From positions 217 to 64,216 of the forward strand of contig JAJZYB010000007.1 of the NCBI GenBank assembly GCA_021806135.1: a stretch of DNA of 64,000 bases. Direction: 5' to 3'. The translations under genes and the position numbers were made by a program. The stretch comes from Thermoplasmata archaeon (GTDB lineage Archaea; Thermoplasmatota; Thermoplasmata; Lutacidiplasmatales; UBA184). Shown here one piece after another: positions 1 to 64,000 of this stretch. How positions within the stretch are numbered: the stretch's first letter is position 1; each line of letters begins with the position of its first letter. The notes beneath the pieces are model-generated. The model was not told the DNA's origin, did no database searches, and saw only the letters and a program-made list of their open reading frames with translations.

Positions 1-74
1 TCCGTCATACAGGATCTGCGTATTGCGTTGCCCCCCGTCCCGGGCCTGCCCCCGGGACGGCGCCCGGCCCTCCG

Positions 75-2711
75 TTGGGGCCTGGCCCTCGGCCAACCTT
101 TCTCTGCCCGGGGCCAATGCCTCCCCCTGATGACCGAGCGGCAGGGGACCCGATGACGGACCCTGCCCCGGGGGGTTCCGGCAGTTCGCCACCCCCCAAG
201 CCACGAGACGGGCCCGGGGGGGCCGTGGCGGAGCGCTGGCGCTCCCTCTCCTATCCCGAGGCCCTCGCCGCCCTCACGGTGGACCCGGCCCGGGGCCTCT
301 CGGCCGCCGAGGTATCGCGACGCCGGGGGAGCGCGGGCCTCAACGAGGTGGCCGACCGCCCCACCCCCGCCATCCTCCGCCTGCTGAGACAGTTCTGGGG
401 GCCCACGGCCTGGATGCTGGAGGTCACCGCGCTCTTCGCCGGCGCCCTCGGGAACGCGGTGGATGCCGTGGTGATCGCCCTCCTCCTCGTCTTCAACGTC
501 GTCTTGGGATTCACCCAGGATTGGCGGGCGGGCCGCGCCCTCTCCCTCCTGCGGCAACGCCTCGAGGTCCGCGCGAGGGTATTGAGGGACGGGTCGTGGA
601 CGGCGGTCCCCGCCCGGGAGCTCGTCCCCGGCGATCTCTTGAGGCTCCGGGCCGGGGACATGACCCCGGCCGACGTGAAGCTCGGCGTCGGGGAGATGGA
701 GACCGACGAGTCCGCCCTCACCGGCGAATCCGCCCCGGTCGACAAGAGCCCGGGCGCGCTCCTCCTCTCCGGCTCCGTGGTCCGCCGCGGGGAGGGGACC
801 GGGGTGGTCATCCTCACGGGGGCCTCCACCCTCTTCGGCCGGACGGTCTCCCTCGTCCGGAGCGCCCACCCGAAGTTCCACGTCACCGAGGTGACGAACC
901 ACCTGGTCCGCTGGCTCCTGCTCATCGTCGGGGCCTTCCTCTCGGTGGGGTTCGCCGTGGCCGCGCTGGAGCACCTGGCCCTCCTCCCCCTCCTCCCGTT
1001 GATGCTGGTCCTGCTCATCTCCGCGATCCCGGTGGCGCTCCCGGCGATGTTCACCGTCTCCACGGCCCTGGGCTCCCTGGAGCTCGTCCACCGGGGCGTG
1101 CTGGTGACGCGGCTGAACGCCAGCGAGGACGCCTCCAGCATGGACCTCCTGCTCACCGACAAGACCGGCACCCTCACCCAGAACCGCGCGGAGATCGCGG
1201 AGACCCTGCCCGGCCCCGGCCTCACCCGGGAGGACGTGATCCGATGGGGAGCGGTGGCCTCCCAGGAGGCGGACGAGGACCCCATCGACCTGGCCTTCCT
1301 GGAGGAGGGCCGGAAGATCCCCGGGCCTCCCCTACCCCAGGCGGACCGGTTCGTCCCCTTCGACCCGTCCACCCGCCGCACCGAGGCCATCCTGGGGGCG
1401 GGGCCCCAGCGTGTCCAGATCGCCAAAGGCTCGCCCGGGACCCTGGCCCAACTGGCGGCCCTTCCCGGGCCGGAGCGCTCGGCCCTGGAGGAGCGGGTGA
1501 AGGCCCTGGCGGATCGGGGGCTCCGCTCCCTCGCCGTGGCCCGGCGGACCGGCGAGGGGCCCTGGCAGCTGCTCGGGCTGGTGGGGATCCAGGACCCCCC
1601 CCGGCCGGATGCCCGGGCGCTCATCGCGGAGCTGCGGGAGCAGGGGGTGGGGGTCAAGATGCTCACCGGGGACTCCCAGGCGGTGGCCCAGCACGTGGCC
1701 CGGGAGGTGGGGCTGGGCTCCCGGATCCTGGACGGGGAGGATTTCCGGCAGGCGGTCCCGGCCGGTCTGGCCGGGGCCGGCCGACGGGCCGAGGAGGCCG
1801 ACGGGTTCTCCCGGGTCTTTCCGGAGGACAAGTTCACCATCGTGAAGGCGCTCCAGTCCCGCGGCCATCTCGTGGGAATGACCGGGGACGGGGTCAACGA
1901 CGCCCCCGCCCTCGCCCAGGCGGAGGTGGGGATCGCCGTGAGCAGCGCCACCGACGTGGCCAAGGCCTCGGCCAGCGCGGTCCTCACCGCTCCCGGTCTC
2001 GAACCGATGGTACGGATGGTCCAGGTGGGCCGGGAGATCCACCAGCGGGTGGTCACCTGGGTCTTAAGCAAGATCGTGAAGACGTTCCAGATCGCGGTGT
2101 TCGTGGTGGTCGCCTTCCTCCTCCTCGGCCAGTTCGTGGTCAACACGTTCGACGTGGTCCTCCTGCTCCTCACCGTGGACTTCGTCACCCTGGCCCTCGC
2201 CACGGACAGCGTCCGCGGATCGAAGGCCCCCGCCACCTGGGAGATGCCGCCGTTGCTCCGCACGGGGGTGGTGGTCGGGACCCTGGCCCTCGGGGAGTCC
2301 CTCTTCCTGCTCGCCCTGCTGCGCTCCCTGGCCCCCGGGGTGATGGCCTCCCCCACCCTGCTCAACACGGTGGGGTTCGAGATCCTGTTCTACTTCGGGC
2401 TCTTCACCGTGCTCTCGGTCCGCAGCGAAGGCCACTTCTGGGCCCGCCGGCCGGGGCGGGACCTCCTGGTGGCCTGCGGCATCGACCTGGGGGTGCTCAC
2501 GGGGCTGGTGACCGTGGGGATCCCCTACCTCTCCGCCGTGCCGCTCCCGGTGACGCTCCTGGTGCTGGGCCTGGTGGCGGCCTTCGCCTTCGGGGTGAAC
2601 GACGCCGTGAAGACCCGCCTGCTCCGTTCTCGCCGCAGCGCCGGTACGACGCGCGGGGGAACCTACGGTCCTGCGGCCCCTCGTCGAGGGGAGCCCGTGG
2701 GGACCCCGTAG
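75..2711 (+). CDS. P-type cation-transporting ATPase (type III H+/Mg2+-like)
   Basis: DKTGTLT phosphorylation motif, TGDGVNDAPAL hinge motif, multiple TM helices at both ends. True start may be the internal Met at 117 or 153. Confidence 0.9.
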   Translation: MGPGPRPTFLCPGPMPPPDDRAAGDPMTDPAPGGSGSSPPPKPRDGPGGAVAERWRSLSYPEALAALTVDPARGLSAAEVSRRRGSAGLNEVADRPTPAILRLLRQFWGPTAWMLEVTALFAGALGNAVDAVVIALLLVFNVVLGFTQDWRAGRALSLLRQRLEVRARVLRDGSWTAVPARELVPGDLLRLRAGDMTPADVKLGVGEMETDESALTGESAPVDKSPGALLLSGSVVRRGEGTGVVILTGASTLFGRTVSLVRSAHPKFHVTEVTNHLVRWLLLIVGAFLSVGFAVAALEHLALLPLLPLMLVLLISAIPVALPAMFTVSTALGSLELVHRGVLVTRLNASEDASSMDLLLTDKTGTLTQNRAEIAETLPGPGLTREDVIRWGAVASQEADEDPIDLAFLEEGRKIPGPPLPQADRFVPFDPSTRRTEAILGAGPQRVQIAKGSPGTLAQLAALPGPERSALEERVKALADRGLRSLAVARRTGEGPWQLLGLVGIQDPPRPDARALIAELREQGVGVKMLTGDSQAVAQHVAREVGLGSRILDGEDFRQAVPAGLAGAGRRAEEADGFSRVFPEDKFTIVKALQSRGHLVGMTGDGVNDAPALAQAEVGIAVSSATDVAKASASAVLTAPGLEPMVRMVQVGREIHQRVVTWVLSKIVKTFQIAVFVVVAFLLLGQFVVNTFDVVLLLLTVDFVTLALATDSVRGSKAPATWEMPPLLRTGVVVGTLALGESLFLLALLRSLAPGVMASPTLLNTVGFEILFYFGLFTVLSVRSEGHFWARRPGRDLLVACGIDLGVLTGLVTVGIPYLSAVPLPVTLLVLGLVAAFAFGVNDAVKTRLLRSRRSAGTTRGGTYGPAAPRRGEPVGTP

Positions 2712-3892
2712 GGGAGCGAAGGGCCCGGGCGCTCTTCCCCGGAGTCCCGGACGCCGAACGAGGGGAGGAGCGCGCTGGGGTCCGGAAGCTCCGTGGGCGG
2801 CAGATACTGCTCGAGCGGGGCTCCCCGGATCCGGATCACCCGCCGGGCGACCTGGGCGCAGTAGCCGCAGTCCGAGCATCGGGTCCGGTCGCAGTCGGTG
2901 GCCAGGACCCGCTTGAGGAATCCCGGGGGGAACGCCCGGTTGTCCAGTTCCATCTCCCCCAGGGCCTCGAAGGCGGCGGAGAGCGGTCCCACCACCTCGG
3001 GCACGTCCCCCCGGACCCGGAGCCGCCGGAGGGCGCCCCGGGGGCCCCGGTTCTGCACGTAGCTCAGCACGTCCAGAAGGTTGCCCGGATAGCGGCGGGC
3101 GCTGTAGGCCCGCGCGGCCCGGAGGAGCCACTCCGTGGGGTGGTTCCTCCCGGAGATCTTGAACCGGTGGACCCCGAGCTCCTCCAGGGCGGAGAGGTCC
3201 TCGGGGCGGACGAAGATCCCCGAGACGAGCTTCACCGGGTCCTTCACCACCTCGAGGCCGCACTGGAGGAGGGGGTACTCGAACCAGGGCGCGTCGGTCC
3301 CCTCCTGGGAGGCGAGGGAGCTCGTGCTCAGGTGGTGGAACCGGAACGGACAATCGTGGATGCAGGTCTGGTTCACCAGCACCTCCACGCGGGCCCCCAG
3401 GTCCACGAGGCCGCGCAGCAGCCCCCGGTTCCGGTTCGCTTCCTCGAGCACGAGGGTGTCGGCGCCCCGCTGTAGGAAGTATTCCCCCTGGGCGACGGTG
3501 CGGATGCGGGCGAAGGTGGAGACGCTGAGCCGGAGGTCCGGGTACTCCCGGTGGATCCGGTCCAACAGGAGCGGAACGGCGACGACGAACCCATCGACCC
3601 CCCAGTCGACGAGCCGTCCGACCTCCCGGGAGAACTGATCGAGGAAGGATGGGCGGTACTCCTTCAGGCCGGTGTCGGCGCTGTTCACCGTGGCATAGAA
3701 CCGACGGCCGGAGGCGTGGACCTCGGCCAGGTGCCTCCGGAACCCTTCCTCCGTCACGTTGGGAAGGATGTTGGGGGGCCGTCCGCCCCCCACCAGGCTG
3801 GTGGGGAAGTTCCCGAAGAGGGATTCCACGGGGAGCCCACTCAACCCGGGGATGAGCTCAGGGTCGAAGTTGGAGGCGAGGACCAGCTCCAT
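2663..3892 (-). CDS. peptidase U32 family protein
   Basis: N-terminal MELVLASNFD...LVDWGVDGFVVAV pattern typical of U32 collagenase-like proteins; C-terminal Cys cluster. The 3' end overlaps the convergent ATPase by about 50 nt. Confidence 0.65.
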   Translation of the reverse strand: MELVLASNFDPELIPGLSGLPVESLFGNFPTSLVGGGRPPNILPNVTEEGFRRHLAEVHASGRRFYATVNSADTGLKEYRPSFLDQFSREVGRLVDWGVDGFVVAVPLLLDRIHREYPDLRLSVSTFARIRTVAQGEYFLQRGADTLVLEEANRNRGLLRGLVDLGARVEVLVNQTCIHDCPFRFHHLSTSSLASQEGTDAPWFEYPLLQCGLEVVKDPVKLVSGIFVRPEDLSALEELGVHRFKISGRNHPTEWLLRAARAYSARRYPGNLLDVLSYVQNRGPRGALRRLRVRGDVPEVVGPLSAAFEALGEMELDNRAFPPGFLKRVLATDCDRTRCSDCGYCAQVARRVIRIRGAPLEQYLPPTELPDPSALLPSFGVRDSGEERPGPSLPYGVPTGSPRRGAAGP

Positions 3893-3978
3893 GTCTCCCC
3901 GAACCGTGCGGCCGCTTACGCTTTGGACCGCACCGGTAAGGGTCGGAATCCATCCGTCCGGAGGCCTCCCCTTAGCCC

Positions 3979-4452
3979 ATGGTAGACGGATCCCTCCCGC
4001 CGGCCGATCTGGAGAGCTTCCGACGAGCGCTGGAGCGTCTCGACCGGGAGATGCTCACCCTCTACTCCCGCCGGCGCCAACTGGTCCGCGACCTCTGGGA
4101 GCACAAGCGGGGCCGGGGGCTTCCCCTGCGGGACCGGGGGCAGGAGCAACGGGTCCTGGAACGTGCCCGCAAGGCCGCGGGGTCCGAAGGGATCCCCCCG
4201 GCGGAGGCGGAGGCGCTCATGCGTTGGCTCCTCCTGGCCTGCCGCCGCGCGGCCCGCTCCCCGCCCCGTTGGGTCGGCAAGGCCCGGGAAGGCCCGAGGG
4301 ACCGGGGATCCCTGTCGCGGGGGGGCCCTCTTTCCCGACGCGACCCTGTCCGGCTCATGGAAGGTTCATACGCACAATTTGCGTCCGATGGACATGCGGG
4401 ACCCGGGCCGGGGAGGAAGGTGGGAGCGAGGCCCCGTGGAACCGGCCCTTGA
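3979..4452 (+). CDS. chorismate mutase (AroQ class)
   Basis: LESFRRALERLDREMLTLYSRRRQLVRDLWEHKRGRGLPLRDRGQEQRVLERARK matches the AroQ helical chorismate mutase domain. The ORF carries a low-complexity 3' extension beyond the roughly 100-aa domain. Confidence 0.6.
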   Translation: MVDGSLPPADLESFRRALERLDREMLTLYSRRRQLVRDLWEHKRGRGLPLRDRGQEQRVLERARKAAGSEGIPPAEAEALMRWLLLACRRAARSPPRWVGKAREGPRDRGSLSRGGPLSRRDPVRLMEGSYAQFASDGHAGPGPGRKVGARPRGTGP

Positions 4453-5149
4453 GCCCCGGGAAGCTCTCGTTGGGGTCGCCCTGTCGGTGCCGCCTGTCAC
4501 CCACTGGCTGCGTCGCCTCACCGAGTGGCCTGGCCTGAGCTCGCGCCTGTTGGCCTGCCAACCGCTGCCGCCGTCTGGCACCCGGGCCGTCCATCTGCTC
4601 GAGCTCGCGGGCCCCGAGCAGGAGATCCGTGCCGCGGTCTCCTCTGTCGCTCATTCTCCGTCCCGCACCGTGGCGCTCTCGCCCGATGCCCGCGACCGGG
4701 TCCTGCTCCGGGTCGTCTCCCGGACCGGGAGTTCCTGTCGTGCCCTCTTCCGGTCCGGAGGGATCTGCCGGACCTGCCGGTTCCGGACCCCCCGGGGACC
4801 GGACGGCCGGGTCCGCTGGGAGATCCTGACCACCCGTCCTCCCCGCCCGCTCCCGGAGATGGAGCAGCGCGCCTGGTCACGGGGCGGAGCGGGGGCCCTC
4901 CGATCCCTGCGCAATCCGCCTCCCTATTCCCAACTGACTGGCCGGCAGGAGGAGGCCCTCCGCTGCGCGGACCGACTCGGGTACTTCTCGGTCCCCAGAC
5001 GGGTCGGCCTCGGAGCGGTGGCCGGGGCCTTGGGGATCAGCCGCTCCTCCGCCGCCGAACTGCTCCGTCGAGGGGTCGCCGTGATGATCCGGTCCCTGGA
5101 CGGCCCCCGGCTCTCGACCGCCCCGGCCCCTCCGGGAGCCCGGGGATAG
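4388..5149 (+). CDS. Bat-like HTH_10 family transcriptional regulator
   Basis: C-terminal LTGRQEEALRCADRLGYFSVPRRVGLGAVAGALGISRSSAAELLRRG matches the HTH_10 (bacterio-opsin activator-type) domain. Start chosen at the in-frame ATG 4388 inside the longer ORF 4163..5149. Confidence 0.6.
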   Translation: MDMRDPGRGGRWERGPVEPALEPREALVGVALSVPPVTHWLRRLTEWPGLSSRLLACQPLPPSGTRAVHLLELAGPEQEIRAAVSSVAHSPSRTVALSPDARDRVLLRVVSRTGSSCRALFRSGGICRTCRFRTPRGPDGRVRWEILTTRPPRPLPEMEQRAWSRGGAGALRSLRNPPPYSQLTGRQEEALRCADRLGYFSVPRRVGLGAVAGALGISRSSAAELLRRGVAVMIRSLDGPRLSTAPAPPGARG

Positions 5150-5206
5150 GACACGCCGCCCGGGGGCCGGGGCGGGAGGGACCCGTCCCGGCCGGTGGGA
5201 ATTGGT

Positions 5207-5788
5207 TCAGGTCAGGAGCCCCCGGAGCACTCGGTTCCGCCAGCCGTCCCCGGAGAACCGCTCGCGCAGGTTCCAGGCCTTCGCCAGTCCGTACGCGTAA
5301 GGCGCGAAGGCCAGGAAGACGAACACGAGCGCCAGCATGAGGTCCCCGCCCAGATCGGTGTAACCGGCAGTGCTCCAAGACGCCCCGATGGCGCTGGGGT
5401 AACCGCCGAAGCCCCCGAAGGCCCAGATGAACCCCATCACGAGGGCGCTCCAGATCGCCGCGGGCCGCTGGAAGAGGCCCAGGATGAGGAAGAGCCCTCC
5501 GAAGGTCTCACCGAGCCCTATCAGGGTCCCGAAGAGGACCCAGTTCGTGGTGAGCCACGCCGGCGTATAGAACTCCCCGGCGACCACCCCCTGCATCTGC
5601 CCCGTGGCGAACAACACCCACTTGAGGGTCCCGTCGAAAAGGAAGATCGCCCCGAACACGATCCGCATCGCCGATAGGGTCCTTACCGGCCAGGCCGTGT
5701 CCGTCTCCGAGACCGATGGGACCCGAAAGACCGTCTTCGTCTCCGGGACAGCCTCTGCGGTCCTCACTCCGACATCCACTGTTGCCAT
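5207..5788 (-). CDS. DoxX family membrane protein
   Basis: About 4 TM helices with a DoxX-like pattern (LRIVFGAIFLFDGTLKW...). Start at the internal Met (CAT at 5786-5788) of ORF 5207..5914. Confidence 0.55.
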   Translation of the reverse strand: MATVDVGVRTAEAVPETKTVFRVPSVSETDTAWPVRTLSAMRIVFGAIFLFDGTLKWVLFATGQMQGVVAGEFYTPAWLTTNWVLFGTLIGLGETFGGLFLILGLFQRPAAIWSALVMGFIWAFGGFGGYPSAIGASWSTAGYTDLGGDLMLALVFVFLAFAPYAYGLAKAWNLRERFSGDGWRNRVLRGLLT

Positions 5789-5940
5789 GTTTCCTACCTT
5801 GGTCCCTCTGGACCCAGGCCGGAGATGGGGAGGATGCGCCTTGTGCGTACCCTCCGGACCGTAAGGAGAGTCCGGAGACGCTCGGGTGAGCCTCGCCCGA
5901 CCCTCATCAATCATTTAGTCCGGGAGGTCGTGGGGACCCT

Positions 5941-7062
5941 ATGGTCCGGGAGGGTGGCGGGGCGGAGGGCACCCAAGCAGACCGCGGCACCACCCGACGT
6001 GTGCAGCGGACGGGGAGTTCGTCCCTTGCCGTGACCCTGCCGAAGTCCTGGACCGAGGCCATGAACGTCCGGGCCGGGACCCCTCTGCGGTTCACCGACC
6101 TGGGGGGAGGCCGCTTAGAGATCGCCATCGGGTCCACGAACGTGGGGGGTCAGGAGCACCCCCAGCCCCTGCGGATCGAGGCCACCGACCTCCCTCCCCA
6201 GTTGCTCTCGCGTCTCCTCGTCGGGTCCTATGTGGTGGGACAAGACCACGTGCACATCACGGCCCGGGGAGGTCTCGGCGGGCCGCAGCGGCAGGAGATC
6301 CGTGCGCTGGCCGCGCGGATGCTGGGGATGAACATCGTGGGGGAGTCGCCCGAGGGGGTCGAGGTCCAGAACTTCGTGGATCCCACCCGTTACCCCTTGC
6401 CCCGTCTCCTCGACCAGATGCTGCGCCTTCTCGGGATGGAGCTCCGCTCGTGCCGGCAGATGCTGTCCACCCGCGATCGGGCGGCGCCGGCCGAGTTCCC
6501 GGGTCGGGAGGAGGAGATCGACCGGCTGTATCTCCTCATGGTCCGGCAGCTCCTCATCGCCTCCGATGACTTTCGCGTGGCCCGGGAGATCGGCGTGGAG
6601 AGCCATCATTACCAGATCGGCTACCGCGTGGTGGTGAAGATGCTGGAGGAGGTGGGAGACCTTCTGGCGTGGATCGGGCCGGAGCTCCAAGGCTCGCTCG
6701 ACCGCCTTCAGGACCTCCCCCAGGGCCCGCTGGGGAATATCGACAGCCAGTTCCAGAAGCTGGAGACGCGCCTCGAGGCCACCATGGAGGCATTCACCCG
6801 CCTTTCGGTGACCCAGGCCAACGCCACCCTCAACGCCATCGAGGAGGACCTCGCGGCTGACCCCGCGCTCCTCAAGTCCATCACCGGTCGGATCCGGGAC
6901 GTCCCCACCGCGAACTCTGTCCAACGGATCGGTTCGGGTCTCGCCCAGGCCCTGCAGATGCTGGCGGTGGTGAACGAGATCACCATCAACCGCGCGGTGG
7001 AGCCCGAGACCGTGGCCCGGTCACAGGGACGAGTGGTCCTCGACACGAGCCGGAAGGCCTGA
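5941..7062 (+). CDS. AbrB/SpoVT-domain plus PhoU-domain regulator (archaeal phosphate uptake regulator homolog), copy 1
   Basis: N-terminal swapped-hairpin AbrB-like motif SSLAVTLPKSWTEAMNVRAGTPLRF followed by tandem PhoU-like helical repeats. Paralog of 34713..35765. Confidence 0.75.
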   Translation: MVREGGGAEGTQADRGTTRRVQRTGSSSLAVTLPKSWTEAMNVRAGTPLRFTDLGGGRLEIAIGSTNVGGQEHPQPLRIEATDLPPQLLSRLLVGSYVVGQDHVHITARGGLGGPQRQEIRALAARMLGMNIVGESPEGVEVQNFVDPTRYPLPRLLDQMLRLLGMELRSCRQMLSTRDRAAPAEFPGREEEIDRLYLLMVRQLLIASDDFRVAREIGVESHHYQIGYRVVVKMLEEVGDLLAWIGPELQGSLDRLQDLPQGPLGNIDSQFQKLETRLEATMEAFTRLSVTQANATLNAIEEDLAADPALLKSITGRIRDVPTANSVQRIGSGLAQALQMLAVVNEITINRAVEPETVARSQGRVVLDTSRKA

Positions 7063-7127
7063 GAGGGCGTCCCCGGGCGGAGAGGGGATCCTGCGACCGC
7101 TGGGCATACCGCCCCTCTTGTTCCCGG

Positions 7128-7280
7128 CTGACCGGTCCGCAAGAGGAGGCGTTCCGCTGTGCGGACCGGCTCGGACATTTTCCGGTCCCCGACAGGCTAG
7201 CGTCCGATCGGTGTTCGGTGCCCCGGGGATTGGCCTCTTCTGCGTCGTCGAACCGCTCGGTCGGGAGGGCGGCGTGATGC
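7128..7280 (+). pseudogene. Decayed fragment of an HTH_10 regulator gene (duplicate of the 3' end of 4388..5149)
   Basis: Translates to LTGPQEEAFRCADRLGHFPVPDRL and, after a frameshift, to ...GAPGIGLFCVVEPLGREGGVM. Compare the intact LTGRQEEALRCADRLGYFSVPRRVGLGAVAGALGIS...ELLRRGVAVM. There is also nucleotide similarity to 4890-5090. Confidence 0.5.
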
Positions 7281-7620
7281 TCCAGGTCACGCATAAGCCC
7301 GGCCTTTCCGGCGCCCCGACGTCCCGCAGGGTTCTCTGGAATGGGCGGGCCATCGCTCCGGGCCCTTCCTGCCCGCCGGTCAGGTCCACCATGAGGAAAC
7401 TTCGCATGGGTCCGAGGGTCGGTCCGTTCAAGGGGTCGGGGTACGCCCCCGACCGGTGGTCACTGCCCCGGCCCTCTCGGCCACGGACGCCTGCGCTTGG
7501 CAGGCGCTCCCGGCCGGGAGCCACGTTCAGGGCGGTTGACTTGGGAGCCAAATACCCGGTCGCGGCGTTCGCCGGTCGCGGAGGCTCACCGAGCCCCGTG
7601 AAGCAAAGGGGGAAACAACG

Positions 7621-8262
7621 ATGACGTTCATCGACAACCTGGGCATCGAGCTCGACGTGCTCATCCTCGTGACCGTGGCCGTCTTCTATACGGGGATCTG
7701 GGTCTGGTGGGGCCTCCGCAAGCAGGACCCCAAGGAAGCGAATGCCAGCCTGCGGGGAGGCGGGGCCGTCCTGGGGCTCCTCGGGGGGTTCCTTCTGCTC
7801 CTGGGGCTCTGGGGGGAGTTCACCTGGCCGCTCCCCGCCTCCTACAACATGCTCTTCTACGATCCCACGGTCCTCGCCGGGATCATCCTGGTGGGGTTCG
7901 CCGTATCCCTCTGGTTCAAGATCCCCTCCCACCTGATCGGGATCATCGCCTTCGTCTCTGGCTGGGGCGTCATCTACTACGGCGCCCGGGCCTATCTTCT
8001 GGGCCTCACCAACGAGCCGTTGGACACGTTCGCCATGTACTTGGCCTTCGGAGCCCTGGCGGTGCTCTCCATGCCCGTCACGCTCTTCGTGGACTGGTAT
8101 GTGACCCGGTCCCAGACGCTGGGAGCCTCTGCCGCTCCCTCCTACCCGAAGATGTGGAACTATGTCCTGGGTCTCTTCCTCCTGTTCGCCGTCCTCGCGG
8201 GGGCCGCGTCCATCTTGATGGGGTTCAACACGGTCTGGAGCCATCTGGCCAAAGCTCCTTAA
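7621..8262 (+). CDS. integral membrane protein (DUF981-like, archaeal)
   Basis: Six predicted TM helices; purine-rich GGGGGAAA stretch 6-13 nt upstream of the ATG. Confidence 0.55.
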   Translation: MTFIDNLGIELDVLILVTVAVFYTGIWVWWGLRKQDPKEANASLRGGGAVLGLLGGFLLLLGLWGEFTWPLPASYNMLFYDPTVLAGIILVGFAVSLWFKIPSHLIGIIAFVSGWGVIYYGARAYLLGLTNEPLDTFAMYLAFGALAVLSMPVTLFVDWYVTRSQTLGASAAPSYPKMWNYVLGLFLLFAVLAGAASILMGFNTVWSHLAKAP

Positions 8263-8398
8263 CGGTGGGCCCGCCGGGGACCTCTCCCCGGACCCCGGGG
8301 TGGTCGCCGGGGACCGCTGTGCGCCCGTCCCTGGGCGAGACGGCGGCCCCCGGCCCCGGGAGGCAAAGGATAAGCGCGGTGGGACACCGGCCCGGGGC

Positions 8399-9280
8399 AT
8401 GGTCCCACTCTCGCTGGAACAGGCGGACCAAGCCCACCGGAACCTGGTGGAGGCCACCTGGGAGTTCATCCGCCGGTTCCCTCGCGCCCATCGCGAAGCG
8501 TGGCCAGAGGCCACCGCTTTCCGCTCCGGCGTCCCTGTTCCCGACGCGAACCAGTTGATCCTGCCGGCTCCCCCCGGTGACGTAAAGGCCCTGGTCGGGC
8601 GGGCCCGAAGGTTCTTCCCTTCGGGTTACCCGTTCGAGATCCTCTCCCCAGCGCCGGGGGAGAGGGACCCGTTCGCCGGGTTCCCTTCGGCGGGGTCCGG
8701 TCCTGCCTTACGGCTGCCCGGGATGTGGATGGACCTCCCCCTGTCCTTTCCATCCCCTCCCGCCGGGCTCTCCGTCCGCACCGTGGCGGACCGAGAGGGT
8801 CTCTCAGACTTTCGGAGGGTGATGGGCTCCGTCTACCACATCCCTGCGGGGTTCCTGCGGATCGTCTTCCCGGGATCCGCGCTCCGGGGGGACGGGTCGG
8901 CCGCCCGGGTGCGCCTGATCCTGGGGTACGCCGGCCCACGGCCGGTCGCGGGCTCCGTCCTGGTGGCCACGGACGGGATCGCCGGGGTCTATTGGGTGGC
9001 CACGGACCTCCGTCAACGTCGCCGGGGCTACGGGGAGGCCGTCACTTGGGCGGCGCTCGCCGCGGGAGAGGAGCTCGGGGCCCGGGCGGGGTTCCTGCAG
9101 GCGAGCCCCCTCGGCCGCCCCGTGTACGAGCGCATGGGGTTCCGGACGGTGCTCGAGTACCAGCCCTGGCAGCCGCTCCGTCCGCGGCTCGACCGCATGA
9201 GGACGGGCCTGCGGTTGCTGGGGAGCGTCCTGGCCAGTTCGTTACGGCGAGCCCCGGTCCCATCTTCGACCGGCCCGTAA
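8399..9280 (+). CDS. GNAT family N-acetyltransferase
   Basis: C-terminal acetyl-CoA binding motif RRRGYGEAVTWAALAAGEELGARAGFLQASPLGRPVYERMGF. Start at ATG 8399 within ORF 8300..9280. Confidence 0.7.
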   Translation: MVPLSLEQADQAHRNLVEATWEFIRRFPRAHREAWPEATAFRSGVPVPDANQLILPAPPGDVKALVGRARRFFPSGYPFEILSPAPGERDPFAGFPSAGSGPALRLPGMWMDLPLSFPSPPAGLSVRTVADREGLSDFRRVMGSVYHIPAGFLRIVFPGSALRGDGSAARVRLILGYAGPRPVAGSVLVATDGIAGVYWVATDLRQRRRGYGEAVTWAALAAGEELGARAGFLQASPLGRPVYERMGFRTVLEYQPWQPLRPRLDRMRTGLRLLGSVLASSLRRAPVPSSTGP

Positions 9281-9671
9281 CCGGTCCGTGGTCTCTTCGA
9301 GCTTCTTCCTCCGCTGGCCTCGCTTCCCCTCTGACCTGACGGGGTACGCTCTTGGGACGGCGAAGCACTTCTCCGGTTCGGTATTCCCTGCACACAGGCA
9401 CGAGCACTCAGGGGTGTATGCTGCAGGTACTGGGTAGGTGCCTGACTCTACAACGCTCTACTCGAGGAACCGCTCGCTCTCAGGAAGTTCGGGTGTCGTA
9501 GAACTCGAACGAGGCGGAGGCCCGGGTGGACGTGACCCGTCGGAAGGCCGGGCCGGGACGGAGGACCGAACGGGACGGGTTGGTTCTGGGACGCCCGCTG
9601 ACCGTCCGGAGGGTGTGGACGAAGCGGGGGCCTCGGTTCTGGGACATGGGGGTGGAGGAGCCCGGTGCGGC

Positions 9672-11936
<2,265 letters not shown>

Positions 11937-12472
11937 CTACCGGCCTTCCCCTTCGACCTCAAAGGGTTTCCCGGGCCGCGTCCAGTCCGCCACACTGGAT
12001 TTAGTTTGCGGCGAAAACTGCTTTGGGATGGTGAGCGGGGGGTCCTCGGCTTGCCGGAGGGTCACCGTTTCCCGGCCGCCGGCGTCTTGTTCGTGGTGCG
12101 GCCAGTTGGACTGGCTGCTGAGCCGCCCCGTCGCTGGGGGCGTGCTGGCGACCCTGGAGGAGGGGTGACGCGCTTACCTCTGAAGACCCCGAGGAAATCC
12201 ATCCCGTAAGTCGCACGCCCTGTCCAGGGGTGTGGCCTCGAGCCCACGACGCCCGGTGTCTACTCTGGTCCGTCCTACGGACGAGCCTGCCACAGAGCCT
12301 GGGCGCCGTCACCGACGAGAGGTTCTGGGACCGCGTCCCGGAAGACGCGAACCTCTGTAGGGGAGTTCGGGCGAGTGTAGACACTCTCCCTTCCGTCGGG
12401 GGGCTCGAGACCATGCGAGCCCATGGGACAGGAGATGGCCTGCCCTTCCCCGGGCCCCCGCCGTCGCATGCG

Positions 12473-13306
12473 CTACTTGGTCCTCAGGGCCCGGGCGGCG
12501 AGGAAGAGGGCAAGGGCGACCAGGCCAACGGCCCAGGCCAACAGCCCCAGCAGATAGACGTAGACCGGGTGAGGGTAGTAGGAACTCCCGAAGAACGTCT
12601 CCCGCATCACGTCCACCGCCAGGGAGATCGGGTTGTAGGCCGTGATGTTCTGGAGCCAACCCGGCTCGGTCCCGACCGGATACAGGGCGTTCGAGGTGAA
12701 CAGGAGCGGGAGGTTGAGGAGGTTCACCACCCCGAAGTACGACTCCACCCGGGAGAAGAGGAAGCCAAAGGCGAGGAACAGGGAGGTGAAGGCGATGGCC
12801 AGGATGAAGACGGCCAGGATGACGGCCCCCACTCCCAGGGCCCCGACGTTCTGGGTGACGGTCATCCCCACCAATCCGGGGACGTGGGCGAAGGCCAGCG
12901 CCAGGCCGAGGACGATGAAGATGGGGAGGACCACCAGGAACCCCCTAAAGAGCAGGATGGAGGAGAAGATCGTGCTCCGACGGACCGGGGTGGCAATGGT
13001 CCGTTGCATGATCCCGAGCTGCTTGTCGAAGATCACGCCGGTGCCGGCGAAGAGGGCCGAGGTCACCGCCACCAGGCCCACCATGCCCACCGCGAAGTAG
13101 GAGAAGTAGTCCGGGGCGCCCCAGAGCGCCGCCCGGAGCGCAGCCTCGCCCTGGGGAGAGCTCCCCACGAGGGCCCCCAGGTTGAAGGCCTGGCCGAAGA
13201 GCAGGAGGTACAGGATGGGGGTCATGAGCCCGGCCACGATCCACATGGGGGCCCGGACCCAGCGTAGATACTCCCGTTTCAGCAGGGCGAAGAGCTCGAC
13301 CAGCAT
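12473..13306 (-). CDS. ABC-2 type transporter permease
   Basis: Six TM helices with an ABC-2 permease pattern. The stop overlaps the start of the upstream ATPase gene, indicating an operon. Confidence 0.8.
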   Translation of the reverse strand: MLVELFALLKREYLRWVRAPMWIVAGLMTPILYLLLFGQAFNLGALVGSSPQGEAALRAALWGAPDYFSYFAVGMVGLVAVTSALFAGTGVIFDKQLGIMQRTIATPVRRSTIFSSILLFRGFLVVLPIFIVLGLALAFAHVPGLVGMTVTQNVGALGVGAVILAVFILAIAFTSLFLAFGFLFSRVESYFGVVNLLNLPLLFTSNALYPVGTEPGWLQNITAYNPISLAVDVMRETFFGSSYYPHPVYVYLLGLLAWAVGLVALALFLAARALRTK

Positions 13307-14334
13307 CAGCGTCCTCCCCTGGCCCGGGCGCCGAAGGCAGAGGCCTGGGCCGCCCGGCCGTCATCGTAGCCCTCCTCGCGGTACGCCTTCCCGGTGAGTT
13401 CCAGGAAGACCCGGTCGATGCTCGGGCGCTTGACCGTGATCCCCTCCGGCGTGACCCCGGCGCCGTCACAGGCCATCACCAGGGCCGATACCAGCCCCTC
13501 GGCCCGGGAGCACTTCACCTGGTAGAGGTCCCCTTCCCGCCGGACCTCCCGGACCCCGGGGACCCCCCGCAGGGTCTCGGTGAGGTCCCGGGCGGCGCCG
13601 GGCGTCCGCAGTTCCACCACGTCGCCCCCGACCTTCTCCTTGAGGGCATCGTTGGTCCCGGTGGCGATGATGCGGCCGTGGTCGATGATGGCGATGCGGT
13701 CGCAGAGGTTCTCGACCTCGTCCAGGTAGTGGGTGGTCATGAAGATCGTCACCTGCTGCTCCCGCCGGAGCTCCTGGATGTAGCGCCAGAAGCCGGCCCG
13801 TCCCTGGGGGTCCAACCCAATGGTCGGCTCGTCCAGAAAGAGGATCTTCGGGGTGTGGACCATGGCGACCGCCAGCTCCAGGCGACGTTTCATCCCCCCG
13901 GAGTAGCCCTTCACCCGGCGGTCCCCGGCGTCGGCGAGATCCATCCGGGCGAGGAGCATCTCGATGGGGGCCCGGCACTCGGCCGGGGTCATCCCGAAGA
14001 GCCCGCCGGCGAGGATCAGGTTCTCCCGGCCCGTGAGCTCCCCGTCCGCCGTGGAGTCCTGAAAGACAAGGCCGATCTCCCGGCGCACCTGCGCCGCCTG
14101 GGTGGCCACGTCGAGGCCCGCCACCATGGCGCGTCCCCGGGTGGGCGTCAGCAGGGTGGTGAGCATGGAGACCGTGGTCGTCTTCCCGGCCCCGTTGGGG
14201 CCCAGGAAGCCGAAGATCTCCCCGGGCGCCACCTCGAAGGAGACCCCTTTGACGGCCTCCAACTTTCCGCCGTAGGTCTTGCCCAGGTCCTCCACCTGGA
14301 TCACGGCCTCTCCCGGCGGACGCGCGGAGTTCAC
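13306..14334 (-). CDS. ABC transporter ATP-binding protein
   Basis: Walker A GPNGAGKTT, ABC signature LSGGMKRRL, Walker B ILFLDEPT. Confidence 0.9.
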   Translation of the reverse strand: MNSARPPGEAVIQVEDLGKTYGGKLEAVKGVSFEVAPGEIFGFLGPNGAGKTTTVSMLTTLLTPTRGRAMVAGLDVATQAAQVRREIGLVFQDSTADGELTGRENLILAGGLFGMTPAECRAPIEMLLARMDLADAGDRRVKGYSGGMKRRLELAVAMVHTPKILFLDEPTIGLDPQGRAGFWRYIQELRREQQVTIFMTTHYLDEVENLCDRIAIIDHGRIIATGTNDALKEKVGGDVVELRTPGAARDLTETLRGVPGVREVRREGDLYQVKCSRAEGLVSALVMACDGAGVTPEGITVKRPSIDRVFLELTGKAYREEGYDDGRAAQASAFGARARGGR

Positions 14335-14389
14335 GGCCCTCCCGGGTAGGGCGGTCGGGCTCTCCCGGGGGCGGGGGCCGGGAGGGGGT

Positions 14390-14812
14390 TCACGCGGTCA
14401 GCCTCCGGAGCCGCTCGAGGAGATCGGTCAGCCTAGGGAGCTGCGCCTGGAACCCGGTGGGGTCGGAGCGTCTCAGGTCCTCCAGGTAGGCGACGAAACC
14501 GGAGAGCTCACGGACCGCCTCCTCCGGGGTCCTCGGCAGCGGACCGGCGAAGCCACCGCACCCCCAGGGGCTGGACCGGAGGCGTTCCGTGAGCTGATAG
14601 CGTCCATCCGGCCGTTTCTCGATGAGCCCTTCCCCCGTCAGCTGTTCGAGCAAAGGGTAGATCGATCCGGGGGAAGGGCGCCACCAGCCATGGGTGGCGG
14701 TGTCCATGTCCTGGAGGATCTCTGCGCCGGTCCGGGGGCTGCGAGCGAGGATCTGGAGGACCCAGTATCGGAGGCCCCTCGGGTGCTTCTGGCCTCTGCG
14801 GACGCCCCACAT
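14390..14812 (-). CDS. PadR family transcriptional regulator
   Basis: Winged-helix pattern WVLQILARSPRTGAEILQDM...GSIYPLLEQLTGEGLIE. First gene of a PadR-ABC ATPase-permease operon. Confidence 0.75.
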   Translation of the reverse strand: MWGVRRGQKHPRGLRYWVLQILARSPRTGAEILQDMDTATHGWWRPSPGSIYPLLEQLTGEGLIEKRPDGRYQLTERLRSSPWGCGGFAGPLPRTPEEAVRELSGFVAYLEDLRRSDPTGFQAQLPRLTDLLERLRRLTA

Positions 14813-14885
14813 GGCTCGGAAAAACGATATCGATTAACCGATATAAGGGCTTGGGGCGCCCATGGCAGGCGCTCCCTTCCAGCCT

Positions 14886-15827
14886 CTACTCGTCATCTCG
14901 CCGGCGCCGGAACCGCCGGCGCACGGGTCCCCCCGGTGCTGGCCTTCCTTCCCGGTCCCCGCCGGCCGGACGGTCCCGCCCATAGCCCCCACCGGACCCC
15001 CCTCCTCCGAACCCGCCACCACGGCCACCGCCGTAGCTCCGGCCCGGGCCGGAGTCCCGGAAGTTCGTCCTCGGCCGGTATCCGCCGCCCGGGCGGCCAC
15101 CCCCGCCCTCCCGGCGTCCGTAGCCCCCTCCTCCCCGGCCATAACCCCCCCGGCCACCTCCTCCTCCCCGGGACTCCCGGGGTGGGAGGGTGAACTGGTT
15201 GCCGCACGACGTGCAGACACCGGTCACTGATCCATCCTCGTTCGGAGTGAACCGGAGCGGGGCTCCGCACTCACGGCACCCGCGTCGGGGCGCTGCCTCT
15301 TCCCGGCCCCAGCCAGAGCGTGCCTGGGGACGTGGACGGTCCCAGCCTCCTTCCCGACGGGGGGGGGCTGGCCGGCCCAGCTGGAAGGTGAATTGGCTCG
15401 AGCATTGCTGGCAGGTCCCGATCACTTGCCCCTCCTCGTTCTCCTCGAACGAGAGCGCCTCGCCGCACTTCCGGCAGCCTCGGGTGAAGCCTCGGTCCCC
15501 TTCGCGGGACCCCTCCGAAGCGCGGGTCCGGAACCGGGGCCGGGAGGGCTTTGGCCTCTCCTCCTCTTCGTCCTCGTCCTCCTCCTCGTCCTCCCCGCCC
15601 GCCATATCGGGGGTGGCCGGGTCCGCGTGCGCGTTCTCCTCGGCCCCTTCCGGGGCGGGAGGGGTTGCGGCCGAGCCCACCTCAAAGGAGTTGCCGCAGA
15701 CCTCACAGACGGCGGATTGGCTCCCGTCCTCGTTCTCTCGAATGGCCAGGTCTCCGCCACAGTCCGGGCAGGTCTTCGTCATGGGTGCCCGAGTGGCAGA
15801 CATCTGGCCTACTTCATGACCACCCAA
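14886..15827 (-). CDS. protein with three MJ0042-type CxxC...CxxC zinc ribbons, acidic linkers and a C-terminal RGG/Gly-Arg-rich tail
   Basis: Three repeats: CPDCGGDLAIRENEDGSQSAVCEVCGNSFEV, CRKCGEALSFEENEEGQVIGTCQQCSSQFTF and CRECGAPLRFTPNEDGSVTGVCTSCGNQFTL. Followed by GGGGRGGYGRGGGGYGRR...GGGRGGGFGGGGSGGGYGR. Confidence 0.6.
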   Translation of the reverse strand: MGGHEVGQMSATRAPMTKTCPDCGGDLAIRENEDGSQSAVCEVCGNSFEVGSAATPPAPEGAEENAHADPATPDMAGGEDEEEDEDEEEERPKPSRPRFRTRASEGSREGDRGFTRGCRKCGEALSFEENEEGQVIGTCQQCSSQFTFQLGRPAPPRREGGWDRPRPQARSGWGREEAAPRRGCRECGAPLRFTPNEDGSVTGVCTSCGNQFTLPPRESRGGGGGRGGYGRGGGGYGRREGGGGRPGGGYRPRTNFRDSGPGRSYGGGRGGGFGGGGSGGGYGRDRPAGGDREGRPAPGGPVRRRFRRRRDDE

Positions 15828-16156
15828 CGGCCCGGGAGGGGCTCCGGGCGGGGGTTCGCCTAGGGAATCGACCGGGAGGGCCCGTTCTCCTGAGTGCCGG
15901 ACGCCAAGGCGGAGTGGGCTCCAAAGGGGCCCTCGTCCCCTTCCTCCTCCCCTTCGTCCGCGGGAAAGGGCTGGGGGTAGGGGTGGGGAGCCGGGATCGG
16001 AGGCCGGGGGGGGAACTGCTGCGCCAAGGTCTTCCTGGGGCGGGGTCGGTTCTCGGTCACTAGGTTGGCCGGACGCCCTCCAGGTCTTAATCTTGTGCTT
16101 GGGAGGCCCGGCCCCAGGATACGAGGGCTGATGCCCCCGGCTGCTCTCCGCCGCCC

Positions 16157-17035
16157 GTGCCGGTGACCGAGGACCTGCTCCTCCTGGTGGCCCTGGCGGG
16201 GGGGTTCGCTCTCGGTCGGGCGCACCCGCTGCCCCGTCAGGGCCTCTGGGCCACCCGGGCCACCATCCTTCTCTTGGTGGGCTCTCTTGGCGTCTTCCTC
16301 TCCGGCGAGGGTCCCATCAGCCCCCTTGGGGTCCTGCTCCCCTCCCTCCTGGTGGCCGCCGTCCTGGTTGGCGCGACCACCCTGCTGGTCCGGGTGATCT
16401 CTGGAAGCCGTTCCCGGACCCCCCGCCCGGTCCGGGGAAAGCTCACCCGCTCCAGCTGGCTGTTCCCCCCCGCGATCTTGTCCTCGCTCCTCGTCGGATA
16501 CGCGTTGGGATCCCTCCTCCCTTCCCTCCGGCCAGGCGGGCCACCCGGGATCGAGCTCTTCCTCCTCGCTCTGCTCTTCCTCGTGGGCTGGGATGCCCAG
16601 GTGAACCTCCACAGCCTCAAGCAGGCGCCTCTACCGCTGGCCGGCGCCTTTCTGGGCGCCCTGCTCGCCACGCCCCTCCTCCTCCTGCTCACCGGTGAGG
16701 CGTGGAACGTCGCGCTCGCCACCACCTTCGCGTTCAGCTGGTACACCCTCGCCGGACCCGCGGTCTCCCAGGCCGTCTCTCCCACCGCCGGGCTCATCGC
16801 GTTCCTCGTGAACTTCCTGAGGGAGGACCTGACCATGCTGACAGCCCCCTGGCTGGGAGCCTTTGCGGGAGCCGAGGGGATCGCCGCCTGTGGCGGGGCC
16901 GCCTCCATGGATACCACGCTCTACTTCGTCACCACCTACGGTAGAAAGGACGCGGCCGCCCTCGGGTTGGCCGTGGGGACGGTGCTGACCCTCCTCGCTC
17001 CGATCCTCCTGGGGGTCCTCCTTTCGGGGATCTGA
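16157..17035 (+). CDS. DUF340/LysO-like membrane protein
   Basis: Polytopic membrane protein whose two halves resemble the YbjE/LysO family. Confidence 0.55.
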   Translation: MPVTEDLLLLVALAGGFALGRAHPLPRQGLWATRATILLLVGSLGVFLSGEGPISPLGVLLPSLLVAAVLVGATTLLVRVISGSRSRTPRPVRGKLTRSSWLFPPAILSSLLVGYALGSLLPSLRPGGPPGIELFLLALLFLVGWDAQVNLHSLKQAPLPLAGAFLGALLATPLLLLLTGEAWNVALATTFAFSWYTLAGPAVSQAVSPTAGLIAFLVNFLREDLTMLTAPWLGAFAGAEGIAACGGAASMDTTLYFVTTYGRKDAAALGLAVGTVLTLLAPILLGVLLSGI

Positions 17036-17120
17036 CCCGGCCACACGTCCCCCCCGGAAACGGCCCGGGTACGGGTCCCATCGGCCACGCTTGACCGAAG
17101 CCTTTTAGCGCGGACACCGG

Positions 17121-18539
17121 GTGCGGTCGGACGAGGCGAACATGGTCACTTCCACCGCCCGGACGAACCCTCCTGAGACGCCCCGACCGACGCCGAAGGC
17201 CTCCCGGGGGGTAGAGATCAGGACGGAGCTCCCCGGGCCCAAGGGGAAGGCCATCGTGGAAAAGGACCAGCGCTACCTGATGACCTCCACGAAGACGGCC
17301 CCCATCGTCGCGGACCATGCGGAGGGGGTCTGGGTCACCGACGTCGACGGGAACCGGTTCCTGGACTTCGCCGCCGGGGTGGGCGTGATCAACACCGGCC
17401 ACTGCCACCCCACGGTGGTGCAGGCGGTCCAGGACCAGGCCTCCCGGCTGATGCACTTCGCCGGCACCGACTACTACTACGAAGTGCAGGCCCGGCTGGC
17501 CGAGAAGCTCGCCCGTTCCGCCCCCGGTCCGGCGGAGAGGAAGGTCTTCTTCGTGAACTCCGGCACCGAGAGCGTGGAAGCCGCGCTCAAGCTCGCCCGG
17601 TGGAACACGGGGCGCCCGCTCTTCCTCGGCCTCATCGGGGCCTTCCACGGCCGGACCATGGGCTCCCTGACCATGACCGCCAGCAAGGCCCCCCAGCGCC
17701 GGCGGTTCAACCCCCAGGCCGGGGGAGGCTTCCACATCCCGCCTCCCAACTGCTACCGCTGCCCGTACAAGCTCGAGTATCCCAGCTGCGGGCTTTACTG
17801 CCTGAAGATCCTGGACGAGCTCTACTTCCCCAGCGTCCTTCCCCCCGAGGACGTGGCTGCCTTCGTCACGGAACCGGTCATGGGGGAGGGCGGGTACATC
17901 GTCCCTCCCAAGGACTACTTCACCACCGCCGAGAGGATCCTCAAGCCCCACGGGATCCTCCTCGTGGATGACGAGGTCCAGGCCGGGATGGGCCGGACCG
18001 GCAAGCTCTGGGCCATCGAGCACTTCTCCGTCACGCCGGAGATCCTCACCTCGGCCAAGGCGCTGGGAGGAGGCCTCCCGCTGGGGGCGACGATCTTCAA
18101 CAAGGAGCTGGACTACTCCTACCAGGGTGCACACTCCAACACGTTCGGAGGGAATCCCGTGGCCTGCGCGGCCGCCCTGGCCACCTTCGACGTCTACGAG
18201 CACGAACACCTGCTGGAGAACGCGCGGCGCCAGGGCGACTATCTGAAGAAGCGGTTGGAGGAGCTCCAGACCCGCTACGAGGTCATGGGCGATGTCCGGG
18301 GGTTGGGGCTCATGGTCGCCACAGAGTTCGTGAAGGACCGGCGGACCAAGGAGCCGGCCGTGAAGCTCAGGGACCGGGTGGAGACCGAGGCCTACCGCCG
18401 GGGACTGATCCTGCTCGGCTGCGGCGCCTCGGCGCTGAGGTTCATTCCCCCCCTGGTGGTCGAGGAGGCCCACCTCGACGAGGCGGTGGAGGTCCTGGAG
18501 GCCTCGCTGAAGGCCGCCCTCGCGTCGAAACCCACCTAA
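17121..18539 (+). CDS. class III pyridoxal-phosphate aminotransferase (4-aminobutyrate/acetylornithine aminotransferase family)
   Basis: VINTGHCHP, LVDDEVQAGMGRTGKLWA and SAKALGGGLPLGA motifs. Confidence 0.9.
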   Translation: MRSDEANMVTSTARTNPPETPRPTPKASRGVEIRTELPGPKGKAIVEKDQRYLMTSTKTAPIVADHAEGVWVTDVDGNRFLDFAAGVGVINTGHCHPTVVQAVQDQASRLMHFAGTDYYYEVQARLAEKLARSAPGPAERKVFFVNSGTESVEAALKLARWNTGRPLFLGLIGAFHGRTMGSLTMTASKAPQRRRFNPQAGGGFHIPPPNCYRCPYKLEYPSCGLYCLKILDELYFPSVLPPEDVAAFVTEPVMGEGGYIVPPKDYFTTAERILKPHGILLVDDEVQAGMGRTGKLWAIEHFSVTPEILTSAKALGGGLPLGATIFNKELDYSYQGAHSNTFGGNPVACAAALATFDVYEHEHLLENARRQGDYLKKRLEELQTRYEVMGDVRGLGLMVATEFVKDRRTKEPAVKLRDRVETEAYRRGLILLGCGASALRFIPPLVVEEAHLDEAVEVLEASLKAALASKPT

Positions 18540-18560
18540 CCGCCCTGCGGAACGAGTCCG

Positions 18561-19592
18561 GTGCGTAGCGCGCTCTTGACCTCCGAAGGGCTCTCCCTCG
18601 CCTCTCTCCCGGACCCTTCGCCGCCCCGGGGGGGCCTCCTGGTCGCCCTCCGCGCCTGCGGCGTCTGTGGGACCGATCTGGAGAAGGTGCGGGGCGGGTA
18701 CCGCGCCACCGGCCGCATCGGGCATGAACCCGCGGGAGTGGTCCGGGAGGTGGGTGAGGGGGTCGAAGGCTTCCACCCCGGGGACCGGGTCTTCGCCCAC
18801 CACCATGTCCCTTGCTACGCCTGTGAGGTCTGCCGCGCCGGGGCGTTCACCTTCTGCCCCGCGTTCCAGTCCACGAACCTGGACCCCGGCGGCTTCTCCG
18901 AGCTGTTCACGGTCTCCCGGGCCCACCTCGACCGGGGTGCCGTCCTCCCGCTCCCGGAACAGGTATCGGACGAGGAAGGGACCTTCGTTGAACCGCTGGG
19001 ATGCTGCCTGGAGGCCATCGCGGCCGTGGGGCCGGTGGAGGGAAGGCGGGTCCTCGTCCTGGGGCTCGGGCCCATCGGCCAGATGTACCTCCGTCTCCTG
19101 AGGACCTTCGGGGCCAGCTGGGTCGGCGCCGCTGACCTTTCCCCCGTCCGGCGGGCGCTGGGAGAGGGGGGCGGCGCGGACGAGCCCCTCGACCCCCGGG
19201 ACCCGGCGAGGCTCAAGGAACGGGTCCTCCGGGCCACCCACGGCACGGGGCCGGACCTGGTGGTGGTGGCCACGGGGGCTCCCAGCGCCATCGCCGAGGC
19301 CTGTCGTCTCGTCCGGCGGGGGGGCACGGTGAACCTCTTCGGCCTTCCCGAGAAAGGCCGTTCCCTGGAGGCTGAGCTCCAGGACCTCTACCTTCGAGGC
19401 ATCCGGCTCGTCCCCACCTACGCCACCACCGAGACCGGGACCTCCCGGGCCCTGGCCTTGCTGGCCGCCGGGCGGGTGAAGGTCTCCGACCTCGTGACCC
19501 ACCGGTTCCCGCTGGAGCGCATTGGGGAGGCCTTCTCCATGGCGGCCCGGACCGAGGAGGCCGTGAAGGTGCTCGTGACGGCCTCCCGGTGA
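18561..19592 (+). CDS. zinc-dependent alcohol/threonine dehydrogenase family (MDR) oxidoreductase
   Basis: GHEPAGVV catalytic zinc motif, structural zinc Cys cluster CYACEVCRAGAFTFC, GLGPIGQ Rossmann motif. Confidence 0.85.
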   Translation: MRSALLTSEGLSLASLPDPSPPRGGLLVALRACGVCGTDLEKVRGGYRATGRIGHEPAGVVREVGEGVEGFHPGDRVFAHHHVPCYACEVCRAGAFTFCPAFQSTNLDPGGFSELFTVSRAHLDRGAVLPLPEQVSDEEGTFVEPLGCCLEAIAAVGPVEGRRVLVLGLGPIGQMYLRLLRTFGASWVGAADLSPVRRALGEGGGADEPLDPRDPARLKERVLRATHGTGPDLVVVATGAPSAIAEACRLVRRGGTVNLFGLPEKGRSLEAELQDLYLRGIRLVPTYATTETGTSRALALLAAGRVKVSDLVTHRFPLERIGEAFSMAARTEEAVKVLVTASR

Positions 19593-19658
19593 GGTGGGCC
19601 GCCGGCTAGCAAGCGATAAGAAACGGTCGGCCCCTGGCCGGGTCCGAGGACCGAGACC

Positions 19659-20498
19659 ATGGACTGGGGCTGGCAGAACCGGATGGCGAGGATGTTCCCG
19701 GCTCCGACCGGGCGCACCGTGATGCTCGCGGTCGATCACGGCTATTTCATGGGCCCCACCCACGGCCTGGAGGTCCCCCGCCAGACCCTGGCCCCCCTCC
19801 TCGGCCTCTGCGACGCGGTGGCCCTCACCCGGGGTGTGCTGAGGACCAGCGTTCCGCCTTCCACCACGACCCCGGTGGTCCTCCGGGTCTCCGGGGGGGC
19901 CAGCGTGGTGGGGGCAGACCTCTCCCACGAGGCCCTGACCACCTCGGTGGAGGATGCCCTTCGCCTCAACGTCTCAGCGGTGGCCATGAGCGTCTTCGTC
20001 GGCTCCGCCCACGAGCATGAGAGCCTGGTGAACCTGGGAGCCCTGGTGAACCAGGGCGAGGCGGTGGGCCTTCCGGTCATGGGGATCACGGCGGTGGGCA
20101 AGGAGCTGGACAAGCGGGATGCCCGGTACCTCTCCCTGGCCTCACGGATCGCCGCTGAGCAGGGGGCACACGTGGTGAAGACCTACTACTGCGAGGACGG
20201 TTTCTCCCGGGTGGTGGAAGGATGCCCGGTGCCGATCGTGGTGGCCGGAGGGCCCCGTCTGGAGACGGACCGGGCCGTCCTGGAGCTGGTCCATGCCTCC
20301 ATCTCCGCCGGCGCCCGGGGGGTGGACATGGGCCGGAACATCTGGCAGTCCGACCATCCCGTGTCGATGCTCAAGGCCATCCGGTCCATCGTCCACGAGG
20401 ACTGCACCGTGAAGGAGGCGCTCCAGGCGCTGGAGGAGGCTCGCCTGGCCCCGACAGCCCGGGAGCCTCGCGCCGACGCCTCCCCCGTCCGGGCCTGA
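19659..20498 (+). CDS. class I aldolase, DhnA/FbaB family (fructose-bisphosphate aldolase or ADH synthase-like)
   Basis: DhnA-type TIM-barrel pattern (LAVDHGY...HVVKTYY...VVAGGP). Confidence 0.7.
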   Translation: MDWGWQNRMARMFPAPTGRTVMLAVDHGYFMGPTHGLEVPRQTLAPLLGLCDAVALTRGVLRTSVPPSTTTPVVLRVSGGASVVGADLSHEALTTSVEDALRLNVSAVAMSVFVGSAHEHESLVNLGALVNQGEAVGLPVMGITAVGKELDKRDARYLSLASRIAAEQGAHVVKTYYCEDGFSRVVEGCPVPIVVAGGPRLETDRAVLELVHASISAGARGVDMGRNIWQSDHPVSMLKAIRSIVHEDCTVKEALQALEEARLAPTAREPRADASPVRA

Positions 20499-20529
20499 CG
20501 GGGCGCCTCCCCCCCCGGGCCGGGTCCGG

Positions 20530-21333
20530 GTGGAGGACCGTACCGTCCAGAGCCTGCTGACCCGTTCCCGCCGGGGCGCCCTTCACTACGGGTTCGCCTA
20601 CTCCGTGAACCCGTACCGGGGTTGTCCGCACGCCTGCGCCTACTGCTACGCCGACTCGGTCACCCGGGACGACCGGCCCTGGGGCTTGGTCCTCGACCGG
20701 AAGGTCGACGCCCCCCGGATCCTGGCCCGGGAGCTGCGGCAGGCTCCCCGGGGCCTGGTCTTGCTCTCCTCGGCCACCGACCCGTATCCTCCGGAGGAGG
20801 CGCATTCCCGTATCACCGAGGGATGCCTCCTCGCCCTCCGGGAGGCCGGCTTCCCCGTGAGCGTCCTCACCCGGAGCCCGTTGGTCCTGCGCGACCTTCC
20901 GCTCCTCCGGGCCTTTCCCGACGTGGAGGTGGGCTTCTCCTTCACCTCCTCCCGGGACCGACCGGACTACGAACCCCGGGTGCCGCCGGTGGCCTCCCGG
21001 TTGCGGGCGCTCCGCCGCCTCTCCGAGGGATCCATTCCCACCTTCGCCTCCGTGGCCCCGCTGCTGCCGGGGACCTCGTCGGAGGACCTCCGAGCGCTCG
21101 CGGAGGAGCTTGGGGAGGCGGGGGCGCGGGCGGCCTTCGTGGACCCCCTTTCGCTCTCCTCCTATCCCGCTGCGGCCCGCCGCATGCGGACGCTGGGAGG
21201 ACGGGAGTTCGCTCCCGGTGAGGCCGAGGAACTCCTCCGTCGGTTCGAGGCGGACGCCCAGCGGGTGGGCCTACCGGTCCATCGGAGGCTCTTCGCCTGG
21301 AGGCGGGAGGCCACTCCCGCCGCAGGAGGATAG
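20530..21333 (+). CDS. radical SAM protein, SplB/DNA-repair-photolyase-like (COG1533)
   Basis: NPYRGCPHACAYCYA radical SAM cysteine motif typical of spore-photoproduct-lyase-like proteins. Confidence 0.75.
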   Translation: MEDRTVQSLLTRSRRGALHYGFAYSVNPYRGCPHACAYCYADSVTRDDRPWGLVLDRKVDAPRILARELRQAPRGLVLLSSATDPYPPEEAHSRITEGCLLALREAGFPVSVLTRSPLVLRDLPLLRAFPDVEVGFSFTSSRDRPDYEPRVPPVASRLRALRRLSEGSIPTFASVAPLLPGTSSEDLRALAEELGEAGARAAFVDPLSLSSYPAAARRMRTLGGREFAPGEAEELLRRFEADAQRVGLPVHRRLFAWRREATPAAGG

Positions 21334-21351
21334 ACGGCGTTCCGCCGCCGC

Positions 21352-22353
21352 TCAGACCGGCGGGTTGGGGCCTTCCACGGCCCGGCAGACCCCCACGAGC
21401 CTCTCGTTCGGCGGGATCACCACCCCCGGGCCGAGGATGGAATCCTTGACCGAAGCACCCGGACCGATCTTCACATCGTCCAGGATCACGGAGTTCTCCA
21501 CCCGGGCGTCCCGGTCCAGGTGCACGTTCCGTCCGAGGGTCACGTAACGTCCCACGATGGCCCCCGCCCCGGAGGAACCCGCTCCCACGGCGACGGGGGG
21601 GATGACCTGGGCCCCTTCGAGTCGGCTGGGAGGGGGCAACCGGTCGGTCCTGGGGTGGTCGAAGAGGAGCGCCTGGGCGTTGAGCAGCCGCGCCGGGGTG
21701 CCCGCATCCTCCCACCAGGCACGGTAGCGCATCCCGAGGACCTTCCGGGGCAGCAGGCCGGGGAGGACCTCCTTCTCCAAGCTGACGGCGACCCCCGCCG
21801 GGATGGCCTCGAGCATCTCCCGATGCCAGAGGGAGACCCCGGCATTGATCCACCGGCTGGGGGCGGATTCCCGGGGGGGTTTCTCCACGAACTCGACGAT
21901 CCGTCCGGAGGGATCGAAGCGGGCCACCCCGTACGGCGAGGGGTCCTCCACCTCGACGAACCCCATGATCCCGAGCCCGCCCTCGGTCCCGAGGGTCTGG
22001 GAGAGGGGCTCCAGGTCAAAGCCGGCGATCACGTCCCCGTTCAGGAGGTAGAACGGGTCGGTGGCCTCGAGGGCCACGTTCTTGAGCCCGCCCCCCGTGC
22101 CCAGCGGCGTCGTTTCCCGCACCAGCTTCACCGGACGCGGGTACGGGTGGGCTTCCAGGTAGGACTCGAACACCTCCGACTTGTAGCCGCAGGCGAGCAC
22201 GATCCGGTCCACCTCGGGGGGCAGGAGGTCGAGCGCATGATAGAGGATCGGTCTTCCGGCGACCGGGATGAGCTGCTTGGGGACGCTGTAGGTCACCGGC
22301 CGAAGACGGGTCCCGAACCCTCCCACCAGCACCACCCCGGTGACCCCGCTCAT
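21352..22353 (-). CDS. sugar-1-phosphate nucleotidyltransferase (mannose/heptose-1-phosphate guanylyltransferase-like) with C-terminal left-handed beta-helix
   Basis: N-terminal VLVGGFGTRLRPVTYSVPKQLIPVAG NTP-transferase motif; C-terminal hexapeptide repeats. Start at CAT 22351-22353 within a longer ORF. Confidence 0.85.
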   Translation of the reverse strand: MSGVTGVVLVGGFGTRLRPVTYSVPKQLIPVAGRPILYHALDLLPPEVDRIVLACGYKSEVFESYLEAHPYPRPVKLVRETTPLGTGGGLKNVALEATDPFYLLNGDVIAGFDLEPLSQTLGTEGGLGIMGFVEVEDPSPYGVARFDPSGRIVEFVEKPPRESAPSRWINAGVSLWHREMLEAIPAGVAVSLEKEVLPGLLPRKVLGMRYRAWWEDAGTPARLLNAQALLFDHPRTDRLPPPSRLEGAQVIPPVAVGAGSSGAGAIVGRYVTLGRNVHLDRDARVENSVILDDVKIGPGASVKDSILGPGVVIPPNERLVGVCRAVEGPNPPV

Positions 22354-22466
22354 GATCGGATTCGCTCCTCCGGCCGGAGGAGGCGCTGGGCCTCTTGACC
22401 CTTCACCGAGGGAGGGCTGGGGCTCCACAGCCATCCTTAAGAATCGGCCGACACCTCGCGGGGAAC

Positions 22467-22799
22467 ATGAGCGAAAGGTCCGCCGGTCATCCCCGGGGCG
22501 ATGCCGGGCACCCGGGCTCCAGCCTGAAGGGTTCGGCCATCCCGGTGGGCTGCGGCATGGAGGGGTGCCACGAGACGACCCAACTGCGCTTCGTCGGCCC
22601 CTCCCCTTTCGAGGCCTTCCGCTTCGACGAGGAGGGATGGACCGTCGTCGAGGACATGGACGATGGGCGGACGGTCTTCCTCTGCCCCGCCTGCACCGAG
22701 GCGTTCGAAGAGGAGATGGAGGAGGAGGATGAGGAGGAGGACGAGGACGAAGAGGACGAGGAGGCGGAACTGGAAGGTCCCGCCGGGAAGGGCCCCTAA
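22467..22799 (+). CDS. small zinc-ribbon protein with poly-acidic C-terminal tail
   Basis: CGMEGC...FLCPAC Cys4 pattern followed by EEEMEEEDEEEDEDEEDEE. It sits in an otherwise 500-bp divergent gap. Confidence 0.35.
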   Translation: MSERSAGHPRGDAGHPGSSLKGSAIPVGCGMEGCHETTQLRFVGPSPFEAFRFDEEGWTVVEDMDDGRTVFLCPACTEAFEEEMEEEDEEEDEDEEDEEAELEGPAGKGP

Positions 22800-22880
22800 C
22801 CTTTCCCCGTCCGGACGGGTCCCCTTCCTCTCCTTCCCGGCATCCCCCCGCTCCGCTGTCCCCTTCGGGAGCACGGCGCC

Positions 22881-23687
22881 GTGCTGATCTCCCCGGAGCT
22901 GAGGCCCCTGCTCCTGCGGGAGGCCCGGGCCCTGCCCCTGCTCTTTGGAGGCTACGCCGTGGAGTGGCCGGGCGGCACCCTCGTGGTGAACGAGCGGGTG
23001 CCGGCAAGCCGCTTCAACTTCGTCCAGGACGTGCGTCTCGGTCCGGGGCGGATCCTCGCCTTCGTGGAGAAGGCGCTGGAGCACTATTACCAACGCGCCC
23101 TGCGGCCCACCTTCGAGCTTCCGCACGACCTGCCGCAGCCCGGGACGGTCCGGGCCCTGGCCGAGGCCGGCTACGCCTCCCTGGGGACGGATCGGTCCCG
23201 GGAGGTCCTGCTCCGGGAGGAGGGAGAGCTCCCGCCACCGGACCTGCGCTACCGGGTCGGCCCCGTGTCGGAGGAGGACCAGCGCACCTTCCTCGGCTTT
23301 TTCGCAGAACCCCGCCACCAGATGGAACTGAACCGGTATCTCGAGGAGGACGTCTCCCACCCCCATCCGGGGGAGCGGACGGTCCCGTACCTGGCCTGGC
23401 GGGGGGACGACCCGGTGGCCGTGGCCCTCTTCCACGAGGAAGGCCCGGTGCGGGGGATCCACGCCGTGGCCACCGAGCCCCGGTACCGGGGTCAGGGGGC
23501 GGCCTCGGGGCTCGTCACCGAGATCCTCCGGACGGAATCCCGTCCCCCCGCCCGTCGATGGGTCCTGGTCCGCGAGGGGCCCGGCGTTCCGGAACCCCTC
23601 CGCCCGCTGGGCTTCAACAGCGCCCTTTCGTTCGAGACCTACGGGCTTGCGGCCCACCCCCACCCTCCGGAGAGGGCTCCGGGATGA
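22881..23687 (+). CDS. GNAT family acetyltransferase
   Basis: C-terminal GIHAVATEPRYRGQGAASGLV acetyl-CoA binding motif. Confidence 0.65.
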   Translation: MLISPELRPLLLREARALPLLFGGYAVEWPGGTLVVNERVPASRFNFVQDVRLGPGRILAFVEKALEHYYQRALRPTFELPHDLPQPGTVRALAEAGYASLGTDRSREVLLREEGELPPPDLRYRVGPVSEEDQRTFLGFFAEPRHQMELNRYLEEDVSHPHPGERTVPYLAWRGDDPVAVALFHEEGPVRGIHAVATEPRYRGQGAASGLVTEILRTESRPPARRWVLVREGPGVPEPLRPLGFNSALSFETYGLAAHPHPPERAPG

Positions 23688-23707
23688 AAGGGGGCCTTCC
23701 CCGAGCT

Positions 23708-24919
23708 TCAGGGCAGTGGCACGGGGCGGTCCCGGCCGGTGGGGGTCTTGGACCAGCCGAAGAAGTGCACGTAGAGGAAGATGTTCCCGAAGACGGCGGC
23801 GGCGTAACCGAGGAAAGGGACGGAGAGGGCCAGATTGTCCACCGCCCAGCCGGAGAAGGCGGTGGCTCCTCCGGCCGAAGCGACCCGGGTGGCCTGATTG
23901 GCGCCGCTTCCCTCCGCCCGGTCCTCCGGCGGGAGCATGCCCATCATGGCCGAGGTCTGGGTGGGGAGGGCCACCACCCGAAGGGCGGGGAGCGCCAGGT
24001 AGATGGCCACCGAGACCGGGAAGATCCGCAGGAAGGGGAGCAGGACCGCGAGGACCGCTCCGGTCCCCCGGGTGTACGAAAGGCTCGGGACGAACCCCCA
24101 ATGTCGTTCCAAGAGCGGTGAGAAGAGCAGGGCCACCGTGGCCGAGACCCCGCTCGCGGCCGCGTAGAGGGACATCTCCCCTGCCGGCAGATGGTAGACT
24201 AAGACGAAGAAGGGCACCAGGAACGGGGTGATGAGCCCCTGGGAGACCCCGTTGAGGATCCCCGTGGCGCTGAACTTCCGGATGACCCGACGGGAGCCGG
24301 TGGTGGGGCGGTGGCCCCGGCGGATCTGTCGGATCTCCACCGGGATGGTGATGCCCAGGGCCGCCACCGAGAGCACCAGGCCCAGAGGGAAGAGCCGTCC
24401 GAGCGGCACCACCGCGACCAGGAGGGCACCCAACGCCGAGCTCAGACCGTTCACGAAGGCGAGGATGCTCAGCCACCGGGTCCGTTCCAGGGGGGGGACC
24501 AGATCCGCCACCAGGGCGGTCTGGAAGGGCTGGACGGCGCCCCCCACCCCGCCGCCGGCGAGCGATCCGGTCGCGCTGAAGCCCCCCAGGGCGGCGCCGA
24601 GCGCGACCAGAACGAAGCTCCCGGGGAAGGAGAGGAGGAGGCAGGAGACGGGGAGGAGGGAGAGGGCGAGGAAGTACCCCCACCGCTGGTGGTAGCGGCT
24701 CCCGAAGCGCCCCAGGCTGAAGGCGAGCAGAGCGGTGGAGAACCCCCCGCCGGCGTAGAGGAGCCCCAGGACGGTGACGCTCTCATGGAGCTGGGTGAGG
24801 ATGAGGTAGGGAAACGCGAGGTTGAGGAAGCCGGCGGCCAGGCTACGGATGACCCGGCTCGTGGTGAGGAGCGCGAGCGAGCGTTTCCACCGGGGGAAGG
24901 GGGAGACGGTGGGGTCCAA
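23708..24919 (-). CDS. MFS transporter
   Basis: Twelve predicted TM helices. No in-frame ATG near the N-terminus, so the start is tentatively TTG at 24919. The 5' part of the longer ORF 23708..25819 is another frame's artefact. Confidence 0.65.
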   Translation of the reverse strand: MDPTVSPFPRWKRSLALLTTSRVIRSLAAGFLNLAFPYLILTQLHESVTVLGLLYAGGGFSTALLAFSLGRFGSRYHQRWGYFLALSLLPVSCLLLSFPGSFVLVALGAALGGFSATGSLAGGGVGGAVQPFQTALVADLVPPLERTRWLSILAFVNGLSSALGALLVAVVPLGRLFPLGLVLSVAALGITIPVEIRQIRRGHRPTTGSRRVIRKFSATGILNGVSQGLITPFLVPFFVLVYHLPAGEMSLYAAASGVSATVALLFSPLLERHWGFVPSLSYTRGTGAVLAVLLPFLRIFPVSVAIYLALPALRVVALPTQTSAMMGMLPPEDRAEGSGANQATRVASAGGATAFSGWAVDNLALSVPFLGYAAAVFGNIFLYVHFFGWSKTPTGRDRPVPLP

Positions 24920-25061
24920 GAGGGTCTCTGGAAGGCCCGGGGGTCTCTCGGGGTCCGTGGTGGTCGTTCGCTCACCTCCTAGGTCCGTCCACCGGATGGG
25001 GGGGCCCGTGGAGCGGCCGGTCGACCAGAAGCCGCTCCCCTTAAGACCCGGCGGACCGGGC

Positions 25062-25811
25062 TCAGAAGGAGAACCACGGCAGGCGGGCGGCCGGGGACTG
25101 GGGCTGGGCGATGAGCTCGTGGAGCGAGCCCCCCTGGTCGCCCGGGGCGTAGCCGTGCCGCTGGGCCAGCTGGTAGAGCAGGAAGAGGGCGTCCTCTGTG
25201 CTCTCCACCCCGAGCGAGCCCTCCAGGTCCACCAGGAGGGTCCCCTTGAGCTCCCGGACCATCCCCGGCAGGTCCACGGTGAATCCCTCCTCCCCGCCTT
25301 CTGCCTTGGAGCGCTGGGCCAGGCCGAGGAGGGTCCCCGTGGCGAGGGTGAGCAGTTCCGGGCCGCTGACCCGGTGGCGTTCCCAGCGCCAGTGGGTCCG
25401 AGGGTCGACCGGGGAGCCCGGAGACCGGACCAGGATCCGGACGAAGAAGCGGGCGAACGGGTCGGGCCGGGCGGAGCCCTGGGTGAGCCCTTCCACCACC
25501 CGTCGTGCGTCCTCGTCCCCGTCCACGACCAGGATCGAACCCCAGGGCGGGGAGGCCTGGGCGGACCGGAGGCCCCGGGACCAGCGGGCGAGGAGGGCGG
25601 AAGGGCCCTCCGGGGGAGCGGCCCGGTCCTTGAGGGAGGAGAAGACCGGGAGGGGCCGCCCGGGAAAGCCGGGGGTACGGACCCAGAAGTCCGCCTCCGG
25701 GACGGGGCGACCGGCACGGGGGGAATCGGGGCGGTATCCCATCCCCTCCAGCACGCGTTGGACCCCGGGCCGCTCGCTCGGGGCAGGGTTCGCGGGGGGG
25801 TTCCTGGGCAT
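25062..25811 (-). CDS. hypothetical protein (last gene after ctaB in the respiratory operon)
   Basis: Long ORF with no recognisable motif. Its position suggests an assembly or accessory factor. Confidence 0.4.
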   Translation of the reverse strand: MPRNPPANPAPSERPGVQRVLEGMGYRPDSPRAGRPVPEADFWVRTPGFPGRPLPVFSSLKDRAAPPEGPSALLARWSRGLRSAQASPPWGSILVVDGDEDARRVVEGLTQGSARPDPFARFFVRILVRSPGSPVDPRTHWRWERHRVSGPELLTLATGTLLGLAQRSKAEGGEEGFTVDLPGMVRELKGTLLVDLEGSLGVESTEDALFLLYQLAQRHGYAPGDQGGSLHELIAQPQSPAARLPWFSF

Positions 25812-25882
25812 GCGGCCACGGAGCGCGTCCGGGGTTTAAGGTTCCGGGGAACCCCGGGGTAGCGGGAGGGGAGCGAGGGTGT

Positions 25883-26860
25883 TCAGCGGAAGGGCAGGCG
25901 GTAGGCGAGCCAGTTCACGACCATGGCGAGGGCCACCCCGGTCAGGTAGAGCCCCGAGAAGATGAAACTGCGGAGCGCGACCGGTCGCTCCACGCTCCGC
26001 AGGAGCCCCGCCAGGAGGTAGGTGAACCAGAACCCCAGCGCCAGGGCGAGGGCCAGGAAGACCGCGTAGTCCCGCAGCAGGAATCCGAAGGCCACCGTGG
26101 GCAGGAGGAGGAGGGCCCCGGAGTAGAAGGTGATCCGGCCGGAGCGCAGCAGTTCCCCCGGGGCGGGGAGCATGGGGAGCTGGGCGCGCTCGTAGTCGTC
26201 CTTGAGGGCGAGGGCCAGGGACCAGAAGTGCGGCGGGGTCCAGAGGAAGACCAAGACCGCAAGGAGGATGCCCGCCGGGTTGAACGATCCCACGGCGGCC
26301 GCGCAGCCGGCGAGGACCGGCGCGCTCCCCGCGTATCCGCCGATGACGATGTTCCAGCGTGTCCGGCGCTTCAGCCAGATGGTGTAGACCCCCACGTAGA
26401 CGAGGGTGCCCGAGGCCAGGGCGAGGAAGGAGAGCAGCGGGAGCCACCAGGCGGCGAGGCCCCATCCCAGGGCGGTGATGCCCAGTCCGAAGGAGAGGAC
26501 CTCCCGGGCCGAGAGCCGGTCGGAGGGGAGCGGCCGGAACCGGGTCCGGCGCATGAGGACATCCAGGTCCCGGTCATACCAGTGGTTGAGCGCGGCGGCC
26601 CCGGCGGAGGCGAGGGCGCCGGCGACCAAGAGTTCCGCCAGGCGAAGCCAATCGGCCGGGTAGGTGGGGTCCCCGGCGAAGAACCCCGCCACGGCCATGA
26701 GCAGGATGAGCCCGGTGATCCCGGGCTTGGTGAGGGCGAGGTAGGCCGAAGCGCGGGAGGGCACCTTCCTCTCCGGTCCCTCTGCCCGGGGCTCCGGGGG
26801 CCGCTCGATCGGGCGGTCCGGCCGGCCCGGCTCAGGGACCGGTGGCGCGGATGGCATCAT
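25883..26860 (-). CDS. ctaB: protoheme IX farnesyltransferase (heme O synthase)
   Basis: UbiA-family pattern with NHWYDRDLDVLMRRTRFRPLP and 7-9 TM helices. Confidence 0.9.
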   Translation of the reverse strand: MMPSAPPVPEPGRPDRPIERPPEPRAEGPERKVPSRASAYLALTKPGITGLILLMAVAGFFAGDPTYPADWLRLAELLVAGALASAGAAALNHWYDRDLDVLMRRTRFRPLPSDRLSAREVLSFGLGITALGWGLAAWWLPLLSFLALASGTLVYVGVYTIWLKRRTRWNIVIGGYAGSAPVLAGCAAAVGSFNPAGILLAVLVFLWTPPHFWSLALALKDDYERAQLPMLPAPGELLRSGRITFYSGALLLLPTVAFGFLLRDYAVFLALALALGFWFTYLLAGLLRSVERPVALRSFIFSGLYLTGVALAMVVNWLAYRLPFR

Positions 26861-27374
26861 CCTCCCCGAAGAGGCTCACGCGCCAGCGGGGGGGAAGGTG
26901 GGGGTAGTTCACCAGGAGGGCCACCACCAGGATCACGGCGAAGAGGAGGACGGCCACGGCGAGGTGGAGGATCACCACGATCGGGTCCGCCTGGGTGAAG
27001 ATGATGACGCCGCCGAGGGCCGCCTGGAGGACCACCAGCCCCAGGGAGAGCGCTCCGAGGCGCCGGACCACCCGGCGACCCGGTTCGTAGGCCAGCACCA
27101 GGGCCAGCAGGGTGAGGATGAGGGCGGAGAGGGTGAGCGCGGCCAGCCGGTGGGAGAACTCGGCCACGACCTCGCTGGTCAGGGTGACCGGGAGAAGCCC
27201 GGTGCCGTTGCAGGTGGGCCAGCTCGGGCAGGCCAGGCTCGCGTTCGACGCGGTCACGTCGGCCCCGATGACGATGGTCACGTAGGTCCAGAGGGCCGTG
27301 ATGACGGAGACGATGCGTACCCACCGGTGGCCCCGGGGATGGGGGACGTGGGGAGTGGGGGCGCTCTCGGTCAT
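26832..27374 (-). CDS. heme A synthase-like protein (short archaeal CtaA type)
   Basis: CPSWPTC Cys pair in the first extracytoplasmic loop, four TM helices. Start at CAT 27372-27374 within ORF 26832..27881; it overlaps the coxI stop. Confidence 0.65.
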
Positions 27375-29626
27375 GCCCACGGGTCCTCCGAGGCCGGGGT
27401 CCCCCGGTAGCGGCTCATCACCATGTTGAAGACGAAGAAGAGCTGGGCGATGCCGAAGATCGCCGCCCCGATGGTGGAGAGCAGGTTCAGCTGGGCGAAG
27501 TTCAGTCCGATGGGGGTGGAGAGGCCCGGGATGTAGGAGTACACCCGTCGGGGCATCCCGCCCATGCCCAGGAAGAACATGGGGAAGAGCAGCATGTTCG
27601 CCCCCACGTAGCTCAGGACGAAGTGCCAGTTGGCGAGCTCCTGGTTGTACCAGCGCTTGGTGACGATGGGGTAGAGGAAGTAGATGCCGGCGAAGGAGGC
27701 CATGAGGGTCCCCCCGAGGAGGGTGTAGTGGAAGTGGGCCACCACGAAGTAGGTGGCGTGGGCCAGGTAGTCGATGGGGATGGACCCGAGCATGACGCCG
27801 GAGAGCCCCCCGATGAGGAACATGGTGAAGAAGGCGATGAGGAACCAGGTGGGGGTCTCCAGCCGGACGGACCCGCCCCACAGGGTCCCCAGCCAGTTGA
27901 ACATCTTCACCCCGGTGGGGACGGCGATGGCCATGGTGGTGAGCATGAAGGTGAACCGGACGTCGGTGGCCTCCCCGGTGGTGAACATGTGGTGCTGCCA
28001 GACCACGAAGCCCAGGATCCCGATGGCGGCGATGGACAGCGCCATGGCGGTGTAGCCGAAGATGTGCCGGCGGACCATCTTCGGGAGGATGGTGGAGACG
28101 ATCCCGAAGGCCGGCAGGATGAGGATGTAGACCTCCGGGTGCCCGAAGAACCAGAAGAGGTTCTGGTACATGAGCGGGCCTCCCAGCGGGGAACCGTTCA
28201 CGGCGTAGGTGAAGTGGGTCCCGAAGTTCCGGTCGGAGAGGATCATGGAGAGGGCCACGGAGAGGGAGGGCATGGCGGCGAGGACCAGGAAGCTGTTGAT
28301 GAAGACCGACCAGACGAAGATGGGCATGTTCCAGTAGGTCACGCCCGGGGCCTTGTGCTTGATGACGGTGACGATGAAGTTCACCGCGCCGAGGATGGAG
28401 GAGACGGAGAGGATGTGGAGTCCCGCGACCCAGAGGTCGATCCCGTGCCCGGGTTCCAGGGTGGCCAGCGGCACGTACCCCGTCCAGCCGGCATTGGCGT
28501 TGGACAGCACCAGGATGATGGCCGCGGGGGGGAGGAGCCAGAAGGCCAGGTTGTTGATCCGGGGCATGGCCATGTCCTTCGACCCGATCATGGTGGGGAG
28601 CAGGTAGTTGCCGAACCCGCTCATCAGCGGCATGATGGCCAGGAAGATCATGATCGTCCCGTGCTCGGTGAAGAGCGTGGAGTACATGTCCGCGGAGATG
28701 CCGATCTGGGAGGCGGCGATCCCCAGGGCCGGGATCCCCAGGTCCGCCCGGATGAGGATGGCGTAGACGCCTCCCACGAAGAACATCAAGAAAGCGAAGA
28801 CGATGTACATCAGTCCGATGTCCTTGTGGTCCGTGGTCACCAGCCAGCGGAGCACGTGGCGGCGGAACCAGTACGGGAGCGGGCGGCTGCGGGCGACCTT
28901 CTGGTAGGCCAGGTCCCGGGACCGGTGGAGCACGTCCAGGACGTGGAAGAGGAGCCCGCCGCCGAGCGCCATGAAGGCGATGGCGAAGCCGAAGGTGCTC
29001 TCCACCCCGGGCGTGGTCAGCGGGGGAAGGGTGAGGATGAAGCCCGCGAGCACCCCTTCGCCGGCGAGGACCAAGACCACTCCGGCGATGTAGTAGTCCA
29101 GTTTACGGCTGATGCCCTCGGGGACCTCCTCGCCGGAGGGGTAGCTCACCACGCCGGCATAGGCGATGAACACCCCCGCCGCGAAGGGGATGAGCCCCAC
29201 CGCCCCCAGGGTGCCCTGGACGGAACCGGTCACCGTGACCTGGATGGGCCCGGTCAACGGGCTCGAGCTGTTCACGTAGAAGTACTGGCCCGGGGCGAGG
29301 TCCATCTGGAATCCGTTCGACTCCCCGGCGAGGACGGCGATCCGTGGGCCCAGGGTGCTGCAGCTCGGGTCGGTGCCGCAGGAGAAGACCTGGATGACGG
29401 AGTTGTTGGTGCTCCCGACCCAGCTGACGTTGTAGACCACGTCCTGGCTCAGGCCGTAGGGGGTGCTGTAGCCCACCACCTGGGAGGGGTTGATCGGTTG
29501 CGGTCCGCTGGAACCGGCAGGGGCTCCGGTGATCACGAAGCTCCACGTGGGGCTGGCCGGCGAGACCACCAGGGCGCCTCCGATGACGAGGAGCACGAGC
29601 CCGAGCACCAACAGACCTCTTCGCAT
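27371..29626 (-). CDS. heme-copper oxidase subunit I with about 230-aa N-terminal extension
   Basis: Core contains the canonical CoxI segments ([30 protein letters not shown]). The N-terminal 230 aa form a signal anchor, a Ser/Thr/Asn-rich extracytoplasmic domain and extra TM helices. Confidence 0.9.
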
Positions 29627-29632
29627 GGCTCC

Positions 29633-29908
29633 TCACTCGAACAGCCGGATGCGGCGGGAGAGCGGGTTACGGAGCCGGTCCAACCGGTAGACCACCCCGA
29701 GGGTGAGGTAGAGGAAGAAGACGAAGCCCACGCTGCCGAGGATCCCCAGGGGGAGCATGAGGGCGACGGCGCCTCCCCCCAGGGCGGAGGCGAAGGCCTC
29801 GGCCCCGGCGATCCCCGAGGCCATCCCCGATAGCGCGAGCAGGGTGAGGACGACCCAGATCACCCAGGTGCGGACCCGGGGGGGGTTCGCCGGCCCCTCA
29901 GCTCCCAC
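29633..29908 (-). CDS. small two-TM membrane protein (possible oxidase/bc complex small subunit)
   Basis: 91-aa ORF between the cytochrome b and coxI genes, same strand, with two hydrophobic helices. Confidence 0.4.
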   Translation of the reverse strand: MGAEGPANPPRVRTWVIWVVLTLLALSGMASGIAGAEAFASALGGGAVALMLPLGILGSVGFVFFLYLTLGVVYRLDRLRNPLSRRIRLFE

Positions 29909-31313
29909 GGGCGGACACCTCCTGGGGAGGCGACGCCGTCGGGCGCGGGGCGGGGAGGGAGCCCACCGGTGCGGGGGGGCCTCCCGGGGCGGGGCTCTTC
30001 GCCCGGAGTTCCCGGGCGAGCATCCGCCGGCGGTAGTTGGCCTTGTACAGCGGATAGAGGATCATCAGCGGGATCGCATTCGCGGCCACCAGGATCCCCA
30101 GGTAGCTCCCGTAGATCGTGGCCGGGATCTGCACGCCGGGCATGATGCCGCCCCAGATGGTCATGAGCACGAAGAACGAGACCAGGAAGTTCCCCACGAA
30201 GACCATGACCGGCCGGTCCCGGGGGTGGCGACGCTTGCCCCCGTCGAGCCAGGGCAGGATCTGGACGATCCAGGGGAGGAAGAGGATGAAGAGCAACAGC
30301 GCCGTGACCGAGCCCACCGCGACCACGGGGGTCACGTACTGGAAGTCGGCCATCTTGTAGAGCCAGAGGAAGTACCAGTCCGGCTCGGGGGAGGCGGCCC
30401 CCGCGGTGGAGCCGTAGTAGACGGGGAGCTGCCAGGGCCAGGCCGCGGCGATGAGGAAGAGGAGCCCCACGTAGAAGAGGGCCCACTTGGTCATGTAGAA
30501 GAAGACCCGGGGGAAGAAGCGTCCGAGCTTCCGGTCGTCGTGCTCGGTGAACTTGTTCTTCGCCCGGGGGTCGCTGGTGGCCCGGGGGGCGATCCCGTGG
30601 CTCTCGAAGAGGGAGAGGTGCGCGTAGAGCAGCCCGGCCAGGGCGAGGGGGATCACCACCACGTGGAGGGCGAACATCCGGGAGAGGAGGCCCTGGGTGG
30701 TCCCGTCGGAGATGAGGAGCCGGGCGGCGAGCGGCCCCAAGGTGGGGACGGAGAGGGTGAGGGAGATCCCCACGTCGGTGGCCCCCACGCTGAGCGCGGT
30801 GAAGGGGAGCAGGTAGCCGGTGAACCCCATGCCCAGCATGGTCACCAGGAGTAGGGTCCCGACCATCCAGGAGAGTTCGCGGGGGGGCTTGTACACCCCC
30901 GTGTAGAACCCCCGGAAGAAGTGGACGAAGGCCAGGAAGATGGTGGCGTACGCCCCGTAGAGGTGCGAGGAGAGCAAGAGCCAGCCCATGGGGACGCTGG
31001 TGATGATGTAGTTGGTGGAGGCCCAGGCCTCGGGAGTCCCCCCGGGCCCGGTGAGCGCGGCGGAGGGGATGTAGTAGAGCAAGAGGAGCAGTCCCGTGAC
31101 CACCTGGACCAGGAAGGCCGTGGCCACGAAGGCGCCGGTCCAGTACGAGGCGTTGAAACTGAAGGCGGGCTGCGGACGAAGCGCCCAGGTCTTCACCCCG
31201 GCCCGGTCCTCCACGAAGTCCCAGATCCGGTCCAGGGAGCGGTTCATGGGGGAGCGCCAGGGTGGGGGTGCGCTGCCCGGGGGGGGGGGAGGTCCGGAGG
31301 GTTCGTTCGCCAT
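29898..31313 (-). CDS. cytochrome b (bc-complex cytochrome b/b6-like)
   Basis: Multi-TM protein with cytochrome b N-terminal domain heme-ligand His positions and a GYLLPF-type segment. Confidence 0.85.
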   Translation of the reverse strand: MANEPSGPPPPPGSAPPPWRSPMNRSLDRIWDFVEDRAGVKTWALRPQPAFSFNASYWTGAFVATAFLVQVVTGLLLLLYYIPSAALTGPGGTPEAWASTNYIITSVPMGWLLLSSHLYGAYATIFLAFVHFFRGFYTGVYKPPRELSWMVGTLLLVTMLGMGFTGYLLPFTALSVGATDVGISLTLSVPTLGPLAARLLISDGTTQGLLSRMFALHVVVIPLALAGLLYAHLSLFESHGIAPRATSDPRAKNKFTEHDDRKLGRFFPRVFFYMTKWALFYVGLLFLIAAAWPWQLPVYYGSTAGAASPEPDWYFLWLYKMADFQYVTPVVAVGSVTALLLFILFLPWIVQILPWLDGGKRRHPRDRPVMVFVGNFLVSFFVLMTIWGGIMPGVQIPATIYGSYLGILVAANAIPLMILYPLYKANYRRRMLARELRAKSPAPGGPPAPVGSLPAPRPTASPPQEVSARGS

Positions 31314-31331
31314 CCTGTTCTTTGCGCCTCC

Positions 31332-32153
31332 CTACGCGGGGCACTGCTGGTTGGACGGCGTGAGGTTCGAGGCCTGGGAGCGCCCGGAGACGCCGGTCCC
31401 GCCGGTGAGGCTCGTGAAATGGTCCTTCACGGGGGGGCCGATCATGCTGTAGGCGTAGATGTTCCCTTGCGCGTCGGTCTTGAGCAGGGTCTGGGGGATG
31501 GGGAGGACCGTGGGGCCGGTGAGGATGGCGGCCCCACCCCCGTCCGAGGTCTGGGAGACGAACGGGTCGTAGGTGGACCCGTGGCAGATGCAGTGGATGA
31601 TGGCCCGCCCGTTGTTGAAGTTGCCGCACTTTCCCGCCGGGTAATAGGAGATGAACGGGGGGACACAGCCCAGGTGCTGGCAGATGGCGCTGTAGGAGAC
31701 CACCCCGTTGTTCGGTCCGATCCCGTTCGGGGCGGGGGACCCCAGGTAGAGCAGGAAGTTCGGCTCGTTGGTGAGCGGATAGTTGTAGAGGGTCAGTTCG
31801 TTGGAGTCCGGGTTGATGTGGCTCGCCACGTTGTCCACCGTGACCGCCGACCCGTCGCTGTAGAAGAGCTGGACCGTGGGGTAGCTCGCGAGCCCCTTGA
31901 GCGGGGGCTGGGCGTACTGCAGGGCCCCGGCGACGGCACCCCCGCCGGCCACGGCGGCGAGCCCTCCGATGGCCATGAGCTTCAGGATGTTCCGTTTGGC
32001 CTCGTCGACCTGTCCCTGGGTCTTCGGGTTGTTGAGGTCCGCCGGGGCCACGTGCCGGACCACCCCGGGGGGGGTCCGGTCGAAAAGGGCCAAAAAGTCG
32101 GCGAGCCGCTGGTCGTAGGCCTCCTCGCTGAAGTACGACGGTGCTCCGTTCAT
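31332..32153 (-). CDS. Rieske [2Fe-2S] protein
   Basis: Box I CQHLGC and box II CICHGS. N-terminal KRNILKLMAIGGLAAVAG resembles a KR-variant twin-arginine signal anchor. Start at CAT 32151-32153. Confidence 0.85.
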   Translation of the reverse strand: MNGAPSYFSEEAYDQRLADFLALFDRTPPGVVRHVAPADLNNPKTQGQVDEAKRNILKLMAIGGLAAVAGGGAVAGALQYAQPPLKGLASYPTVQLFYSDGSAVTVDNVASHINPDSNELTLYNYPLTNEPNFLLYLGSPAPNGIGPNNGVVSYSAICQHLGCVPPFISYYPAGKCGNFNNGRAIIHCICHGSTYDPFVSQTSDGGGAAILTGPTVLPIPQTLLKTDAQGNIYAYSMIGPPVKDHFTSLTGGTGVSGRSQASNLTPSNQQCPA

Positions 32154-32578
32154 GGTTGCCGTTCCTCCGATTCCCGTTCCCGCTCCTTCCGGAGCCGGAA
32201 TTCGAGCTCCTCCTCCCCCGTCACCGGAACCTCCTCGGCTTCCCCGGGAAGCTCCGCCTGGTCCGCGTCCTTGTAGACGTAGAGGATCACCATGATCCCG
32301 AAGAGGACGAGCACGACGGTGGTCAGGTTCAGCACGAAGAGACAGTTGAAGCTCGTCCCCCCCACGCTCACCGGTGGGAGGGGGCAGGAGATGGTGGTGG
32401 GGAAGCCCGGGGTGGAGGGAGGAGGAGAGCTCCCGTTGAGGGGGGCCACGGCGGAGAGCCTGCCCGCCGGGGAAGGGCCCGTCGCTGATGCGTTCGCGCC
32501 CGGAAAGGAGAGGGCGCCGACCAGCCCCACGATGAGGAGGAGGCCGAGGGAGATGCGTAGAGCCGTGCTGCCTCTCAT
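32150..32578 (-). CDS. small secreted/membrane-anchored protein with acidic C-terminus
   Basis: Signal peptide, one TM, EEELEFRLRKERERESEE tail. It is start/stop-coupled with the flanking genes. Confidence 0.4.
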   Translation of the reverse strand: MRGSTALRISLGLLLIVGLVGALSFPGANASATGPSPAGRLSAVAPLNGSSPPPSTPGFPTTISCPLPPVSVGGTSFNCLFVLNLTTVVLVLFGIMVILYVYKDADQAELPGEAEEVPVTGEEELEFRLRKERERESEERQP

Positions 32579-32943
32579 GGTCCGCCCTCCAACGGGTCGT
32601 CGGGGGGGAGAGGCTCGACCCTATGAACTTCACCCACGGACCAGACCCCTGGAGAGGAGACCGACACCACGGACGGGGGCGGGGAACCGAGCGTGGCTCC
32701 CGGGGAGGGCCACGGCTTGGAGGCGGCGTGGCCCTCCCCGGTGGCGGTCGGGGCCGGCGCCGGTGAGCGGGACCCCGGGTCGGTGGCGTCCCGGAGCTCC
32801 CGGAGGAACTCGTCCCGCATCCGCATGACCTTGGCATAGAGCCGTCCTGCGGTGCGGAAGAGCTCCCGGTTGTCTCCCCCCAGGAGGAGGAGGCCGCCGG
32901 CGAGGAGGAGGATCGTCCAATCCACGTCCGAGAAGAGGCTCAT
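32578..32943 (-). CDS. TatA/TatB family protein (TatB-like)
   Basis: MSLFSDVDWTILLLAGGLLLLGGDNRELFRTAGRLYAKV: N-terminal TM plus amphipathic helix typical of TatA/B. Its ATG overlaps the tatC stop (ATGA). Confidence 0.6.
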
Positions 32944-33767
32944 GCGGTCCCTCCAGGGAGGCCGCCGCGGCGGGGGGCGGTGGAGTGGCGCTCGTGCCGT
33001 TCGGCGGCCACCATGCCTCCCACGTAGAGGCCCATCATCGGGATGGCGATGAGCAGCATGGTGATGCCGGAGTTGTCCGGGGTGATGAGCATCCCGAAGA
33101 TGAGGCAACCGAGGATGGCACCCCGCCAGTGCTTCCGCCAGAAGTCCGCCGGCACCAACCGGAGCCGGCTCAGGGTGTAGATGAAGACCGGCAGTTCGAA
33201 GACCACGCCGAAGGCCACGGTGTAGAGGAGCGCGAAGGCGAGGAAGCTCCCCACGCTCAGGACCGGGGCGAGGTTGAGGGCACCCACGTAGCGGAAGAGC
33301 AGCAGGAAGGTGAAGGGGGTGAGCCAGAAGAGGGCCAGGAAGAAGCCCACGGCGAAGAGGAGCGTGGCGGGGAGGGCCACGCTGCGGATGAGCGCCCGCT
33401 CGTTGGTCCGGAGGGCGGGGACCAGGAAGGCCCCCACCTCGTGGGCGATCCAGGGGGTGCTGAGGACGAGGGAGAGGAGCAGTCCGATCTCCATCTGGGC
33501 GACGACGGAGTCTCCCACCCCGATGTTGAGGAGGGTGACGCCCGGCGGGAGCATGTCGTGGGTGAACCAGAGGAACACCTGGGCCGTGATGTTGTAGAAC
33601 GGGCTGGGGATGGGCAGCACGAGCGGGAAAGGGAGCCCGGCGACCGGGAAGGCCTGGAGCTTGAAGAAGAGCAGGAAGCCGAAGAGCGGGACCACCACCC
33701 AGAGGATGCGGACGACCCGTCGCCGGAGCTCGTCCAGCACGCTGAAGAACTGGTGGAGCTCGCTCAT
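32940..33767 (-). CDS. tatC: twin-arginine translocase subunit TatC
   Basis: Six TM helices with a TatC family pattern. Confidence 0.9.
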   Translation of the reverse strand: MSELHQFFSVLDELRRRVVRILWVVVPLFGFLLFFKLQAFPVAGLPFPLVLPIPSPFYNITAQVFLWFTHDMLPPGVTLLNIGVGDSVVAQMEIGLLLSLVLSTPWIAHEVGAFLVPALRTNERALIRSVALPATLLFAVGFFLALFWLTPFTFLLLFRYVGALNLAPVLSVGSFLAFALLYTVAFGVVFELPVFIYTLSRLRLVPADFWRKHWRGAILGCLIFGMLITPDNSGITMLLIAIPMMGLYVGGMVAAERHERHSTAPRRGGLPGGTA

Positions 33768-33772
33768 GCCCT

Positions 33773-34381
33773 CTATCGGGAGCCCGGCGGCTGGAGGGCG
33801 ACGCGTTCGGGGCCTTCCTGCCGGTTAAGGAAGAAGGTGACCAGGGGCTTCTCGGCCGGGCCCTCGAGGACCCGGCCATCGCGTCCCGCGAACCGGCTGC
33901 CGCACCGGGGGCAGGACCAGCGGTCCTCCCGGGGCTCGTAGAGGAGGGTGCCGGCGTCCCGAGGGCACAGGGTGCTGGCGCATCGGAGACGGTCGGTGGG
34001 GGTGAGGAGGGCCTGCCCCGGGGAGAGTCCGGGGCCCGGGGCAAAGAGCCCGGCGCCCTGCTGGCTCCCCATCCAGTGGAAGGGCAGGGGGCCTTCCCTC
34101 AGCTGGCGGCGGAACTCGAAGAGGCTCAGGTACCGTCCCCCCTGGACCAGGCGCCACTCGGGGTCCAGGAGAGGGCGGGCATCCGAGCCGGGAGAAGGAG
34201 GGGCGAAGGCGGGTCCCGGGGCAGGGGAGGGGGGAGCAGTCGGCTCCAGAAGCTGACGGACGGGGCGGGGGAGCCCCAGGGTGCCTGCGGCGAGCGCCGC
34301 TCCGGCGAGCAGCCCGAGGTCGGGTCGGGTCAGGGGGCTTGGGGGGTCTACCGGCGTTCTCCGTTCAGGGCGTCCGCTCAT
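33773..34381 (-). CDS. secreted Cys4 metal-binding protein with RR signal-like N-terminus
   Basis: N-terminal ERRTPV...LGLLAGAALAAGTLG resembles a Tat signal. C-terminal CASTLC...(17 aa)...CPRC looks like a Rieske-like or zinc-ribbon module. Confidence 0.4.
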   Translation of the reverse strand: MSGRPERRTPVDPPSPLTRPDLGLLAGAALAAGTLGLPRPVRQLLEPTAPPSPAPGPAFAPPSPGSDARPLLDPEWRLVQGGRYLSLFEFRRQLREGPLPFHWMGSQQGAGLFAPGPGLSPGQALLTPTDRLRCASTLCPRDAGTLLYEPREDRWSCPRCGSRFAGRDGRVLEGPAEKPLVTFFLNRQEGPERVALQPPGSR

Positions 34382-34407
34382 CGGTCCGTTCGCTCAGGCC
34401 CGGGCGT

Positions 34408-34611
34408 TCAGCGCAGTTGGGCCTGGTCCCGGGCCACGCGGGCGTTGCTCTGGGACTGGGCGAGCTCGAGCTCGGACTCCGTCTTCCCCTTCTTGAACTC
34501 CCCCACGGCCCGGCCGAGGCTGTGGGCGAGCTGGGGGATCTTGGCGGAGCCCCAGAAGAGGATGGCGAAGACCACGGCGATGATGATCCAGTCGTCGATG
34601 CTGTCGAACAT
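34408..34611 (-). CDS. tatA: twin-arginine translocase subunit TatA
   Basis: 67 aa: MFDSIDDWIIIAVVFAILFWGSAKIPQLAHSLGRAVGEFKKG is the canonical TatA TM plus amphipathic helix. Confidence 0.8.
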   Translation of the reverse strand: MFDSIDDWIIIAVVFAILFWGSAKIPQLAHSLGRAVGEFKKGKTESELELAQSQSNARVARDQAQLR

Positions 34612-34652
34612 GGGGGGACCTGCAGGGGCACCGTGACCACGTGCCTTATGGC

Positions 34653-34692
34653 GTTCGTACCGGAGGTACGAATCAGTATAGACTGTTCGTAC
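34653..34692. promoter_or_regulatory. Inverted-repeat operator candidate: GTTCGTAC-cggag-GTACGAA plus a third half-site TTCGTAC, 42-81 bp upstream of tatA
   Basis: Perfect inverted repeat read directly in the sequence. The same 7-8-mer recurs upstream of other copper/respiratory genes. Confidence 0.5.
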
Positions 34693-34712
34693 TCGCTGAC
34701 GGTGATCCGGGG

Positions 34713-35765
34713 TCAGGGGGAAGGGGCCGCCCGCCCCTCCCGGGCGTCGCCGGTGACGGCCCGGTCCATCGCCACCTCCACCAGGCCCTCGAGCTTCTTG
34801 CCCCCCTGGCGGAGGGCCGCGTTGAAGGAGGGGAGGGATTGCCCGGAGACCCGGCGGGAACGCTCGGGCCTTGCCGATTCGAGCTTGCGTTGGAGGTTCT
34901 TGACCTGGTCCCGGGCCGCACAGGCGTGGGCCAGGGAAGGGTGGACCAGCGCGTCCACCACCATCTCCAGCGCGGCCTTGTAGCTTTCCAGGGTCTCGGC
35001 CCGCGCCGGGTTCACCGTCCTCCGGCCCCGGGAAAGCGTGGGGAGGAGCTCCACCAGGATCCGGCCGCTCTCCCCCAGGGACTGGACCACCACCCGCCAG
35101 GAGAGCAGGTGCCGGGGGTCCGGGCTGCCGATCTCCCGGGCCAGCGACCAGTCTCGGCTCGCCAACTGGAGCTGCCGGACGAGGAGGGCATGGACCTTTC
35201 CGAGCTCTTCGGCGAGGGCGGGGGCGCGTTTGGAGCGGGAAGGCCCGTCCCGACGGATCAGTCCTTGGGCCTCCTCCACCAGGGCGCTCAGGATCATCCG
35301 CATCCGTTGGATCATCTGGGGGAGGGCGTACTTGGAGGGGTCCAGGAAGCTCTGGATCACCAGGCGGTTCGGTTCGTGGGCCACCACGCTGACCCCCAGG
35401 AGCCGGCGGGCGGCCGCCTGCACCTCCTCGACGGCCTCCAGGTTCAGGGGCACGTCGGAGAGGATCTCGATGGAGTCGTGGCCGGCCCGGTAGGCCCCCG
35501 CCACCAGGAGCTCCAGCTCGCCGGGGGACTCGAAGAGGCTGGCCTCCACCTGGAAGGGGGCCAGGGGCTTTCCCCCCGACTTTCCCTGGGCCGGACGCAG
35601 GTAGAGCGTGCCGTCGTCGTTCTGGTCGAAGACCACCATGTCTCCGGGCCGGAGGTGGAGGGCCTGGGCCCAGGGCTTAGGGAGGGTCACCGCGATGGAG
35701 GAATGACCAGCCTTGAGGACGCGTCGCTCCCTGGATGGTCCTCCCCACGGCACGGTCTCTCCCAC
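34713..35765 (-). CDS. AbrB/SpoVT-domain plus PhoU-domain regulator, copy 2
   Basis: HSSIAVTLPKPWAQALHLRPGDMVVF AbrB-like N-terminus plus PhoU-like repeats. Paralog of 5941..7062. Confidence 0.75.
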   Translation of the reverse strand: MGETVPWGGPSRERRVLKAGHSSIAVTLPKPWAQALHLRPGDMVVFDQNDDGTLYLRPAQGKSGGKPLAPFQVEASLFESPGELELLVAGAYRAGHDSIEILSDVPLNLEAVEEVQAAARRLLGVSVVAHEPNRLVIQSFLDPSKYALPQMIQRMRMILSALVEEAQGLIRRDGPSRSKRAPALAEELGKVHALLVRQLQLASRDWSLAREIGSPDPRHLLSWRVVVQSLGESGRILVELLPTLSRGRRTVNPARAETLESYKAALEMVVDALVHPSLAHACAARDQVKNLQRKLESARPERSRRVSGQSLPSFNAALRQGGKKLEGLVEVAMDRAVTGDAREGRAAPSP

Positions 35766-35805
35766 GGAAGACGGCTCCCGTGCCGGACGCTGACCCCGGC
35801 GGGGT

Positions 35806-35812
35806 AATAAAG
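35806..35812 (-). promoter_or_regulatory. TATA-box-like element (TTTATTA on minus strand) about 45 bp upstream of the AbrB-PhoU copy 2 start
   Basis: AT-rich heptamer in an otherwise 70% GC region at the expected distance for an archaeal promoter. Confidence 0.4.
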
Positions 35813-35909
35813 GCCTCTACGCGCAGCGCCCCTGGGGTCTTTCGCGAATTTACTAACGGTGCGGGAGCAGGGATCCGGGATATCCGGCCCTGCTGTTCGG
35901 CCGTCGTGA

Positions 35910-35927
35910 GTTCGTATGTGTACGAAC
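35910..35927. promoter_or_regulatory. Inverted repeat GTTCGTA-tgtg-TACGAAC
   Basis: Second copy of the TTCGTA/TACGAA palindrome, between the sulfocyanin-like gene stop and the AbrB-PhoU copy 2 promoter. Confidence 0.45.
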
Positions 35928-35950
35928 CGTTCCGTCGCTTGCTGGGAAGT

Positions 35951-36691
35951 TCACGGGGCGCCCGGCTTGGCCGGGGGGGCCGGCTCCTCCTCGTCGTCCG
36001 GCTCGTCCCGGCCCTCCGTGAGGTCCAACGGATACGGACGCGAGTCGTTGTAGTATTCCACCCGGCTCGTCAGCGGGGTGCCTTCCGCGGGAACCACGCC
36101 CTCCTCCGGGTGCCCCCGCTTCCCGTAGACCACGCCGAGGACCAGCGAAAGGAAGGCGAGGACCACCACCGCGATCACCACATACCAGAAGGCGGCGAAG
36201 GACGGGGCCGCCGCCGGGGCGATGCTCTCGTCCACGTAGACGAACCCTTCCATCCCCAGTGGATAGTGGGGCCGGCAGATGAACTGGTAGGCGCCGGGAG
36301 CCCCGAAGGTGACGTTCACGTAGATCACCTGGGACGCGTTCACCGTCCGGTCGGCGTACACGTCCGCCGGGGAGAAGAAGCTCGGCCAGTTGGAGTTGGT
36401 CGACGGAGGCGCGGTCTTGTTCACCTGGTTGGAAAGGGTGAACGTGTGGAGGTAGGTGCCTCCGACGTTGGAGATGATGAACTCCACCGCCTTGCTCGTC
36501 ACCTGGACGTCGGCCGGGACGAAGGTGAAGGAGTTCGTCGTGCTGATGTTCACCACCGTGACGCCGTTATGGGCCGGGGGATGCACCAGGGTCCCGTTCG
36601 GGCCCGTGGGGCCCGCCTGGGCGGCCCAGCCGAGGCCCGAGAGGACCACGGCCACCGCGAAGAGCACCGCCGCCAAGCGTAACGCACCCAT
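35951..36691 (-). CDS. sulfocyanin/halocyanin-like type-1 blue copper protein with C-terminal TM anchor
   Basis: Cupredoxin ligands in HTFTL and QFICRPHYPLGMEG (His, Cys, His, Met). Signal peptide, many N-x-S/T sequons, C-terminal hydrophobic anchor. Confidence 0.8.
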   Translation of the reverse strand: MGALRLAAVLFAVAVVLSGLGWAAQAGPTGPNGTLVHPPAHNGVTVVNISTTNSFTFVPADVQVTSKAVEFIISNVGGTYLHTFTLSNQVNKTAPPSTNSNWPSFFSPADVYADRTVNASQVIYVNVTFGAPGAYQFICRPHYPLGMEGFVYVDESIAPAAAPSFAAFWYVVIAVVVLAFLSLVLGVVYGKRGHPEEGVVPAEGTPLTSRVEYYNDSRPYPLDLTEGRDEPDDEEEPAPPAKPGAP

Positions 36692-36793
36692 CGCTTCCGC
36701 ACCCCCGGAGACTTCGACCCGGCTACCTCGCCCTGCTTAAGGCCGTTGCGTATGAACCGGGGCCCGGGTCCTCCGGCCTCCCCGGGGGGTGCA

Positions 36794-36801
36794 GTTCGTA
36801 C
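36794..36801. promoter_or_regulatory. GTTCGTAC motif copy in the divergent sulfocyanin / coxII promoter region
   Basis: Third copy; a 9/10 reverse-complement partner GCGTATGAAC lies at 36748-36757. ATTAAGAA TATA-like element at 36808-36815. Confidence 0.4.
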
Positions 36802-36853
36802 GCCGGGATTAAGAACGTATGCCGGGTCCCCCAGGAAGGATGGGGGTCTTCTG

Positions 36854-37081
36854 GTGCATCTGACCGGGGGAGGCGTGTCGGCCTGGGTCCTCTCTGCCCT
36901 CCAGTCCCCGTTCCAGTTGACCTACTGGCTGCTCCTCACCATCTTCTTCATGGCCCTGGCGGTGGGGCTGGTCTTCGTGGGACTCTTGGTCTACGGGCTC
37001 ATCCGTTTCCACGTCCGCGAAGTCCCCGCCCACCTGAAGAACGTGGCCCGGCCTCCCCGGTCGCCCCCGGTGAACCCATGA
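36854..37081 (+). CDS. small single-TM protein, possibly the split-off first TM helix of CoxII or an oxidase small subunit
   Basis: Hydrophobic helix TYWLLLTIFFMALAVGLVFVGLLVYGLI. Its stop overlaps the coxII ATG (ATGA). Start tentatively GTG 36854. Confidence 0.35.
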   Translation: MHLTGGGVSAWVLSALQSPFQLTYWLLLTIFFMALAVGLVFVGLLVYGLIRFHVREVPAHLKNVARPPRSPPVNP

Positions 37082-37641
37082 CGGTCGCCTCCGCCTCACC
37101 CTCCCGGCCGCCCCTCTCCCCCCGGGAGCGGGCCCGTCGGAACAAGCGGATCGAATGGATCTGGACCATCATCCCGGTCATCCTGGTGATGATCGTGGCC
37201 GGGATCTCCACGCCGCTCCTCTTCAACCTCGACACCGGGCCCGCCGCGTTCGGCTCCGACCCCAACATGAACGTCGACGTGACCGGCTACCAGTGGTTCT
37301 GGGAGTTCCACTATACCGACCCCTTCGGCAAGGCGCTCACGAACGGGACAGGGGAGGTCTTCTCCAATGGCACGCTCTGGGTCCCCCAGAACGCCATCGT
37401 CTGGATCAACGTCACCTCGGGGGACGTGGTCCACTCCTTCAACATCCCGCAACTCGGAGTGCGCATCGACGCGATCCCCGGGCGGATCAACCATTACTGG
37501 TTCGCCATCCCCGCCGGGACCGCCGTGGGCACGCAGTTCCTCGCGCAGTGCACGGAATTCTGTGGCGCCGGACATTACGACATGCGCGCGGAGATCATCG
37601 TCACCCCGGCCTCCCCTCTCCTTCACCCCATGTCGATCTGA
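37078..37641 (+). CDS. cytochrome c oxidase subunit II (CuA cupredoxin)
   Basis: GYQWFWEFHY and the CuA site VVHSF...CTEFCGAGHYDM. Only a single N-terminal TM helix. Confidence 0.9.
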   Translation: MTVASASPSRPPLSPRERARRNKRIEWIWTIIPVILVMIVAGISTPLLFNLDTGPAAFGSDPNMNVDVTGYQWFWEFHYTDPFGKALTNGTGEVFSNGTLWVPQNAIVWINVTSGDVVHSFNIPQLGVRIDAIPGRINHYWFAIPAGTAVGTQFLAQCTEFCGAGHYDMRAEIIVTPASPLLHPMSI

Positions 37642-37772
37642 TCCCCGCGGGGGATCGGCCGCGGGCGGCAGGGCGTCCACCGTACGGGTCCCGACCGGCC
37701 CACCCGCACCCCCGGGGGGTCCCCGCTCGTGTTCCCGACGGGGGAGGCCGCATCGGGGACGCCCGGCGGCCC

Positions 37773-38870
37773 TCACCCGGCTGGAGCTAGCACCTGCACC
37801 ACCGCCCGGGCGATCTCCAGATCCTCCCGGGCCCGGAGGACGAAGGCACGGACGGGCGCCGTCGCCGATCCGATCTCCCGGTCCGGCGCCCCCGATGGGT
37901 TCCTTCTGGGGTCGAGGGCGATCCCGAGGAACCCCAACCCGTCCGCCGCCCGGGACCGAATGGCCTCGGAGTTCTCCCCGACGCCACCGGTGAACGCGAT
38001 CGCGTCGAGCCCCCCGAGCGCGGCGACCATGCCGGCGATACCGGCGCGCAGCCGGTGAAGGTAGACCCCCACGGCGAGTACAGCGTCGGCGTCGCCGCGT
38101 GCCTCGGCCGCGAGCACCTCCCTGAGGTCCGCGGTGCCGGCCAGGCCCAAGACCCCCGAGCGGTGCTCCAGGGCCGCCGCGAGCTCGGAGGGCGGCATCC
38201 CCATATGCTCCTCCAGCCAGAGGATCAGCCCGGGATCGACGGTCCCGGAGCGGGTTCCCATCACCAGTCCCTCCAGGGGCGTGAAACCCATGGTGGTGTC
38301 CACGGAGACCCCCTGCCGTACCGCGGCGAGCGACGCCCCGGACCCCAGGTGGCAGGTCACGATGCGCAGCGCACGGGGGTCCCGCTCCATGAGTTCGGAG
38401 ACCCGCCGGGAGGCGTAGGCGTGGGAGAGCCCATGGAAGCCGAAGCGCCGAAGGACCCAACGCTGTCGCCACTCCCGGGGCAACGCGTAGGTGGCGGCGG
38501 CCATGGGCAGGTGCGCGTGAAAGGCCGTGTCGAAAGCGGCCACGGACGGGACCCCTTCGAGCAGCCCGGTCACCAGGTCCAGGGCATGGAGGGACTTGGG
38601 CTGATGCAACGGGGCCAGGTCCGTGAGGGCCTCGAGGCGCCGGCGAACCTCGGCGTCCACCCGGACGGGTCCCAGGAACTCCGTCCCCCCGTGCACGATC
38701 CGGTGCCCCACGGCGTCGAGGGGCCCCTGGGCGGTGATGAACTGGCGGACGGCGTCCTCGTCGATCCGCCCCCCGGGGACGGGGGAGGTCAGCTCGGAGA
38801 GGAGCCGTCCGTCCTCCAGCACCGAGAGCTTGAGGCTGCTGGAACCGGCGTTGACCACGAGGATCCGCAT
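37773..38870 (-). CDS. ackA: acetate kinase
   Basis: MRILVVNAGSSSLKLSV N-terminus, HLGSGAS and FTGGVGENS motifs of the acetate/propionate kinase family. Confidence 0.9.
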   Translation of the reverse strand: MRILVVNAGSSSLKLSVLEDGRLLSELTSPVPGGRIDEDAVRQFITAQGPLDAVGHRIVHGGTEFLGPVRVDAEVRRRLEALTDLAPLHQPKSLHALDLVTGLLEGVPSVAAFDTAFHAHLPMAAATYALPREWRQRWVLRRFGFHGLSHAYASRRVSELMERDPRALRIVTCHLGSGASLAAVRQGVSVDTTMGFTPLEGLVMGTRSGTVDPGLILWLEEHMGMPPSELAAALEHRSGVLGLAGTADLREVLAAEARGDADAVLAVGVYLHRLRAGIAGMVAALGGLDAIAFTGGVGENSEAIRSRAADGLGFLGIALDPRRNPSGAPDREIGSATAPVRAFVLRAREDLEIARAVVQVLAPAG

Positions 38871-38885
38871 GGTCCGTCCGCCCGG

Positions 38886-41324
38886 TCAATACGGCCAGAC
38901 CCAGTTGCGGATCTCCGGCGGGTCCTCACCGTGGGCCCGGGTGTAGGCCCGGCAGCGCTCCCGCTCGTCCTCCATGTCCTGGCGGAGACGGGCGGCATGG
39001 GAGGCCAGGCCCGGCACCCGGTCGATCACGTCCATCACCAGGTGGAACCGGTCGAGGTCGTTCAGCATCACCATGTCGAAGGGGGTGGTGGTGGTCCCCT
39101 CTTCGTTGTACCCGCGGACGTGGAGGTTCGCATGGTTGTGCCGCCGGTAGGTGAGACGGTGGATGAGGGCGGGGTAGCCGTGGTAGGCGAAGAGGACGGG
39201 ACGGTCCCGGGTGAACAGGGAGTCGAACTCGGCATCGGACAAGCCGTGCGGGTGCACGGTGTCCGGCTCCATCCGCATCAGGTCCACCACGTTGACCACC
39301 CGGACCTTGAGCGAGGGGAGCTCCCGCCGCAGGAGGTCCACCGCGGCCAAGGTCTCCAGGGTGGGGACGTCCCCGCAGCAGGCCATCACCACGTCCGGGT
39401 CACCGGCGTCGTTGGAAGCCCACTCCCAGATGCCAAGCCCCCGGGTGCAATGGAGGACCGCCTGGTCCATGGCCAGGTAGTTCAACGAGGGTTGCTTCCC
39501 CGCCACGATCACGTTCACGTACTGTCGGCTCTTCAGGCAGTGGTGGGCCACCGAGAGCAGGCAGTTGGCGTCGGGGGGGAGGTAGACCCGGATGATCTCG
39601 GATTTCTTGTTCACCACGTGGTCGATGAACCCCGGGTCCTGGTGGGAGAAGCCGTTGTGGTCCTGCCGCCACACGTGGGAGGAGAGCAGGTAGTTCAAGG
39701 ACGCGATGGGACGGCGCCAGGGGATCCGACGGGTGGTCTTCAGCCACTTGGCGTGCTGGTTGAACATGGAGTCGACGATGTGGATGAACGCCTCGTAGCA
39801 GTTGAACAGCCCGTGCCGACCGGTGAGCAGGTAGCCCTCCAGCCAGCCCTGGCACTGGTGTTCGGAGAGCACCTCCATCACCCGGCCCTCCCGGGCGAGG
39901 TGGTCGTCGGTGGGCAACCGTTCGGCCCCCCATTGCCGGTCCGTGGCCTCGAACACGGCCCCGAGCCGGTTGGAGGCGGTCTCGTCGGGGCCGAAGAGCC
40001 GGAACCGCGTGGGGTTGGCCCGGATCACGTCCCGGAGATACCCCCCGAGGACCCGGGTCGCCTCGGCGAACGTGGTGCCGGGCTTGGGCACCTCCACCCG
40101 GTAGGCCTGGAAGTCGGGGAGGGAGAGCTCCTGGAGGAGCAGGCCCCCATTGGCGTGGGGGTTCGCGCTCATCCGGCGCTGGGTCTTGGGCGCCAGCGAC
40201 GCCAGTTCCGGCAGGAACGCGCCCTCGGCGTCGAAGAGTTCCTCCGGCCGGTAGCTCCGCATCCAGGCTTCCAACTGGGCCAGGTGCTCCGGGTTCGTCC
40301 GCACCTCGGGAAGAGGGACCTGGTGGGCCCGCCAGGTCCCCTCCACGGGCAGGCCATCGACCACCTTCGGGCCGGTCCAGCCCTTGGGGGTGCGCAGCAC
40401 GATGAGCGGCCACCGCGGTCTCTGGCCCGTCGATCCGGACCGGGCCGCTCTCTGGATCCGGAGGATCTCCCCCACCGCGCTGTCCAGGGCGCCCGCCATG
40501 GCCCGGTGCATCTCTGCCGGTACGTCCCCCGAGACCCAGTGGACCGCGTACCCATAGCCCTCGAGCAGGGAGGTGAGCTCCCCGTCCCCGATCCGGGCCA
40601 GGACGGTGGGGTTCGCGATCTTGTACCCGTTCAGGTGTAGGATGGGCAGGACGGCCCCGTCCTTGACCGGGTTCAGGAACTTGTTCGAGTGCCATCCGGT
40701 CGCCAACGCTCCGGTCTCCGCCTCGCCGTCGCCCACGATGCAGCAGACCAACAGGTCCGGGTTGTCGAACGCGGCGCCGTAGGCGTGGGCCAGCGAATAG
40801 CCCAACTCCCCCCCTTCGTTGATCGACCCCGGCGTCTCCGGGGCCACGTGGGAAGGGATCCCTCCCGGGAACGAGAACTGGCGGAAGAGACGGCGCAGTC
40901 CATCCTCGTTCCAGGAGATGAGCGGGTAGACCTCCGTGTAGGTGCCCTCCAGATAGGCGTTGGCGACCGCCGCGGGACCCCCGTGGCCCGGGCCGATGAC
41001 CAGGAGGGCGTTGAGGTCCCAGTTCCGGATCACCCGGTTCATGTGCGCGTAGACGAAGTTGATCCCGGGGGTGGTCCCCCAATGCCCCAGGAGCCGGGGC
41101 TTCACCTGGTCGGGTCGGAGGGGTTGTCGGAGGAGCGGGTTGTCCATGAGGTAGATCTGCCCGACGGACAGGTAGTTCGCCGCCCGCCAGTAGGCATCGA
41201 TCCGCGCGACCTCGTCCTCGCGGAGGGGGCGGCCCGGATCCGCTGTCGATGCGCTCACGGGAGGTCCGCGGCCCACACCCGCTGGGGGGAGCGTGGGCTC
41301 CCCGCTGTAGCGGGGCCCATCCAT
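38886..41324 (-). CDS. xfp: phosphoketolase (xylulose-5-phosphate/fructose-6-phosphate phosphoketolase)
   Basis: 812 aa with GHWGTTPG and EGGELGY thiamine-diphosphate motifs specific to Xfp. Immediately upstream of ackA on the same strand. Confidence 0.9.
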
Positions 41325-41699
41325 GGGGGCGTGTTCCCGCAGGTGCCCGTCCCTGGAGCCGGGGAGGACAGGCGCTTCCCGGGGGGGGATCCCCGCGGGG
41401 AGGGTGCTCCAAAGCCGCCATCCACCTTCGGGGGAAAGACCGGGAAGGACGGCCGGATCGCCGGGGAATCCCTAATCGGAGGCAACGGGGCACCGACTGG
41501 GGGGAACGCGGAGGGCAGGGGCCCGGTTCCTCTCGCCAGGGTCCCAGCCGGAGTGGAACCCGGCATATCGGACGGGGAGCCGTGGACAGTTAAAAGGCCG
41601 GGCCGGTCGGGCCCTCGTCCCTCCCCCGGAGAACCGCCCCTCCGCTCGAACAGGCTTGAGCATACCTCTTCATAGGTCAGGGGGACTTCCTCGCTAGCC

Positions 41700-42245
41700 A
41701 TGTCCGGGAAGAAGCGTTCCCCCTCCCGCAAGAAGCGGCCGGTTGCCCCGGCTCGCTCGCGTCGTCCCCCGTCCCGCCCCGCGCGAGCCCGCCAGCCTTC
41801 CCCCTCCCAGAACCTCTCCCGGGATCTCTTCGAGACCCTGGAGCTCCTGGGGGATGCCTTCGAAGAGGCGGTGGGACACGTCCTCAAGCGCCCGGGCTCG
41901 CCCCTCCTCCTCGCGGGGCCCCGTCTCCCTCTCCCGCTCTCCCGCCTTGTCACCGGTTACGTGGGTTGGCAGATCGAGCTACGGGGCGAGCCGACGGCGG
42001 TGCCCTCCCTGCCCCGGGGGGTGCTCTACCTGTTGGCGTCGCCGGCTCCTGTGGGGGCCTCGATGCACCGGACCGGCGAGTCCCCGGTCCAAGCGGTGCG
42101 TTGGAATGCGGTCCACGCCCTGGAGCTGGCCAGTGCCGGGGCCCGCCTCCTCCTCCTCGCCGCGCCTCACGACTCGTCCGACCTTCCGCGCTTCCGGACC
42201 CTGGCGGAGGACGTCCGCGCCGAGTTCCGGCCGGACCAGGATTGA
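41700..42245 (+). CDS. hypothetical protein with basic K/R/P/S-rich N-terminal tail
   Basis: MSGKKRSPSRKKRPVAPARSRRPPSRPARAR... followed by a roughly 130-aa globular region with no recognisable motif. Confidence 0.35.
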   Translation: MSGKKRSPSRKKRPVAPARSRRPPSRPARARQPSPSQNLSRDLFETLELLGDAFEEAVGHVLKRPGSPLLLAGPRLPLPLSRLVTGYVGWQIELRGEPTAVPSLPRGVLYLLASPAPVGASMHRTGESPVQAVRWNAVHALELASAGARLLLLAAPHDSSDLPRFRTLAEDVRAEFRPDQD

Positions 42246-42257
42246 ACGGGCCCCGGT

Positions 42258-43367
42258 TCAGGGGGACACCGGAGGGGAGGTTCCGGGCCCGTCCGGGGGC
42301 GGGGACCCCCGCTTGCGGCGGGAGGTGCTGCTCTCGCTCATGCCCATGAGGACCAGGAAACCCGCCCCCGCGAGCACCACCGCCGCCACGACGAAGAGCC
42401 CCACCTGGACCACCTGGCCGACCACCGGCACGGCGTTGGGGGGCTGCGGGGTCACCCCCACGTAGACGCGCCCCTGCATTCCCGGGAAGTGACCGGGGAC
42501 CGTGCAGACGTACTCGTAGATGCCGTGGCTGGCGGGCATGGTGATCGGCGCCGTCACCACCGGAGGGGCATTGGGGGTCAGCGGGTCGTCCACGAGCGGG
42601 GGGTTCGACACGAAGTAGGCGAGCAGTTGGGCGTTCGAGAAGCTGTTGGAGAGGCCGGTATCGTTGGGGATGGAGTCCAGCGTGAACGTGTGCGAGAGCG
42701 CCCCCTGGATCCCCACCTCGAAGACGATGGGCAGCCCTGGCGCGGCGATCAGGATCGAAGGGACGAAGGTGATGGAACCGGTGGCATTCAGGAAGACCAC
42801 CTGGTGCGGGCCTACCACGCCCGCTCCCACGGTCAGGAAGCCGAAGAGCCCGGCCTTGAACTGATACCCACCCGAGGCCAGGGAGAGGAACTCGTAGCTG
42901 TCCCCGGCCGGGTCCGTCAGGGTCCGGAAGGTGTGGTTCCAGTACCCGGCCTGACCGGGGGCCAGGGTCAGGTTGACCAGGGAGGCGTTGGCGGGGGCGA
43001 AGAGGGCGAGGAGCTTCGCGGGGGTGATGTTCGCCGGGATCACCTGGTTGGGGGTGGCATCCACGGTGAAGGTGTGCGTCACGGTCCCCACGTTGACCAG
43101 GTGGAGGGAGAGCGTGGTGTTCAAGGAGACGTTCAGGGCGGAGGGTTCGTAGCCGTTGTCGGTCACGTTGACCGTCTGGTTCACCTGGGCGGCGGGGGAA
43201 CTCCCGGGGATGAACCGGGCGTACCCGATGTTGGCGGGGCTGACGTACCCGTCCACGTGCAGGAGGTAGGGGATGGAGAAGGCGCTCGCCACCATGGCCA
43301 GCGCCACCACCAGGGAGAGGGCTCCCCGGCGGGAGCGCCTGGGTCCACGCCTCCGAGGGGATCGCAT
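42258..43367 (-). CDS. tandem cupredoxin-domain blue copper protein (second domain with intact type-1 Cu site), membrane anchored
   Basis: Domain 2 has HTFTL...YVCTVPGHFPGMQG. Domain 1 has HTFTV but lacks the Cys. Arg-rich signal (possible Tat signal), C-terminal TM anchor, about 10 N-x-S/T sequons. Confidence 0.7.
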   Translation of the reverse strand: MRSPRRRGPRRSRRGALSLVVALAMVASAFSIPYLLHVDGYVSPANIGYARFIPGSSPAAQVNQTVNVTDNGYEPSALNVSLNTTLSLHLVNVGTVTHTFTVDATPNQVIPANITPAKLLALFAPANASLVNLTLAPGQAGYWNHTFRTLTDPAGDSYEFLSLASGGYQFKAGLFGFLTVGAGVVGPHQVVFLNATGSITFVPSILIAAPGLPIVFEVGIQGALSHTFTLDSIPNDTGLSNSFSNAQLLAYFVSNPPLVDDPLTPNAPPVVTAPITMPASHGIYEYVCTVPGHFPGMQGRVYVGVTPQPPNAVPVVGQVVQVGLFVVAAVVLAGAGFLVLMGMSESSTSRRKRGSPPPDGPGTSPPVSP

Positions 43368-43405
43368 CGGGAAATGCCCACGGGCCCGCCGTACATATCC
43401 CTGCG

Positions 43406-43423
43406 GTACGAACCGGCCGGTTC
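43406..43423. promoter_or_regulatory. GTACGAAC motif fused to a perfect 14-bp palindrome GAACCGGCCGGTTC, 40-57 bp upstream of the tandem cupredoxin gene
   Basis: Fourth locus carrying the motif. The palindrome overlaps the stop codon of the upstream gene. Confidence 0.45.
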
Positions 43424-44303
43424 AGGTCCCGCCCCGGTTCTCCTCCCGGGGCACGGGAGGGCCGTGGCGGGGGAGGACCCGGGGCGCCTCCTCCCCCTCG
43501 AAGCGGCGGATGAGCTGGGTGGTGACCTCGATGAGGGGGTGGTGGCCCGAACGGTCCACCTCGATGTCCTCCAGGTCCCCGAGGTGGTGCTCCCGGGCCA
43601 AGCGTTCCAGCCCGATCTCCACCTTGTCGAAGTCCTCGGGCGTGTCACAGACGAGCACGAAGGCCTGGAGCTGCCGCAGGCCCATCTCCCGGGCCGCGAG
43701 GGCCCGGTGATGCCCGTCCACCAGGAGGTAGTCCTCCCCCTTGCGGATGGCGAGCACGGGCTCGGCGAACCCCCGCTCCAGCTCATAGCGCCGGCCCTCG
43801 AGCTCGTCCTGGTAGACCTTCCACTGGGTCGGGTGCATCCGGCTCAGCGGGATGGTCATCCGCCGGAGGGTGAAGGTGAATCCGTAGCGGTCGTTCAGCA
43901 GGCGCCGGAGCGTCTCCGCCTTCAACGGGCTCGCCCGTTCGAAGTGGCTCCGGACCACGTCCAGGTTGCTGAGGATCCCCACCAGCCGGCCTTCCCCGTC
44001 GACCACGGGGAGGTCCCGCAGACCGTAGCGGAAGAGCACCCGGGCCGCATCCTCCAGGTCCATCTCCGGCGTCGCGGTATACGTCCCCGGGCGGATCATC
44101 GCCGAGAGCCGGCGGCCCCGGTTCCCGGCGTTCCTCAAGAGCTCCTTGGCCGAGACGAACGCCACGAGCTTGCCCTCCCCGTCGGTCACCGGGAGCCCGT
44201 GGTGCCGGCTCTGGATGAGCTGGTCGATGGCCTCCCCGACCGTGGCCTCCCGGGTCACATGCTCCACCCGGAGCACCATGTAATCCCGGACCTTCTCGGC
44301 CAT
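43422..44303 (-). CDS. CBS-pair domain protein with C-terminal ParB/sulfiredoxin-like domain
   Basis: Two CBS repeats (GLPVTDGEGKLVAFVS, DLPVVDGEGRLVGILS) and a DYLLVDGHHRALAAREMG ParB-N-like motif. Confidence 0.7.
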   Translation of the reverse strand: MAEKVRDYMVLRVEHVTREATVGEAIDQLIQSRHHGLPVTDGEGKLVAFVSAKELLRNAGNRGRRLSAMIRPGTYTATPEMDLEDAARVLFRYGLRDLPVVDGEGRLVGILSNLDVVRSHFERASPLKAETLRRLLNDRYGFTFTLRRMTIPLSRMHPTQWKVYQDELEGRRYELERGFAEPVLAIRKGEDYLLVDGHHRALAAREMGLRQLQAFVLVCDTPEDFDKVEIGLERLAREHHLGDLEDIEVDRSGHHPLIEVTTQLIRRFEGEEAPRVLPRHGPPVPREENRGGT

Positions 44304-44334
44304 GGTGCATCCCGGGGGAGGGACCCCGGAGCGG

Positions 44335-44913
44335 TTAGCGGCTCCGTTCGTCCCGGAAGTACGAGCAGAGCAGGTGGCCGACGATCAGGTGGGTGTCCTC
44401 GATGTGCTGCATGTTCTGGGAGGGGACCACCAGGGAAAGGTCGCAGAGGGCCTTCTGCTTCCCCCCGCCCATCCCGATGAGGCCCACCGTCCCCATCCCC
44501 AGCTTCCGCGCCTCCTCCAGACCCCGGAGCACGTTGGGAGAGTTCCCGCTCCCGGAGATCCCCACGGCCAGGTCTCCCGGGCGGCCCAGGTTCTTCAGCT
44601 GCTCGGCGTACACCTCGGCGTAGGCCAGGTCATTGGCCCAGGCGAGGAGGGTGGGGACCGGATCGGAGAGCGAGAGGCATCGGAAGCGGGGTTGCCCCGG
44701 CGCGATGGTGAGCTTGGCCAGGTCATTGGCGAGATGGCTCCCGGTGGAGGCGCTCCCCCCGTTCCCGAAGAAGAAGATGGTCGACCCGTCCTTGCGCGCC
44801 CTGGCGAAAAGCTCCGTCAGTCGTTCGATCCCTTCGACCAGGTAGGGGGCGGTGACGGAGGCCACGGTCTCGGCCACGTATCCTTTGACGTACTCCTCCA
44901 CGCTCCTTCCCAT
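44335..44913 (-). CDS. gmhA: SIS-domain sedoheptulose-7-phosphate isomerase
   Basis: FFFGNGGSASTGSHLANDL and GISGSGNSPNV SIS motifs. Confidence 0.8.
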   Translation of the reverse strand: MGRSVEEYVKGYVAETVASVTAPYLVEGIERLTELFARARKDGSTIFFFGNGGSASTGSHLANDLAKLTIAPGQPRFRCLSLSDPVPTLLAWANDLAYAEVYAEQLKNLGRPGDLAVGISGSGNSPNVLRGLEEARKLGMGTVGLIGMGGGKQKALCDLSLVVPSQNMQHIEDTHLIVGHLLCSYFRDERSR

Positions 44914-44928
44914 CGGGCCCTTCCCCCT

Positions 44929-45909
44929 TTACCGCCCCACGAAGACGATCCGCGAACCCTCGTTGGAGATACGGACCGGCAGGTGGCGGTGTCCCGAGAG
45001 GGCCTCGGCTACTTGAGGGCTCTTCCCGGGGGGGGCCACCACGAGGAGGAAGCCACCGCCCCCCGCCCCCGTGACCTTGCCTCCGAGGGCTCCCGCCTCG
45101 CGGGCCTTGGAGTACATGGTGTCGATGGCCCCGTTGCTGATCCCGCTGCTCAGGGTCTTCTTCAGTTCCCAGCCCTCCTCCAGGAGGCGGCCGACCCCCT
45201 CGTAGTCGCCGGCGAGGATGGCTTCCCGGGTCCTTCCGGCCAGGTCCCGGAGCCGGTCCAGGGCGGGGACGTTCTCGTTGGACCGGCGGTTCTGTTCTCC
45301 CAGGATCTGTCCGGAGCGCCGGGTGGTCCCCGTGTAATACAGGGAGAGGTATCCCTCGAAGCGCTCCGTCTCCGCCCGGGAGAGGGGGAGTGGCTCTACG
45401 GAGACGCTGTCGTCGGGGAGGAAGGTATAGTGCCGGAGGCCCCCGAAGGCGGCCGCGTACTGGTCCTGCTTCCCGCTGGGCTCCCCCAGGTGCTCGATCT
45501 CGATCCGGCAGGCCTCCTCGGCCAGTTCCCGGGGGCTCTTCAACTGGCCCCGGAAGGCCCAGAGCGCGTTGAGGATCCCCACCGCGAAGGAGCTCGACGA
45601 GCCCAACCCGGTCCCTTCCGCGGGGATGTCCGAGACGGTGACGATCTCCACCGCCTCGGTGACGCCCGTGGTCCGCATCGCCTCCCGGACCATGGGGTGG
45701 TTCACGTCCTCCACCCGGCGGACGTACTCCGCCGTCCGCGAGTAGCTCACCCGGATGTCCTGATCGAACTTCTCGTTCACCAGCACGTAGACGTACCGGT
45801 CCAGGGCGGCGGAGACCACCTCCCCGCCCCCCCGGGTGCGGTAGTAGGAGGCGAGGTCGGTCCCCCCACCGGCCAGGGAGACCCGCAGGGGGGTCCGGCT
45901 GATGATCAC
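44929..45909 (-). CDS. GHMP-family sugar kinase (D-glycero-D-manno-heptose 7-phosphate kinase-like)
   Basis: PAEGTGLGSSSSFAVG ATP-binding motif of GHMP kinases. Adjacent to gmhA. Confidence 0.8.
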   Translation of the reverse strand: MIISRTPLRVSLAGGGTDLASYYRTRGGGEVVSAALDRYVYVLVNEKFDQDIRVSYSRTAEYVRRVEDVNHPMVREAMRTTGVTEAVEIVTVSDIPAEGTGLGSSSSFAVGILNALWAFRGQLKSPRELAEEACRIEIEHLGEPSGKQDQYAAAFGGLRHYTFLPDDSVSVEPLPLSRAETERFEGYLSLYYTGTTRRSGQILGEQNRRSNENVPALDRLRDLAGRTREAILAGDYEGVGRLLEEGWELKKTLSSGISNGAIDTMYSKAREAGALGGKVTGAGGGGFLLVVAPPGKSPQVAEALSGHRHLPVRISNEGSRIVFVGR

Positions 45910-45933
45910 GGGAAGCGGGGATGGGGGGGAGGA

Positions 45934-48096
45934 TTAAGGGTCTTCGGAGAGCCGGGGCCGGCTGGTGGCCGGGCTGGAGGACGGTTCGGGCCGGTGGTGG
46001 GGTCGGCCGACCTTGGGAGGAGGCCGGCCCGACCGCCGCCGGCCTAAGAAGAGCCGCTCCACCTCGTCCCGGACCGAGACGAGGGGCTTGAGCCCCGGGA
46101 GGGCATCCGCGAACTGCGCGGCCCGTCGGTCCAGGATGATCCCCAGGCCCCGGTCGTCCTCGGAGCGGATCATCCGTCCGAGGGCCTGGAGCAGCGCGCG
46201 CCGGGCCGGGGCCACCATGCCGTACTCCCATCCCCGGCCGGTCAGGTGGTCCAGGTAGCGGATGAGCGCCTCCCGGCGTGCGGTGGGGCGGGGAAAGGGG
46301 ATGCCCACGAGGATCACCGACTCGAGCTCCTCGTCGGGGAAGTCGATCCCCTCGGCCACCCGCCCTCCACAGACCCCGAGGAGGAGCCCGGCCCCCGGGG
46401 AGCGCTTGAACCCCTCCACCAGGTTCCAAAGCTGTTCGGAAGGCATCCGGCGGCTCTCCATGACCGCGCCCCGGGGAAGCTCCGAGGAAAGCCCTCGGGC
46501 GAGGAACCGGTCCAGCAGGGAGAAGCTGGGGAAGAAGGCGGCCGTCTTCACCGGGAGTTCCGTCAGGACATCCACCAGCGAGCGGTAGAGCCGGGGGAGC
46601 GCCTCCGGGTCGCCTTGGAGCTCCTCATGGCGGCTGGTCACGTCGGGGACGTAGCGGAGGACCCGATGGGACGGGGGGAAGGGGGAGGGCACCGTCAACA
46701 GACCACTGTCCATCGGAAGCCCCAGGGTGTCCCGGTACTCCTCCAGGGGGGCGAGGGTGCCGGAGAGGTGGACGGAGAGGTGGGTGCCCAGGATGGGGGA
46801 CGCGGGTTCCCGGGCGTCCAGGGCATAGGCCTCCACGGCCTTGTGGGGACTTGCGATGGCCGCCTTGACGTATTCCGGCGGGTCCACGCCCCCCCAGGAG
46901 AGCAGGTGTTCGGCCACCGTCGCGGCGTAGGAGCGGGGGAGGCGACGGGCCTGTCTACGGCGGTCCCGCAGCCGCTCTCCCCACTCGGCCAGGGACAGGA
47001 GCATCCGCCGGAGGTCGTGGCTGGTCCCTCCCACCTCGGCCAGGAGCCGGTCCTCGAGTCCGCCGGGAGGCAGGAGCCCGTCCTCCTCGCCGGCGTATTC
47101 CTCCACGACCTCGGAGAGGACCTCCTCCACCTGGGCGAGGAAGGCCACGGCGGGGCGTTGGGGGAGAGGTCCCCCGGGGGTCGGAGCGTCGGCGAGGAGG
47201 GGGAAGTCCCCGTGCTCCTCCACCTCCTCCCGGGCCCGGTGCACCGTCTCGAGGCCTAACCTCAGGGTGATGCTCTCCCGGAGGTATTCCGGCAGGTTGT
47301 GGGCCTCGTCGACGACGAGGTCCACCTGGTCCAGGGAGACCCCCAACCAGGTGAGGAGCGAGGGCCGGATCCTCGGGTGGAAGAAGAACACGTAGGGAGC
47401 GACCACCACCGTGGCCTCCCGGCAGAGGCGTTTGGCCAGCTCGTACGGGCAGAGGTTCTCCGCCGAGGCCAGGGCCTTGAACCGGTAGGAATCCGGAGCC
47501 TCCTGGGCGATGCGATCGGCCAAACGGGGAAGGTCGGCGGCGATGAGCCGGGCGTAGTAGGGGCAGCCTTCCAGGTCGGTCAGCTCCAGGGTGGTCCTCT
47601 TCGCTCCCCGGCCCGGCGGCCTCGCCGGGGCCGGCCCGGTGCGGTCCGGGGCCGGGGGGCGTTCAGTGGCCCGCTTCCGGTCGGCGCAGAGCTTGCCGAT
47701 CTCCTCCGCGCTCGCCCCCTCCATCTCCGGCAAGGACTCGAAGAGAAGGCAGCGGGCCTGCCGCCCCTCCAGGGCCAGGGCGAGCACCGGGGTCCCGCTC
47801 CGGCGGGCGATGGCGCGGGTCTCGGCCAGCACCTGGGCGCTCTGGGAGTGGGTCCGGACCAGATAGAGGATCTTGTGCCCGCTCTCCCGGGCGTGGGGGA
47901 TCAGCGGGGCGAGCACCGCCACGGTCTTCCCGGTGCCGGTGGGGGCGTCCAGAAGGAGCGCACCACCGCGATGGGTACGTTCGGTCACGTTGCGGAGGAT
48001 CCCTTCCTGAGAGGGGCGGGTCCGGTACGGGAAGGACCCGCGCGTCGCGCGGCCCCTCCCGCCGGCAGGCCGGGGTGGGGAAGCGGGGGGAGACAT
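45934..48096 (-). CDS. XPD/Rad3-family 5'-3' DNA helicase (FeS cluster)
   Basis: FPYRTRPSQ start motif, Walker A DAPTGTGKT, Cys residues of an FeS domain, DEAH-like VVDEAHNL. Start at CAT 48094-48096 inside the longer ORF. Confidence 0.8.
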   Translation of the reverse strand: MSPPASPPRPAGGRGRATRGSFPYRTRPSQEGILRNVTERTHRGGALLLDAPTGTGKTVAVLAPLIPHARESGHKILYLVRTHSQSAQVLAETRAIARRSGTPVLALALEGRQARCLLFESLPEMEGASAEEIGKLCADRKRATERPPAPDRTGPAPARPPGRGAKRTTLELTDLEGCPYYARLIAADLPRLADRIAQEAPDSYRFKALASAENLCPYELAKRLCREATVVVAPYVFFFHPRIRPSLLTWLGVSLDQVDLVVDEAHNLPEYLRESITLRLGLETVHRAREEVEEHGDFPLLADAPTPGGPLPQRPAVAFLAQVEEVLSEVVEEYAGEEDGLLPPGGLEDRLLAEVGGTSHDLRRMLLSLAEWGERLRDRRRQARRLPRSYAATVAEHLLSWGGVDPPEYVKAAIASPHKAVEAYALDAREPASPILGTHLSVHLSGTLAPLEEYRDTLGLPMDSGLLTVPSPFPPSHRVLRYVPDVTSRHEELQGDPEALPRLYRSLVDVLTELPVKTAAFFPSFSLLDRFLARGLSSELPRGAVMESRRMPSEQLWNLVEGFKRSPGAGLLLGVCGGRVAEGIDFPDEELESVILVGIPFPRPTARREALIRYLDHLTGRGWEYGMVAPARRALLQALGRMIRSEDDRGLGIILDRRAAQFADALPGLKPLVSVRDEVERLFLGRRRSGRPPPKVGRPHHRPEPSSSPATSRPRLSEDP

Positions 48097-48460
48097 TCGT
48101 CCTCGTTGCGGGGGGGCCCACCGGACGATAAAGCCCCCCGACAACGGTGGATGGCTCCCCGGGTCGGAAGGGGGGAGCGGTACAACGATGCCACGGGTGG
48201 GGGGCTCGCGCAATGGGTTTCGGGCGGGGGTCGTCCACCCCTCCCCGGTCCGTAGGTTAAGACCCTCTCCTCCTGCCGGGGGGATGCCCGGGCGCTCGCC
48301 AACCTGAGCGGGTCGAGCGTTTCCACGCTCCGGGCCTCCGGGCTCGGCCCGCGTTGGGAACGGGGATCGGCACGCGTGGCCGCCCCCGGGGCGTGCGGAC
48401 TTCTGTCGGATCCCGTTCGCCTCGTTCGCCGGGCCCACGGGAGGTTCGGGGCCGTTCCTT

Positions 48461-49849
48461 CTAGGCCTTCTTGACGGCCTGGACGAGTTCGCCCACCACG
48501 TGCTGCGCGTCGCCGTAGAGCATCCGGCAGTTGTCCTTGTAGAACAGGTCGTTCTCGATCCCGGCGAAGCCCTTCCCCTGGCCCCGCTTGATGACGATGA
48601 CGTTCTTCGCCTGGTCCACATCCAGGATCGGCATTCCCTGGAGGGCGCTTCCCGTCCGCCGGGCGGCCGGGTTCACCACGTCGTTCGCCCCGATGACCAG
48701 GGCCACGTCGGTGTGCGCGAGCTCCGGGTTGATCTCGTCCCGGTCGAACAGCTTGTCGTAGGAGACCCCCGCCTCCGCCAGGAGCACGTTCATGTGCCCG
48801 GGCATCCGCCCGGCCACGGGGTGGATCGCGAACTTCACGGTGACCCCCCGGGCCTCCAGGGCGTCCGCCAGTTCCTTGACCTTCTGCTGGGCCTGGGCCA
48901 CGGCCATCCCGTACCCCGGGGCGATCACCACCTGCCCGGAGTACTCCATCAGCACGGCGGCATCGGCGACATCGATGGGCTTGAGGGAGCCGGTGACCGG
49001 GCCCCCCGTGTCCGGGCCGCTTCCGAAGGCCCCGAAGAGCACGTTCCCCAGGGACCGGTTCATGGCCCGGGCCATGAGGAGGGTGAGGAGCGACCCGGCG
49101 GCGCCCACCAGGGTCCCGGCGATGACCATCGCGTAGCCGGCATCCCCCAGGGGCCCGTTGACCAGGGCGAACCCATCGAGCGCCACCGCGACCCCGGTCA
49201 GCGCGTTGAAGAGGCTGATCACCACGGGCATGTCCGCCCCGCCGATGGGGAGCGTGAGCAGGATCCCGTAGACGAGGAGGAGCACGAAGAACGGCAGGAG
49301 GTAGAACGCCTGGGCCACCACCACGGCCGCTCCCCCGAAGCCCACCCCCACGAGGAGGACGGCGAAGTTCACCACCTGGCGGGCGGGCAGGACGATGGGC
49401 CGGCCCGGTAGCCATCCCTGGAGCTTGGAGAAGGCGATGAAGCTCCCCGCGATGGAGATGCTGCCGATGATGGCCCCTGCCAGGCTGAGCCCGGTGGTGG
49501 CGCCGGCGGAAAGGCTCGTGAGGAGCTCCACGGCGGCGATGGCGGCCGCGGCCCCCCCTCCCATCCCGTTGAAGATGGCCACCATCTGGGGCATGTCGGT
49601 CATCTTGACCACCCGGGCCCAGTACCACCCCGCCCCTCCACCGATGAAGACCCCCAGGGCGATGAGGGCGAAATTGCCGAGGCCCCCCGTGGCGAAGGTG
49701 ACCGCCACCGCCACCAGCATGGCCACCCCGGCGTAGAGGATCCCCCGGCGGGCGGTCTCCGGGGAGCTCATCGCCTTCAGGCCCAGGATGAAAGCGATCA
49801 CCGCCACCACGTAGACGGCGTCGATGACGGTGCCGACCCAGGCGATCAT
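48461..49849 (-). CDS. pntB: NAD(P) transhydrogenase subunit beta
   Basis: N-terminal TM domain plus C-terminal NADP(H)-binding domain (GYGMAVAQAQ...VIGANDVVNPAA). Confidence 0.9.
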   Translation of the reverse strand: MIAWVGTVIDAVYVVAVIAFILGLKAMSSPETARRGILYAGVAMLVAVAVTFATGGLGNFALIALGVFIGGGAGWYWARVVKMTDMPQMVAIFNGMGGGAAAAIAAVELLTSLSAGATTGLSLAGAIIGSISIAGSFIAFSKLQGWLPGRPIVLPARQVVNFAVLLVGVGFGGAAVVVAQAFYLLPFFVLLLVYGILLTLPIGGADMPVVISLFNALTGVAVALDGFALVNGPLGDAGYAMVIAGTLVGAAGSLLTLLMARAMNRSLGNVLFGAFGSGPDTGGPVTGSLKPIDVADAAVLMEYSGQVVIAPGYGMAVAQAQQKVKELADALEARGVTVKFAIHPVAGRMPGHMNVLLAEAGVSYDKLFDRDEINPELAHTDVALVIGANDVVNPAARRTGSALQGMPILDVDQAKNVIVIKRGQGKGFAGIENDLFYKDNCRMLYGDAQHVVGELVQAVKKA

Positions 49850-50148
49850 GGGCGGGCCCCCGGCCGCTTGGAGCGGTCGAACATGGCGAGGATCCGCTCG
49901 GTGACCACGTAGCCGCCGGTCACGTTCATGGCCCCCATGATGACCGCGAGGAGCCCAATGGCCTCCTCCAGGGGGGTGGTGGCGAAGCCCAGCGCCACGA
50001 TCCCGCCGACCAGGACGATCCCGTGGATGAAGTTCGAGCCGCTCATCAGCGGGGTGTGCAGGAGGACCGGGACCCGGGAAATGACCTCGTAGCCCGTGAA
50101 AGCGGCCAGGATGGCGATGAACAGGGCGGTCCAGACGTCGGCCGCCAT
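49846..50148 (-). CDS. NAD(P) transhydrogenase subunit alpha part 2 (membrane)
   Basis: 100-aa three-TM PntAA-like protein, translationally coupled to pntB. Confidence 0.85.
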   Translation of the reverse strand: MAADVWTALFIAILAAFTGYEVISRVPVLLHTPLMSGSNFIHGIVLVGGIVALGFATTPLEEAIGLLAVIMGAMNVTGGYVVTERILAMFDRSKRPGARP

Positions 50149-50149
50149 C

Positions 50150-51295
50150 TCAGGGACCCCCGCCGGCGGAGAGGAGGTCCGCCGTCCCCTTGTGGGCCAC
50201 CGTGCCGTCCCGGGTCACCAGGCTGGCCGCGAGGATCTCGTCGGTGTATCCGGCGACCCGTTGCCCCTCCTTGGTGACGAGGAGTTCCAGGAAGGCCTGG
50301 AGGTTCTTCGAGAACATGAAGCTCGCATGGTAGGGGAGCTGGCTCGGCAGGTTCAGCGGACCGGCGATGGTCACCCCGTTGACCACCACGGTCTCCCCCG
50401 GCCGGGTGAGCTCGCAGTTGCCCCCGGTCTCGGCCGCGAGGTCCACGAGGACGGAGCCCGGCCGCATGCGCTCCACCATCTCCTTTCGGACCAGGACAGG
50501 GGCCTTCCGCCCCGGGATCGCCGCCGTGGTGACGATGACGTCGGCCTCGGCGACGGCCTTCGACACCATCTCGGCCTCCTTCTGCTTCTCCTCGGCGGTG
50601 AGCTCCCGGGCGTACCCGCCGGTCCCTTCGGCGTTGATGGCGAGCTCCAGGAACTTGGCCCCCAGGCTGCGGACCTGCTCGCCGGCGGCCCGGCGCACAT
50701 CGTAGCCTTCCACCACCGCCCCCATGCGGTGGGCCGTGGCGATGGCCATCAGCCCGGCGACCCCGGCGCCGAGGATGAGGACCTTGGCGGGCCGGATGGT
50801 CCCCGCCGCCGTGGTCAGCATGGGGAGGAACTTGGGGGTGAGCTCAGCTCCGATGAGCATGGCCCGGTACCCGGCCACCGTGGCCTGCGAGCTCAGCACA
50901 TCCATGCCCTGGGCCCGGGTGATCCGCGGCAGCAATTCCAGCGCGAAGGAGGTGACCTTCCCGTCCCTGAGCCGGGCCACGATCGGAAGGTTCCGGCTCG
51001 CGTTCAACTGGCAGACCAGGACCGACCCGGGAGGGAGGAACCCCGCCTCCTCTTCCGTCGGGGGCTGCACCTTCAGGAGGATCTCCGCCGAGGCGAAGAG
51101 GGCCTTGCGGTCGTCCTCCATCCGGGCCCCCGCGGCGGCGTACGCGGGGTCGGGGTACCCCGCCGAGAGGCCGGCGCCCGCCTCCACCGTCACGGAGTGC
51201 CCCGCCTTGGCCAACCGCTGGACCACCTCGGGGACCAAGGCCACCCGCCGCTCGAGTGGGGTCACCTCCCGGGGAACGGCGATCCTCACCGACAT
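50150..51295 (-). CDS. pntA: NAD(P) transhydrogenase subunit alpha part 1 (NAD(H)-binding)
   Basis: Alanine dehydrogenase/PNT fold with GAGVAGLMAIATAHRMGAVV Rossmann motif. Confidence 0.9.
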   Translation of the reverse strand: MSVRIAVPREVTPLERRVALVPEVVQRLAKAGHSVTVEAGAGLSAGYPDPAYAAAGARMEDDRKALFASAEILLKVQPPTEEEAGFLPPGSVLVCQLNASRNLPIVARLRDGKVTSFALELLPRITRAQGMDVLSSQATVAGYRAMLIGAELTPKFLPMLTTAAGTIRPAKVLILGAGVAGLMAIATAHRMGAVVEGYDVRRAAGEQVRSLGAKFLELAINAEGTGGYARELTAEEKQKEAEMVSKAVAEADVIVTTAAIPGRKAPVLVRKEMVERMRPGSVLVDLAAETGGNCELTRPGETVVVNGVTIAGPLNLPSQLPYHASFMFSKNLQAFLELLVTKEGQRVAGYTDEILAASLVTRDGTVAHKGTADLLSAGGGP

Positions 51296-51468
51296 GATCG
51301 GCCGTTCGGGACGCGTGAGGGATTATAGGCTTACGGTCTTCCGGACTTGAGTCGACGCCCGTCACGCTCTTCCGGGGGGGATCCGGGAGCTACCGGCACG
51401 GGAGTGCTCTTCTGGTCAACGCACGGAGCGGCCGAAGGCCCGGGACGCCCTCGACCCCGGCCGGCAGG

Positions 51469-51615
51469 CTACGGGAAAGGGAAGGGTCCGGCGGGCGGCA
51501 GGGCGAACGTCGCCAGGGAGACGGCGATCGCGATGGCCATCAGAGCGAACAGGAAGACCCAGGGGGCCAGCTCGCTCGCTCGGTGGTGTACAGGTGCCGG
51601 CATCGTTTGCTGCAT
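51469..51615 (-). CDS. possible 48-aa single-TM peptide upstream of pntA
   Basis: MQQTMPAPVHHRASELAPWVFLFALMAIAIAVSLATFALPP. Speculative small ORF. Confidence 0.2.
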   Translation of the reverse strand: MQQTMPAPVHHRASELAPWVFLFALMAIAIAVSLATFALPPAGPFPFP

Positions 51616-51689
51616 GGGAACTCCCCCTTCATCTCCTTTGCGCCCCGCGCACCGGGACGCCCGAGGGTCGCGGCGCGCGACTCTCGGGC

Positions 51690-52805
51690 CTACGGGGGAG
51701 TCGGCACCGGTCGGGGAGCCGGACCCACATAATGCACCTCCGGCCTCACCAGCCGGTTGTGCTGGGCCTGCTCCTTCAGATGGGACACCCATCCGGCGGT
51801 CCTGGCCAGGGCGAAGGTGGGGGGGAAGAGGGGACGGGGGATCCCCGCCGCCTCCAGGACCAGGGCCGCGTAGAACTCCACGTTGAGGCCCCAGGGACGC
51901 TCGGGATGGTGGCGCGAGAGGGCGGCGAGCCCGGCCCGCTCCACGGCCTCCGCCACCGCCATCCGCTCCGGGGGCGCCACCGCCCGGGCCAGCTCCCGGA
52001 GCCGGCGGGCCCGGGGATCCTCCCCCCGGTAGGCGCGATGCCCGAAGCCCATGAGCCGCTCCCCCCGGGTGAAGGTCGCTTCCACCTCCTCCCCGGCCCG
52101 GTCGGCGGTGCCCACCCGGTCCAGGAAGTCCGCCACCAAGGAGGGAGCACCCCCGTGGAGCGGCCCCTTCAACGAGCCCACCGCGGCGCTCACGGCGGAC
52201 GCCGCGTCCGACCAGGTGGAGAGCACCGACCGGGCCACGAACGTGCTCGCGTTCATCCCGTGGTCGGCCACCAGGACGAAGTAGGCCTCCAACGCCTGCA
52301 GCCGCTTCGGATCCGGTGCGAGGCCGGTCAGCCGCCAGAGGTAGGCGGCCGCCTGTCCCAGACCCTCTGGCTCCGCCAAAGGGGCCTCATGGTTCCGGTA
52401 CCGCCACAGGTTGGGAAGGAAGACCGGCGGGAAGGCCACGAGGAGCTCGAACATCTCCTCGGTGGGGGGGAAGCCATCCCAACCGCGTCCGAGGAGGGAG
52501 AACCCGCTGCGGAGCGCTTCCATGGGGGTGGCCTCGGGTGGGATCGCCCGGATCACCGGGGCCAGGTCGCCCAGGGAGCGGCGACGGGCGGCCAGGGTCT
52601 CCCGGAGCCGTCGGGCCTCGTCGGGGGTGGGCAATTCCCCCCGGAGGAGGAGGTGCACCGTCTCCTCCCAACCGACGGACCCGGAAAGCTCGGGGACGGA
52701 GTATCCCCGGTAATAGAGCTTCCCCTCGCCCCCTCGGACGTCGGTGATGGAACTGTCCCCCACCACCACCCCTTCGAGCCCGCCTACGCGGCGGTCCCCG
52801 GGCAT
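51690..52805 (-). CDS. citrate synthase (or 2-methylcitrate synthase)
   Basis: GFGHRAY catalytic motif; overall citrate synthase fold, about 370 aa. Confidence 0.9.
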   Translation of the reverse strand: MPGDRRVGGLEGVVVGDSSITDVRGGEGKLYYRGYSVPELSGSVGWEETVHLLLRGELPTPDEARRLRETLAARRRSLGDLAPVIRAIPPEATPMEALRSGFSLLGRGWDGFPPTEEMFELLVAFPPVFLPNLWRYRNHEAPLAEPEGLGQAAAYLWRLTGLAPDPKRLQALEAYFVLVADHGMNASTFVARSVLSTWSDAASAVSAAVGSLKGPLHGGAPSLVADFLDRVGTADRAGEEVEATFTRGERLMGFGHRAYRGEDPRARRLRELARAVAPPERMAVAEAVERAGLAALSRHHPERPWGLNVEFYAALVLEAAGIPRPLFPPTFALARTAGWVSHLKEQAQHNRLVRPEVHYVGPAPRPVPTPP

Positions 52806-52814
52806 GGCCGGACC

Positions 52815-53762
52815 TCAGTGGGGGGGGAGCGCGGACAGGAGCCGCAGGTCCTCGGAGACCGCCCGGGCGCTCAGGTCCAGGGCGGCGCGTTCCTCCGGCG
52901 TGAGGGTGACCTCGTGGATCTTCTCCACCCCGGCGCGGCCCACCGTCACCGGGACCGAGAGGAAGAGGTCCCGGTAACCGTACTCTCCCTCCAAGAGCAC
53001 CGAGCAGGAGAGCAGGCGGTGCTCGTTCCGGGCCACGGCAGAGACCATCTCCGCCTGGGCGGCGGCCGGAGCATAGTATGCGCTGCCGGTCTTGAGGAGG
53101 TCTACGATCTCCCCCCCGCCCTTCTTGGTCCGTTCCACGATCGCCGCGAGCTTCTCCGGGGAAAGGAGCCGGCTGACCGGGACCCCGTTCACCGAGCAAT
53201 GCGAGAGGATGGGGACCATGGTGTCCCCGTGGGTGCCCAGGGTGAACCCCACCACGTCGCGGGGGGCCAGTCCCAAGGCGTCGGCGACGAACCAGCGGAA
53301 CCGGGCCGAGTCCAGCGTCCCGCTCTCCGCCAGCACCCGGGCCCGGGGGAACCCGGTGACCTTCCGGACCCAGTAGGCCATCACGTCCACCGGGTTGGTC
53401 ACCACCACCACCACCGCATGCGGGGCGTGGTCCCGGATGGCCTCCGCGTGCCCCTGGACGATCTGGGCATTCTTCCCCAGGAGGTCGGAGCGGCTCATTC
53501 CCGGCTTACGGGCGAGCCCGGCCGTGAGGACCACGAGGTCGCTCCCGGCCACGTCCTTGAGATCCGTGGAGCCCCGGACCCGGGTGGAGAACCCCACCAC
53601 CGGGGCAGATTCCTGGATGTCGAGGGCCTTCCCCTGGGGGAGGCCTTCCACGATGTCCAGCAGCATCAGCTCTTCGGCGAGGTCCTCTTCCGCCAGGCGC
53701 TGGGCGAGCGTTCCGCCGATGTTCCCGGCCCCCACCACGGAGACCTTTCCCAACCCCGCCAT
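52815..53762 (-). CDS. mdh: malate dehydrogenase (LDH-like)
   Basis: GAGNIGGTLA Rossmann motif, substrate-binding Arg and catalytic His (HGDTMVP) pattern of the LDH/MDH family. Confidence 0.9.
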   Translation of the reverse strand: MAGLGKVSVVGAGNIGGTLAQRLAEEDLAEELMLLDIVEGLPQGKALDIQESAPVVGFSTRVRGSTDLKDVAGSDLVVLTAGLARKPGMSRSDLLGKNAQIVQGHAEAIRDHAPHAVVVVVTNPVDVMAYWVRKVTGFPRARVLAESGTLDSARFRWFVADALGLAPRDVVGFTLGTHGDTMVPILSHCSVNGVPVSRLLSPEKLAAIVERTKKGGGEIVDLLKTGSAYYAPAAAQAEMVSAVARNEHRLLSCSVLLEGEYGYRDLFLSVPVTVGRAGVEKIHEVTLTPEERAALDLSARAVSEDLRLLSALPPH

Positions 53763-53855
53763 CTGGATCCTTTCCCCCGGAAGACCGGTGCAGCGGGGGA
53801 GGCTGCCGGCCCTTTAAGCTCCCCCCTGTGACCGGCCCGCCCGCCGCCTCCAGAG

Positions 53856-54143
53856 GTGAACTTATTACACCCTGCGGAAGTCTCCCTCCTCGTGGACGTC
53901 GATGCCATCGTCGCCGGCCTGGCCGAGCGGGACCGCTGGAAGGCTCGGTTGGCGGCGCTCGAGCGCGACTTAAGGACGCTCAAGGGCCGCCGGGCCCGGC
54001 TGGAAGGGCAGCTTTCCCGCCTCCTCCGGGAGCTCCGGCGGCTGGAGACCATCTCCGGGGAGGTCCTCACGGCCAGAGGGATGCCCGGGGGAGGAGGGAC
54101 CGGGAGCCATGAAGGTACGAGTACCTTCCGGCCTATCCGATAA
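53856..54143 (+). CDS. small coiled-coil protein (possible 5' half of a frameshifted gene)
   Basis: Heptad-like ARLAALERDLRTLKGRRARLEGQLSRLLRELRRLE. Confidence 0.3.
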   Translation: MNLLHPAEVSLLVDVDAIVAGLAERDRWKARLAALERDLRTLKGRRARLEGQLSRLLRELRRLETISGEVLTARGMPGGGGTGSHEGTSTFRPIR

Positions 54144-54336
54144 GCTCCAGGACCTCCGGGAGGGGGTCCTCGGCCTCCGGGAGGAGGTCCGGCGGCTGCG
54201 TCGGCAGGAGCGTTACCTTCTGGACCAGATGACCCGGGCCCGGCGTCAGCTCGCCTACTATGAGACGCTCCTCAGGGACCTGAGGATCCGCAATGCTTCG
54301 CCGGATCGGCTCATGGAACTCCTCCAACGGGGGTAG
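54109..54336 (+). CDS. small coiled-coil protein (possible 3' half of a frameshifted gene)
   Basis: LQDLREGVLGLREEVRRLRRQERYLLDQMTRARRQLAYYETLLRDLR. Overlaps the previous ORF by 35 nt in a different frame. Confidence 0.3.
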   Translation: MKVRVPSGLSDKLQDLREGVLGLREEVRRLRRQERYLLDQMTRARRQLAYYETLLRDLRIRNASPDRLMELLQRG

Positions 54337-54400
54337 GTCCCGACGGGAGAAAGGGGAAATGCCCGGGCAGCCTGCCCGGGCATCATGAGGGGGAGCTAGG

Positions 54401-55333
54401 ATGCGTCTGGTGGTCTTCGGGGCCGGGGGGGTCGGGAGCCTCTTCGGCGCGTTCCTCGCCCGGGCCGGGCACGACGTCCTCTTGGTGGGCCGCAAGGAAC
54501 ACGTCCAGTCCATCGAACGGGATGGCCTCCGGGTGGAGGGGGTCACCAACATGGCCGTCCGCCCCCGGGTGGCCACGGCGCTGCGGGCCGGAGAGCGCGC
54601 GACCATGGTGATCCTGACGGTGAAGACCTACGATACGGAGGAGGCCTGCCGGACCATTGCCCGGGCCATGTCCTCGCGTCCCATCCTCTCCCTCCAGAAC
54701 GGGTTGGGGAACCTGGAGGCCATGGAACGGGGCCTCTCCGCCGGAGGGTGGACGACCCCCCGGCTCAACATCGCCCTGGGGGTCCTGAGCTGGGGGGTCA
54801 CCTACCTGGCGCCGGGGCACATCCTCCACGCCGGCACCGGTTCCCTGGTCCTGGGGGACCTCTCCGGGGGTCGGGCCGCCAAGCGCTTCGCTTCCCTCTT
54901 CGAGGGGGTGGGCATCCCCACCCAGTACACCGACGACGTGATCCGGGCCATCTGGCGCAAGGTGATCATCAACGCCGCGGCCAACCCGGTCACCGCGGAC
55001 CACAAGGTGCTCAACGGGGAGCTCCTCACGGACCCGCTCCGGGGCCAGGCCATCTCGCTCATGCGCGAGGCACTGGAGGTGGCCGCGGCGGAGGGGTATC
55101 CCTTCGCCGAGCACGAGGTGGAGGACGAGCTCTTCCGGGTGCTCCGGCAGACCGCGCACAACCGTTCCTCCATGCTCCAGGACGCCCTCCGGAGCAAGCC
55201 CATGGAACTGGAGGCGATCAGCGGCGCCCTGCTCGAGCGCGGCCAGCGGCACGGGCTGCGTCTCCCCCACACGGAGCGGATCTACAAGCGTCTCCTGGCC
55301 AAGCAGCCGGCCCGGGCGTCAGCGAAAGGCTGA
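54401..55333 (+). CDS. panE: 2-dehydropantoate 2-reductase
   Basis: MRLVVFGAGGVGSLFGAFLARAGHDV Rossmann N-terminus and the ApbA C-terminal domain. Confidence 0.85.
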   Translation: MRLVVFGAGGVGSLFGAFLARAGHDVLLVGRKEHVQSIERDGLRVEGVTNMAVRPRVATALRAGERATMVILTVKTYDTEEACRTIARAMSSRPILSLQNGLGNLEAMERGLSAGGWTTPRLNIALGVLSWGVTYLAPGHILHAGTGSLVLGDLSGGRAAKRFASLFEGVGIPTQYTDDVIRAIWRKVIINAAANPVTADHKVLNGELLTDPLRGQAISLMREALEVAAAEGYPFAEHEVEDELFRVLRQTAHNRSSMLQDALRSKPMELEAISGALLERGQRHGLRLPHTERIYKRLLAKQPARASAKG

Positions 55334-55357
55334 AGGCCCGTTCCCCATCGGGCCCTC

Positions 55358-56515
55358 ATGCGCAAGCGCTCCCTCCGGGAGGTGGAGGTCGGTGGGCGGA
55401 CCGTCCTTCTCCGGGTGGACCACAACGTTCCCCTGGATGAGCAGGGCCGCGTCGCCGACGACCGGCGGATAGTGGAATCCCTCCCCACGATCCAGTACCT
55501 GAAGGAGCGAGAGGCCCGGGTGGTCCTCTTGAGCCACCTGGGGCGGCCGGGGGGCCGCCCTTCCCCCGAGTTCAGCCTTGCCCCGGTGGCGGAGCGCATG
55601 TCCCAGCTGCTCGGGGAGGCCGTCCCCCTCGCCCCGGACGCGGTGGGCCCCGGGGCCATGGACGCGGTCCGGGCCCTCGCCCCGGGGGGCGTCCTCTACC
55701 TGGAGAACCTCCGCTTCCACCCGGGAGAGGAGGCCAACGATCCGGCGTTCGTCTCCGAGCTCGCCCGTCTGGGGGAGCTGTTCGTGGAGGAGGCCTTCGG
55801 CGCCCTGCACCGGGCCCACGCCAGCACCGTGGGGCTCCCCCGCCGGCTCCCGTCCTGCGTGGGGTTCTTGGTGGAGCGGGAGGTGCTCGAGCTGGGGCGC
55901 CTGCTCGAAGACCCTCCCCGCCCTTTCGTGGCCGTGCTCGGGGGAGCGAAGGTGAAGGACAAGCTCCCCCTGGTCCGGCACCTGAGGACCAAGGCCGACG
56001 AGATCCTGTTGGGCGGGGCCCTTGCCCTGCCGCTCCTCCGCTCAGCGGCCCCCGGGGAACCGGAACGCGATCCGGGGATCGAGGAACTGCTTCACCAGCG
56101 CCCCGGGGAGGCCGCCGTGCTCCTGCCCGTGGACTTCCTGGTGGAAGGACCGGGAACGACTGGCGTCCTGACGGTACCGGCGCACCCGCTTCCCCGGGAG
56201 GCCCAGCCCCTCGATGTGGGCCCGGAGACCCGGCGCCTCTTCGCCTCCCGTTTGGGGATGGCGGGGACGGTCTTCTTCAACGGGCCCCTGGGAAAGGTGG
56301 AGGATCCGCGCTTCGCGGGGGGAACCCGGGAGGTCCTCTCGGTCCTGCGCTCGTTGTCCGGACCCCGGGTGGCGGCGGGAGGGGACTCCTCCCGGGCGTT
56401 GCAGGACCTGGGGCTCGAACCCTGTTTCAGCTACGTTTCCACCGGAGGTGGGGCCGCGCTGGAACTCCTGGAAGGCCGCGAACTCCCCGGCCTCACGGTG
56501 CTGCCGGACGCGTAG
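55358..56515 (+). CDS. pgk: phosphoglycerate kinase
   Basis: RVDHNVP, SHLGRP and GGGA motifs; about 385 aa. Confidence 0.95.
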   Translation: MRKRSLREVEVGGRTVLLRVDHNVPLDEQGRVADDRRIVESLPTIQYLKEREARVVLLSHLGRPGGRPSPEFSLAPVAERMSQLLGEAVPLAPDAVGPGAMDAVRALAPGGVLYLENLRFHPGEEANDPAFVSELARLGELFVEEAFGALHRAHASTVGLPRRLPSCVGFLVEREVLELGRLLEDPPRPFVAVLGGAKVKDKLPLVRHLRTKADEILLGGALALPLLRSAAPGEPERDPGIEELLHQRPGEAAVLLPVDFLVEGPGTTGVLTVPAHPLPREAQPLDVGPETRRLFASRLGMAGTVFFNGPLGKVEDPRFAGGTREVLSVLRSLSGPRVAAGGDSSRALQDLGLEPCFSYVSTGGGAALELLEGRELPGLTVLPDA

Positions 56516-56927
56516 CGGGCCGGCGCGGCGGCTTCGAGGGGGGAAGCCCGGCGGCCCGGGCGGCCTCGGTGGGGTCGGAGTCCACGGCCTCCAGCACCCA
56601 GCGCAGGTAAGGCTCGTCGACGCGTGCCGTCTCGGTCTCCACGAGCTCGGGGACCTCGTACGGGTGGAGGCGGCGGATCTCCTCGAAGAGCGCCCCCACC
56701 TTCTTCGGGGAGGTCTTGAAGAGGACCACCACCTCCGGGTTCTGCTCCACCTTCCCCTTCCACCGGTAGATGGAGTAGGCGGGGAACTCGGTGGCACAGG
56801 CGGCGAAGCCTCCTTCCACCACCCTGTGGCTCGTCTCCCGGGCGCTCCGGGAATCCGGGAAGGTGGTCCAGACGAAACGTAGCGGGCTCGGGGGGCGGCC
56901 CTCCCCCAGCCCCGGGGCTCCCGTCAT
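56493..56927 (-). CDS. divalent-cation tolerance protein CutA
   Basis: CutA1 signature ...ACATEFPAYSIYRWKGKVEQNPEVVVLFKT. The true start may lie downstream of the first Met. Confidence 0.7.
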   Translation of the reverse strand: MTGAPGLGEGRPPSPLRFVWTTFPDSRSARETSHRVVEGGFAACATEFPAYSIYRWKGKVEQNPEVVVLFKTSPKKVGALFEEIRRLHPYEVPELVETETARVDEPYLRWVLEAVDSDPTEAARAAGLPPSKPPRRPATRPAAP

Positions 56928-58468
56928 GGGGCCTCCGCTGCTTCGCCGCCCTGGGGAACCGGGTCTCCTCGGCCGAGGAAGTCGATGGTCTGCACCCGGC
57001 CCTGGGCCAGGTCGACCAGGGTCGCCTTGGCGGGGTCGGGCCGGATGTTCCGCATCCGCTGGTACTCCGTCTCCGCGAGCCAGGTCGAGGCGTTGATGAG
57101 CAGAGACCCGCGCCAGCGCTCCACGCCGTAGGTGTGAGTGTGGCCGGTGACGAAGATGTCGGGGAGGGGATCCAGGAGGAGCCCATCGACGGCACGGGGG
57201 GTCAGCGGGGTCTTCCCTCCGTAGGTCGGTCCGAGATGACGCATGGAGAGCATCCGTCGCATGACCGGGAGCGGCTCTTCGTAGCGGGCGTTCGGGATCC
57301 GGGGGATCATCTCGTCGAAGCTCCGCCCGTGGTAGGCCGTCATCACGAGCCCCTCCAAGAGGAACGTGCTCGGGTTGGGGAGGATGTGGACGTTGGAAGG
57401 GAGCGTACGGGAGAGCTCGGGGGGGAGCGCAGGTTGGGGTTCGGCCGGGCAGACCGCGTCATGGTTCCCGGGCACGGCGAGCACGTTCAGGTGCGAGGGG
57501 AGCTCCCGGAGCCGGCGACCGAGCTCGGCGTACTGTTCCACCACATCCGGGATGGCGAGGTCGGCCTCCTGGCCCGGGTAGACCCCGATCCCGTCGACGA
57601 GATCGCCGGCGATGACCACGTGCTCCAGTCCCTCCACGAGGTCGGGCGAAGGGCCACGGCCCCGGAGGAACTCCACCAGGTCCTGCCAGGGCTCGGTGAG
57701 GAACCCCTTCGATCCGATGTGCAGGTCGGAAAGGAAGAGCACCCGGGAAGGGCGGCCGACCCTCTTGGTGGCGCGTCGCACCGGGACGTCCGGCCGGTAG
57801 ATGGCCCGGGCCACGGCGAGGCCCCCCTCCTTGCGGGGGGGCAGGACCCGCAGCCCCAGCACCTCGTCGGGGAGGAAGGTATCCGCCCCCCCGGGAAGGT
57901 CGCGGGGGACGAGCACGTCGGCGGTTCCGCTCTCATCCTCCAGGCTGAGGAGCCGGTGGTGTCCCTTGTTGGTGACCCGGAAGTCGGAGAGCATGGCGAT
58001 GATCGCGGTCTCCCCCTCGGCCCGGCCGAGGTTGGAGAGAGGCCGACGGTCGGCGAGCTCGGGGCGCCCTTTCAGGATGCGTGCCAGCCTCAGGAACCGG
58101 CCCTTGAGGAGGGCTTCCACGCCTTCGAGCGGCCCGGCAATGCCCAGTGGGTCCGGGTCACTCAACAGTTGATAGGGCCGGGGGGCTGCGTCCCGGGTCG
58201 GGGGTGCGCGAGCCGCTCCCATCACTCGGCGGACCATGTCCAGGGTGACGAAAGGGGAGGGTTCGGGCTCGGAGGAGACCAGCGCCTGGGAGAGGTCCCA
58301 GGGTCTGGGGCTCCCCAGGATCATCTCGAGGGCGGGCTCCTCCACCAGCCGGTGGTGAGACTCGAAATAGGCGAGCAGTTCGTCCCGCACGTTCCTCGGG
58401 GAGGCCACCCGCTCCTCTCGTCCCCGGGATGGGGAACGCCAAGGAGGTCCGGGTTCCTCCCGGTCCAT
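56924..58468 (-). CDS. DNA polymerase II (PolD) small subunit DP1
   Basis: Calcineurin-like phosphoesterase motifs (IAGDLVDG, VPGNHD, GHTH) and OB-fold region typical of archaeal DP1. Start taken at the internal Met (CAT 58466-58468). Confidence 0.85.
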   Translation of the reverse strand: MDREEPGPPWRSPSRGREERVASPRNVRDELLAYFESHHRLVEEPALEMILGSPRPWDLSQALVSSEPEPSPFVTLDMVRRVMGAARAPPTRDAAPRPYQLLSDPDPLGIAGPLEGVEALLKGRFLRLARILKGRPELADRRPLSNLGRAEGETAIIAMLSDFRVTNKGHHRLLSLEDESGTADVLVPRDLPGGADTFLPDEVLGLRVLPPRKEGGLAVARAIYRPDVPVRRATKRVGRPSRVLFLSDLHIGSKGFLTEPWQDLVEFLRGRGPSPDLVEGLEHVVIAGDLVDGIGVYPGQEADLAIPDVVEQYAELGRRLRELPSHLNVLAVPGNHDAVCPAEPQPALPPELSRTLPSNVHILPNPSTFLLEGLVMTAYHGRSFDEMIPRIPNARYEEPLPVMRRMLSMRHLGPTYGGKTPLTPRAVDGLLLDPLPDIFVTGHTHTYGVERWRGSLLINASTWLAETEYQRMRNIRPDPAKATLVDLAQGRVQTIDFLGRGDPVPQGGEAAEAP

Positions 58469-58767
58469 CAAGCGATGCCGCTGTATTTCAAGTCCCCGGA
58501 GCCGGGGGGGGCGCTCACCGGTCGTGAGCACCGCACAACGCCTGCTCCGGTGCGTCCGTAGCATCCCCCCCCGTCGGTTCGGTCGATCGGTGAAGGCCAT
58601 GTGGAACCCGACCCATCCGAGGAGCTACGCCCCCGTCAGTGATCTCGCGTTCCGTTCCCTATTCCCGGAGCCCAGTACCCTGGGAACTCGCCCGGGGGGA
58701 CCAGGGGCGTTCCCCCCAATGGGAGAGCCCGCGGGTGGGCCCGACGGGGAGACGGGGTCGGCTCGTG

Positions 58768-59460
58768 TCAGGCCCGGTAGCTCTCCTTCGTCTCGGTGGC
58801 GCCCTTGGGGTAGTGCTGCTTCAGGTGCTCCGTGAGGACGGTGGGGTCCGCCTTGAGGTGGCTGGAGTACCAGGAGACCACGAGGTCCTTCAGGGACTTG
58901 TGGAGGTCCCCCAGGCTCACCTCCTCGAGGGGTTCGTCGTAGAGGACCGCCTGGCGGATCACCCGCATCCACCCGGAGTACTTGTGATAGGTCTCTCCCT
59001 CGCACCACTCGAAGATCATCCGGAGGTGGGAGCGGCCCTTCGCGTCCGGGTAGTACCAGGTCTTGAGCGCGCTGCCGAGCCAGCTGGGAGCGCGGTCCTT
59101 GAGCTCCATCACCTGGACAGCGCCGAAGTCGAACGTCTCCTTGAAGGCCCACTTCAGGGGGAACTCGGTGAAGGTGGCGAAGAGGGTCTGGGAGGGTTCC
59201 AAGGTGAGGTGGACGGAGATGTCCTCGAAGATGTTGTGGACCTCCCAGAGGTCCTGGAGGAGGCGCCGGTTGAGGCTGGCGCGTCGGGAGGGATCCTCCT
59301 CGGCCCGGGCCACGGTCGCCTGTTGGGTGTGGGTCAGTTCCTCCCGGAGGGAAGCGAGGAAGTCGTCCTCGGGAAGGGCCACGGCCGTGCTGGTCTCCTC
59401 GTCCTCGTCCGGTGGGAGGGGAACCGGCTGGTCCTCCTTCTTACCGCGTCCTCTGGGCAT
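58768..59460 (-). CDS. hypothetical protein (acidic N-terminus, Trp/Tyr-rich globular domain)
   Basis: 230-aa ORF with normal codon periodicity and no recognisable motif. Confidence 0.45.
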   Translation of the reverse strand: MPRGRGKKEDQPVPLPPDEDEETSTAVALPEDDFLASLREELTHTQQATVARAEEDPSRRASLNRRLLQDLWEVHNIFEDISVHLTLEPSQTLFATFTEFPLKWAFKETFDFGAVQVMELKDRAPSWLGSALKTWYYPDAKGRSHLRMIFEWCEGETYHKYSGWMRVIRQAVLYDEPLEEVSLGDLHKSLKDLVVSWYSSHLKADPTVLTEHLKQHYPKGATETKESYRA

Positions 59461-59778
59461 GATCTCCTCGGGGCCGCGCTACACCCACCGTCTACAAGAC
59501 CCTTGCCCCGGGCCGGAGGGGGGGATGCGGGAGAAGGAGGCCCCGGTGCGTAGGGGCGGGCACGGGGGCGGATCCGGGCATCGCGGGGGGTAATGCGAGC
59601 GCACGAGCCTTTTAATACCCCGCGTGCGTCAATCCCATCAGGACAGCCAGGTTGAGGGAGGGAGAGATTCCCCTCGTTCCGTTTACGGGAGATGCTTATC
59701 TTATGCTCAAAGCTAAGTTGATGCACCGGCTCCGGAAACGGGCCGAAGAGAGCTAGTCCTCCTCCCGCCCGTCCGTCC

Positions 59779-61179
59779 TTGCCGGGGCCCTGTAGGGTAG
59801 CCCGGCGCCATGCAACGAGGAAACAGAACATGAACGTAGACCCCAATGCGACGAAATACATGATCCGCGCCCGGATCTCCGCCGACGGTGTCATCGAGAA
59901 ACCCGACGTGGTCGGGGCGGTCTTTGGCCAGACGGAAGGGCTGCTCGGCGACGAACTGGACCTGAGGGACCTTCAGAAGAGCGGCCGGGTGGGCCGGATC
60001 GAGGTGGAGATCGACTCGAAGAAAGGGAAGAGCGAGGGCGAGGTGCTCATTCCCTCCTCCCTGGACCAGGTGGAGACCGCCATCCTCGCGAGCGGCCTCG
60101 AGACCGTGGACCGGATCGGGCCATGCAAGGCCCGGATCGAGGTGGTCACGGTGGAGGACGTCCGGACCGCGAAGCGGGCCCGGATCGTGGACCGGGCCAA
60201 GGGCATCCTGAACAAGATGATGACCGAATCCAAGGACGTGGGGGCCGACCTGGCGGATGAGGTCCGCAAGTCTGTCCAGGTGGAGGAGATCACCTCCTAC
60301 GGCCGGGAGCGTCTGCCGGCCGGGCCGAACGTGGACGCCTCCGACGCCATCATCGTGGTGGAGGGCCGCTCCGACGTGCTGAACCTCCTAAGCTGTGGGA
60401 TCAAGAACGTCATCGCCGTGGAGGGGACCTCGGTCCCGGAGACGGTCCGGGAGCTCTCCCGGGGGAAGACCGTGACGGCCTTCACCGACGGGGACCGCTC
60501 GGGGGAGCTCATCCTGAGGGAGATGCTCCAGACCATGGATGTCGACTTCGTGGCCCGGGCGCCCCGGGGGACGGAGGTGGAGGACCTCACCCAGAAGCAG
60601 ATCATGAAGTGCCTGCGGAACAAGATCCCCATCAACCAGTACCTGGAGATGACGGGCTTCGAGGCCACCGGCGCTTCCCGTGGTCCTATGGACGAGCGCG
60701 GGGGACCCGGGAGTCCCCGGGAAGGGAGCGGAGGGGGCCGGCCGGACCGACAGGGTCTCTCCCCACCCCGCCGGGAGGCCCCGGAGCCTGGAGTCCCGGC
60801 GCCGAGCCGGCTGCCTCCCGCCCCGCCGAGGCCCGTGGAGGCCCCGCGTCCTCCGCCGCCCCCAGCCCCCGTGGACCCCCGTCTGGCCCGGTTCTTCGCG
60901 GACCTGAACGCCCTGGAGAACCCCTCCCGGGCGCGGTTCCTCGGGGATGGGGACAACATCCTGACCGAGATCCCCGCCAAGGACGTGGTGGAGAACCTCG
61001 TCAAGAGCGAGGGAGGCATCAAGACCCTCATCTTCGATGGGGTCGTGAGCCAGCGCCTCCTGGACGTGGCCCAAGAGAAGGGCATCCAGGAAGTGGTGGC
61101 GGTCCGTTTGGGCGCCATCGGGAAGATGCCCGAAGGCATCCGGGTGTACACCCGGGCGGATCTGGAAGCCCCGGCCTAG
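59779..61179 (+). CDS. dnaG: archaeal DnaG-type primase / exosome-associated Toprim protein
   Basis: MNVDPNATKYMIRARISADGVIEKPDVVGAVFGQTEGLL N-terminus and Toprim motif IIVVEGRSDVLNL...AFTDGDRSG typical of archaeal DnaG. Pro-rich insertion before the C-terminal domain. Confidence 0.85.
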   Translation: MPGPCRVARRHATRKQNMNVDPNATKYMIRARISADGVIEKPDVVGAVFGQTEGLLGDELDLRDLQKSGRVGRIEVEIDSKKGKSEGEVLIPSSLDQVETAILASGLETVDRIGPCKARIEVVTVEDVRTAKRARIVDRAKGILNKMMTESKDVGADLADEVRKSVQVEEITSYGRERLPAGPNVDASDAIIVVEGRSDVLNLLSCGIKNVIAVEGTSVPETVRELSRGKTVTAFTDGDRSGELILREMLQTMDVDFVARAPRGTEVEDLTQKQIMKCLRNKIPINQYLEMTGFEATGASRGPMDERGGPGSPREGSGGGRPDRQGLSPPRREAPEPGVPAPSRLPPAPPRPVEAPRPPPPPAPVDPRLARFFADLNALENPSRARFLGDGDNILTEIPAKDVVENLVKSEGGIKTLIFDGVVSQRLLDVAQEKGIQEVVAVRLGAIGKMPEGIRVYTRADLEAPA

Positions 61180-61222
61180 GGATCCAGCCCGTTCGGGGAG
61201 CTTTCCCGGGGAGGCGAGGAGC

Positions 61223-62785
61223 GTGAACGGCGCGTCCGGTTCCGGTCGGGGGAGGGGGGCTACCCTCTCCCTGGAGGAGATCTCCAGCACGCTGGAAGTG
61301 CCGATCCCGTCCGACCCTCTGGAGCGGGTGATCGGCCAGGACCGGGCGGTGGAGCTCGCCCGGATCGCGGCGTATCAGCGTCGGCACCTCCTCTTGGTGG
61401 GCCCCCCCGGTATCGGCAAGTCCATGACCGCCCAGGCGCTCGCGCTCCACCTCCCTCGCCCGAAGCAGGAGCTCCGGGTGGTGCACAATCCGGAGAACCC
61501 CGAGCGCCCCACCATTGAGGTGGTGACCCGGGATGACGTGGTCGCGGAGCGGGAGCGGGCCCGGGGGGTGGAAGGGGAGCTCCATCGGCCCCAGGACGTG
61601 CCGAACACGGTGGCGGAGCGGCTGGGGTACCGGTGCCCCCGGTGCGGTTTCTACTCGTTGCCCAGCGAGCGGCAGTGTCCGAGCTGCGGGAACATGAAGC
61701 AGATCCTCCCGAGCTCTACGGGCTCGTCGGGGAACCCCTTCCGGGACCTGGTGGGGGGGATCTTGGAGGTCACGGTGGGAGGAGCGGGAGGCCTGTCGGA
61801 GGCCGTGCGGACCACCCGGCTGAAGAACGGGGTGGAGGAGGTGGTGGCGTACGAGCGAGCGGGGGAGATGATCAAGTTGCTCGACCAGCCCGCGCTTGAA
61901 CGGCGGCGGCAGTTGCAGCGGGAGACGCCGTACAAGGTGCTGGTGAAGATCGATCGGAACCCGTTCGTGATGTGCACGGGGGCGAGCGAGACCGAGCTGT
62001 TGGGGGACGTCCGGCACGACCCGTATGGCGGGCATCCGCAGTTGGGATCCCTTCCGTACGACCGGGTGATACCGGGGTCGATCCATGAGGCGCACGAAGG
62101 GGTGCTCTTCATCGACGAGCTTCCGCACCTCGGGCCGTTGCAGCGGTTCATCCTCACGGCCATGCAGGAGCGGCGGTTCCCGATCTCGGGGCGGAACCCG
62201 CAGAGCGGGGGGGCGTCGGTCCGGGTGGATGCGGTGCCGTGCGACTTCATCCTGGTGGCGGCCTGCAACATCCAAGACGTGAACCGGATCCTGGCGCCGT
62301 TGAGATCGCGGATCGCCGGTGGGGGGTACGAGACGTTGCTGGAGACGGCGATGCCGGACACGGAGGGGAACCGCCGGAAGCTGGTCCAGTTCTGTGCGCA
62401 GGAGATCGCGGTGGATGGCCGGATCCCGCCAGCCTCCCGAGGGGCGTTGGAGGAGTTCATCCTGGAGGCCCGGCGGCGGGCGGAGCGGACGGACGGGCAG
62501 CGGAACGCGCTCACGCTGCGGTTGAGGGAGATGGGGGGGCTGCTCCGGGCGGCCGGGGACCTCGCCACGGTGGAGCACGCGGAGATGATCGAGGCGGCGC
62601 ACCTGAGGGAAGCGATCCGGCGGGGGCGGCCGATCGAGGAGCAGATCCGGAGCCGGTATGGGTCGTTGGCCGGCGGGATACGGTCGGACTCCACGGAGTC
62701 GCAGCGCGAGGGCATGGGGTATTACTACTGGAACCACCAGGAGGAGACGCCTCCGGGGGGCCCAGGGCCGTCGGGGTATGGCTGA
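61223..62785 (+). CDS. LonB-like AAA+ ATPase without recognisable S16 protease domain, with inserted zinc ribbon
   Basis: N-terminus VIGQDRAVELARIAAYQRRHLLLVGPPGIGKSM resembles archaeal LonB. Walker B VLFIDEL, sensor and arginine finger are present. There is a CPRCGFYSLPSERQCPSCG insert, no TM insertion and no Ser-Lys protease module. Confidence 0.65.
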   Translation: MNGASGSGRGRGATLSLEEISSTLEVPIPSDPLERVIGQDRAVELARIAAYQRRHLLLVGPPGIGKSMTAQALALHLPRPKQELRVVHNPENPERPTIEVVTRDDVVAERERARGVEGELHRPQDVPNTVAERLGYRCPRCGFYSLPSERQCPSCGNMKQILPSSTGSSGNPFRDLVGGILEVTVGGAGGLSEAVRTTRLKNGVEEVVAYERAGEMIKLLDQPALERRRQLQRETPYKVLVKIDRNPFVMCTGASETELLGDVRHDPYGGHPQLGSLPYDRVIPGSIHEAHEGVLFIDELPHLGPLQRFILTAMQERRFPISGRNPQSGGASVRVDAVPCDFILVAACNIQDVNRILAPLRSRIAGGGYETLLETAMPDTEGNRRKLVQFCAQEIAVDGRIPPASRGALEEFILEARRRAERTDGQRNALTLRLREMGGLLRAAGDLATVEHAEMIEAAHLREAIRRGRPIEEQIRSRYGSLAGGIRSDSTESQREGMGYYYWNHQEETPPGGPGPSGYG

Positions 62786-62840
62786 GGGGGTTCGGCCCTT
62801 CCGCTACCCTTAAGGCGGCCTTCCGGGTGGGCCGCGGGGC

Positions 62841-62913
62841 GGGCGCGTGGTCTAGTGGTTATGACGTCTCCCTGACACGGAGGAGGTCCCCAGTTCGAAT
62901 CTGGGCGCGCCCA
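62841..62913 (+). tRNA. tRNA-Val (anticodon GAC)
   Basis: Cloverleaf folded by hand: acceptor GGGCGCG/CGCGCCC, anticodon stem TCTCC/GGAGG with loop CTGACAC, T-stem CCCAG/CTGGG with loop TTCGAAT, discriminator A. No encoded CCA. Confidence 0.85.
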
Positions 62914-63360
62914 CTGCGCTTTTCAAGAGCCATCGTGATTCATCGGCTTGCGCCCTCGAGACTTGATCCCACGGCGGACAAGTCTTGCGGACCCGGACAA
63001 TCCATTTCGCGGCTCGGGTCAAACGCGCCCCTACAACCCGACCAGGGCGTGCTGGAGGACGGATTACCGGAGCTCTTCCAGGGAGCGCCAGAACTCCACA
63101 TGCTCCGCCTTCCTCGCTAGCGACTTCAGATAGCGGGTCCGCTTCCCCCTGATGATGACGTCGTACGAATCTTCATGCGATTGGCTGGCAACGCGACGTG
63201 AATCGCGTCCGCCCCTTCCCAGTTGCCCTTCTACGAGATCGGGGAACGCGGTCACGGCGTCGGCGACCTCGAAGGCGCGGGGCCGCTCCGATGAACGCCG
63301 TCGGATAGATTCACCCCAGAGCCTGGTTCTCCTCGTCCGACCTCGAGGGAGGGATGCACG

Positions 63361-64000
63361 ATGAGGTTCACCGTGCTTGGTAGCAGCGGCGCCTGGCCCA
63401 CGGCCGGACGAGCGTGCAGTGGCTTTCTGCTCGAATCAGCCGGCACGTTCGTTGTCCTCGACCTCGGATTCGGAGTGTTGTCCCGACTTCTCGGGCACTG
63501 CGGTGCCGAGGATGTCCGCGCGGTTTTCGTCACGCACGCGCACGCGGACCACTGCGTCGACCTCTACGGCCTCAACCGGGCTCGGGCCTTGCCACGCCCG
63601 CCCTTCCCGCCACTCCCGATCTATGCCCTCCCCGAGGTAATGGACCGAGTGGGCAGCCTCGACGGACTCGAGGAGCGCGACCGGCTGAAGCGAGAGTGTG
63701 AATTCCACCCGATAGGTCCCGACCAATCGATGGACGTCGGACCGTTCCGGGTCCGGACGTTCGGGCTACCTCACTTCGTCCCCAACCTCGGTTTCCGCAT
63801 CGAGGCCGACGGTATTGTGATCGCGTACACGGGCGACACCGGACCGACTCCTCGAGTCGCGGAGCTCGCGCGCGGAACCGACCTGTTCGTGTGTGAGGCG
63901 ACCCACCAGGAGGTGCCGCCCGAAGGCACGAATCGGTTCCTCCTCACAGCGGCCGAGGCCGGGCGGTACGCGCGCGAAGCCGGCGTGGCCCGGCTGATGC
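63361..64000 (+). CDS. MBL-fold metallo-hydrolase (truncated by window end)
   Basis: MRFTVLGSSGAWP...VFVTHAHADHCVDL metallo-beta-lactamase His motif. Codon usage is more AT-rich than the rest of the window. Confidence 0.7.
   Translation, partial: MRFTVLGSSGAWPTAGRACSGFLLESAGTFVVLDLGFGVLSRLLGHCGAEDVRAVFVTHAHADHCVDLYGLNRARALPRPPFPPLPIYALPEVMDRVGSLDGLEERDRLKRECEFHPIGPDQSMDVGPFRVRTFGLPHFVPNLGFRIEADGIVIAYTGDTGPTPRVAELARGTDLFVCEATHQEVPPEGTNRFLLTAAEAGRYAREAGVARLM

Follow-up and report, generated by a model that had tools for sequence, protein, structure and literature searches.

A probable insertion scar and a candidate operator at an AbrB-PhoU locus of a Thermoplasmata archaeon

Bacterial PhoU lacks a DNA-binding domain and works via PstB/PhoR. 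SpoVT is composed of an AbrB domain and a GAF domain, the C-terminal domain serving in signal sensing or oligomerisation, and AbrB itself has loose sequence specificity. The PhoU family is counted among the archaeal transcription factors, with seven members in P. furiosus (PMC6316755). A "SpoVT/AbrB family regulator containing PhoU domain", TK2245 of T. kodakarensis, was recovered with chromosome-associated proteins (PMC7325993). Haloferax volcanii PhoU2 shares synteny with the pst1 phosphate transporter, and a role as Pi regulator has been discussed for it (PMC6267482). As cited in that paper (its ref. 42), the PhoU of T. maritima holds multinuclear metal clusters through ExxxD pairs. No defined operator or ligand for archaeal AbrB-PhoU proteins was found in the literature searched.

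Two genes for AbrB-PhoU proteins, copy 1 and copy 2, lie in a stretch of 64,000 nucleotides (the window) from a Thermoplasmata archaeon with ~70% GC. An earlier note on this DNA had described them as full-length paralogues of unestablished function, and this description holds. Both proteins contain an AbrB/MazE domain above the Pfam gathering score. The features of the locus are collected in Table 1.

Table 1. Features of the AbrB-PhoU copy 1 locus, and copy 2 with its neighbours (window coordinates)
Feature	Position	Strand	Evidence
Peptidase-U32 family gene, weakly TrhP/UbiU-like; first in the block U32 <- -> CM_2 -> HTH_10	2663..3892	-	Pfam Peptidase_U32 E=1.5e-9
Chorismate mutase gene (CM_2)	3979..4452	+	Pfam CM_2 E=1.8e-14
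HTH_10-family regulator gene, intact	4436..5149 (earlier ORF 4388-5149)	+	Pfam HTH_10 E=1.1e-12
Direct repeat, left copy	4876..5168	+	Alignments to relatives and local alignment to 7069-7288
Inserted cassette, doxX / divergent promoter region / abrB-phoU, 1.9 kb	5169..7068	.	Absent in L060 and L008
doxX, DoxX-family membrane protein gene, 193 aa	5207..5788	-	Pfam DoxX E=4e-8
Small hairpin GGTCCCTCTGGACC immediately 5' of the doxX Shine-Dalgarno sequence	5801..5814	-	Compensatory changes among relatives; weak
Tandem 9-mer, 18 nt, GTAAGGAGAGTCCGGAGA (family consensus GTAAGGAGAGTAAGGAGA); candidate operator and TATA-like promoter of the divergent gene	5861..5878	+	Conservation
AT-rich box TCATCAATCATTTAGT, centre ~26 nt upstream of the abrB-phoU ATG	5904..5919	+	Position conserved among relatives
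AbrB-PhoU copy 1, 373 aa	5941..7062	+	Pfam, AlphaFold model, Foldseek
Direct repeat, right copy (HTH_10 3'-end remnant, decaying)	7069..7342	+	Alignments, tblastn
Native flank downstream of HTH_10 and upstream of DUF981	7343..7620	+	Collinear with empty-site relatives
DUF981 membrane protein gene, native HTH_10 neighbour	7621..8262	+	Pfam DUF981 E=2e-36
TatC	32940-33767		
TatA	34408-34611		
AbrB-PhoU copy 2, 350 aa	34713..35765	-	33% identity to copy 1; synteny
Cupredoxin	35951-36691		

The HTH_10 gene reported upstream of copy 1 is indeed intact. Because its orthologues are called at 237 aa, translation probably begins at the GTG at 4436, an assignment from sequence comparison that makes the gene overlap the 3' end of the chorismate mutase gene by 17 nt. 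Orthologues are intact at 65–100% identity (the indels in the L007 gene are read from a contig of 4.9x coverage), and dN/dS values of 0.29–0.34 against L009 and L008 indicate purifying selection. The HTH_10 domain, at residues 183–228 of the longer ORF, was the only one detected. Searches of Pfam and NCBIfam revealed no GAF, PAS or BAT domain, and the label "Bat-type" given to this gene is not sustained. The block of U32, CM_2 and HTH_10 genes is kept in L008, L009, L010/11 and L061; L008 and L010/11 have it without AbrB-PhoU, and the L061 contig, on which U32 and HTH_10 are present, stops just 3' of HTH_10. NCBIfam matches of the U32 gene to TrhP/UbiU are weak and far under the curated cut-offs, and the match of the CM_2 gene to archaeal chorismate mutase (E=3e-14) is also under its cut-off.

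A frameshifted remnant of the HTH_10 gene had been noted at 7128–7280. The remnant is real but these limits are too short, as comparison with relatives extends it from 7069 to ~7342, where the stop codon used to be. Local nucleotide alignment of 4876–5094 with 7069–7288 gave ~72% identity with single-base indels. The alignment score for the remnant was 146; 300 shuffles gave 25.8±3.1 (maximum 38), and no other part of the window exceeded 32. Similarity extends over the entire HTH_10 domain, and the sequence involved is not of low complexity; by tblastn, 47 aa are recovered at 47% identity (E=2e-7). The left repeat consists of the last ~274 nt of HTH_10 and ~19 nt past its stop codon, with a 14-nt deletion relative to L009. 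The right repeat has a frameshift near 7191, has lost the stop codon and has no start codon. As had been proposed, duplication of part of HTH_10 produced an extra copy, which is now decaying. The remnant is also present in L009 and L007, two independent assemblies, and is therefore not an assembly artefact. In L007 a further ~100 nt are deleted (window 7178–7280), and the remnants of the window and L007 are 68.6% identical compared with ~79–84% for the surrounding DNA. The duplicated segment is the HTH_10 3' end (~0.3 kb) with ~20–35 nt of flank, nothing more. A 5-nt microhomology, GCCTG, is visible at the right junction, although the original junctions are beyond reconstruction because the repeats are now just ~70% identical.

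Relatives without the cassette define the empty site. In L060, whose HTH_10 is 71% identical, HTH_10 is followed by DUF981 and GNAT genes with nothing in between. L060 is collinear with window 4462–5115 and 7522–9238, with a further match between its HTH_10 3' end and the remnant (7122–7331). L008 aligned to window 1–5128 and lacks the cassette after its HTH_10, the 3' end and flank of which align to 7075–7513. The native flank is matched by L008 5549–5712 and L060 ~816–1037. Cassette homology in unrelated contexts (L001, L004) begins at 5167/5168 and ends at 7046–7063, and the repeat edges, ~5168 on the left and 7069 on the right, agree with these limits. In its other contexts the cassette showed no integrase, transposase, terminal inverted repeats or flanking repeats, and its discrete appearance may be due in part to homology ending where conserved genes end. 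The cassette lies beside DUF981, the ancestral partner of the copy 1 regulator family, a coincidence that is unexplained.

These results suggest that the native order was U32 peptidase (divergent), chorismate mutase, HTH_10, DUF981, GNAT, and that the 1.9-kb doxX/abrB-phoU cassette was inserted just 3' of HTH_10 in the lineage that comprises the window, L009 and L007. Insertion would have duplicated ~0.3 kb of target, namely the last ~274 nt of HTH_10 and ~20–35 nt of flank. The left repeat would have been kept as part of the working HTH_10 gene while the right repeat drifts neutrally. Since the right copy is drifting and has no start codon, the remnant is read as an insertion scar, not as the relic of a duplicated pair. 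The repeat may have arisen through single-crossover integration of a DNA circle that contained the target sequence or, alternatively, through repair of widely staggered breaks. Either way it would be an ordinary rearrangement scar.

The earlier note had instead proposed tandem duplication of an AbrB-PhoU and HTH_10 pair followed by decay of one HTH_10, with the AbrB-PhoU genes as the duplicated module. A partial second HTH_10 does lie directly 3' of an AbrB-PhoU gene, and two paralogues do occur within one window. This reading is nevertheless extremely improbable, as only ~0.3 kb is present twice, no trace of a second AbrB-PhoU gene is found beside the intact HTH_10, where the overlapping chorismate mutase gene sits upstream, and in the uninterrupted sites of L060 and L008 HTH_10 is followed directly by DUF981. 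Nor are the AbrB-PhoU genes a recent duplication, being 33% identical, 28 kb apart and members of separate orthogroups with distinct synteny. A survey of 49 loci with an HTH_10 domain HMM found HTH_10 within 5 kb of AbrB-PhoU in the window lineage (L007, L009) and at one other locus, L037, so co-occurrence of the supposed partners is almost nil. The opposite polarity is also unlikely. The cassette would then be ancestral in the clade, and L008 and L060 would be secondary losses, because recombination between the 0.3-kb repeats regenerates the exact empty state. Direct repeats this long are good substrates for deletion, a DoxX-type cassette is found elsewhere in the L008-like lineage (L001), and the L008 HTH_10 3' end is 78–81% identical to the left copies versus 70% to the right in a small sample, as would be expected if it were recombinant or derived from a left copy. 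A difference in rate between selected and neutral copies accounts for these distances equally well, however, and only the window, L009 and L007, which are the closest relatives, have the cassette at the HTH_10 site. Genomes at 77% (L008), 71% (L060) and 45% (L010/11) HTH_10 identity lack it; pop-out therefore needs two or three independent precise losses.

The AlphaFold model of copy 1 (pLDDT 83) has an AbrB swapped hairpin, a small alpha/beta domain (residues ~77–147) and a six-helix PhoU bundle (residues ~153–351). The top 11 PDB matches in Foldseek were all PhoU or PhoU-like (target-normalised TM-score 0.49–0.76), so the predicted structure confirms the PhoU fold and the fusion suggested earlier. 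At the sequence level the Pfam PhoU match of copy 1 is below threshold (17.2 vs a gathering score of 23.5 bits), 39/88 family members have PhoU matches, and a profile search against PDB sequences gave no match. Copy 1 has 309 homologues. In the copy 1 group E190, E192, D194, E236, G239 and D240 are invariant. Both ExxxD metal-ligand motifs are retained in PhoU repeat 1, and in repeat 2 N replaces the D ligands (NxxxN/ExxxN).

DUF981 lies immediately upstream of the copy 1 orthologue, and divergent from it, in 37/45 genome loci, and DoxX in 5/45. The DoxX type, to which the window's clade belongs, is a derived clade within the DUF981 type in a neighbour-joining tree. Other neighbours of the orthologues include glyoxalase, OsmC and similar genes. 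Public annotation names copy 1 a "phosphate uptake regulator", and with its PhoU fold it could be a conventional PhoU, sensing the activity of the Pst transporter and repressing genes for phosphate uptake. We consider this improbable. Neither the ±10 kb around the orthologues nor the vicinity of the window gene contains pst, pit or pho genes, the conserved partner is an uncharacterised small membrane protein, and the second PhoU repeat has N instead of D ligands. Because no phosphate-transport genes are linked to copy 1, the annotated label is probably wrong.

The divergent promoter region, 152 nt between doxX and abrB-phoU, contains a near-invariant 18-nt tandem 9-mer in the copy 1 family, GTAAGGAGAGTAAGGAGA. 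The motif was found in 45/60 sequences examined, always in the same orientation, and has a single match in the window. A strict pattern is present in 36/45 genome loci, with variants in about five more. An information profile showed no conservation of the flanks on the abrB-phoU side. An exact-match metagenome scan returned 20 Thermoplasmata-type matches (64–71% GC), all of which carry the family locus. AbrB-PhoU starts 85–109 nt downstream in 17/20; two others are at contig ends showing only sORF/DUF981, and one has a frame-split AbrB-PhoU match. Where an IS3 element splits the region, the motif remains with doxX. The opposite strand of the repeat reads as two TATA-like boxes, CTCCTTAC, 55–57 nt upstream of the sORF ATG and 72 nt upstream of the doxX ATG. 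By archaeal promoter geometry, the AT-rich box is probably the TATA box of a leaderless abrB-phoU transcript; in the sister subclade L044–L052, CTCCTTAT occupies the -30 position of abrB-phoU. The doxX ATG is preceded by a GGAGG-type Shine-Dalgarno sequence (SD), both are conserved, and orthologues are called at 193–206 aa. The hairpin next to the SD has GC<->AU and CG<->UA changes on both sides among eight sequences.

Copy 1 is probably a one-component transcription factor, in which the AbrB domain would bind DNA and the complete six-helix PhoU bundle would serve in sensing or in binding a partner. Position and conservation suggest that it acts at GTAAGGAGA-GTAAGGAGA (5861–5878), where its binding would control the divergent gene for a membrane protein, which is sORF plus DUF981 in most Thermoplasmata and doxX in the window's clade. 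It is possible, though doubtful, that the motif is instead an RNA element, transcribed as part of the divergent 5' UTR, whose UCUCC repeats pair with the GGAGG SD and so gate the translation of doxX or sORF. Its minus strand reads UCUCCUUAC twice, complementary to GGAGA/GGAGG, and the AT-rich box could serve as a bidirectional promoter. In the RNAalifold prediction the doxX SD pairs with the first UCUCC, five pairs being kept in 6–8 of 8 sequences. The covariation term of this pairing is unfavourable (+0.64 kcal/mol), the pairing being without covariation because both sides are invariant. Motif spacing is better suited to a TATA box, CTCCTTAT in L044–L052 also speaks against an RNA element, and Rfam has no family matching the region. 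As a candidate operator the motif is a moderately interesting regulatory lead, more useful than the scar itself.

Copy 2 has 354 homologues, and the two copies form separate, widely conserved Thermoplasmata orthogroups, each with different fixed neighbours. Sequence comparison indicates that copy 2 is a paralogue of ancient origin in which the ExxxD motifs are lost, with G and R where copy 1 has D194 and D240. As the earlier note stated, it lies inside a respiratory cluster, and genes of its orthogroup invariably have cupredoxin on one side and tatA-tatC on the other. The synteny in L057–59 is cupredoxin, copy 2, TatA, TatC, Rieske, cytochrome b, COX1, and copy 2 presumably regulates this cupredoxin, Tat, Rieske, cytochrome b and oxidase cluster.

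Taken together, an insertion scar, regulation by copy 1 at the tandem 9-mer and an ancient copy 2 make up the explanation that we find reasonably probable. The observation in the earlier note is confirmed and its interpretation partly supported.

The arrangement at HTH_10 resembles Campbell-type insertion-duplication. Directly repeated target sequence of a few hundred bp lies on either side of the insert, one copy completing the gene and the other being a truncated duplicate; unlike that system, a circular donor, an integrase and an attachment-site core are not identifiable here. Like H. volcanii PhoU2 (HVO_2374) and T. kodakarensis TK2245, both proteins of the window are predicted transcription factors. 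In contrast to PhoU2 they have no phosphate genes nearby, their partners being DUF981/DoxX (copy 1) and the Tat/respiratory cluster (copy 2). Copy 1 shares the six-helix bundle of two PhoU repeats with bacterial PhoU (PDB 2i0m, 1t72, 1sum, 4q25), but at an identity of only 12–17% and with the bundle fused to AbrB and a small alpha/beta domain. SpoVT/AbrB-type regulators likewise join an N-terminal swapped-hairpin AbrB to a separate C-terminal domain, although the sensor of copy 1 would be PhoU, not GAF. Unlike the loosely specific AbrB, copy 1 has a precise tandem 9-mer as its candidate site.

The HTH_10 gene, both AbrB-PhoU genes and a frameshifted HTH_10 remnant, all described in an earlier note, were confirmed in the window by Pfam and by local alignment against shuffled sequences. 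The window has a GC content of 69.8% and its closest database proteins are all in Thermoplasmata metagenome-assembled genomes. Local nucleotide alignment of 4876–5094 with 7069–7288 gave ~72% identity, with single-base indels and a score of 146 compared with 25.8±3.1 for shuffles (maximum 38, n=300); no other position in the whole window scored above 32. The repeated unit comprises ~274 nt of coding sequence and ~20–35 nt past the stop codon. When translated, the remnant has the HTH_10 domain in one frame, a frameshift near 7191 and a mutated stop codon. Two relatives, L009 and L007, carry it too in independent assemblies, so it is not an assembly artefact. The right repeats of the window and L007 are 68.6% identical while the neighboring DNA is ~79–84% identical, and a further ~100 nt of the repeat is gone from L007. 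In L007 the HTH_10 gene copy itself has five indels and is not called as a gene, on a contig with only 4.9x coverage. A broken frame, lack of a start codon, divergence faster than that of functional DNA and further lineage-specific decay identify the remnant as a pseudogene fragment. The absent start codon, the L007 deletion and the frameshift, which lies ahead of the recognition-helix region, also argue against a stand-alone mini-HTH protein.

Features of the cassette, the HTH_10 locus and the second AbrB-PhoU gene (window coordinates)
Feature	Position	Strand or orientation	Remark
HTH_10 gene (ORF)	4388–5149	+	Pfam HTH_10, E=1.1e-12
Left repeat	4876–5168		in the intact HTH_10 gene
Cassette	~5169–7068		~1.9 kb
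doxX	5207–5788	−	
Tandem 9-mer, GTAAGGAGAGTCCGGAGA	5861–5878	that of abrB-phoU	consensus GTAAGGAGAGTAAGGAGA
AT-rich box	5904–5919		centered 26 nt ahead of the abrB-phoU ATG
AbrB-PhoU copy 1	5941–7062	+	N-terminal AbrB/MazE above Pfam threshold
Right repeat (remnant)	7069–7342		copy of the HTH_10 3′ end
AbrB-PhoU copy 2	34713–35765	−	N-terminal AbrB/MazE above threshold

Two relatives have the HTH_10 site without the cassette. L060, with an HTH_10 gene 71% identical, has the order HTH_10, DUF981, GNAT, the first two 222 nt apart, and is collinear with window positions 4462–5115 and 7522–9238. Its HTH_10 3′ end matches the remnant too (7122–7331), and the region upstream of its DUF981 gene aligns with ~7480–7620. 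L008 (HTH_10 77% identical) is collinear with positions 1–5128, and its HTH_10 3′ end with 164 nt of flank matches 7075–7513. Therefore the window is native on both sides of the site, and what lies between is an extra segment. Two independent routes, the repeat ends and homology elsewhere, gave the same limits for this segment. On the left, the repeat parts from the empty sites at ~5168, and DoxX/AbrB-PhoU homology in L001 and L004, which carry it in unrelated genomic contexts, starts at 5167/5168. On the right, that homology stops at 7046–7063, the right repeat starts at 7069, and the sequence shared at the junction is a 5-nt GCCTG only.

At the HTH_10 site the cassette was found only in the closest relatives (the window, L009 and L007) and is missing at HTH_10 identities of 77%, 71% and 45%. 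This distribution speaks for insertion rather than repeated loss. Recombination between the two repeats would also restore the empty state, so insertion is the more probable but not the proven polarity. We are fairly confident that what remains at this locus is the scar of a doxX/abrB-phoU cassette insertion. The earlier note had proposed tandem duplication of an AbrB-PhoU and HTH_10 pair followed by decay of one HTH_10 copy. Part of that model stands, as a piece of HTH_10 was indeed copied and is decaying. The duplicated pair does not, because the HTH_10 3′ end alone is repeated, tblastn found no second AbrB-PhoU fragment near 4388–7300, and relatives with empty sites exist. A 0.3-kb direct repeat bracketing inserted DNA is the signature of single-crossover insertion-duplication or of repair of widely staggered breaks, and either would account for the sequence equally well. 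In the window the cassette happens to lie beside a DUF981 gene.

The HTH_10 regulator has a conserved setting of its own. Its C-terminal domain (PF04967) scored 48 bits against a cut-off of 23.1. Intact orthologues, at 65–100% identity, are called as 237–251 aa except for one of 361 aa, and these lengths point to GTG 4436 as the true start; more distant relatives are 36–45% identical. With dN/dS of 0.29–0.34 against L009 and L008 the gene is constrained, though less than the U32 gene (0.16–0.18). No other Pfam or NCBIfam domain, including GAF, PAS and BAT sensor domains, was detected in the 165 N-terminal residues, so the label Bat-type is unsupported and HTH_10-family is the safe one. The conserved neighbors are a divergent chorismate mutase gene and a U32-peptidase family gene (window 2663–5149, L008, L009, L010/L011 and L061), and neither DoxX nor AbrB-PhoU follows HTH_10 in L008 or L010/L011. 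The HTH_10 domain HMM, run against 49 loci with copy-1 orthologues, matched only L009, L007 and the unrelated L037. Outside the window's own lineage that leaves a single co-location, which essentially contradicts the proposal that HTH_10 is a partner of AbrB-PhoU; it belongs to a separate block.

The U32 protein of this block is weakly TrhP/UbiU-like. Chorismate mutase makes prephenate, and there are U32 enzymes other than TrhP that are prephenate-dependent hydroxylases. TrhP is likewise described in NCBIfam as a prephenate-dependent hydroxylase. Because TrhP depends on prephenate and chorismate mutase yields it, the pair may serve to supply substrate, as a module that has its own regulator. 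Over 8.1 kb the window and L009 share 97.5% identity, and ~150 of their 208 differences lie within 4200–5500 (the chorismate mutase 3′ end, all of HTH_10 and the doxX 3′ half), where divergence is ~11%, while the rest is ~99.3% identical; this tract looks like an allelic replacement by homologous recombination. Downstream of GNAT, the catalase-peroxidase region (9739–11931) is inverted relative to L007 8181–10373, and L060 has a MIP channel gene there.

The two AbrB-PhoU proteins are 33% identical across 232 residues. Each belongs to a large Thermoplasmata orthogroup with its own fixed context; the proteins are ~375 aa long in that of copy 1 and ~346 aa in that of copy 2. Orthologues of copy 2 at 55–56% identity (L057–L059) lie in the fixed order cupredoxin/SoxE, copy 2, tatA, tatC, Rieske, cytochrome b, COX1, with COX2 upstream. 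The order is the same in the window (cupredoxin 35951–36691, copy 2, TatA 34408–34611, TatC 32940–33767). Judged from these comparisons, the genes are old paralogues, and the earlier view of them as a duplicated module is abandoned. A perfect palindrome, GTTCGTAtgtgTACGAAC, unique in the window, lies at 35910–35927, 145–162 nt upstream of copy 2, and orthologues have a related CTACGAnCCTCGTAG palindrome ~20–40 nt ahead of the ATG. The palindrome is a possible copy-2 operator.

The AbrB/MazE/SpoVT domain (PF04014) scored 32.2 bits in copy 1 and 42.1 bits in copy 2 against a cut-off of 24.7, and was matched in 88/88 family members; it is a predicted N-terminal DNA-binding domain of the swapped-hairpin, looped-hinge-helix kind. 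PhoU (PF01895) was matched by Pfam in 39/88 members (best E=6e-8), and copy 1 itself scored below threshold (17.2 vs 23.5 bits). An AlphaFold model of copy 1 from the 88-sequence alignment (pLDDT 83, pTM 0.75) has three parts. The AbrB half-barrel has low confidence, as a monomer model would lead one to expect; it is followed by a small alpha/beta domain (77–147) and a confident six-helix bundle (153–351, pLDDT mostly >85). The 11 best PDB fold matches are all PhoU or PhoU-like, among them 2i0m, 1t72, 1t8b, 1sum, 4q25, 1xwm and 3l39 (probability 1.00, target-normalised TM-score 0.49–0.76). A PDB sequence search with the family-alignment profile returned nothing, and fold comparison alone recovered PhoU. 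In the model, copy 1 is predicted to have two PhoU repeats that form the six-helix bundle.

Throughout the copy-1 group E190, E192, D194, E236, G239 and D240 do not vary. Repeat 1 has two ExxxD motifs (E190xxxD194 and E236xxxD240), the putative metal ligands of the PhoU family, and a LEExGD signature; repeat 2 has asparagine at the D positions (N294xxxN298, E346xxxN350). D194 and D240 are lost from copy 2. The two copies probably sense different things. The family profile, searched against 1.84 billion representatives of 50% identity clusters, found 4,267 relatives with a cut-off of E≤1e-3, of which 358 remained at E≤1e-30. Since these are numerous and mostly full-length (340–375 aa), the AbrB-PhoU architecture is common. 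Some proteins of 470–505 aa (P0255, P0258, P0262 and similar family-profile matches) match only from about position 52 on, and their N-terminal ~150 residues differ where AbrB would be. This suggests that the DNA-binding head can be swapped on one alpha/beta and PhoU body.

Among 45 genome loci found by the family profile, the immediate divergent upstream gene of copy-1 orthologues is DUF981 in 37/45 and DoxX in 5/45. The other three have neither partner; one is a 2.7-kb contig and one a 23%-identical Woesearchaeota match. In a neighbor-joining tree the DoxX-linked genes, including that of the window, form one derived clade within the DUF981-linked majority, with a further DoxX case (L023) placed elsewhere. 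DoxX is not a divergent DUF981, as hhalign profile-profile comparison gave a probability of 0.07%. With the families not detectably related, the comparison implies that the target gene was swapped and the regulator and promoter region kept. The DUF981-type divergent unit has the order 44–48-aa basic sORF, DUF981, a 364-aa protein of unknown family, glyoxalase. The sORF (MRxGEGFRVFDRANWQRKARVPxW..RAExEKR) is conserved between the 18-nt motif and DUF981 in L016–L049 and L062–L064, for example at L063 9714–9854 on the minus strand; Pfam does not match it, and the window lacks a homologue. Among called genes within ±6–10 kb of copy-1 orthologues, and in the window neighborhood, there were no pst, pit or pho genes, so linkage of copy 1 to a Pst/Pho regulon was rejected. 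The label "phosphate uptake regulator" is probably misleading for AbrB-PhoU proteins.

The 18-nt motif in the divergent control region is a tandem of one 9-mer unit, GTAAGGAGA-GTAAGGAGA. A strict pattern found it in 45/60 sequences, always in the orientation of abrB-phoU, and most loci missed by the pattern bear recognisable variants. Its 18 positions hardly vary among 38 distinct loci; the flank towards abrB-phoU is not conserved, and that towards the divergent gene is conserved in part. Scanning metagenome contigs for exact matches gave 80 loci, of which 20 are Thermoplasmata-like (64–71% GC) and the rest low-GC contigs, tandem arrays and unrelated sequences. A family locus accompanies the motif in 20/20. 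AbrB-PhoU starts 85–109 nt downstream in 17/20; of the remainder, two sit where the contig ends and show just sORF/DUF981, and in one the AbrB-PhoU match is split between frames. On the opposite side of the motif, all but one of the 20 have the sORF and DUF981. Within each type the motif keeps a constant distance from the divergent start codon, 72 nt for doxX and, at most DUF981-type loci, 54–57 nt for the sORF. In L001–L003 and L012 an IS3-family element (HTH_Tnp_1 and rve, ~4168–5315) splits the control region between the motif/doxX side and the abrB-phoU promoter, and the motif remained beside doxX. A hairpin, GGTCCCTCTGGACC, lies at 5801–5814 in the doxX minus-strand transcript, directly 5′ of the doxX Shine-Dalgarno sequence, and its arms carry compensatory changes in relatives (TTGACCC..GGGTCAA in L013/14, TGGCCC..GGGCCA in L023).

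The opposite strand of the motif reads CTCCTTAC twice, and in a sister subclade CTCCTTAT stands at position −30 of abrB-phoU itself; on these grounds the motif was read as a TATA-like core promoter. We infer, with confidence evenly balanced, that it would be the core promoter of the divergent gene overlapped by the site of a specific factor, that is, an operator. The AT-rich box is likely the promoter of a leaderless abrB-phoU transcript. Alternatively, the motif could be transcribed, with its UCUCC repeats masking a Shine-Dalgarno sequence; RNAalifold can draw this pairing, but it shows no covariation. An Rfam scan of 4000–9000 gave one chance-level match in a coding region and none in intergenic DNA. 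Nor does the conserved block beside the motif appear to be a mini-ORF, as its frame is not conserved between DUF981 and DoxX types. A wider regulon was also rejected. The motif occurs once in the window, no other gene had it convincingly upstream among the Thermoplasmata-type contigs of the metagenome scan, and the high-GC exceptions inspected were bacterial-looking Shine-Dalgarno sequences or coding repeats.

Returning to the operator reading, we propose tentatively that copy 1 and the tandem 9-mer might form an undescribed, Thermoplasmata-wide regulatory unit. The PhoU-domain transcription factor would sense metal or redox state, or the state of a membrane partner, rather than phosphate, and would switch a small membrane-protein operon, sORF-DUF981 or doxX. 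Regulator and promoter would move between genomic sites as a self-contained cassette and could take over a new target gene, which is what the DUF981 to DoxX swap would represent.

No functional study of AbrB-PhoU proteins was found in the literature, where they occur as annotations or predictions only. TK2245 is among listed chromosome-associated proteins (PMC7325993), seven PhoU-family transcription factors were counted in P. furiosus (PMC6316755), and PhoU2 of H. volcanii adjoins pst1, its transposon mutant being hypochlorite-tolerant (PMC6267482). AbrB-PhoU is a known but uncharacterised family, and its partner genes and the 18-bp motif offer new leads that can be tested. This large archaeal regulator family (~4,300 cluster representatives) divides into orthogroups, each with a fixed context unrelated to phosphate (a DUF981 or DoxX membrane protein in one case, a respiratory/Tat cluster in another), and one of them is paired with an exact 18-bp candidate binding site. 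"Function unknown" becomes a directly testable protein-DNA hypothesis, and DUF981, on which no papers were found, gains a first functional link.

As genome history the scar is ordinary, yet it offers a clean natural case of a regulator-plus-target cassette of two genes entering a new site, where the target duplication is long and relatives with the empty site allow comparison. In L004 and L008, further transposase genes are located close to the cassette or to the HTH_10 locus. IS elements occur near these loci in relatives but none at the junctions, and no direct repeats flank the cassette in its other contexts (L001, L004, L013, L015). The cassette encodes DoxX and AbrB-PhoU only, with no transposase or integrase of its own, and it lacks terminal inverted repeats. 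It therefore differs from insertion sequences, transposons and integrative elements, whose target-site duplications are 2–14 bp, whereas the duplication in the window is ~0.3 kb.

Follow-up and report, generated by a model that had tools for sequence, protein, structure and literature searches.

Within the 64-kb stretch of DNA analysed here (hereafter the window), and likewise in related loci totalling about 930 kb, the box GTWCGWAC, an 8-bp quasi-palindrome, is restricted to a single gene cluster, and we predict from its sequence and placement that it is the site of a sequence-specific transcription factor co-ordinating this respiratory cluster (probability about 0.72). It is over-represented in non-coding DNA 5' of genes, as transcription factor sites are. 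The factor would co-ordinate three to four transcription units building the aerobic respiratory chain of a Thermoplasmata clade: the tatA-first operon (Tat export, Rieske/cytochrome b, coxI, and haem A synthesis), the small-gene/coxII operon, sulfocyanin, and the tandem cupredoxin.

The box and its promoters in the window

All four sites listed in the initial annotation, which had taken a spaced inverted repeat as the unit, were found where it had placed them. The spacing of the inverted copies differs by lineage (5, 15, or 28 bp), however, and the conserved unit is a single 8-bp box, mostly GTTCGTAC/GTACGAAC. Its commonest form is an asymmetric hybrid (GTTC joined to GTAC) rather than a perfect palindrome, which is unexpected for a sequence bound by a symmetric homodimer, and its orientation varies among sites. 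TTCGTAC occurs eight times in the window (1.34 expected), GTTCGTAC five times (0.31 expected), and GTWCGWAC five times (1.12 expected); none of 100 dinucleotide-preserving shuffles reached the count of the 7-mer, and no shuffle was as high for either 8-bp sequence. The five exact 8-mers are all intergenic, with 0.13 expected there, and lie in four short gaps within the respiratory gene cluster. An unbiased scan of k-mers singled out GTACGAA(C) as the sole intergenic-specific sequence among the enriched 7/8-mers. Two unrelated TTCGTAC matches are located within an MFS transporter gene (24074) and in a lower-GC stretch past tRNA-Val (63163).

The tatA-first respiratory operon (25883-34611, minus strand; assigned by Pfam matches and the tatA translation) contains tatA (34411-34611), an unknown gene, tatC, a Rieske-like region, cytochrome b, a small gene, a fused coxI, ctaA, and ctaB/ubiA, a gene order that is identical in related loci. 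By Pfam, the gene set of a SoxM-type supercomplex is present, with sulfocyanin, Rieske (weak match), cytochrome b, subunit II, and fused subunit I(+III), and we take the cluster to be similar to Sulfolobus soxEFGHIM. Site 1 lies 42-81 bp 5' of the tatA ATG (34611) and comprises three elements, all on the minus strand: a proximal box (34653-34660; GTTCGTAC, gene strand GTACGAAC), a middle element (34666-34672; GTACGAA, gene strand TTCGTAC), and a distal box identical to the proximal one (34685-34692) at 32 bp start-to-start. The proximal box is situated 3 bp 5' of a TATA-like ATAAGG (34644-34649, minus strand), a conserved block whose function we infer from its position and which reads ATATCG in most relatives. 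The 32-bp spacing is seen again in other lineages; the middle element is CTCGTAC in L001, and other lineages have GTACGrGT 13 bp past the distal box.

A divergent promoter region separates the gene for a sulfocyanin-like blue copper protein (35951-36691, minus strand; Pfam Copper-bind, with faint SoxE matches in orthologues) from the coxII operon (36854-37641, plus strand), in which an ORF for a small membrane protein (36854-37081) precedes coxII (37078-37641; Pfam COX2, with a CuA motif). The coxII-operon box, GTTCGTAC (36794-36801, plus strand), is found 6 bp 5' of ATTAAGAA (36808-36815). On the sulfocyanin side, the 9/10 reverse-complement partner of this box, GCGTATGAAC (36748-36757), includes a degenerate box (36750-36757, minus strand; gene strand GTTCATAC) 7 bp 5' of CCTTAAGC (36735-36742); this sulfocyanin box is exact in L002, L004, and L006. 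The tandem-cupredoxin gene (42258-43367, minus strand), with a weak Pfam Cupredoxin_1 match and orthologues in relatives, has its box (GTACGAAC, gene strand GTTCGTAC; 43406-43413, minus strand) 7 bp 5' of the TATA-like ATATGTAC (43391-43398). The end of this TATA-like element is 24 nt from the ATG in the window and 24-28 nt in the comparison, which fits a leaderless mRNA and backs the TATA assignment. The exact box at this promoter is found in the window's lineage, and the wider clade has only degenerate boxes. The palindrome GAACCGGCCGGTTC, which the initial annotation described as fused to the tandem-cupredoxin box, overlaps this box but is without conservation in relatives.

Site 2 (35910-35927) consists of two boxes 10 bp apart, GTTCGTAT-GT-GTACGAAC, 24 bp past the sulfocyanin stop codon. 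The initial annotation placed it 5' of the cluster-embedded AbrB-PhoU gene; the site is about 100 bp 5' of the TATA-like box of that gene and confined to the closest lineages, being absent among the 80 metagenome loci described below; in L002 the box forms a direct repeat, compared to the inverted arrangement in the window. The AbrB-PhoU TATA-like box (CTTTATTA; 35805-35812, minus strand) is common to the window and L001 with no box adjoining it, and this promoter carries a different conserved palindrome. Judged by this comparison, site 2, like the GAACCGGCCGGTTC palindrome, is either lineage-specific or incidental.

Conservation across related loci

The comparison set comprised nine related loci (L001, L002, and others) and 80 metagenome loci (745 kb), about 90 in all, with about 20 kb examined per genome; as these loci are not phylogenetically independent, p-values overstate significance. 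In the window-scale comparison, 27 of the 28 exact boxes fall within four orthologous gaps that make up 2.4% of 184 kb. The metagenome loci contain 206 exact boxes, about 188 of them in the tatA and coxII/sulfocyanin promoters (75 between AbrB-PhoU and tatA, about 113 in the divergent region shared by coxII and sulfocyanin), and the roughly 18 outside these promoters compare with about 22 expected from composition. Thus, in the coding DNA and at the unrelated promoters of these loci the box is no commoner than chance, which sustains the specificity proposed in the initial annotation.

Conservation at orthologous genes was borne out as well, as the box is kept in relatives whose AbrB-PhoU proteins are 52-66% identical. 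Overall identity between the window and L001 is about 87%, and the intergenic DNA of the two has diverged save for the boxes and the TATA-like elements. This pattern is a phylogenetic footprint, in which the box is retained at orthologous promoters and its flanks have diverged. The distance from the box to the predicted TATA-like element is also fixed, with N6-7 at coxII, sulfocyanin, and cupredoxin and N3 at tatA, a difference that weighs against the transcription factor reading. The arrangement box-N3-ATA[TA] is found at tatA in 64 of 89 loci (78 of 89 with one mismatch allowed), box-N5-7-[AGT]ATAT at coxII in 51 loci, and box-N7-[CG]TTT[GAT]A at sulfocyanin in 47 loci.

Predicted mode of action

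Relative to predicted transcription start sites (TSS), the box lies at about -45 to -38, just 5' of the BRE position and before weak TATA-like boxes. This location points to activation and away from a classical operator. Of the earlier proposal of a candidate operator of a regulon, the regulator site is therefore supported by enrichment and conservation, whereas its position speaks against a classical operator. Most likely, with odds somewhat better than even, the predicted factor acts as an activator that aids TFB/TBP recruitment. The two tatA boxes, 32 bp apart, would be separated by about three helical turns, and the overlap of the proximal box with the BRE position would make co-operative or dual control possible.

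The tatA promoter also provides the main arguments for the opposite reading, in which the same box is a repressor operator and its factor blocks BRE/TFB or loops the DNA between boxes, keeping the respiratory genes off, e.g. under anoxia or copper limitation. Here, the proximal box is so close to the TATA-like element (3 bp) that it overlaps the BRE position, two to three boxes are present at spacings of 13, 19, and 32 bp, and many lineages have an AT-rich element, TTTATCT, 5' of the distal box that, if it is a real TATA box, would place the tatA boxes downstream of it. AbrB/MazE-type proteins are, moreover, classically repressors. In contrast, coxII, sulfocyanin, and cupredoxin each have a single box 6-7 bp 5' of the TATA-like element, clear of TATA and TSS, and archaeal SurR, TrmBL1, and Ptr2 activate from sites 5' of BRE/TATA and repress from sites at or downstream of TATA. 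Repression is thus possible, but we consider it unlikely. The fixed position beside the TATA-like element, which the CGAAC part of the tatA box abuts as a BRE does, might also indicate a basal promoter element, e.g. an extended or alternative BRE for a TFB paralogue, which would set a class of promoters apart rather than serve a regulator. This is very improbable, as it fails on spacer and orientation: a GC-rich spacer of 6-7 bp intervenes at three promoters, although a BRE must be contiguous, and both orientations occur at one position (L002 and L009 vs. the window), although a BRE is directional. In addition, other window promoters with good TATA-like boxes lack the box, including those of AbrB-PhoU and phosphoketolase.

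Sites 1, 2, and 4 follow same-strand stop codons by 9-60 bp, and site 2 of both the window and L001 could fold into an 8-bp hairpin, so the repeats might act in RNA, forming hairpins for termination, processing, or stabilisation where the co-directional genes upstream have their 3' ends. Stem energy argues against such a role, which is highly improbable, since the hairpin energies are ordinary (z -0.35 to -0.79); furthermore, the L002 boxes are direct repeats and unpaired, a single box cannot make a hairpin, the boxes of site 3 belong to a divergent promoter region and have no gene upstream, and there was no Rfam match. Even less credible is an origin by chance, as a composition artefact, as a REP/MITE-like dispersed repeat, or as the remnant of an avoided restriction motif. 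The AT content of intergenic DNA is somewhat higher and the GTAC within the box is mildly under-represented (O/E 0.77), but no shuffle reached the observed counts and the position is kept over about 90 loci. A mobile repeat is contradicted by the conservation of just 8 bp without flanks and the restriction to one gene cluster, and a restriction-site reading by the weakness of the GTAC avoidance.

Candidate regulator and comparison with known systems

For the favoured reading, an activating transcription factor site, the cluster itself offers a candidate protein. We tentatively regard the AbrB-PhoU protein (346 aa; 34713-35753, minus strand) as the most likely cognate factor, since its gene is the only one in the cluster for a conserved DNA-binding protein and was retained there at every locus compared; it could also be in the cluster for another reason. 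Its N-terminus is a SpoVT/AbrB (MazE) swapped-hairpin domain (PF04014, E 8.4e-11), in which the segment RERRVLKAGHSSxAVTLPK is invariant or nearly so across 43 orthologues. A Pfam search gave no PhoU match for this protein, and a paralogue at 5941-7062 has a sub-threshold one (E 0.008). The best Foldseek PDB matches of its AF2 model (pLDDT 83) are PhoU structures with a probability of 1.0, but these matches are weak (E 0.007-0.04, TM 0.5-0.6). The PhoU-like domain may sense a metal or an energy/redox signal. The full scheme would have the swapped-hairpin dimer read the box and the helical PhoU-like domain respond to a metal, redox, or energy signal, with the protein switching on the whole aerobic respiratory chain; it is conceivable, though we put it forward with some doubt. 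The compact 8-bp dyad is a better fit for a beta-sheet dimeric domain (AbrB/MazE or RHH) than for a dimer of the helix-turn-helix type. An HTH_10 protein was also considered as the regulator and is not supported, as it has only eight detectable homologues and the box-like sequence 5' of its gene is within DNA that codes for protein in a relative.

Archaeal genomes commonly encode AbrB-PhoU proteins, a family without an assigned target. TK2245, an archaeal SpoVT/AbrB-PhoU protein, has been listed as chromatin-associated (PMC7325993), and 'PhoU family' transcription factors have been counted in Pyrococcus (PMC6316755). The cluster-embedded protein would share the domain architecture of these proteins. 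The literature found on this family reports no target motif or regulon, no account of the box motif or of the function of the AbrB-PhoU protein was found, and the searchable literature held nothing on terminal-oxidase control in these archaea. The box provides a concrete cis-element with a defined geometry, about 90 natural variants, and an obvious candidate protein, making the regulation of aerobic respiration approachable in an uncultured soil/peat Thermoplasmata clade. If the full scheme is true, the widespread archaeal AbrB-PhoU family would gain its first defined DNA motif, its first regulon, and its first physiological role, and the Thermoplasmata their first described master regulator of respiration.

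A shared regulator site before co-functioning operons is expected and not conceptually surprising. In bacteria, FNR/ANR boxes are found at terminal-oxidase promoters, and CsoR, CueR, and CopY have operators in copper regulons; as in these systems, one short motif links terminal oxidase, electron carrier, and copper protein operons, although they belong to another domain of life and have a different promoter architecture, a different motif, and different families of regulators. SBP-domain factors (Chlamydomonas CRR1 and plant SPL7) bind copper response elements with a GTAC core, which is likewise situated 5' of copper-protein and respiratory electron-carrier genes. This likeness is probably coincidental; these factors are eukaryotic and no SBP-domain protein was seen in the window. 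In MetJ-type operators, a beta-sheet dimer reads one major groove, and the box resembles the MetJ met box and other RHH operators as well as those of AbrB/MazE/MraZ in its compact, dyad-like 8-bp unit and its tandem register of about 10 bp (8 + 2 bp at site 2). Compared to the met box, it is mostly single and asymmetric and is found 5' of an archaeal TATA-like element. Archaeal upstream activating sites (UAS) include those of Ptr2 in Methanocaldococcus, GvpE in Halobacterium, and TFB-RF1 in Pyrococcus. The box has its own sequence, its cognate protein is probably not of the Lrp, GvpE, or TFB-RF1 type, and activation is here a prediction, but it shares with these sites the architecture of a short conserved sequence directly 5' of BRE/TATA at weak promoters, one per promoter and at a fixed distance.

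An octamer conserved in the respiratory gene cluster

The four sites proposed in the initial annotation, namely those in the tatA promoter (34653-34692), after the sulfocyanin gene (a double box at 35910-35927), in the coxII/sulfocyanin divergent promoter (36794-36801), and in the tandem-cupredoxin promoter (43406-43413), were all recovered at these positions. TTCGTAC occurs eight times in the window vs. 1.34 times expected from shuffled sequences (0 of 100 shuffles reach eight), and GTTCGTAC and GTWCGWAC each occur five times (0.31 and 1.12 expected from shuffles, respectively). A blind k-mer scan of the intergenic DNA identified GTACGAA(C) as the sole enriched word that is also intergenic-specific, as the remaining enriched words (GGAGGA and similar) are frequent across the whole window. 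Two extra 7-mer matches are unrelated, one lying within an MFS transporter gene (24074) and the other in a lower-GC stretch after a tRNA-Val (63163). In the region 62841-64000, the DNA past tRNA-Val(GAC) has a GC content of 0.59-0.65 without a clear codon-position signal, contains one stray GTACGAA, and may be the remnant of an integrated element.

The box sites punctuate a single respiratory cluster, in which genes were called from codon-position GC and Pfam (window GC ~70%). The minus strand carries a CBS protein gene followed by the tandem-cupredoxin gene (42258-43367). On the plus strand (36854-37641), a small membrane gene precedes coxII, and both are divergent from the sulfocyanin gene (35951-36691, minus strand). 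AbrB-PhoU (34713-35753) and, directly after it in gene order, tatA (34411-34611) are also on the minus strand, as are the subsequent unknown gene, tatC, Rieske-like region, cytochrome b, small gene, fused coxI, ctaA, and ctaB. Related loci comprised L001, a contig of a Thermoplasmata MAG that is ~87% identical to the window in nucleotide sequence and collinear with it, ten loci found via AbrB-PhoU orthologues (L002-L009, L012, and L013; 52-66% identity) with identical gene order, and 80 further loci (745 kb in total) obtained by scanning metagenomes with an AbrB-PhoU alignment. The coxI gene (27371-29626) is a 751-aa fusion in the window and L002-L007, and this region is split into separate genes of about 89, 125, and 560 aa in the wider clade. 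Phosphoketolase (XFP) and acetate kinase genes (37773-41324) are inserted between the cupredoxin gene and coxII in the window and L001; this interval contains TauE and DUF1634 genes, or nothing, in other lineages.

In alignments of the window with L001, the intergenic DNA has diverged except for the boxes and adjoining AT-containing elements. Invariant across lineages is a single 8-bp quasi-palindrome, GTWCGWAC, usually in the form GTTCGTAC or GTACGAAC and in some lineages GTACGTAC. The spaced inverted repeat initially proposed as the operator was not borne out, as its spacing differs between lineages (5, 15, and 28 bp), and the palindrome GAACCGGCCGGTTC at the cupredoxin site lacks conservation in relatives. 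The box precedes a TATA-like element, which is ATTAAGAA or ATATGTAG after 6-7 bp in the coxII operon promoter, CCTTAAGC or CTTTGAA after 7 bp in the sulfocyanin promoter, ATATGTAC after 7 bp in the cupredoxin promoter, and ATAAGG or ATATCG after 3 bp in the tatA promoter. As 24-28 nt separate the end of the cupredoxin TATA-like box from the start codon, a leaderless mRNA would be a good fit. The two boxes of the divergent region are typically 55-56 bp apart, and the tatA promoter has a second box 32 bp upstream of the first, with a half-box in between. In the metagenome loci, an AT-rich element (GTTTATCT, TTATAAG, or TATACT) is located 4-7 bp upstream of this distal box, just past the AbrB-PhoU stop codon, and the window has a TATACTG element on the opposite side of the box. 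The AT-rich element could serve as a terminator for AbrB-PhoU, as another promoter for tatA, or as part of an opposite-strand box-N-TATA module acting as an antisense promoter.

Promoter specificity and limits of the putative regulon

The box is a conserved, promoter-specific, and position-fixed 8-bp element. The four orthologous gaps, which make up 2.4% of the 184 kb compared across seven lineages, contain 27 of the 28 exact boxes. The 80 metagenome loci contain 206 exact boxes, of which 75 are found between AbrB-PhoU and tatA and ~113 in the coxII/sulfocyanin divergent region, leaving ~18 elsewhere, in line with the ~22 that base composition predicts. Of 75 tatA junctions, 64 have one or more exact boxes, as do 60 of 63 divergent regions. 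Formal p-values overstate independence because the loci are kin to each other; despite this kinship, the DNA flanking the boxes is largely unalignable between lineages.

Apart from the window, only L001 and L002 have the double box after the sulfocyanin gene, and the cupredoxin promoter of the wider clade has only degenerate versions (GTCGGTAC or GTTCGGAC). No convincing box was found at other promoters in the 64-kb window, including those of KatG, DoxX, PntAB, citrate synthase, phosphoketolase, and AbrB-PhoU itself. One-mismatch boxes at the DoxX/AbrB-PhoU paralogue, CBS, and 41700 promoters occur at chance density and are unconserved where checkable. We also rejected as a box the GTACGTAC situated 134 bp before the coxI match in six metagenome loci (L020, L023, L036, L037, L038, and L050). 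In the arrangement GTACGTAC-TAG-GGGGGA-CTTATCGC, it codes for the AYVL* C-terminus of the small gene before it, is followed by a Shine-Dalgarno-like stretch belonging to the next gene, and probably owes its conservation to this coding role.

Several explanations other than a regulatory site were rejected. An RNA hairpin or terminator is countered by the double box, which is inverted in the window but a direct repeat in L002 and has unremarkable fold energies; no known RNA family was matched in Rfam. A BRE was rejected because the octamer is non-contiguous with the TATA-like box and found in both orientations. Restriction-site avoidance is at odds with a GTAC observed/expected ratio of only 0.77, and a mobile repeat with conservation limited to 8 bp, at these promoters only.

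AbrB-PhoU as a candidate regulator

AbrB-PhoU is the only conserved cluster gene with a DNA-binding domain, and every locus examined has it between the sulfocyanin gene and tatA. Across 43 orthologues, its AbrB segment shows essentially no variation, paralleling the invariant box, and an 8-bp dyad appears better suited to a beta-sheet dimer than to a helix-turn-helix dimer. By association, AbrB-PhoU is a tentative candidate for the cognate regulator, at somewhat less than even odds. In an AF2 model (pLDDT 83), PhoU proteins are the best PDB matches of the C-terminal helical domain, albeit weak ones; the cluster copy has no Pfam match to PhoU, and a PDB sequence search returned only Sso7c4 (E 0.9). 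For the middle domain (residues ~70-140; beta-alpha-beta-alpha-beta-beta), which separates the AbrB part from the PhoU-like one, Foldseek gave faint matches to Alba/Sso10b2 (E ~0.4). A second paralogue (5941-7062; 33% identical to the cluster copy) is divergent from the DoxX gene and near DUF981 and catalase-peroxidase (9672-11936) genes, and the region 5207-11936 may form a further redox-related module under an AbrB-PhoU regulator of its own.

The suggestion that an HTH_10 protein (4436-5149) is the regulator found no support, as it has only eight homologues and its upstream DNA is coding in the related locus L010. It was also rejected as a regulon member: a box-like GTTCATAC is present at 4364, but the TATA-like stretch is unconserved, and in L010 the upstream DNA belongs to an ORF in which a chorismate-mutase-like part is fused to HTH_10. 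The two ORFs are in different frames in the window (3979-5149) and form a single 361-aa ORF in L010 (4001-5086), which could reflect a frameshift, a mistake in assembly, or a real split or fusion.

A further element precedes AbrB-PhoU in the metagenome loci, where the palindrome CTACGGACCTCGTAG followed by TAGGTT is located 20-40 bp upstream of the start, just downstream of a TATA-like TTCAAATG. It is present in 75 of the 80 loci, and 78 of its 80 genome-wide matches share this location. In variants such as ...CCTGTAG, G-U pairing is retained but G-C pairing is not, and the window has CACGG...CCGTG instead (~35766-35790). These features suggest an RNA hairpin in the 5'-UTR, adjoining the Shine-Dalgarno sequence; an autoregulatory operator is a further possibility.

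Predicted mode of action

Text searches of the literature for the motif and for AbrB/PhoU returned primers or lists only, none of which describes the motif or assigns a function to archaeal AbrB-PhoU proteins. Computational support for the proposed regulator site and its regulon is good, and the proposal is readily testable.

The box would be a transcription-factor site at approximately -45 to -38, just upstream of the predicted BRE position of weak TATA-like boxes. In the characterised archaeal systems (Ptr2, SurR, TrmBL1, and GvpE), regulator sites at or after the TATA box lead to repression, and a repressor operator appears less likely here than an activating site. At the tatA promoter, where a BRE-overlapping box is accompanied by a second box three helical turns off, both modes may be combined. 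We favor an activating site, with a probability of roughly 0.55, because placement upstream of the BRE accompanies activation in these characterised archaeal systems, in which such sites act via TFB/TBP recruitment.

Follow-up and report, generated by a model that had tools for sequence, protein, structure and literature searches.

A phosphoketolase–acetate kinase gene pair of bacterial affinity on a Thermoplasmata contig

The 64-kb stretch of DNA analysed here, referred to below as the window, carries an intact gene for a phosphoketolase (xfp) followed directly by one for an acetate kinase (ackA), both embedded among archaeal genes. The pair is considered likely to be a functional cassette of bacterial origin that has become fixed in a Thermoplasmata chromosome, Xfp forming acetyl-phosphate and AckA converting it to ATP and acetate; a single acquisition is the most likely history.

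The two enzymes are in themselves ordinary, and it is their pairing in an archaeon that is unusual. The general view is that archaea form acetate and ATP by means of the ADP-forming acetyl-CoA synthetase (ACD), acetate kinase being best known only from Methanosarcina, and accounts of sugar metabolism in archaea include, as far as we know, no phosphoketolase pathway. In the literature searched, no link between phosphoketolase and Thermoplasmatota was found beyond incidental co-mentions in rumen studies. A survey of 4,930 phosphoketolases included a single archaeal sequence, from a "Euryarchaeota archaeon" (PMC10365998). The features of the locus are collected in Table 1.

Table 1. Features of the xfp-ackA locus and its flanks (positions within the window)
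Feature	Position	Strand	Description	Basis
Cytochrome oxidase subunit II-like gene	37078..37641	plus	Convergent with ackA; host gene flanking the cassette, at the edge of the respiratory cluster	
ackA	37773..38870	minus	Acetate/propionate-family kinase, short form, 365 aa	PF00871, TIGR00016
xfp-ackA spacer	38871..38885	minus	15 nt from the xfp stop to the ackA start, ccgggcggacggacc	Direct sequence reading
xfp	38886..41324	minus	ORF from the first ATG, 812 aa; predicted TPP-dependent xylulose-5-P/fructose-6-P phosphoketolase	Pfam, NCBIfam
Upstream intergenic region	41259..41699	minus	Common with the divergent gene	Aligned sequences of window, L081 and L093
Divergent 181-aa ORF	41700..42245	plus	No Pfam match; other host flank of the cassette	

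The xfp product possesses the full-length three-domain architecture of phosphoketolases, residues 35-810 being spanned, over curated cut-offs, by the Pfam families XFP_N (E=5e-174, 578.7 bits), XFP (4e-91, 303.8) and XFP_C (1e-95, 319.4). It reached 1464.7 bits against the NCBIfam phosphoketolase model NF003619 (cut-off 962), and the cut-offs of NF003621 and NF003617 were also passed. These matches back the identity that the earlier note had read from sequence motifs; the motifs themselves were found in the translation, which carries GDGEAETG and both phosphoketolase signatures, EGGELGY and the TPP-binding pattern G-x3-[DN]-x-P-x2-[LIVFT]-x3-[LIVM]-x-GDGE. The top match among solved structures was the XPK of S. 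elongatus (8IO8, 1168 bits). Alignment with 3AHC revealed that His64, His97, His142, His320, His553, Gln321, Glu437, Glu479, Tyr501, Asn549 and Lys605 (B. breve numbering) are all kept; nine of these positions are invariant in 200 aligned homologues, His97 occurring in 198 and Lys605 in 199 of them. The open reading frame and its minus-strand coordinates agree with those first described, but the length of 812 aa is probably an over-extension. The true start is more plausibly the GTG at 41258, giving 790 aa, because the ATG of a syntenic relative (locus L081) aligned exactly with this codon, the 22 codons upstream are not conserved, and homologues measure 790-795 aa.

The ackA product matched PF00871 (Acetate_kinase) with E=5.5e-108 and 361.6 bits, TIGR00016 (ackA) with 351.1 bits (cut-off 293.4), and the acetate kinases of the PDB entries 2IIR, 3P4I and 1G99 with 266-288 bits; in the NCBIfam search none of the narrower equivalog models was reached. 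It conserves the equivalents of Asn7, Ser10, Ser12, Lys14, Arg91, His123, Asp148, His180, Arg241 and Glu384 of the Methanosarcina thermophila enzyme, a numbering assigned from conserved motifs and the literature on that enzyme rather than from superposition of structures. The N-terminal domain is trimmed, the Pfam match covering residues 45-355 and beginning at profile position 77, and the position of Asn211 is occupied by Ser (motif HLGSG as against HxGNG). Of 171 relatives, 130 have Ala at this position, 15 have Ser and another 15 Asn, and the short form is common to the soil-bacterial relatives, whose median length is 372 aa. The protein had been described as a canonical acetate kinase, which is correct as to family and catalytic residues but not as to form: with 365 aa and Ser at the Asn211 position it belongs, by its sequence, to a short-form subfamily shared with soil bacteria and not to the canonical form of about 400 aa. 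Its predicted specificity for acetyl-phosphate and acetate is deduced from its place directly downstream of xfp.

The order of the genes on one strand, as reported in the earlier note, and the 15-nt gap between them are plain from the sequence, and the pair would be expected to be co-transcribed. Spacers of 12-21 nt were found in the archaeal-type loci with inspected gene calls and mostly of 5-70 nt in bacterial xfp-ackA loci. The order xfp to ackA occurs in all eight archaeal-type loci that reach past the end of xfp and in 38 of the 80 bacterial loci that made up the best 80 GTDB matches listed; the adjacent arrangement is recorded for L081-L088, L090, L091 and L093. Upstream of xfp, the only AT-rich element conserved among the three relatives (window, L081 and L093) is a TTTTAA box at 41595-41590 on the minus strand, about 335 nt from the probable xfp start and with an ATG 22-24 nt downstream. 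This box is a candidate archaeal TATA box; with transcription starting where it implies, the xfp leader would measure about 300 nt. An Rfam search of this leader gave no family match and nothing credible as a TPP or other riboswitch. An upstream ORF running from the conserved ATG at 41566 to the xfp start codon was rejected as coding: the peptide it would encode shows no conservation when the window is compared with L081, and its GC content by codon position (0.67/0.77/0.79, versus about 0.7/0.5/0.9 in real genes) lacks the pattern of coding DNA.

The host is assigned to the archaea on its gene content, because the window encodes the archaea-specific small subunit of PolD, the named homologues of which all belong to Thermoplasmata or Euryarchaeota with the best of them in Thermoplasmata, together with an XPD protein with HBB domain and a DUF981 protein. 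A Toprim-domain protein similar in size to archaeal DnaG is also encoded. Immediately downstream of ackA, at about 25.9-37.6 kb, lies the respiratory cluster that had been placed beside the cassette, comprising genes for CoxB-like, cupredoxin, TatA/TatC, cytochrome b and COX1 proteins and a UbiA prenyltransferase family protein, for which the role of heme-O synthase would fit such a cluster. The gene at its boundary scored 131.6 bits against TIGR02866 (CoxB), under the cut-off of 147.7, and PF00116 (COX2) was called at the matching position in L081 and L093. The best explanation of the host is an aerobic or facultative, high-GC (about 70%) Thermoplasmata archaeon of acid soil or mine drainage; the same facultative lifestyle was inferred from other genes in a study of Lutacidiplasmatales (PMC9287336). 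Neither transketolase, transaldolase nor pentose-phosphate epimerase or isomerase was found among the approximately 50 ORFs scanned in the 64-kb window, in which no Pta and no ACD were identified either. As possible partners in a pentose-phosphate pathway, the GmhA-like and HddA-like neighbours were dismissed, their scores being under curated cut-offs and heptose and glycan synthesis their more likely function.

The comparison of the two proteins with their homologues reveals the basis for assigning them a bacterial source. Xfp is 81-84% identical to proteins of Gaiellaceae, Actinomycetota, Binatia, Dormibacterota and Acidimicrobiales, which are thus equally close to it as the other Thermoplasmata copies (82-83%), and AckA is 70-75% identical to soil-bacterial homologues (70-71% for proteins of Dormibacteria, Binatia and Actinomycetota). 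The host PolD small subunit shows only 53-62% identity beyond its closest relatives. In gene trees xfp and ackA both nest in a bacterial radiation spanning many phyla, and a soil cluster of 121 sequences, which includes the window and the homologues from Gaiellaceae, Actinomycetota, Binatia, Dormibacterota and Acidimicrobiales, received 90% bootstrap. Because Xfp and AckA are closer to bacterial proteins than the PolD small subunit is to its counterparts in other archaea, and because both genes nest in the bacterial radiation, horizontal acquisition from Bacteria, which the earlier note had proposed, is supported by the sequence comparisons; the same gene order is, moreover, common in those bacteria. 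The archaeal-type clade is shallow and lies within bacteria; it does not form a deep archaeal lineage in agreement with ribosomal markers. The phylogeny that had been suggested for tracing the donor yielded bacterial nesting but no donor lineage that could be named, and the suggested check of codon usage and GC3 gave no signal of transfer. GC3 was 0.93 for xfp and 0.90 for ackA, the window mean being 0.91, and the codon-usage distances from the window background were 0.44 for xfp and 0.59 for ackA, within the host range, versus 0.81-1.01 for bacterial xfp genes. Such host-like usage would fit a transfer that is old and whose genes have ameliorated, or a donor that resembled the host in composition.

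Three independent assemblies, from NCBI (window), JGI (L081) and ENA (L093), have the cassette inserted at one and the same site; therefore, taken together with the host-like codon usage, the transfer is not recent and is no assembly artefact. In an ORF-level blastp comparison of the window with L081 the neighbouring proteins were 84-96% identical, Xfp 90% and AckA 84%, whereas the 181-aa ORF, present at the same position in both L081 and L093, had 55-65% identity to its L081 counterpart. A neighbour-joining tree of concatenated Xfp and AckA, in which bacteria were sampled to a limited extent, recovered one archaeal-type clade with 99.7% bootstrap, consisting of all confirmed Thermoplasmata loci, from three genomic contexts, and four loci without domain assignment (L088, L090, L091 and L092). 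In the single-gene trees this clade was poorly resolved (bootstrap 28-49 for Xfp and 25 for AckA). L082 carries ribosomal protein S3Ae, and proteins from neighbouring genes in L082 and L085 share 90% clusters with entries named Thermoplasmata archaeon. The pair is no one-off, since Thermoplasmata carry it in three or more genomic contexts. A metagenome scan with the neighbouring CBS-domain protein, aimed at a relative that lacks the insertion, gave one 2.9-kb mine-drainage contig and no empty site. Acquisition once, by the ancestor of several Thermoplasmata lineages, followed by inheritance and relocation, is most likely, rather than a recent gain.

The subclass of ATP-regulated XPKs of the SeXPK type is defined by identity at all eight residues of the motif PWx2Hx3YRx7HxRx31R (PMC10365998). 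Xfp matches seven of them, keeping P702, H706, Y710, R711, H719, R721 and R753, with W703 replaced by Ala; the replacement is shared by the window protein and the four relatives nearest to it, and 149 of 200 homologues have Trp there. By its sequence Xfp is therefore not a strict member of the subclass, although it may still work by a mechanism like that of the ATP-regulated enzyme. Since H706, Y710, R711, H719, R721 and R753, which make all the direct contacts with ATP at the cyanobacterial allosteric site, are retained, Xfp is probably inhibited by ATP; the change of W703 to Ala may alter or abolish this inhibition. In the Bifidobacterium Xfp, which is devoid of the ATP site, Arg, Asn and Met stand at the positions of H706, R721 and R753 (PMC10365998). 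The seven shared residues suggest a route that would come to the rescue when ATP is low.

In the proposed mechanism Xfp, with the aid of thiamine diphosphate and inorganic phosphate, would cleave xylulose-5-phosphate, fructose-6-phosphate and possibly sedoheptulose-7-phosphate, yielding acetyl-phosphate along with glyceraldehyde-3-phosphate, erythrose-4-phosphate or ribose-5-phosphate, respectively. AckA, expected to be translated from one transcript with Xfp, would then transfer the phosphoryl group of acetyl-phosphate to ADP, giving ATP and acetate. An ATP-yielding route from sugar phosphates to acetate, as the earlier note envisaged, can reasonably be inferred; it would amount to substrate-level phosphorylation with no need of an electron acceptor, and the cassette would come into play chiefly on failure of respiration, as in soil that is waterlogged or poor in oxygen. 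It is tempting to speculate further, if only tentatively, that an aerobic Thermoplasmata clade of acid soil and mine drainage, possibly Lutacidiplasmatales-like, gained a bacterial ATP-gated module once and kept it through several rearrangements as an oxygen-independent source of ATP, the replacement of W703 by Ala perhaps retuning the ATP sensor.

Other explanations have to be weighed against this account. The genes could be ancestral in archaea and vertically inherited, their bacterial likeness resulting from slow evolution or from transfer in the direction of bacteria; the copies on Thermoplasmata contigs do group together with good support when the two proteins are concatenated, their codon usage is fully host-like, and Xfp is so conserved that it is about 70% identical even to cyanobacterial homologues. 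This reading is held to be very improbable, the clade being shallow and situated inside a bacterial radiation of many phyla, and bacterial homologues being as near as the other Thermoplasmata copies. Moreover, the best 80 GTDB species-representative matches to Xfp were all bacterial, the window's own genome being absent among the matches listed, and the one archaeal sequence among the phosphoketolases surveyed likewise speaks against vertical descent (PMC10365998). Less credible still is the joining of a bacterial fragment to archaeal DNA by faulty assembly or binning. Archaeal genes flank the cassette on both sides within one contig, the same junctions recur in the NCBI, JGI and ENA assemblies, members of the Xfp and PolD small-subunit clusters occur together on contigs of 75,171 and 60,165 bp, and the codon usage matches the host, which outweighs the very high identity to bacterial proteins of the same habitat types that such an error would explain.

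A role other than energy rescue is unlikely, if less so than either of these. The cassette might provide erythrose-4-phosphate from fructose-6-phosphate for aromatic biosynthesis, serve as a carbon-conserving glycolytic bypass that sends acetyl units to biosynthesis, or produce acetyl-phosphate for signalling or acetylation; alternatively, AckA might run in reverse and aid acetate uptake. Acetate kinase is reversible and no Pta is encoded in the window, but without Pta acetyl-phosphate derived from acetate has no obvious way to acetyl-CoA, and the phosphoketolase reaction is effectively irreversible. The full pentose-phosphate pathway is missing in many archaea, the neighbours resembling sedoheptulose-7-phosphate isomerase and heptose-phosphate kinase (under curated cut-offs) hint at an active heptose and pentose phosphate metabolism, and the related cassette L092 adjoins a GH65 glycoside phosphorylase, all of which would speak for a role of this kind. 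On the other hand, the strict coupling of Xfp to AckA, seen wherever an archaeal-type locus continues beyond xfp, is the layout expected for a handover of acetyl-phosphate to AckA for ATP formation, and the retained ATP-contact residues fit energy sensing.

If the single gain of an ATP-gated module is correct, no phosphoketolase pathway would have been described in Archaea before this one, and archaea would have recruited acetate kinase a second time, independently of Methanosarcina. An active module would offer these soil archaea a fermentative fallback once oxygen is exhausted. The locus would also be a clean, datable case of a whole bacterial operon domesticated by an archaeon, and both enzymes lend themselves to easy expression and assay.

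The closest known counterparts are the xfp-ackA cassettes of soil bacteria (Dormibacterota, Actinomycetota including Gaiellaceae and Acidimicrobiales, Chloroflexota and Binatia), which have the order, strand and short spacer of the window pair and the same short-form AckA of about 364-376 aa, with 78-84% (Xfp) and 65-75% (AckA) identity to it. Unlike them, the window pair has an archaeal host, is located between archaeal genes by a terminal-oxidase cluster, shows host-like codon usage and carries the clade-specific change of W703 to Ala. The ATP-sensitive SeXPK of Synechococcus elongatus PCC 7942 (PDB 8IO8; Lu et al. 2023, PMC10365998) matches Xfp over the full length and has in common with it the catalytic residues and seven of the eight ATP-motif residues, the differences being Ala at W703 and a host with no Calvin cycle context in the window. 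The Bifidobacterium enzymes (PDB 3AHC and 3AI7; 926 and 904 bits) have the fold and catalytic machinery of Xfp, and the bifid shunt includes the same step from acetyl-phosphate to acetate and ATP by acetate kinase; the complete shunt, however, needs transaldolase and transketolase, neither of which was seen in the window.

The best-studied archaeal acetate kinase is that of Methanosarcina (PDB 1G99/1TUY), reportedly regarded as bacterial in origin, a view said to be that of Fournier and Gogarten in 2008. It shares its catalytic residues with the window AckA but matches it with 266 bits only; it is a canonical protein of 408 aa which acts with Pta in the activation of acetate for methanogenesis, whereas that of the window has 365 aa, is paired with Xfp and presumably works towards acetate. 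The usual acetate-forming, ATP-conserving enzyme of archaea is ACD, the output of which is acetate and ATP by substrate-level phosphorylation. The physiological output of the Xfp-AckA route would be the same, but ACD belongs to an unrelated family and starts from acetyl-CoA rather than acetyl-phosphate.

The translated xfp ORF contains the motif GDGEAETG together with GHWGTTPG and EGGELGY, the two motifs pointed out in an earlier note on this DNA. Three phosphoketolase domains (Pfam) cover the protein end to end and it scored above three NCBIfam phosphoketolase cut-offs (e.g. 1464.7 bits against 962), which secures its identity as Xfp. The length of 812 amino acids given in the same note, counted from the first ATG, is probably too long: a GTG at 41258 aligned exactly with the ATG of L081, a relative syntenic with the window, no conservation was found between the two in the 22 codons 5' of it, and the homologues measure 790-795 amino acids, all of which argues for an enzyme of probably 790 residues starting at this GTG. 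The catalytic residues were mapped by alignment to Bifidobacterium breve Xfp (3AHC, chain with a 20-residue tag), and all are present (His64, His97, His142, His320, Gln321, Glu437, Glu479, Tyr501, Asn549, His553 and Lys605; B. breve numbering).

The ackA gene follows on the same strand after a gap of 15 nt. Its product matches PF00871 (E=5.5e-108), passes the TIGR00016 cut-off (351.1 against 293.4) and has equivalents of Asn7, Ser10, Ser12, Lys14, Arg91, His123, Asp148, His180, Arg241 and Glu384 (M. thermophila numbering, assigned by motif). It therefore belongs to the acetate/propionate kinase family and is probably the acetate kinase named in the note, though not a canonical one: at 365 amino acids AckA is, by its alignment, a short form, with an N-terminal domain about 35 residues shorter than in solved acetate kinases and Ser in place of the HxGNG asparagine. 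The closest bacterial relatives are likewise short (median 372 aa) and mostly have Ala at the asparagine position. Among the bacterial xfp loci from GTDB species representatives (L001-L080), the AckA beside xfp is of two kinds, either the short form (55-68% identical to that of the window) or a distant canonical protein of ~400 aa (35-47%); therefore the kinase partner of the cassette was swapped during its spread among bacteria.

Features of the window (strand and coordinates)
Feature	Coordinates	Strand	Remarks
KatG	9672..11921	minus	749 aa
AbrB/MazE-type protein	5941..7062	plus	
AbrB/MazE-type protein	34713..35765	minus	inside respiratory/Tat cluster; kept in L081, L093
COX1	27371..29626	minus	751 aa; Pfam COX1 match limited to residues 269-723
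ackA	37773..38870	minus	ORF, 365 aa
xfp	38886..41324	minus	ORF, 812 aa from first ATG
TTTTAA element	41595-41590	minus	candidate TATA box
Conserved 15-mer	41655..41672		CCTATGAAGAGGTAT
Divergent ORF	41700..42245	plus	181 aa
GmhA-like and HddA-like genes	44335..45909	minus	adjacent
DNA polymerase D small subunit	56924..58600	minus	
AAA/Mg-chelatase-like ATPase gene	61223..62785	plus	

An archaeal host is indicated by the DNA polymerase D (PolD) subunit, whose named homologues are without exception Thermoplasmata or Euryarchaeota archaea (identities of 100, 90 and 88%, the next tier reaching only 62-53%). The window also encodes an XPD helicase with HBB domain, DUF981 and a Toprim-domain protein of archaeal-DnaG size, and its GC content is about 70% throughout. 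The xfp-ackA observation is real and well past chance. Two intact genes, spaced as in an operon and each with a complete active site, lie on an archaeal chromosome.

The closest Xfp proteins were 99, 91, 90 and 90% identical, followed by a continuum of 84-81% with members from Gaiellaceae, Actinomycetota, Binatia, Dormibacterota and Acidimicrobiales. For AckA the values were 99, 85 and 82%, then 75-70% with named Dormibacteria, Binatia and Actinomycetota. The best 80 loci listed among GTDB species representatives were all bacterial (68-79% identity to Xfp), and in 38 of them ackA lies 3' of xfp on the same strand within ~200 nt; xfp-ackA is therefore a cassette that many bacteria carry. Neighbour joining of 200 Xfp sequences placed the window protein within a soil cluster of 121 sequences (bootstrap 90%) in which several bacterial phyla are mixed. 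This nesting and the common bacterial gene order bear out the proposal of a horizontally acquired, bacterial-type pair; the search for a donor, suggested along with it, gave a bacterial affinity but no nameable lineage, branching within the soil cluster being poorly resolved.

Related cassettes were also found on contigs with very different gene contexts. L082 and L083 have a group-3-like hydrogenase and FTHFS as neighbours; they also encode ribosomal protein S3Ae, which scored above the NCBIfam cut-off and whose 90% cluster holds MCI4339240.1 of a Thermoplasmata archaeon; L084 is syntenic with L082. L085 adjoins a P-type ATPase gene and an operon for heme synthesis; the aldolase of this contig shares a cluster with HYK93125.1 (Thermoplasmata archaeon) and 71% identity with the aldolase of the window. 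Two further loci are bacterial: L086, with KatG, Fur, a DtxR-type repressor and a single-chain pyruvate carboxylase, and L087, with GGDEF, PilZ and a GerE response regulator. L088, L090, L091 and L092 are loci without domain assignment. In L092 (GCA_037916235.1) a GH65 glycoside phosphorylase gene (580..2946, plus strand) stands directly 5' of xfp (3273..5645), which may point to a connection with disaccharide catabolism. The archaeal-type sequences grouped weakly in single-gene trees (bootstrap 28-49 for Xfp, 25 for AckA). A neighbour-joining tree of concatenated Xfp and AckA (32 taxa, 1149 columns, 300 replicates), with limited bacterial sampling, united all loci confirmed as archaeal with P0007/P0124 and the domain-unassigned L090 (=P0079) and L088 in one clade of 99.7% bootstrap. 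The simplest reading would be that an ancestor of several Thermoplasmata lineages received the cassette once from bacteria, after which it was inherited and relocated.

Misassembly or a recent transfer might have produced the same juxtaposition, and both are excluded. Gene order is identical through the cassette and both flanks in three independent assemblies, the window (NCBI), L081 (JGI, 66.5 kb) and L093 (ENA, 35 kb). Between window and L081, Xfp is 90% and AckA 84% identical and the neighbouring genes 84-96%, as expected under vertical descent since the two organisms split. The codon-usage check proposed earlier gave no foreign signal either, xfp and ackA being indistinguishable from the window background (distances 0.44 and 0.59, against 0.81-1.01 for bacterial xfp genes).

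Elsewhere in the window, KatG shares 71% identity with its counterpart on the bacterial contig L086 over 726 aa. The katG gene sits in the lowest-GC stretch (0.64-0.66); of 40 genes examined it has the lowest GC3 (0.81) and ranks second in codon-usage distance (1.13). It is a candidate for a second bacterial-to-archaeal transfer, probably more recent than that of xfp-ackA. EQD40693.1 in its 90% cluster is a fragment. The AAA/Mg-chelatase-like gene has a codon bias unlike all other window genes (C-ending share of GC-ending codons 0.35, window mean 0.55, SD 0.06) and may be foreign, or its strand misassigned.

The respiratory cluster reported as lying beside the cassette does begin directly 3' of ackA, convergent with it, and comprises CoxB-like, cupredoxin, TatA/TatC, cytochrome b, COX1 and UbiA prenyltransferase family genes. 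COX1 carries an N-terminal extension of 268 aa without family match, and the same total length was called in L081 and L093. The two AbrB/MazE-type proteins (~350-370 aa) show that domain at the N-terminus and no further Pfam match. On the 5' side of xfp are the divergent ORF, a cupredoxin-like protein, a CBS protein, the GmhA-like and HddA-like genes, XPD, PntAB, citrate synthase and malate dehydrogenase. Identity between the divergent ORF and its L081 counterpart is only 55-65%, against 84-96% for all other neighbours; by this measure it is a fast-evolving gene bordering the cassette insertion. GmhA (sedoheptulose-7-P isomerase, 108 bits) and HddA (D-glycero-D-manno-heptose-7-P kinase, 158 bits) each scored under the curated cut-off; the pair suggests a heptose-nucleotide (glycan) pathway fed by sedoheptulose-7-P, which in cyanobacteria is a phosphoketolase substrate too.

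The 440-nt region 5' of xfp contains a single conserved AT-rich element, TTTTAA, which may be an archaeal TATA box, in which case xfp would have a long leader; an Rfam search of the region found no family match. AT-rich boxes also occur 110-210 nt upstream in L082, L084, L085 and L088. An ATG lies 22-24 nt 3' of TTTTAA in window, L081 and L093, and the ORF starting there was rejected as coding, its sequence being unconserved and non-coding in appearance. The 15-mer, conserved in the same three, is separated by ~25-40 nt from the point where the divergent gene begins. The spacer around both blocks is otherwise diverged and GC-rich, and the blocks may represent back-to-back archaeal promoters.

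As predicted from sequence, Xfp would convert X5P, F6P and possibly S7P with phosphate to acetyl-phosphate and GAP, E4P or R5P, and AckA would convert acetyl-phosphate and ADP to acetate and ATP. The top solved-structure match of Xfp (1168 bits) is 8IO8, the ATP-sensitive phosphoketolase of Synechococcus elongatus (SeXPK), with the allosteric motif PWx2Hx3YRx7HxRx31R (PMC10365998). Seven of its eight residues are kept, all reported nucleotide contacts among them; the exception, W703, is Ala, a change specific to the window protein and the four relatives nearest to it. The cassette could instead supply E4P, act as a bypass that conserves carbon, provide acetyl-phosphate as a signal or help to take up acetate; among ~50 ORFs scanned in the 64-kb window neither Pta nor non-oxidative pentose-phosphate enzymes were found. 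With the ATP-contact residues kept and an aerobically equipped host, an ATP-gated, electron-acceptor-independent energy route that would operate under limited respiration is the most likely role.

The host resembles the Lutacidiplasmatales as published in high GC (~69%), acidic soil or mine-drainage habitat and aerobic respiration; that study, supplements included, does not mention phosphoketolase or acetate kinase (PMC9287336). EQD67861.1 (Xfp 90% cluster) and EQD40693.1 are of mine-drainage metagenome origin, and a neighbour gene is 97% identical to its counterpart on the mine-drainage contig AUZY01008796. The pair is a documented, ameliorated case of operon transfer between domains, and it appears to have become fixed in a small Thermoplasmata clade from soil and mine drainage. 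The SeXPK study included one "Euryarchaeota archaeon" sequence among thousands (PMC10365998). In our literature search the link between phosphoketolase and Thermoplasmatota was limited to incidental co-mentions in rumen studies. Xfp and AckA are ordinary members of well-studied families in a common bacterial operon layout. The pair is biochemically easy to test but without mechanistic novelty; what is unusual is the archaeal host. To our knowledge, archaeal acetate kinase has classically been confined to Methanosarcina, and the normal enzyme of acetate-forming archaea is the ADP-forming acetyl-CoA synthetase.
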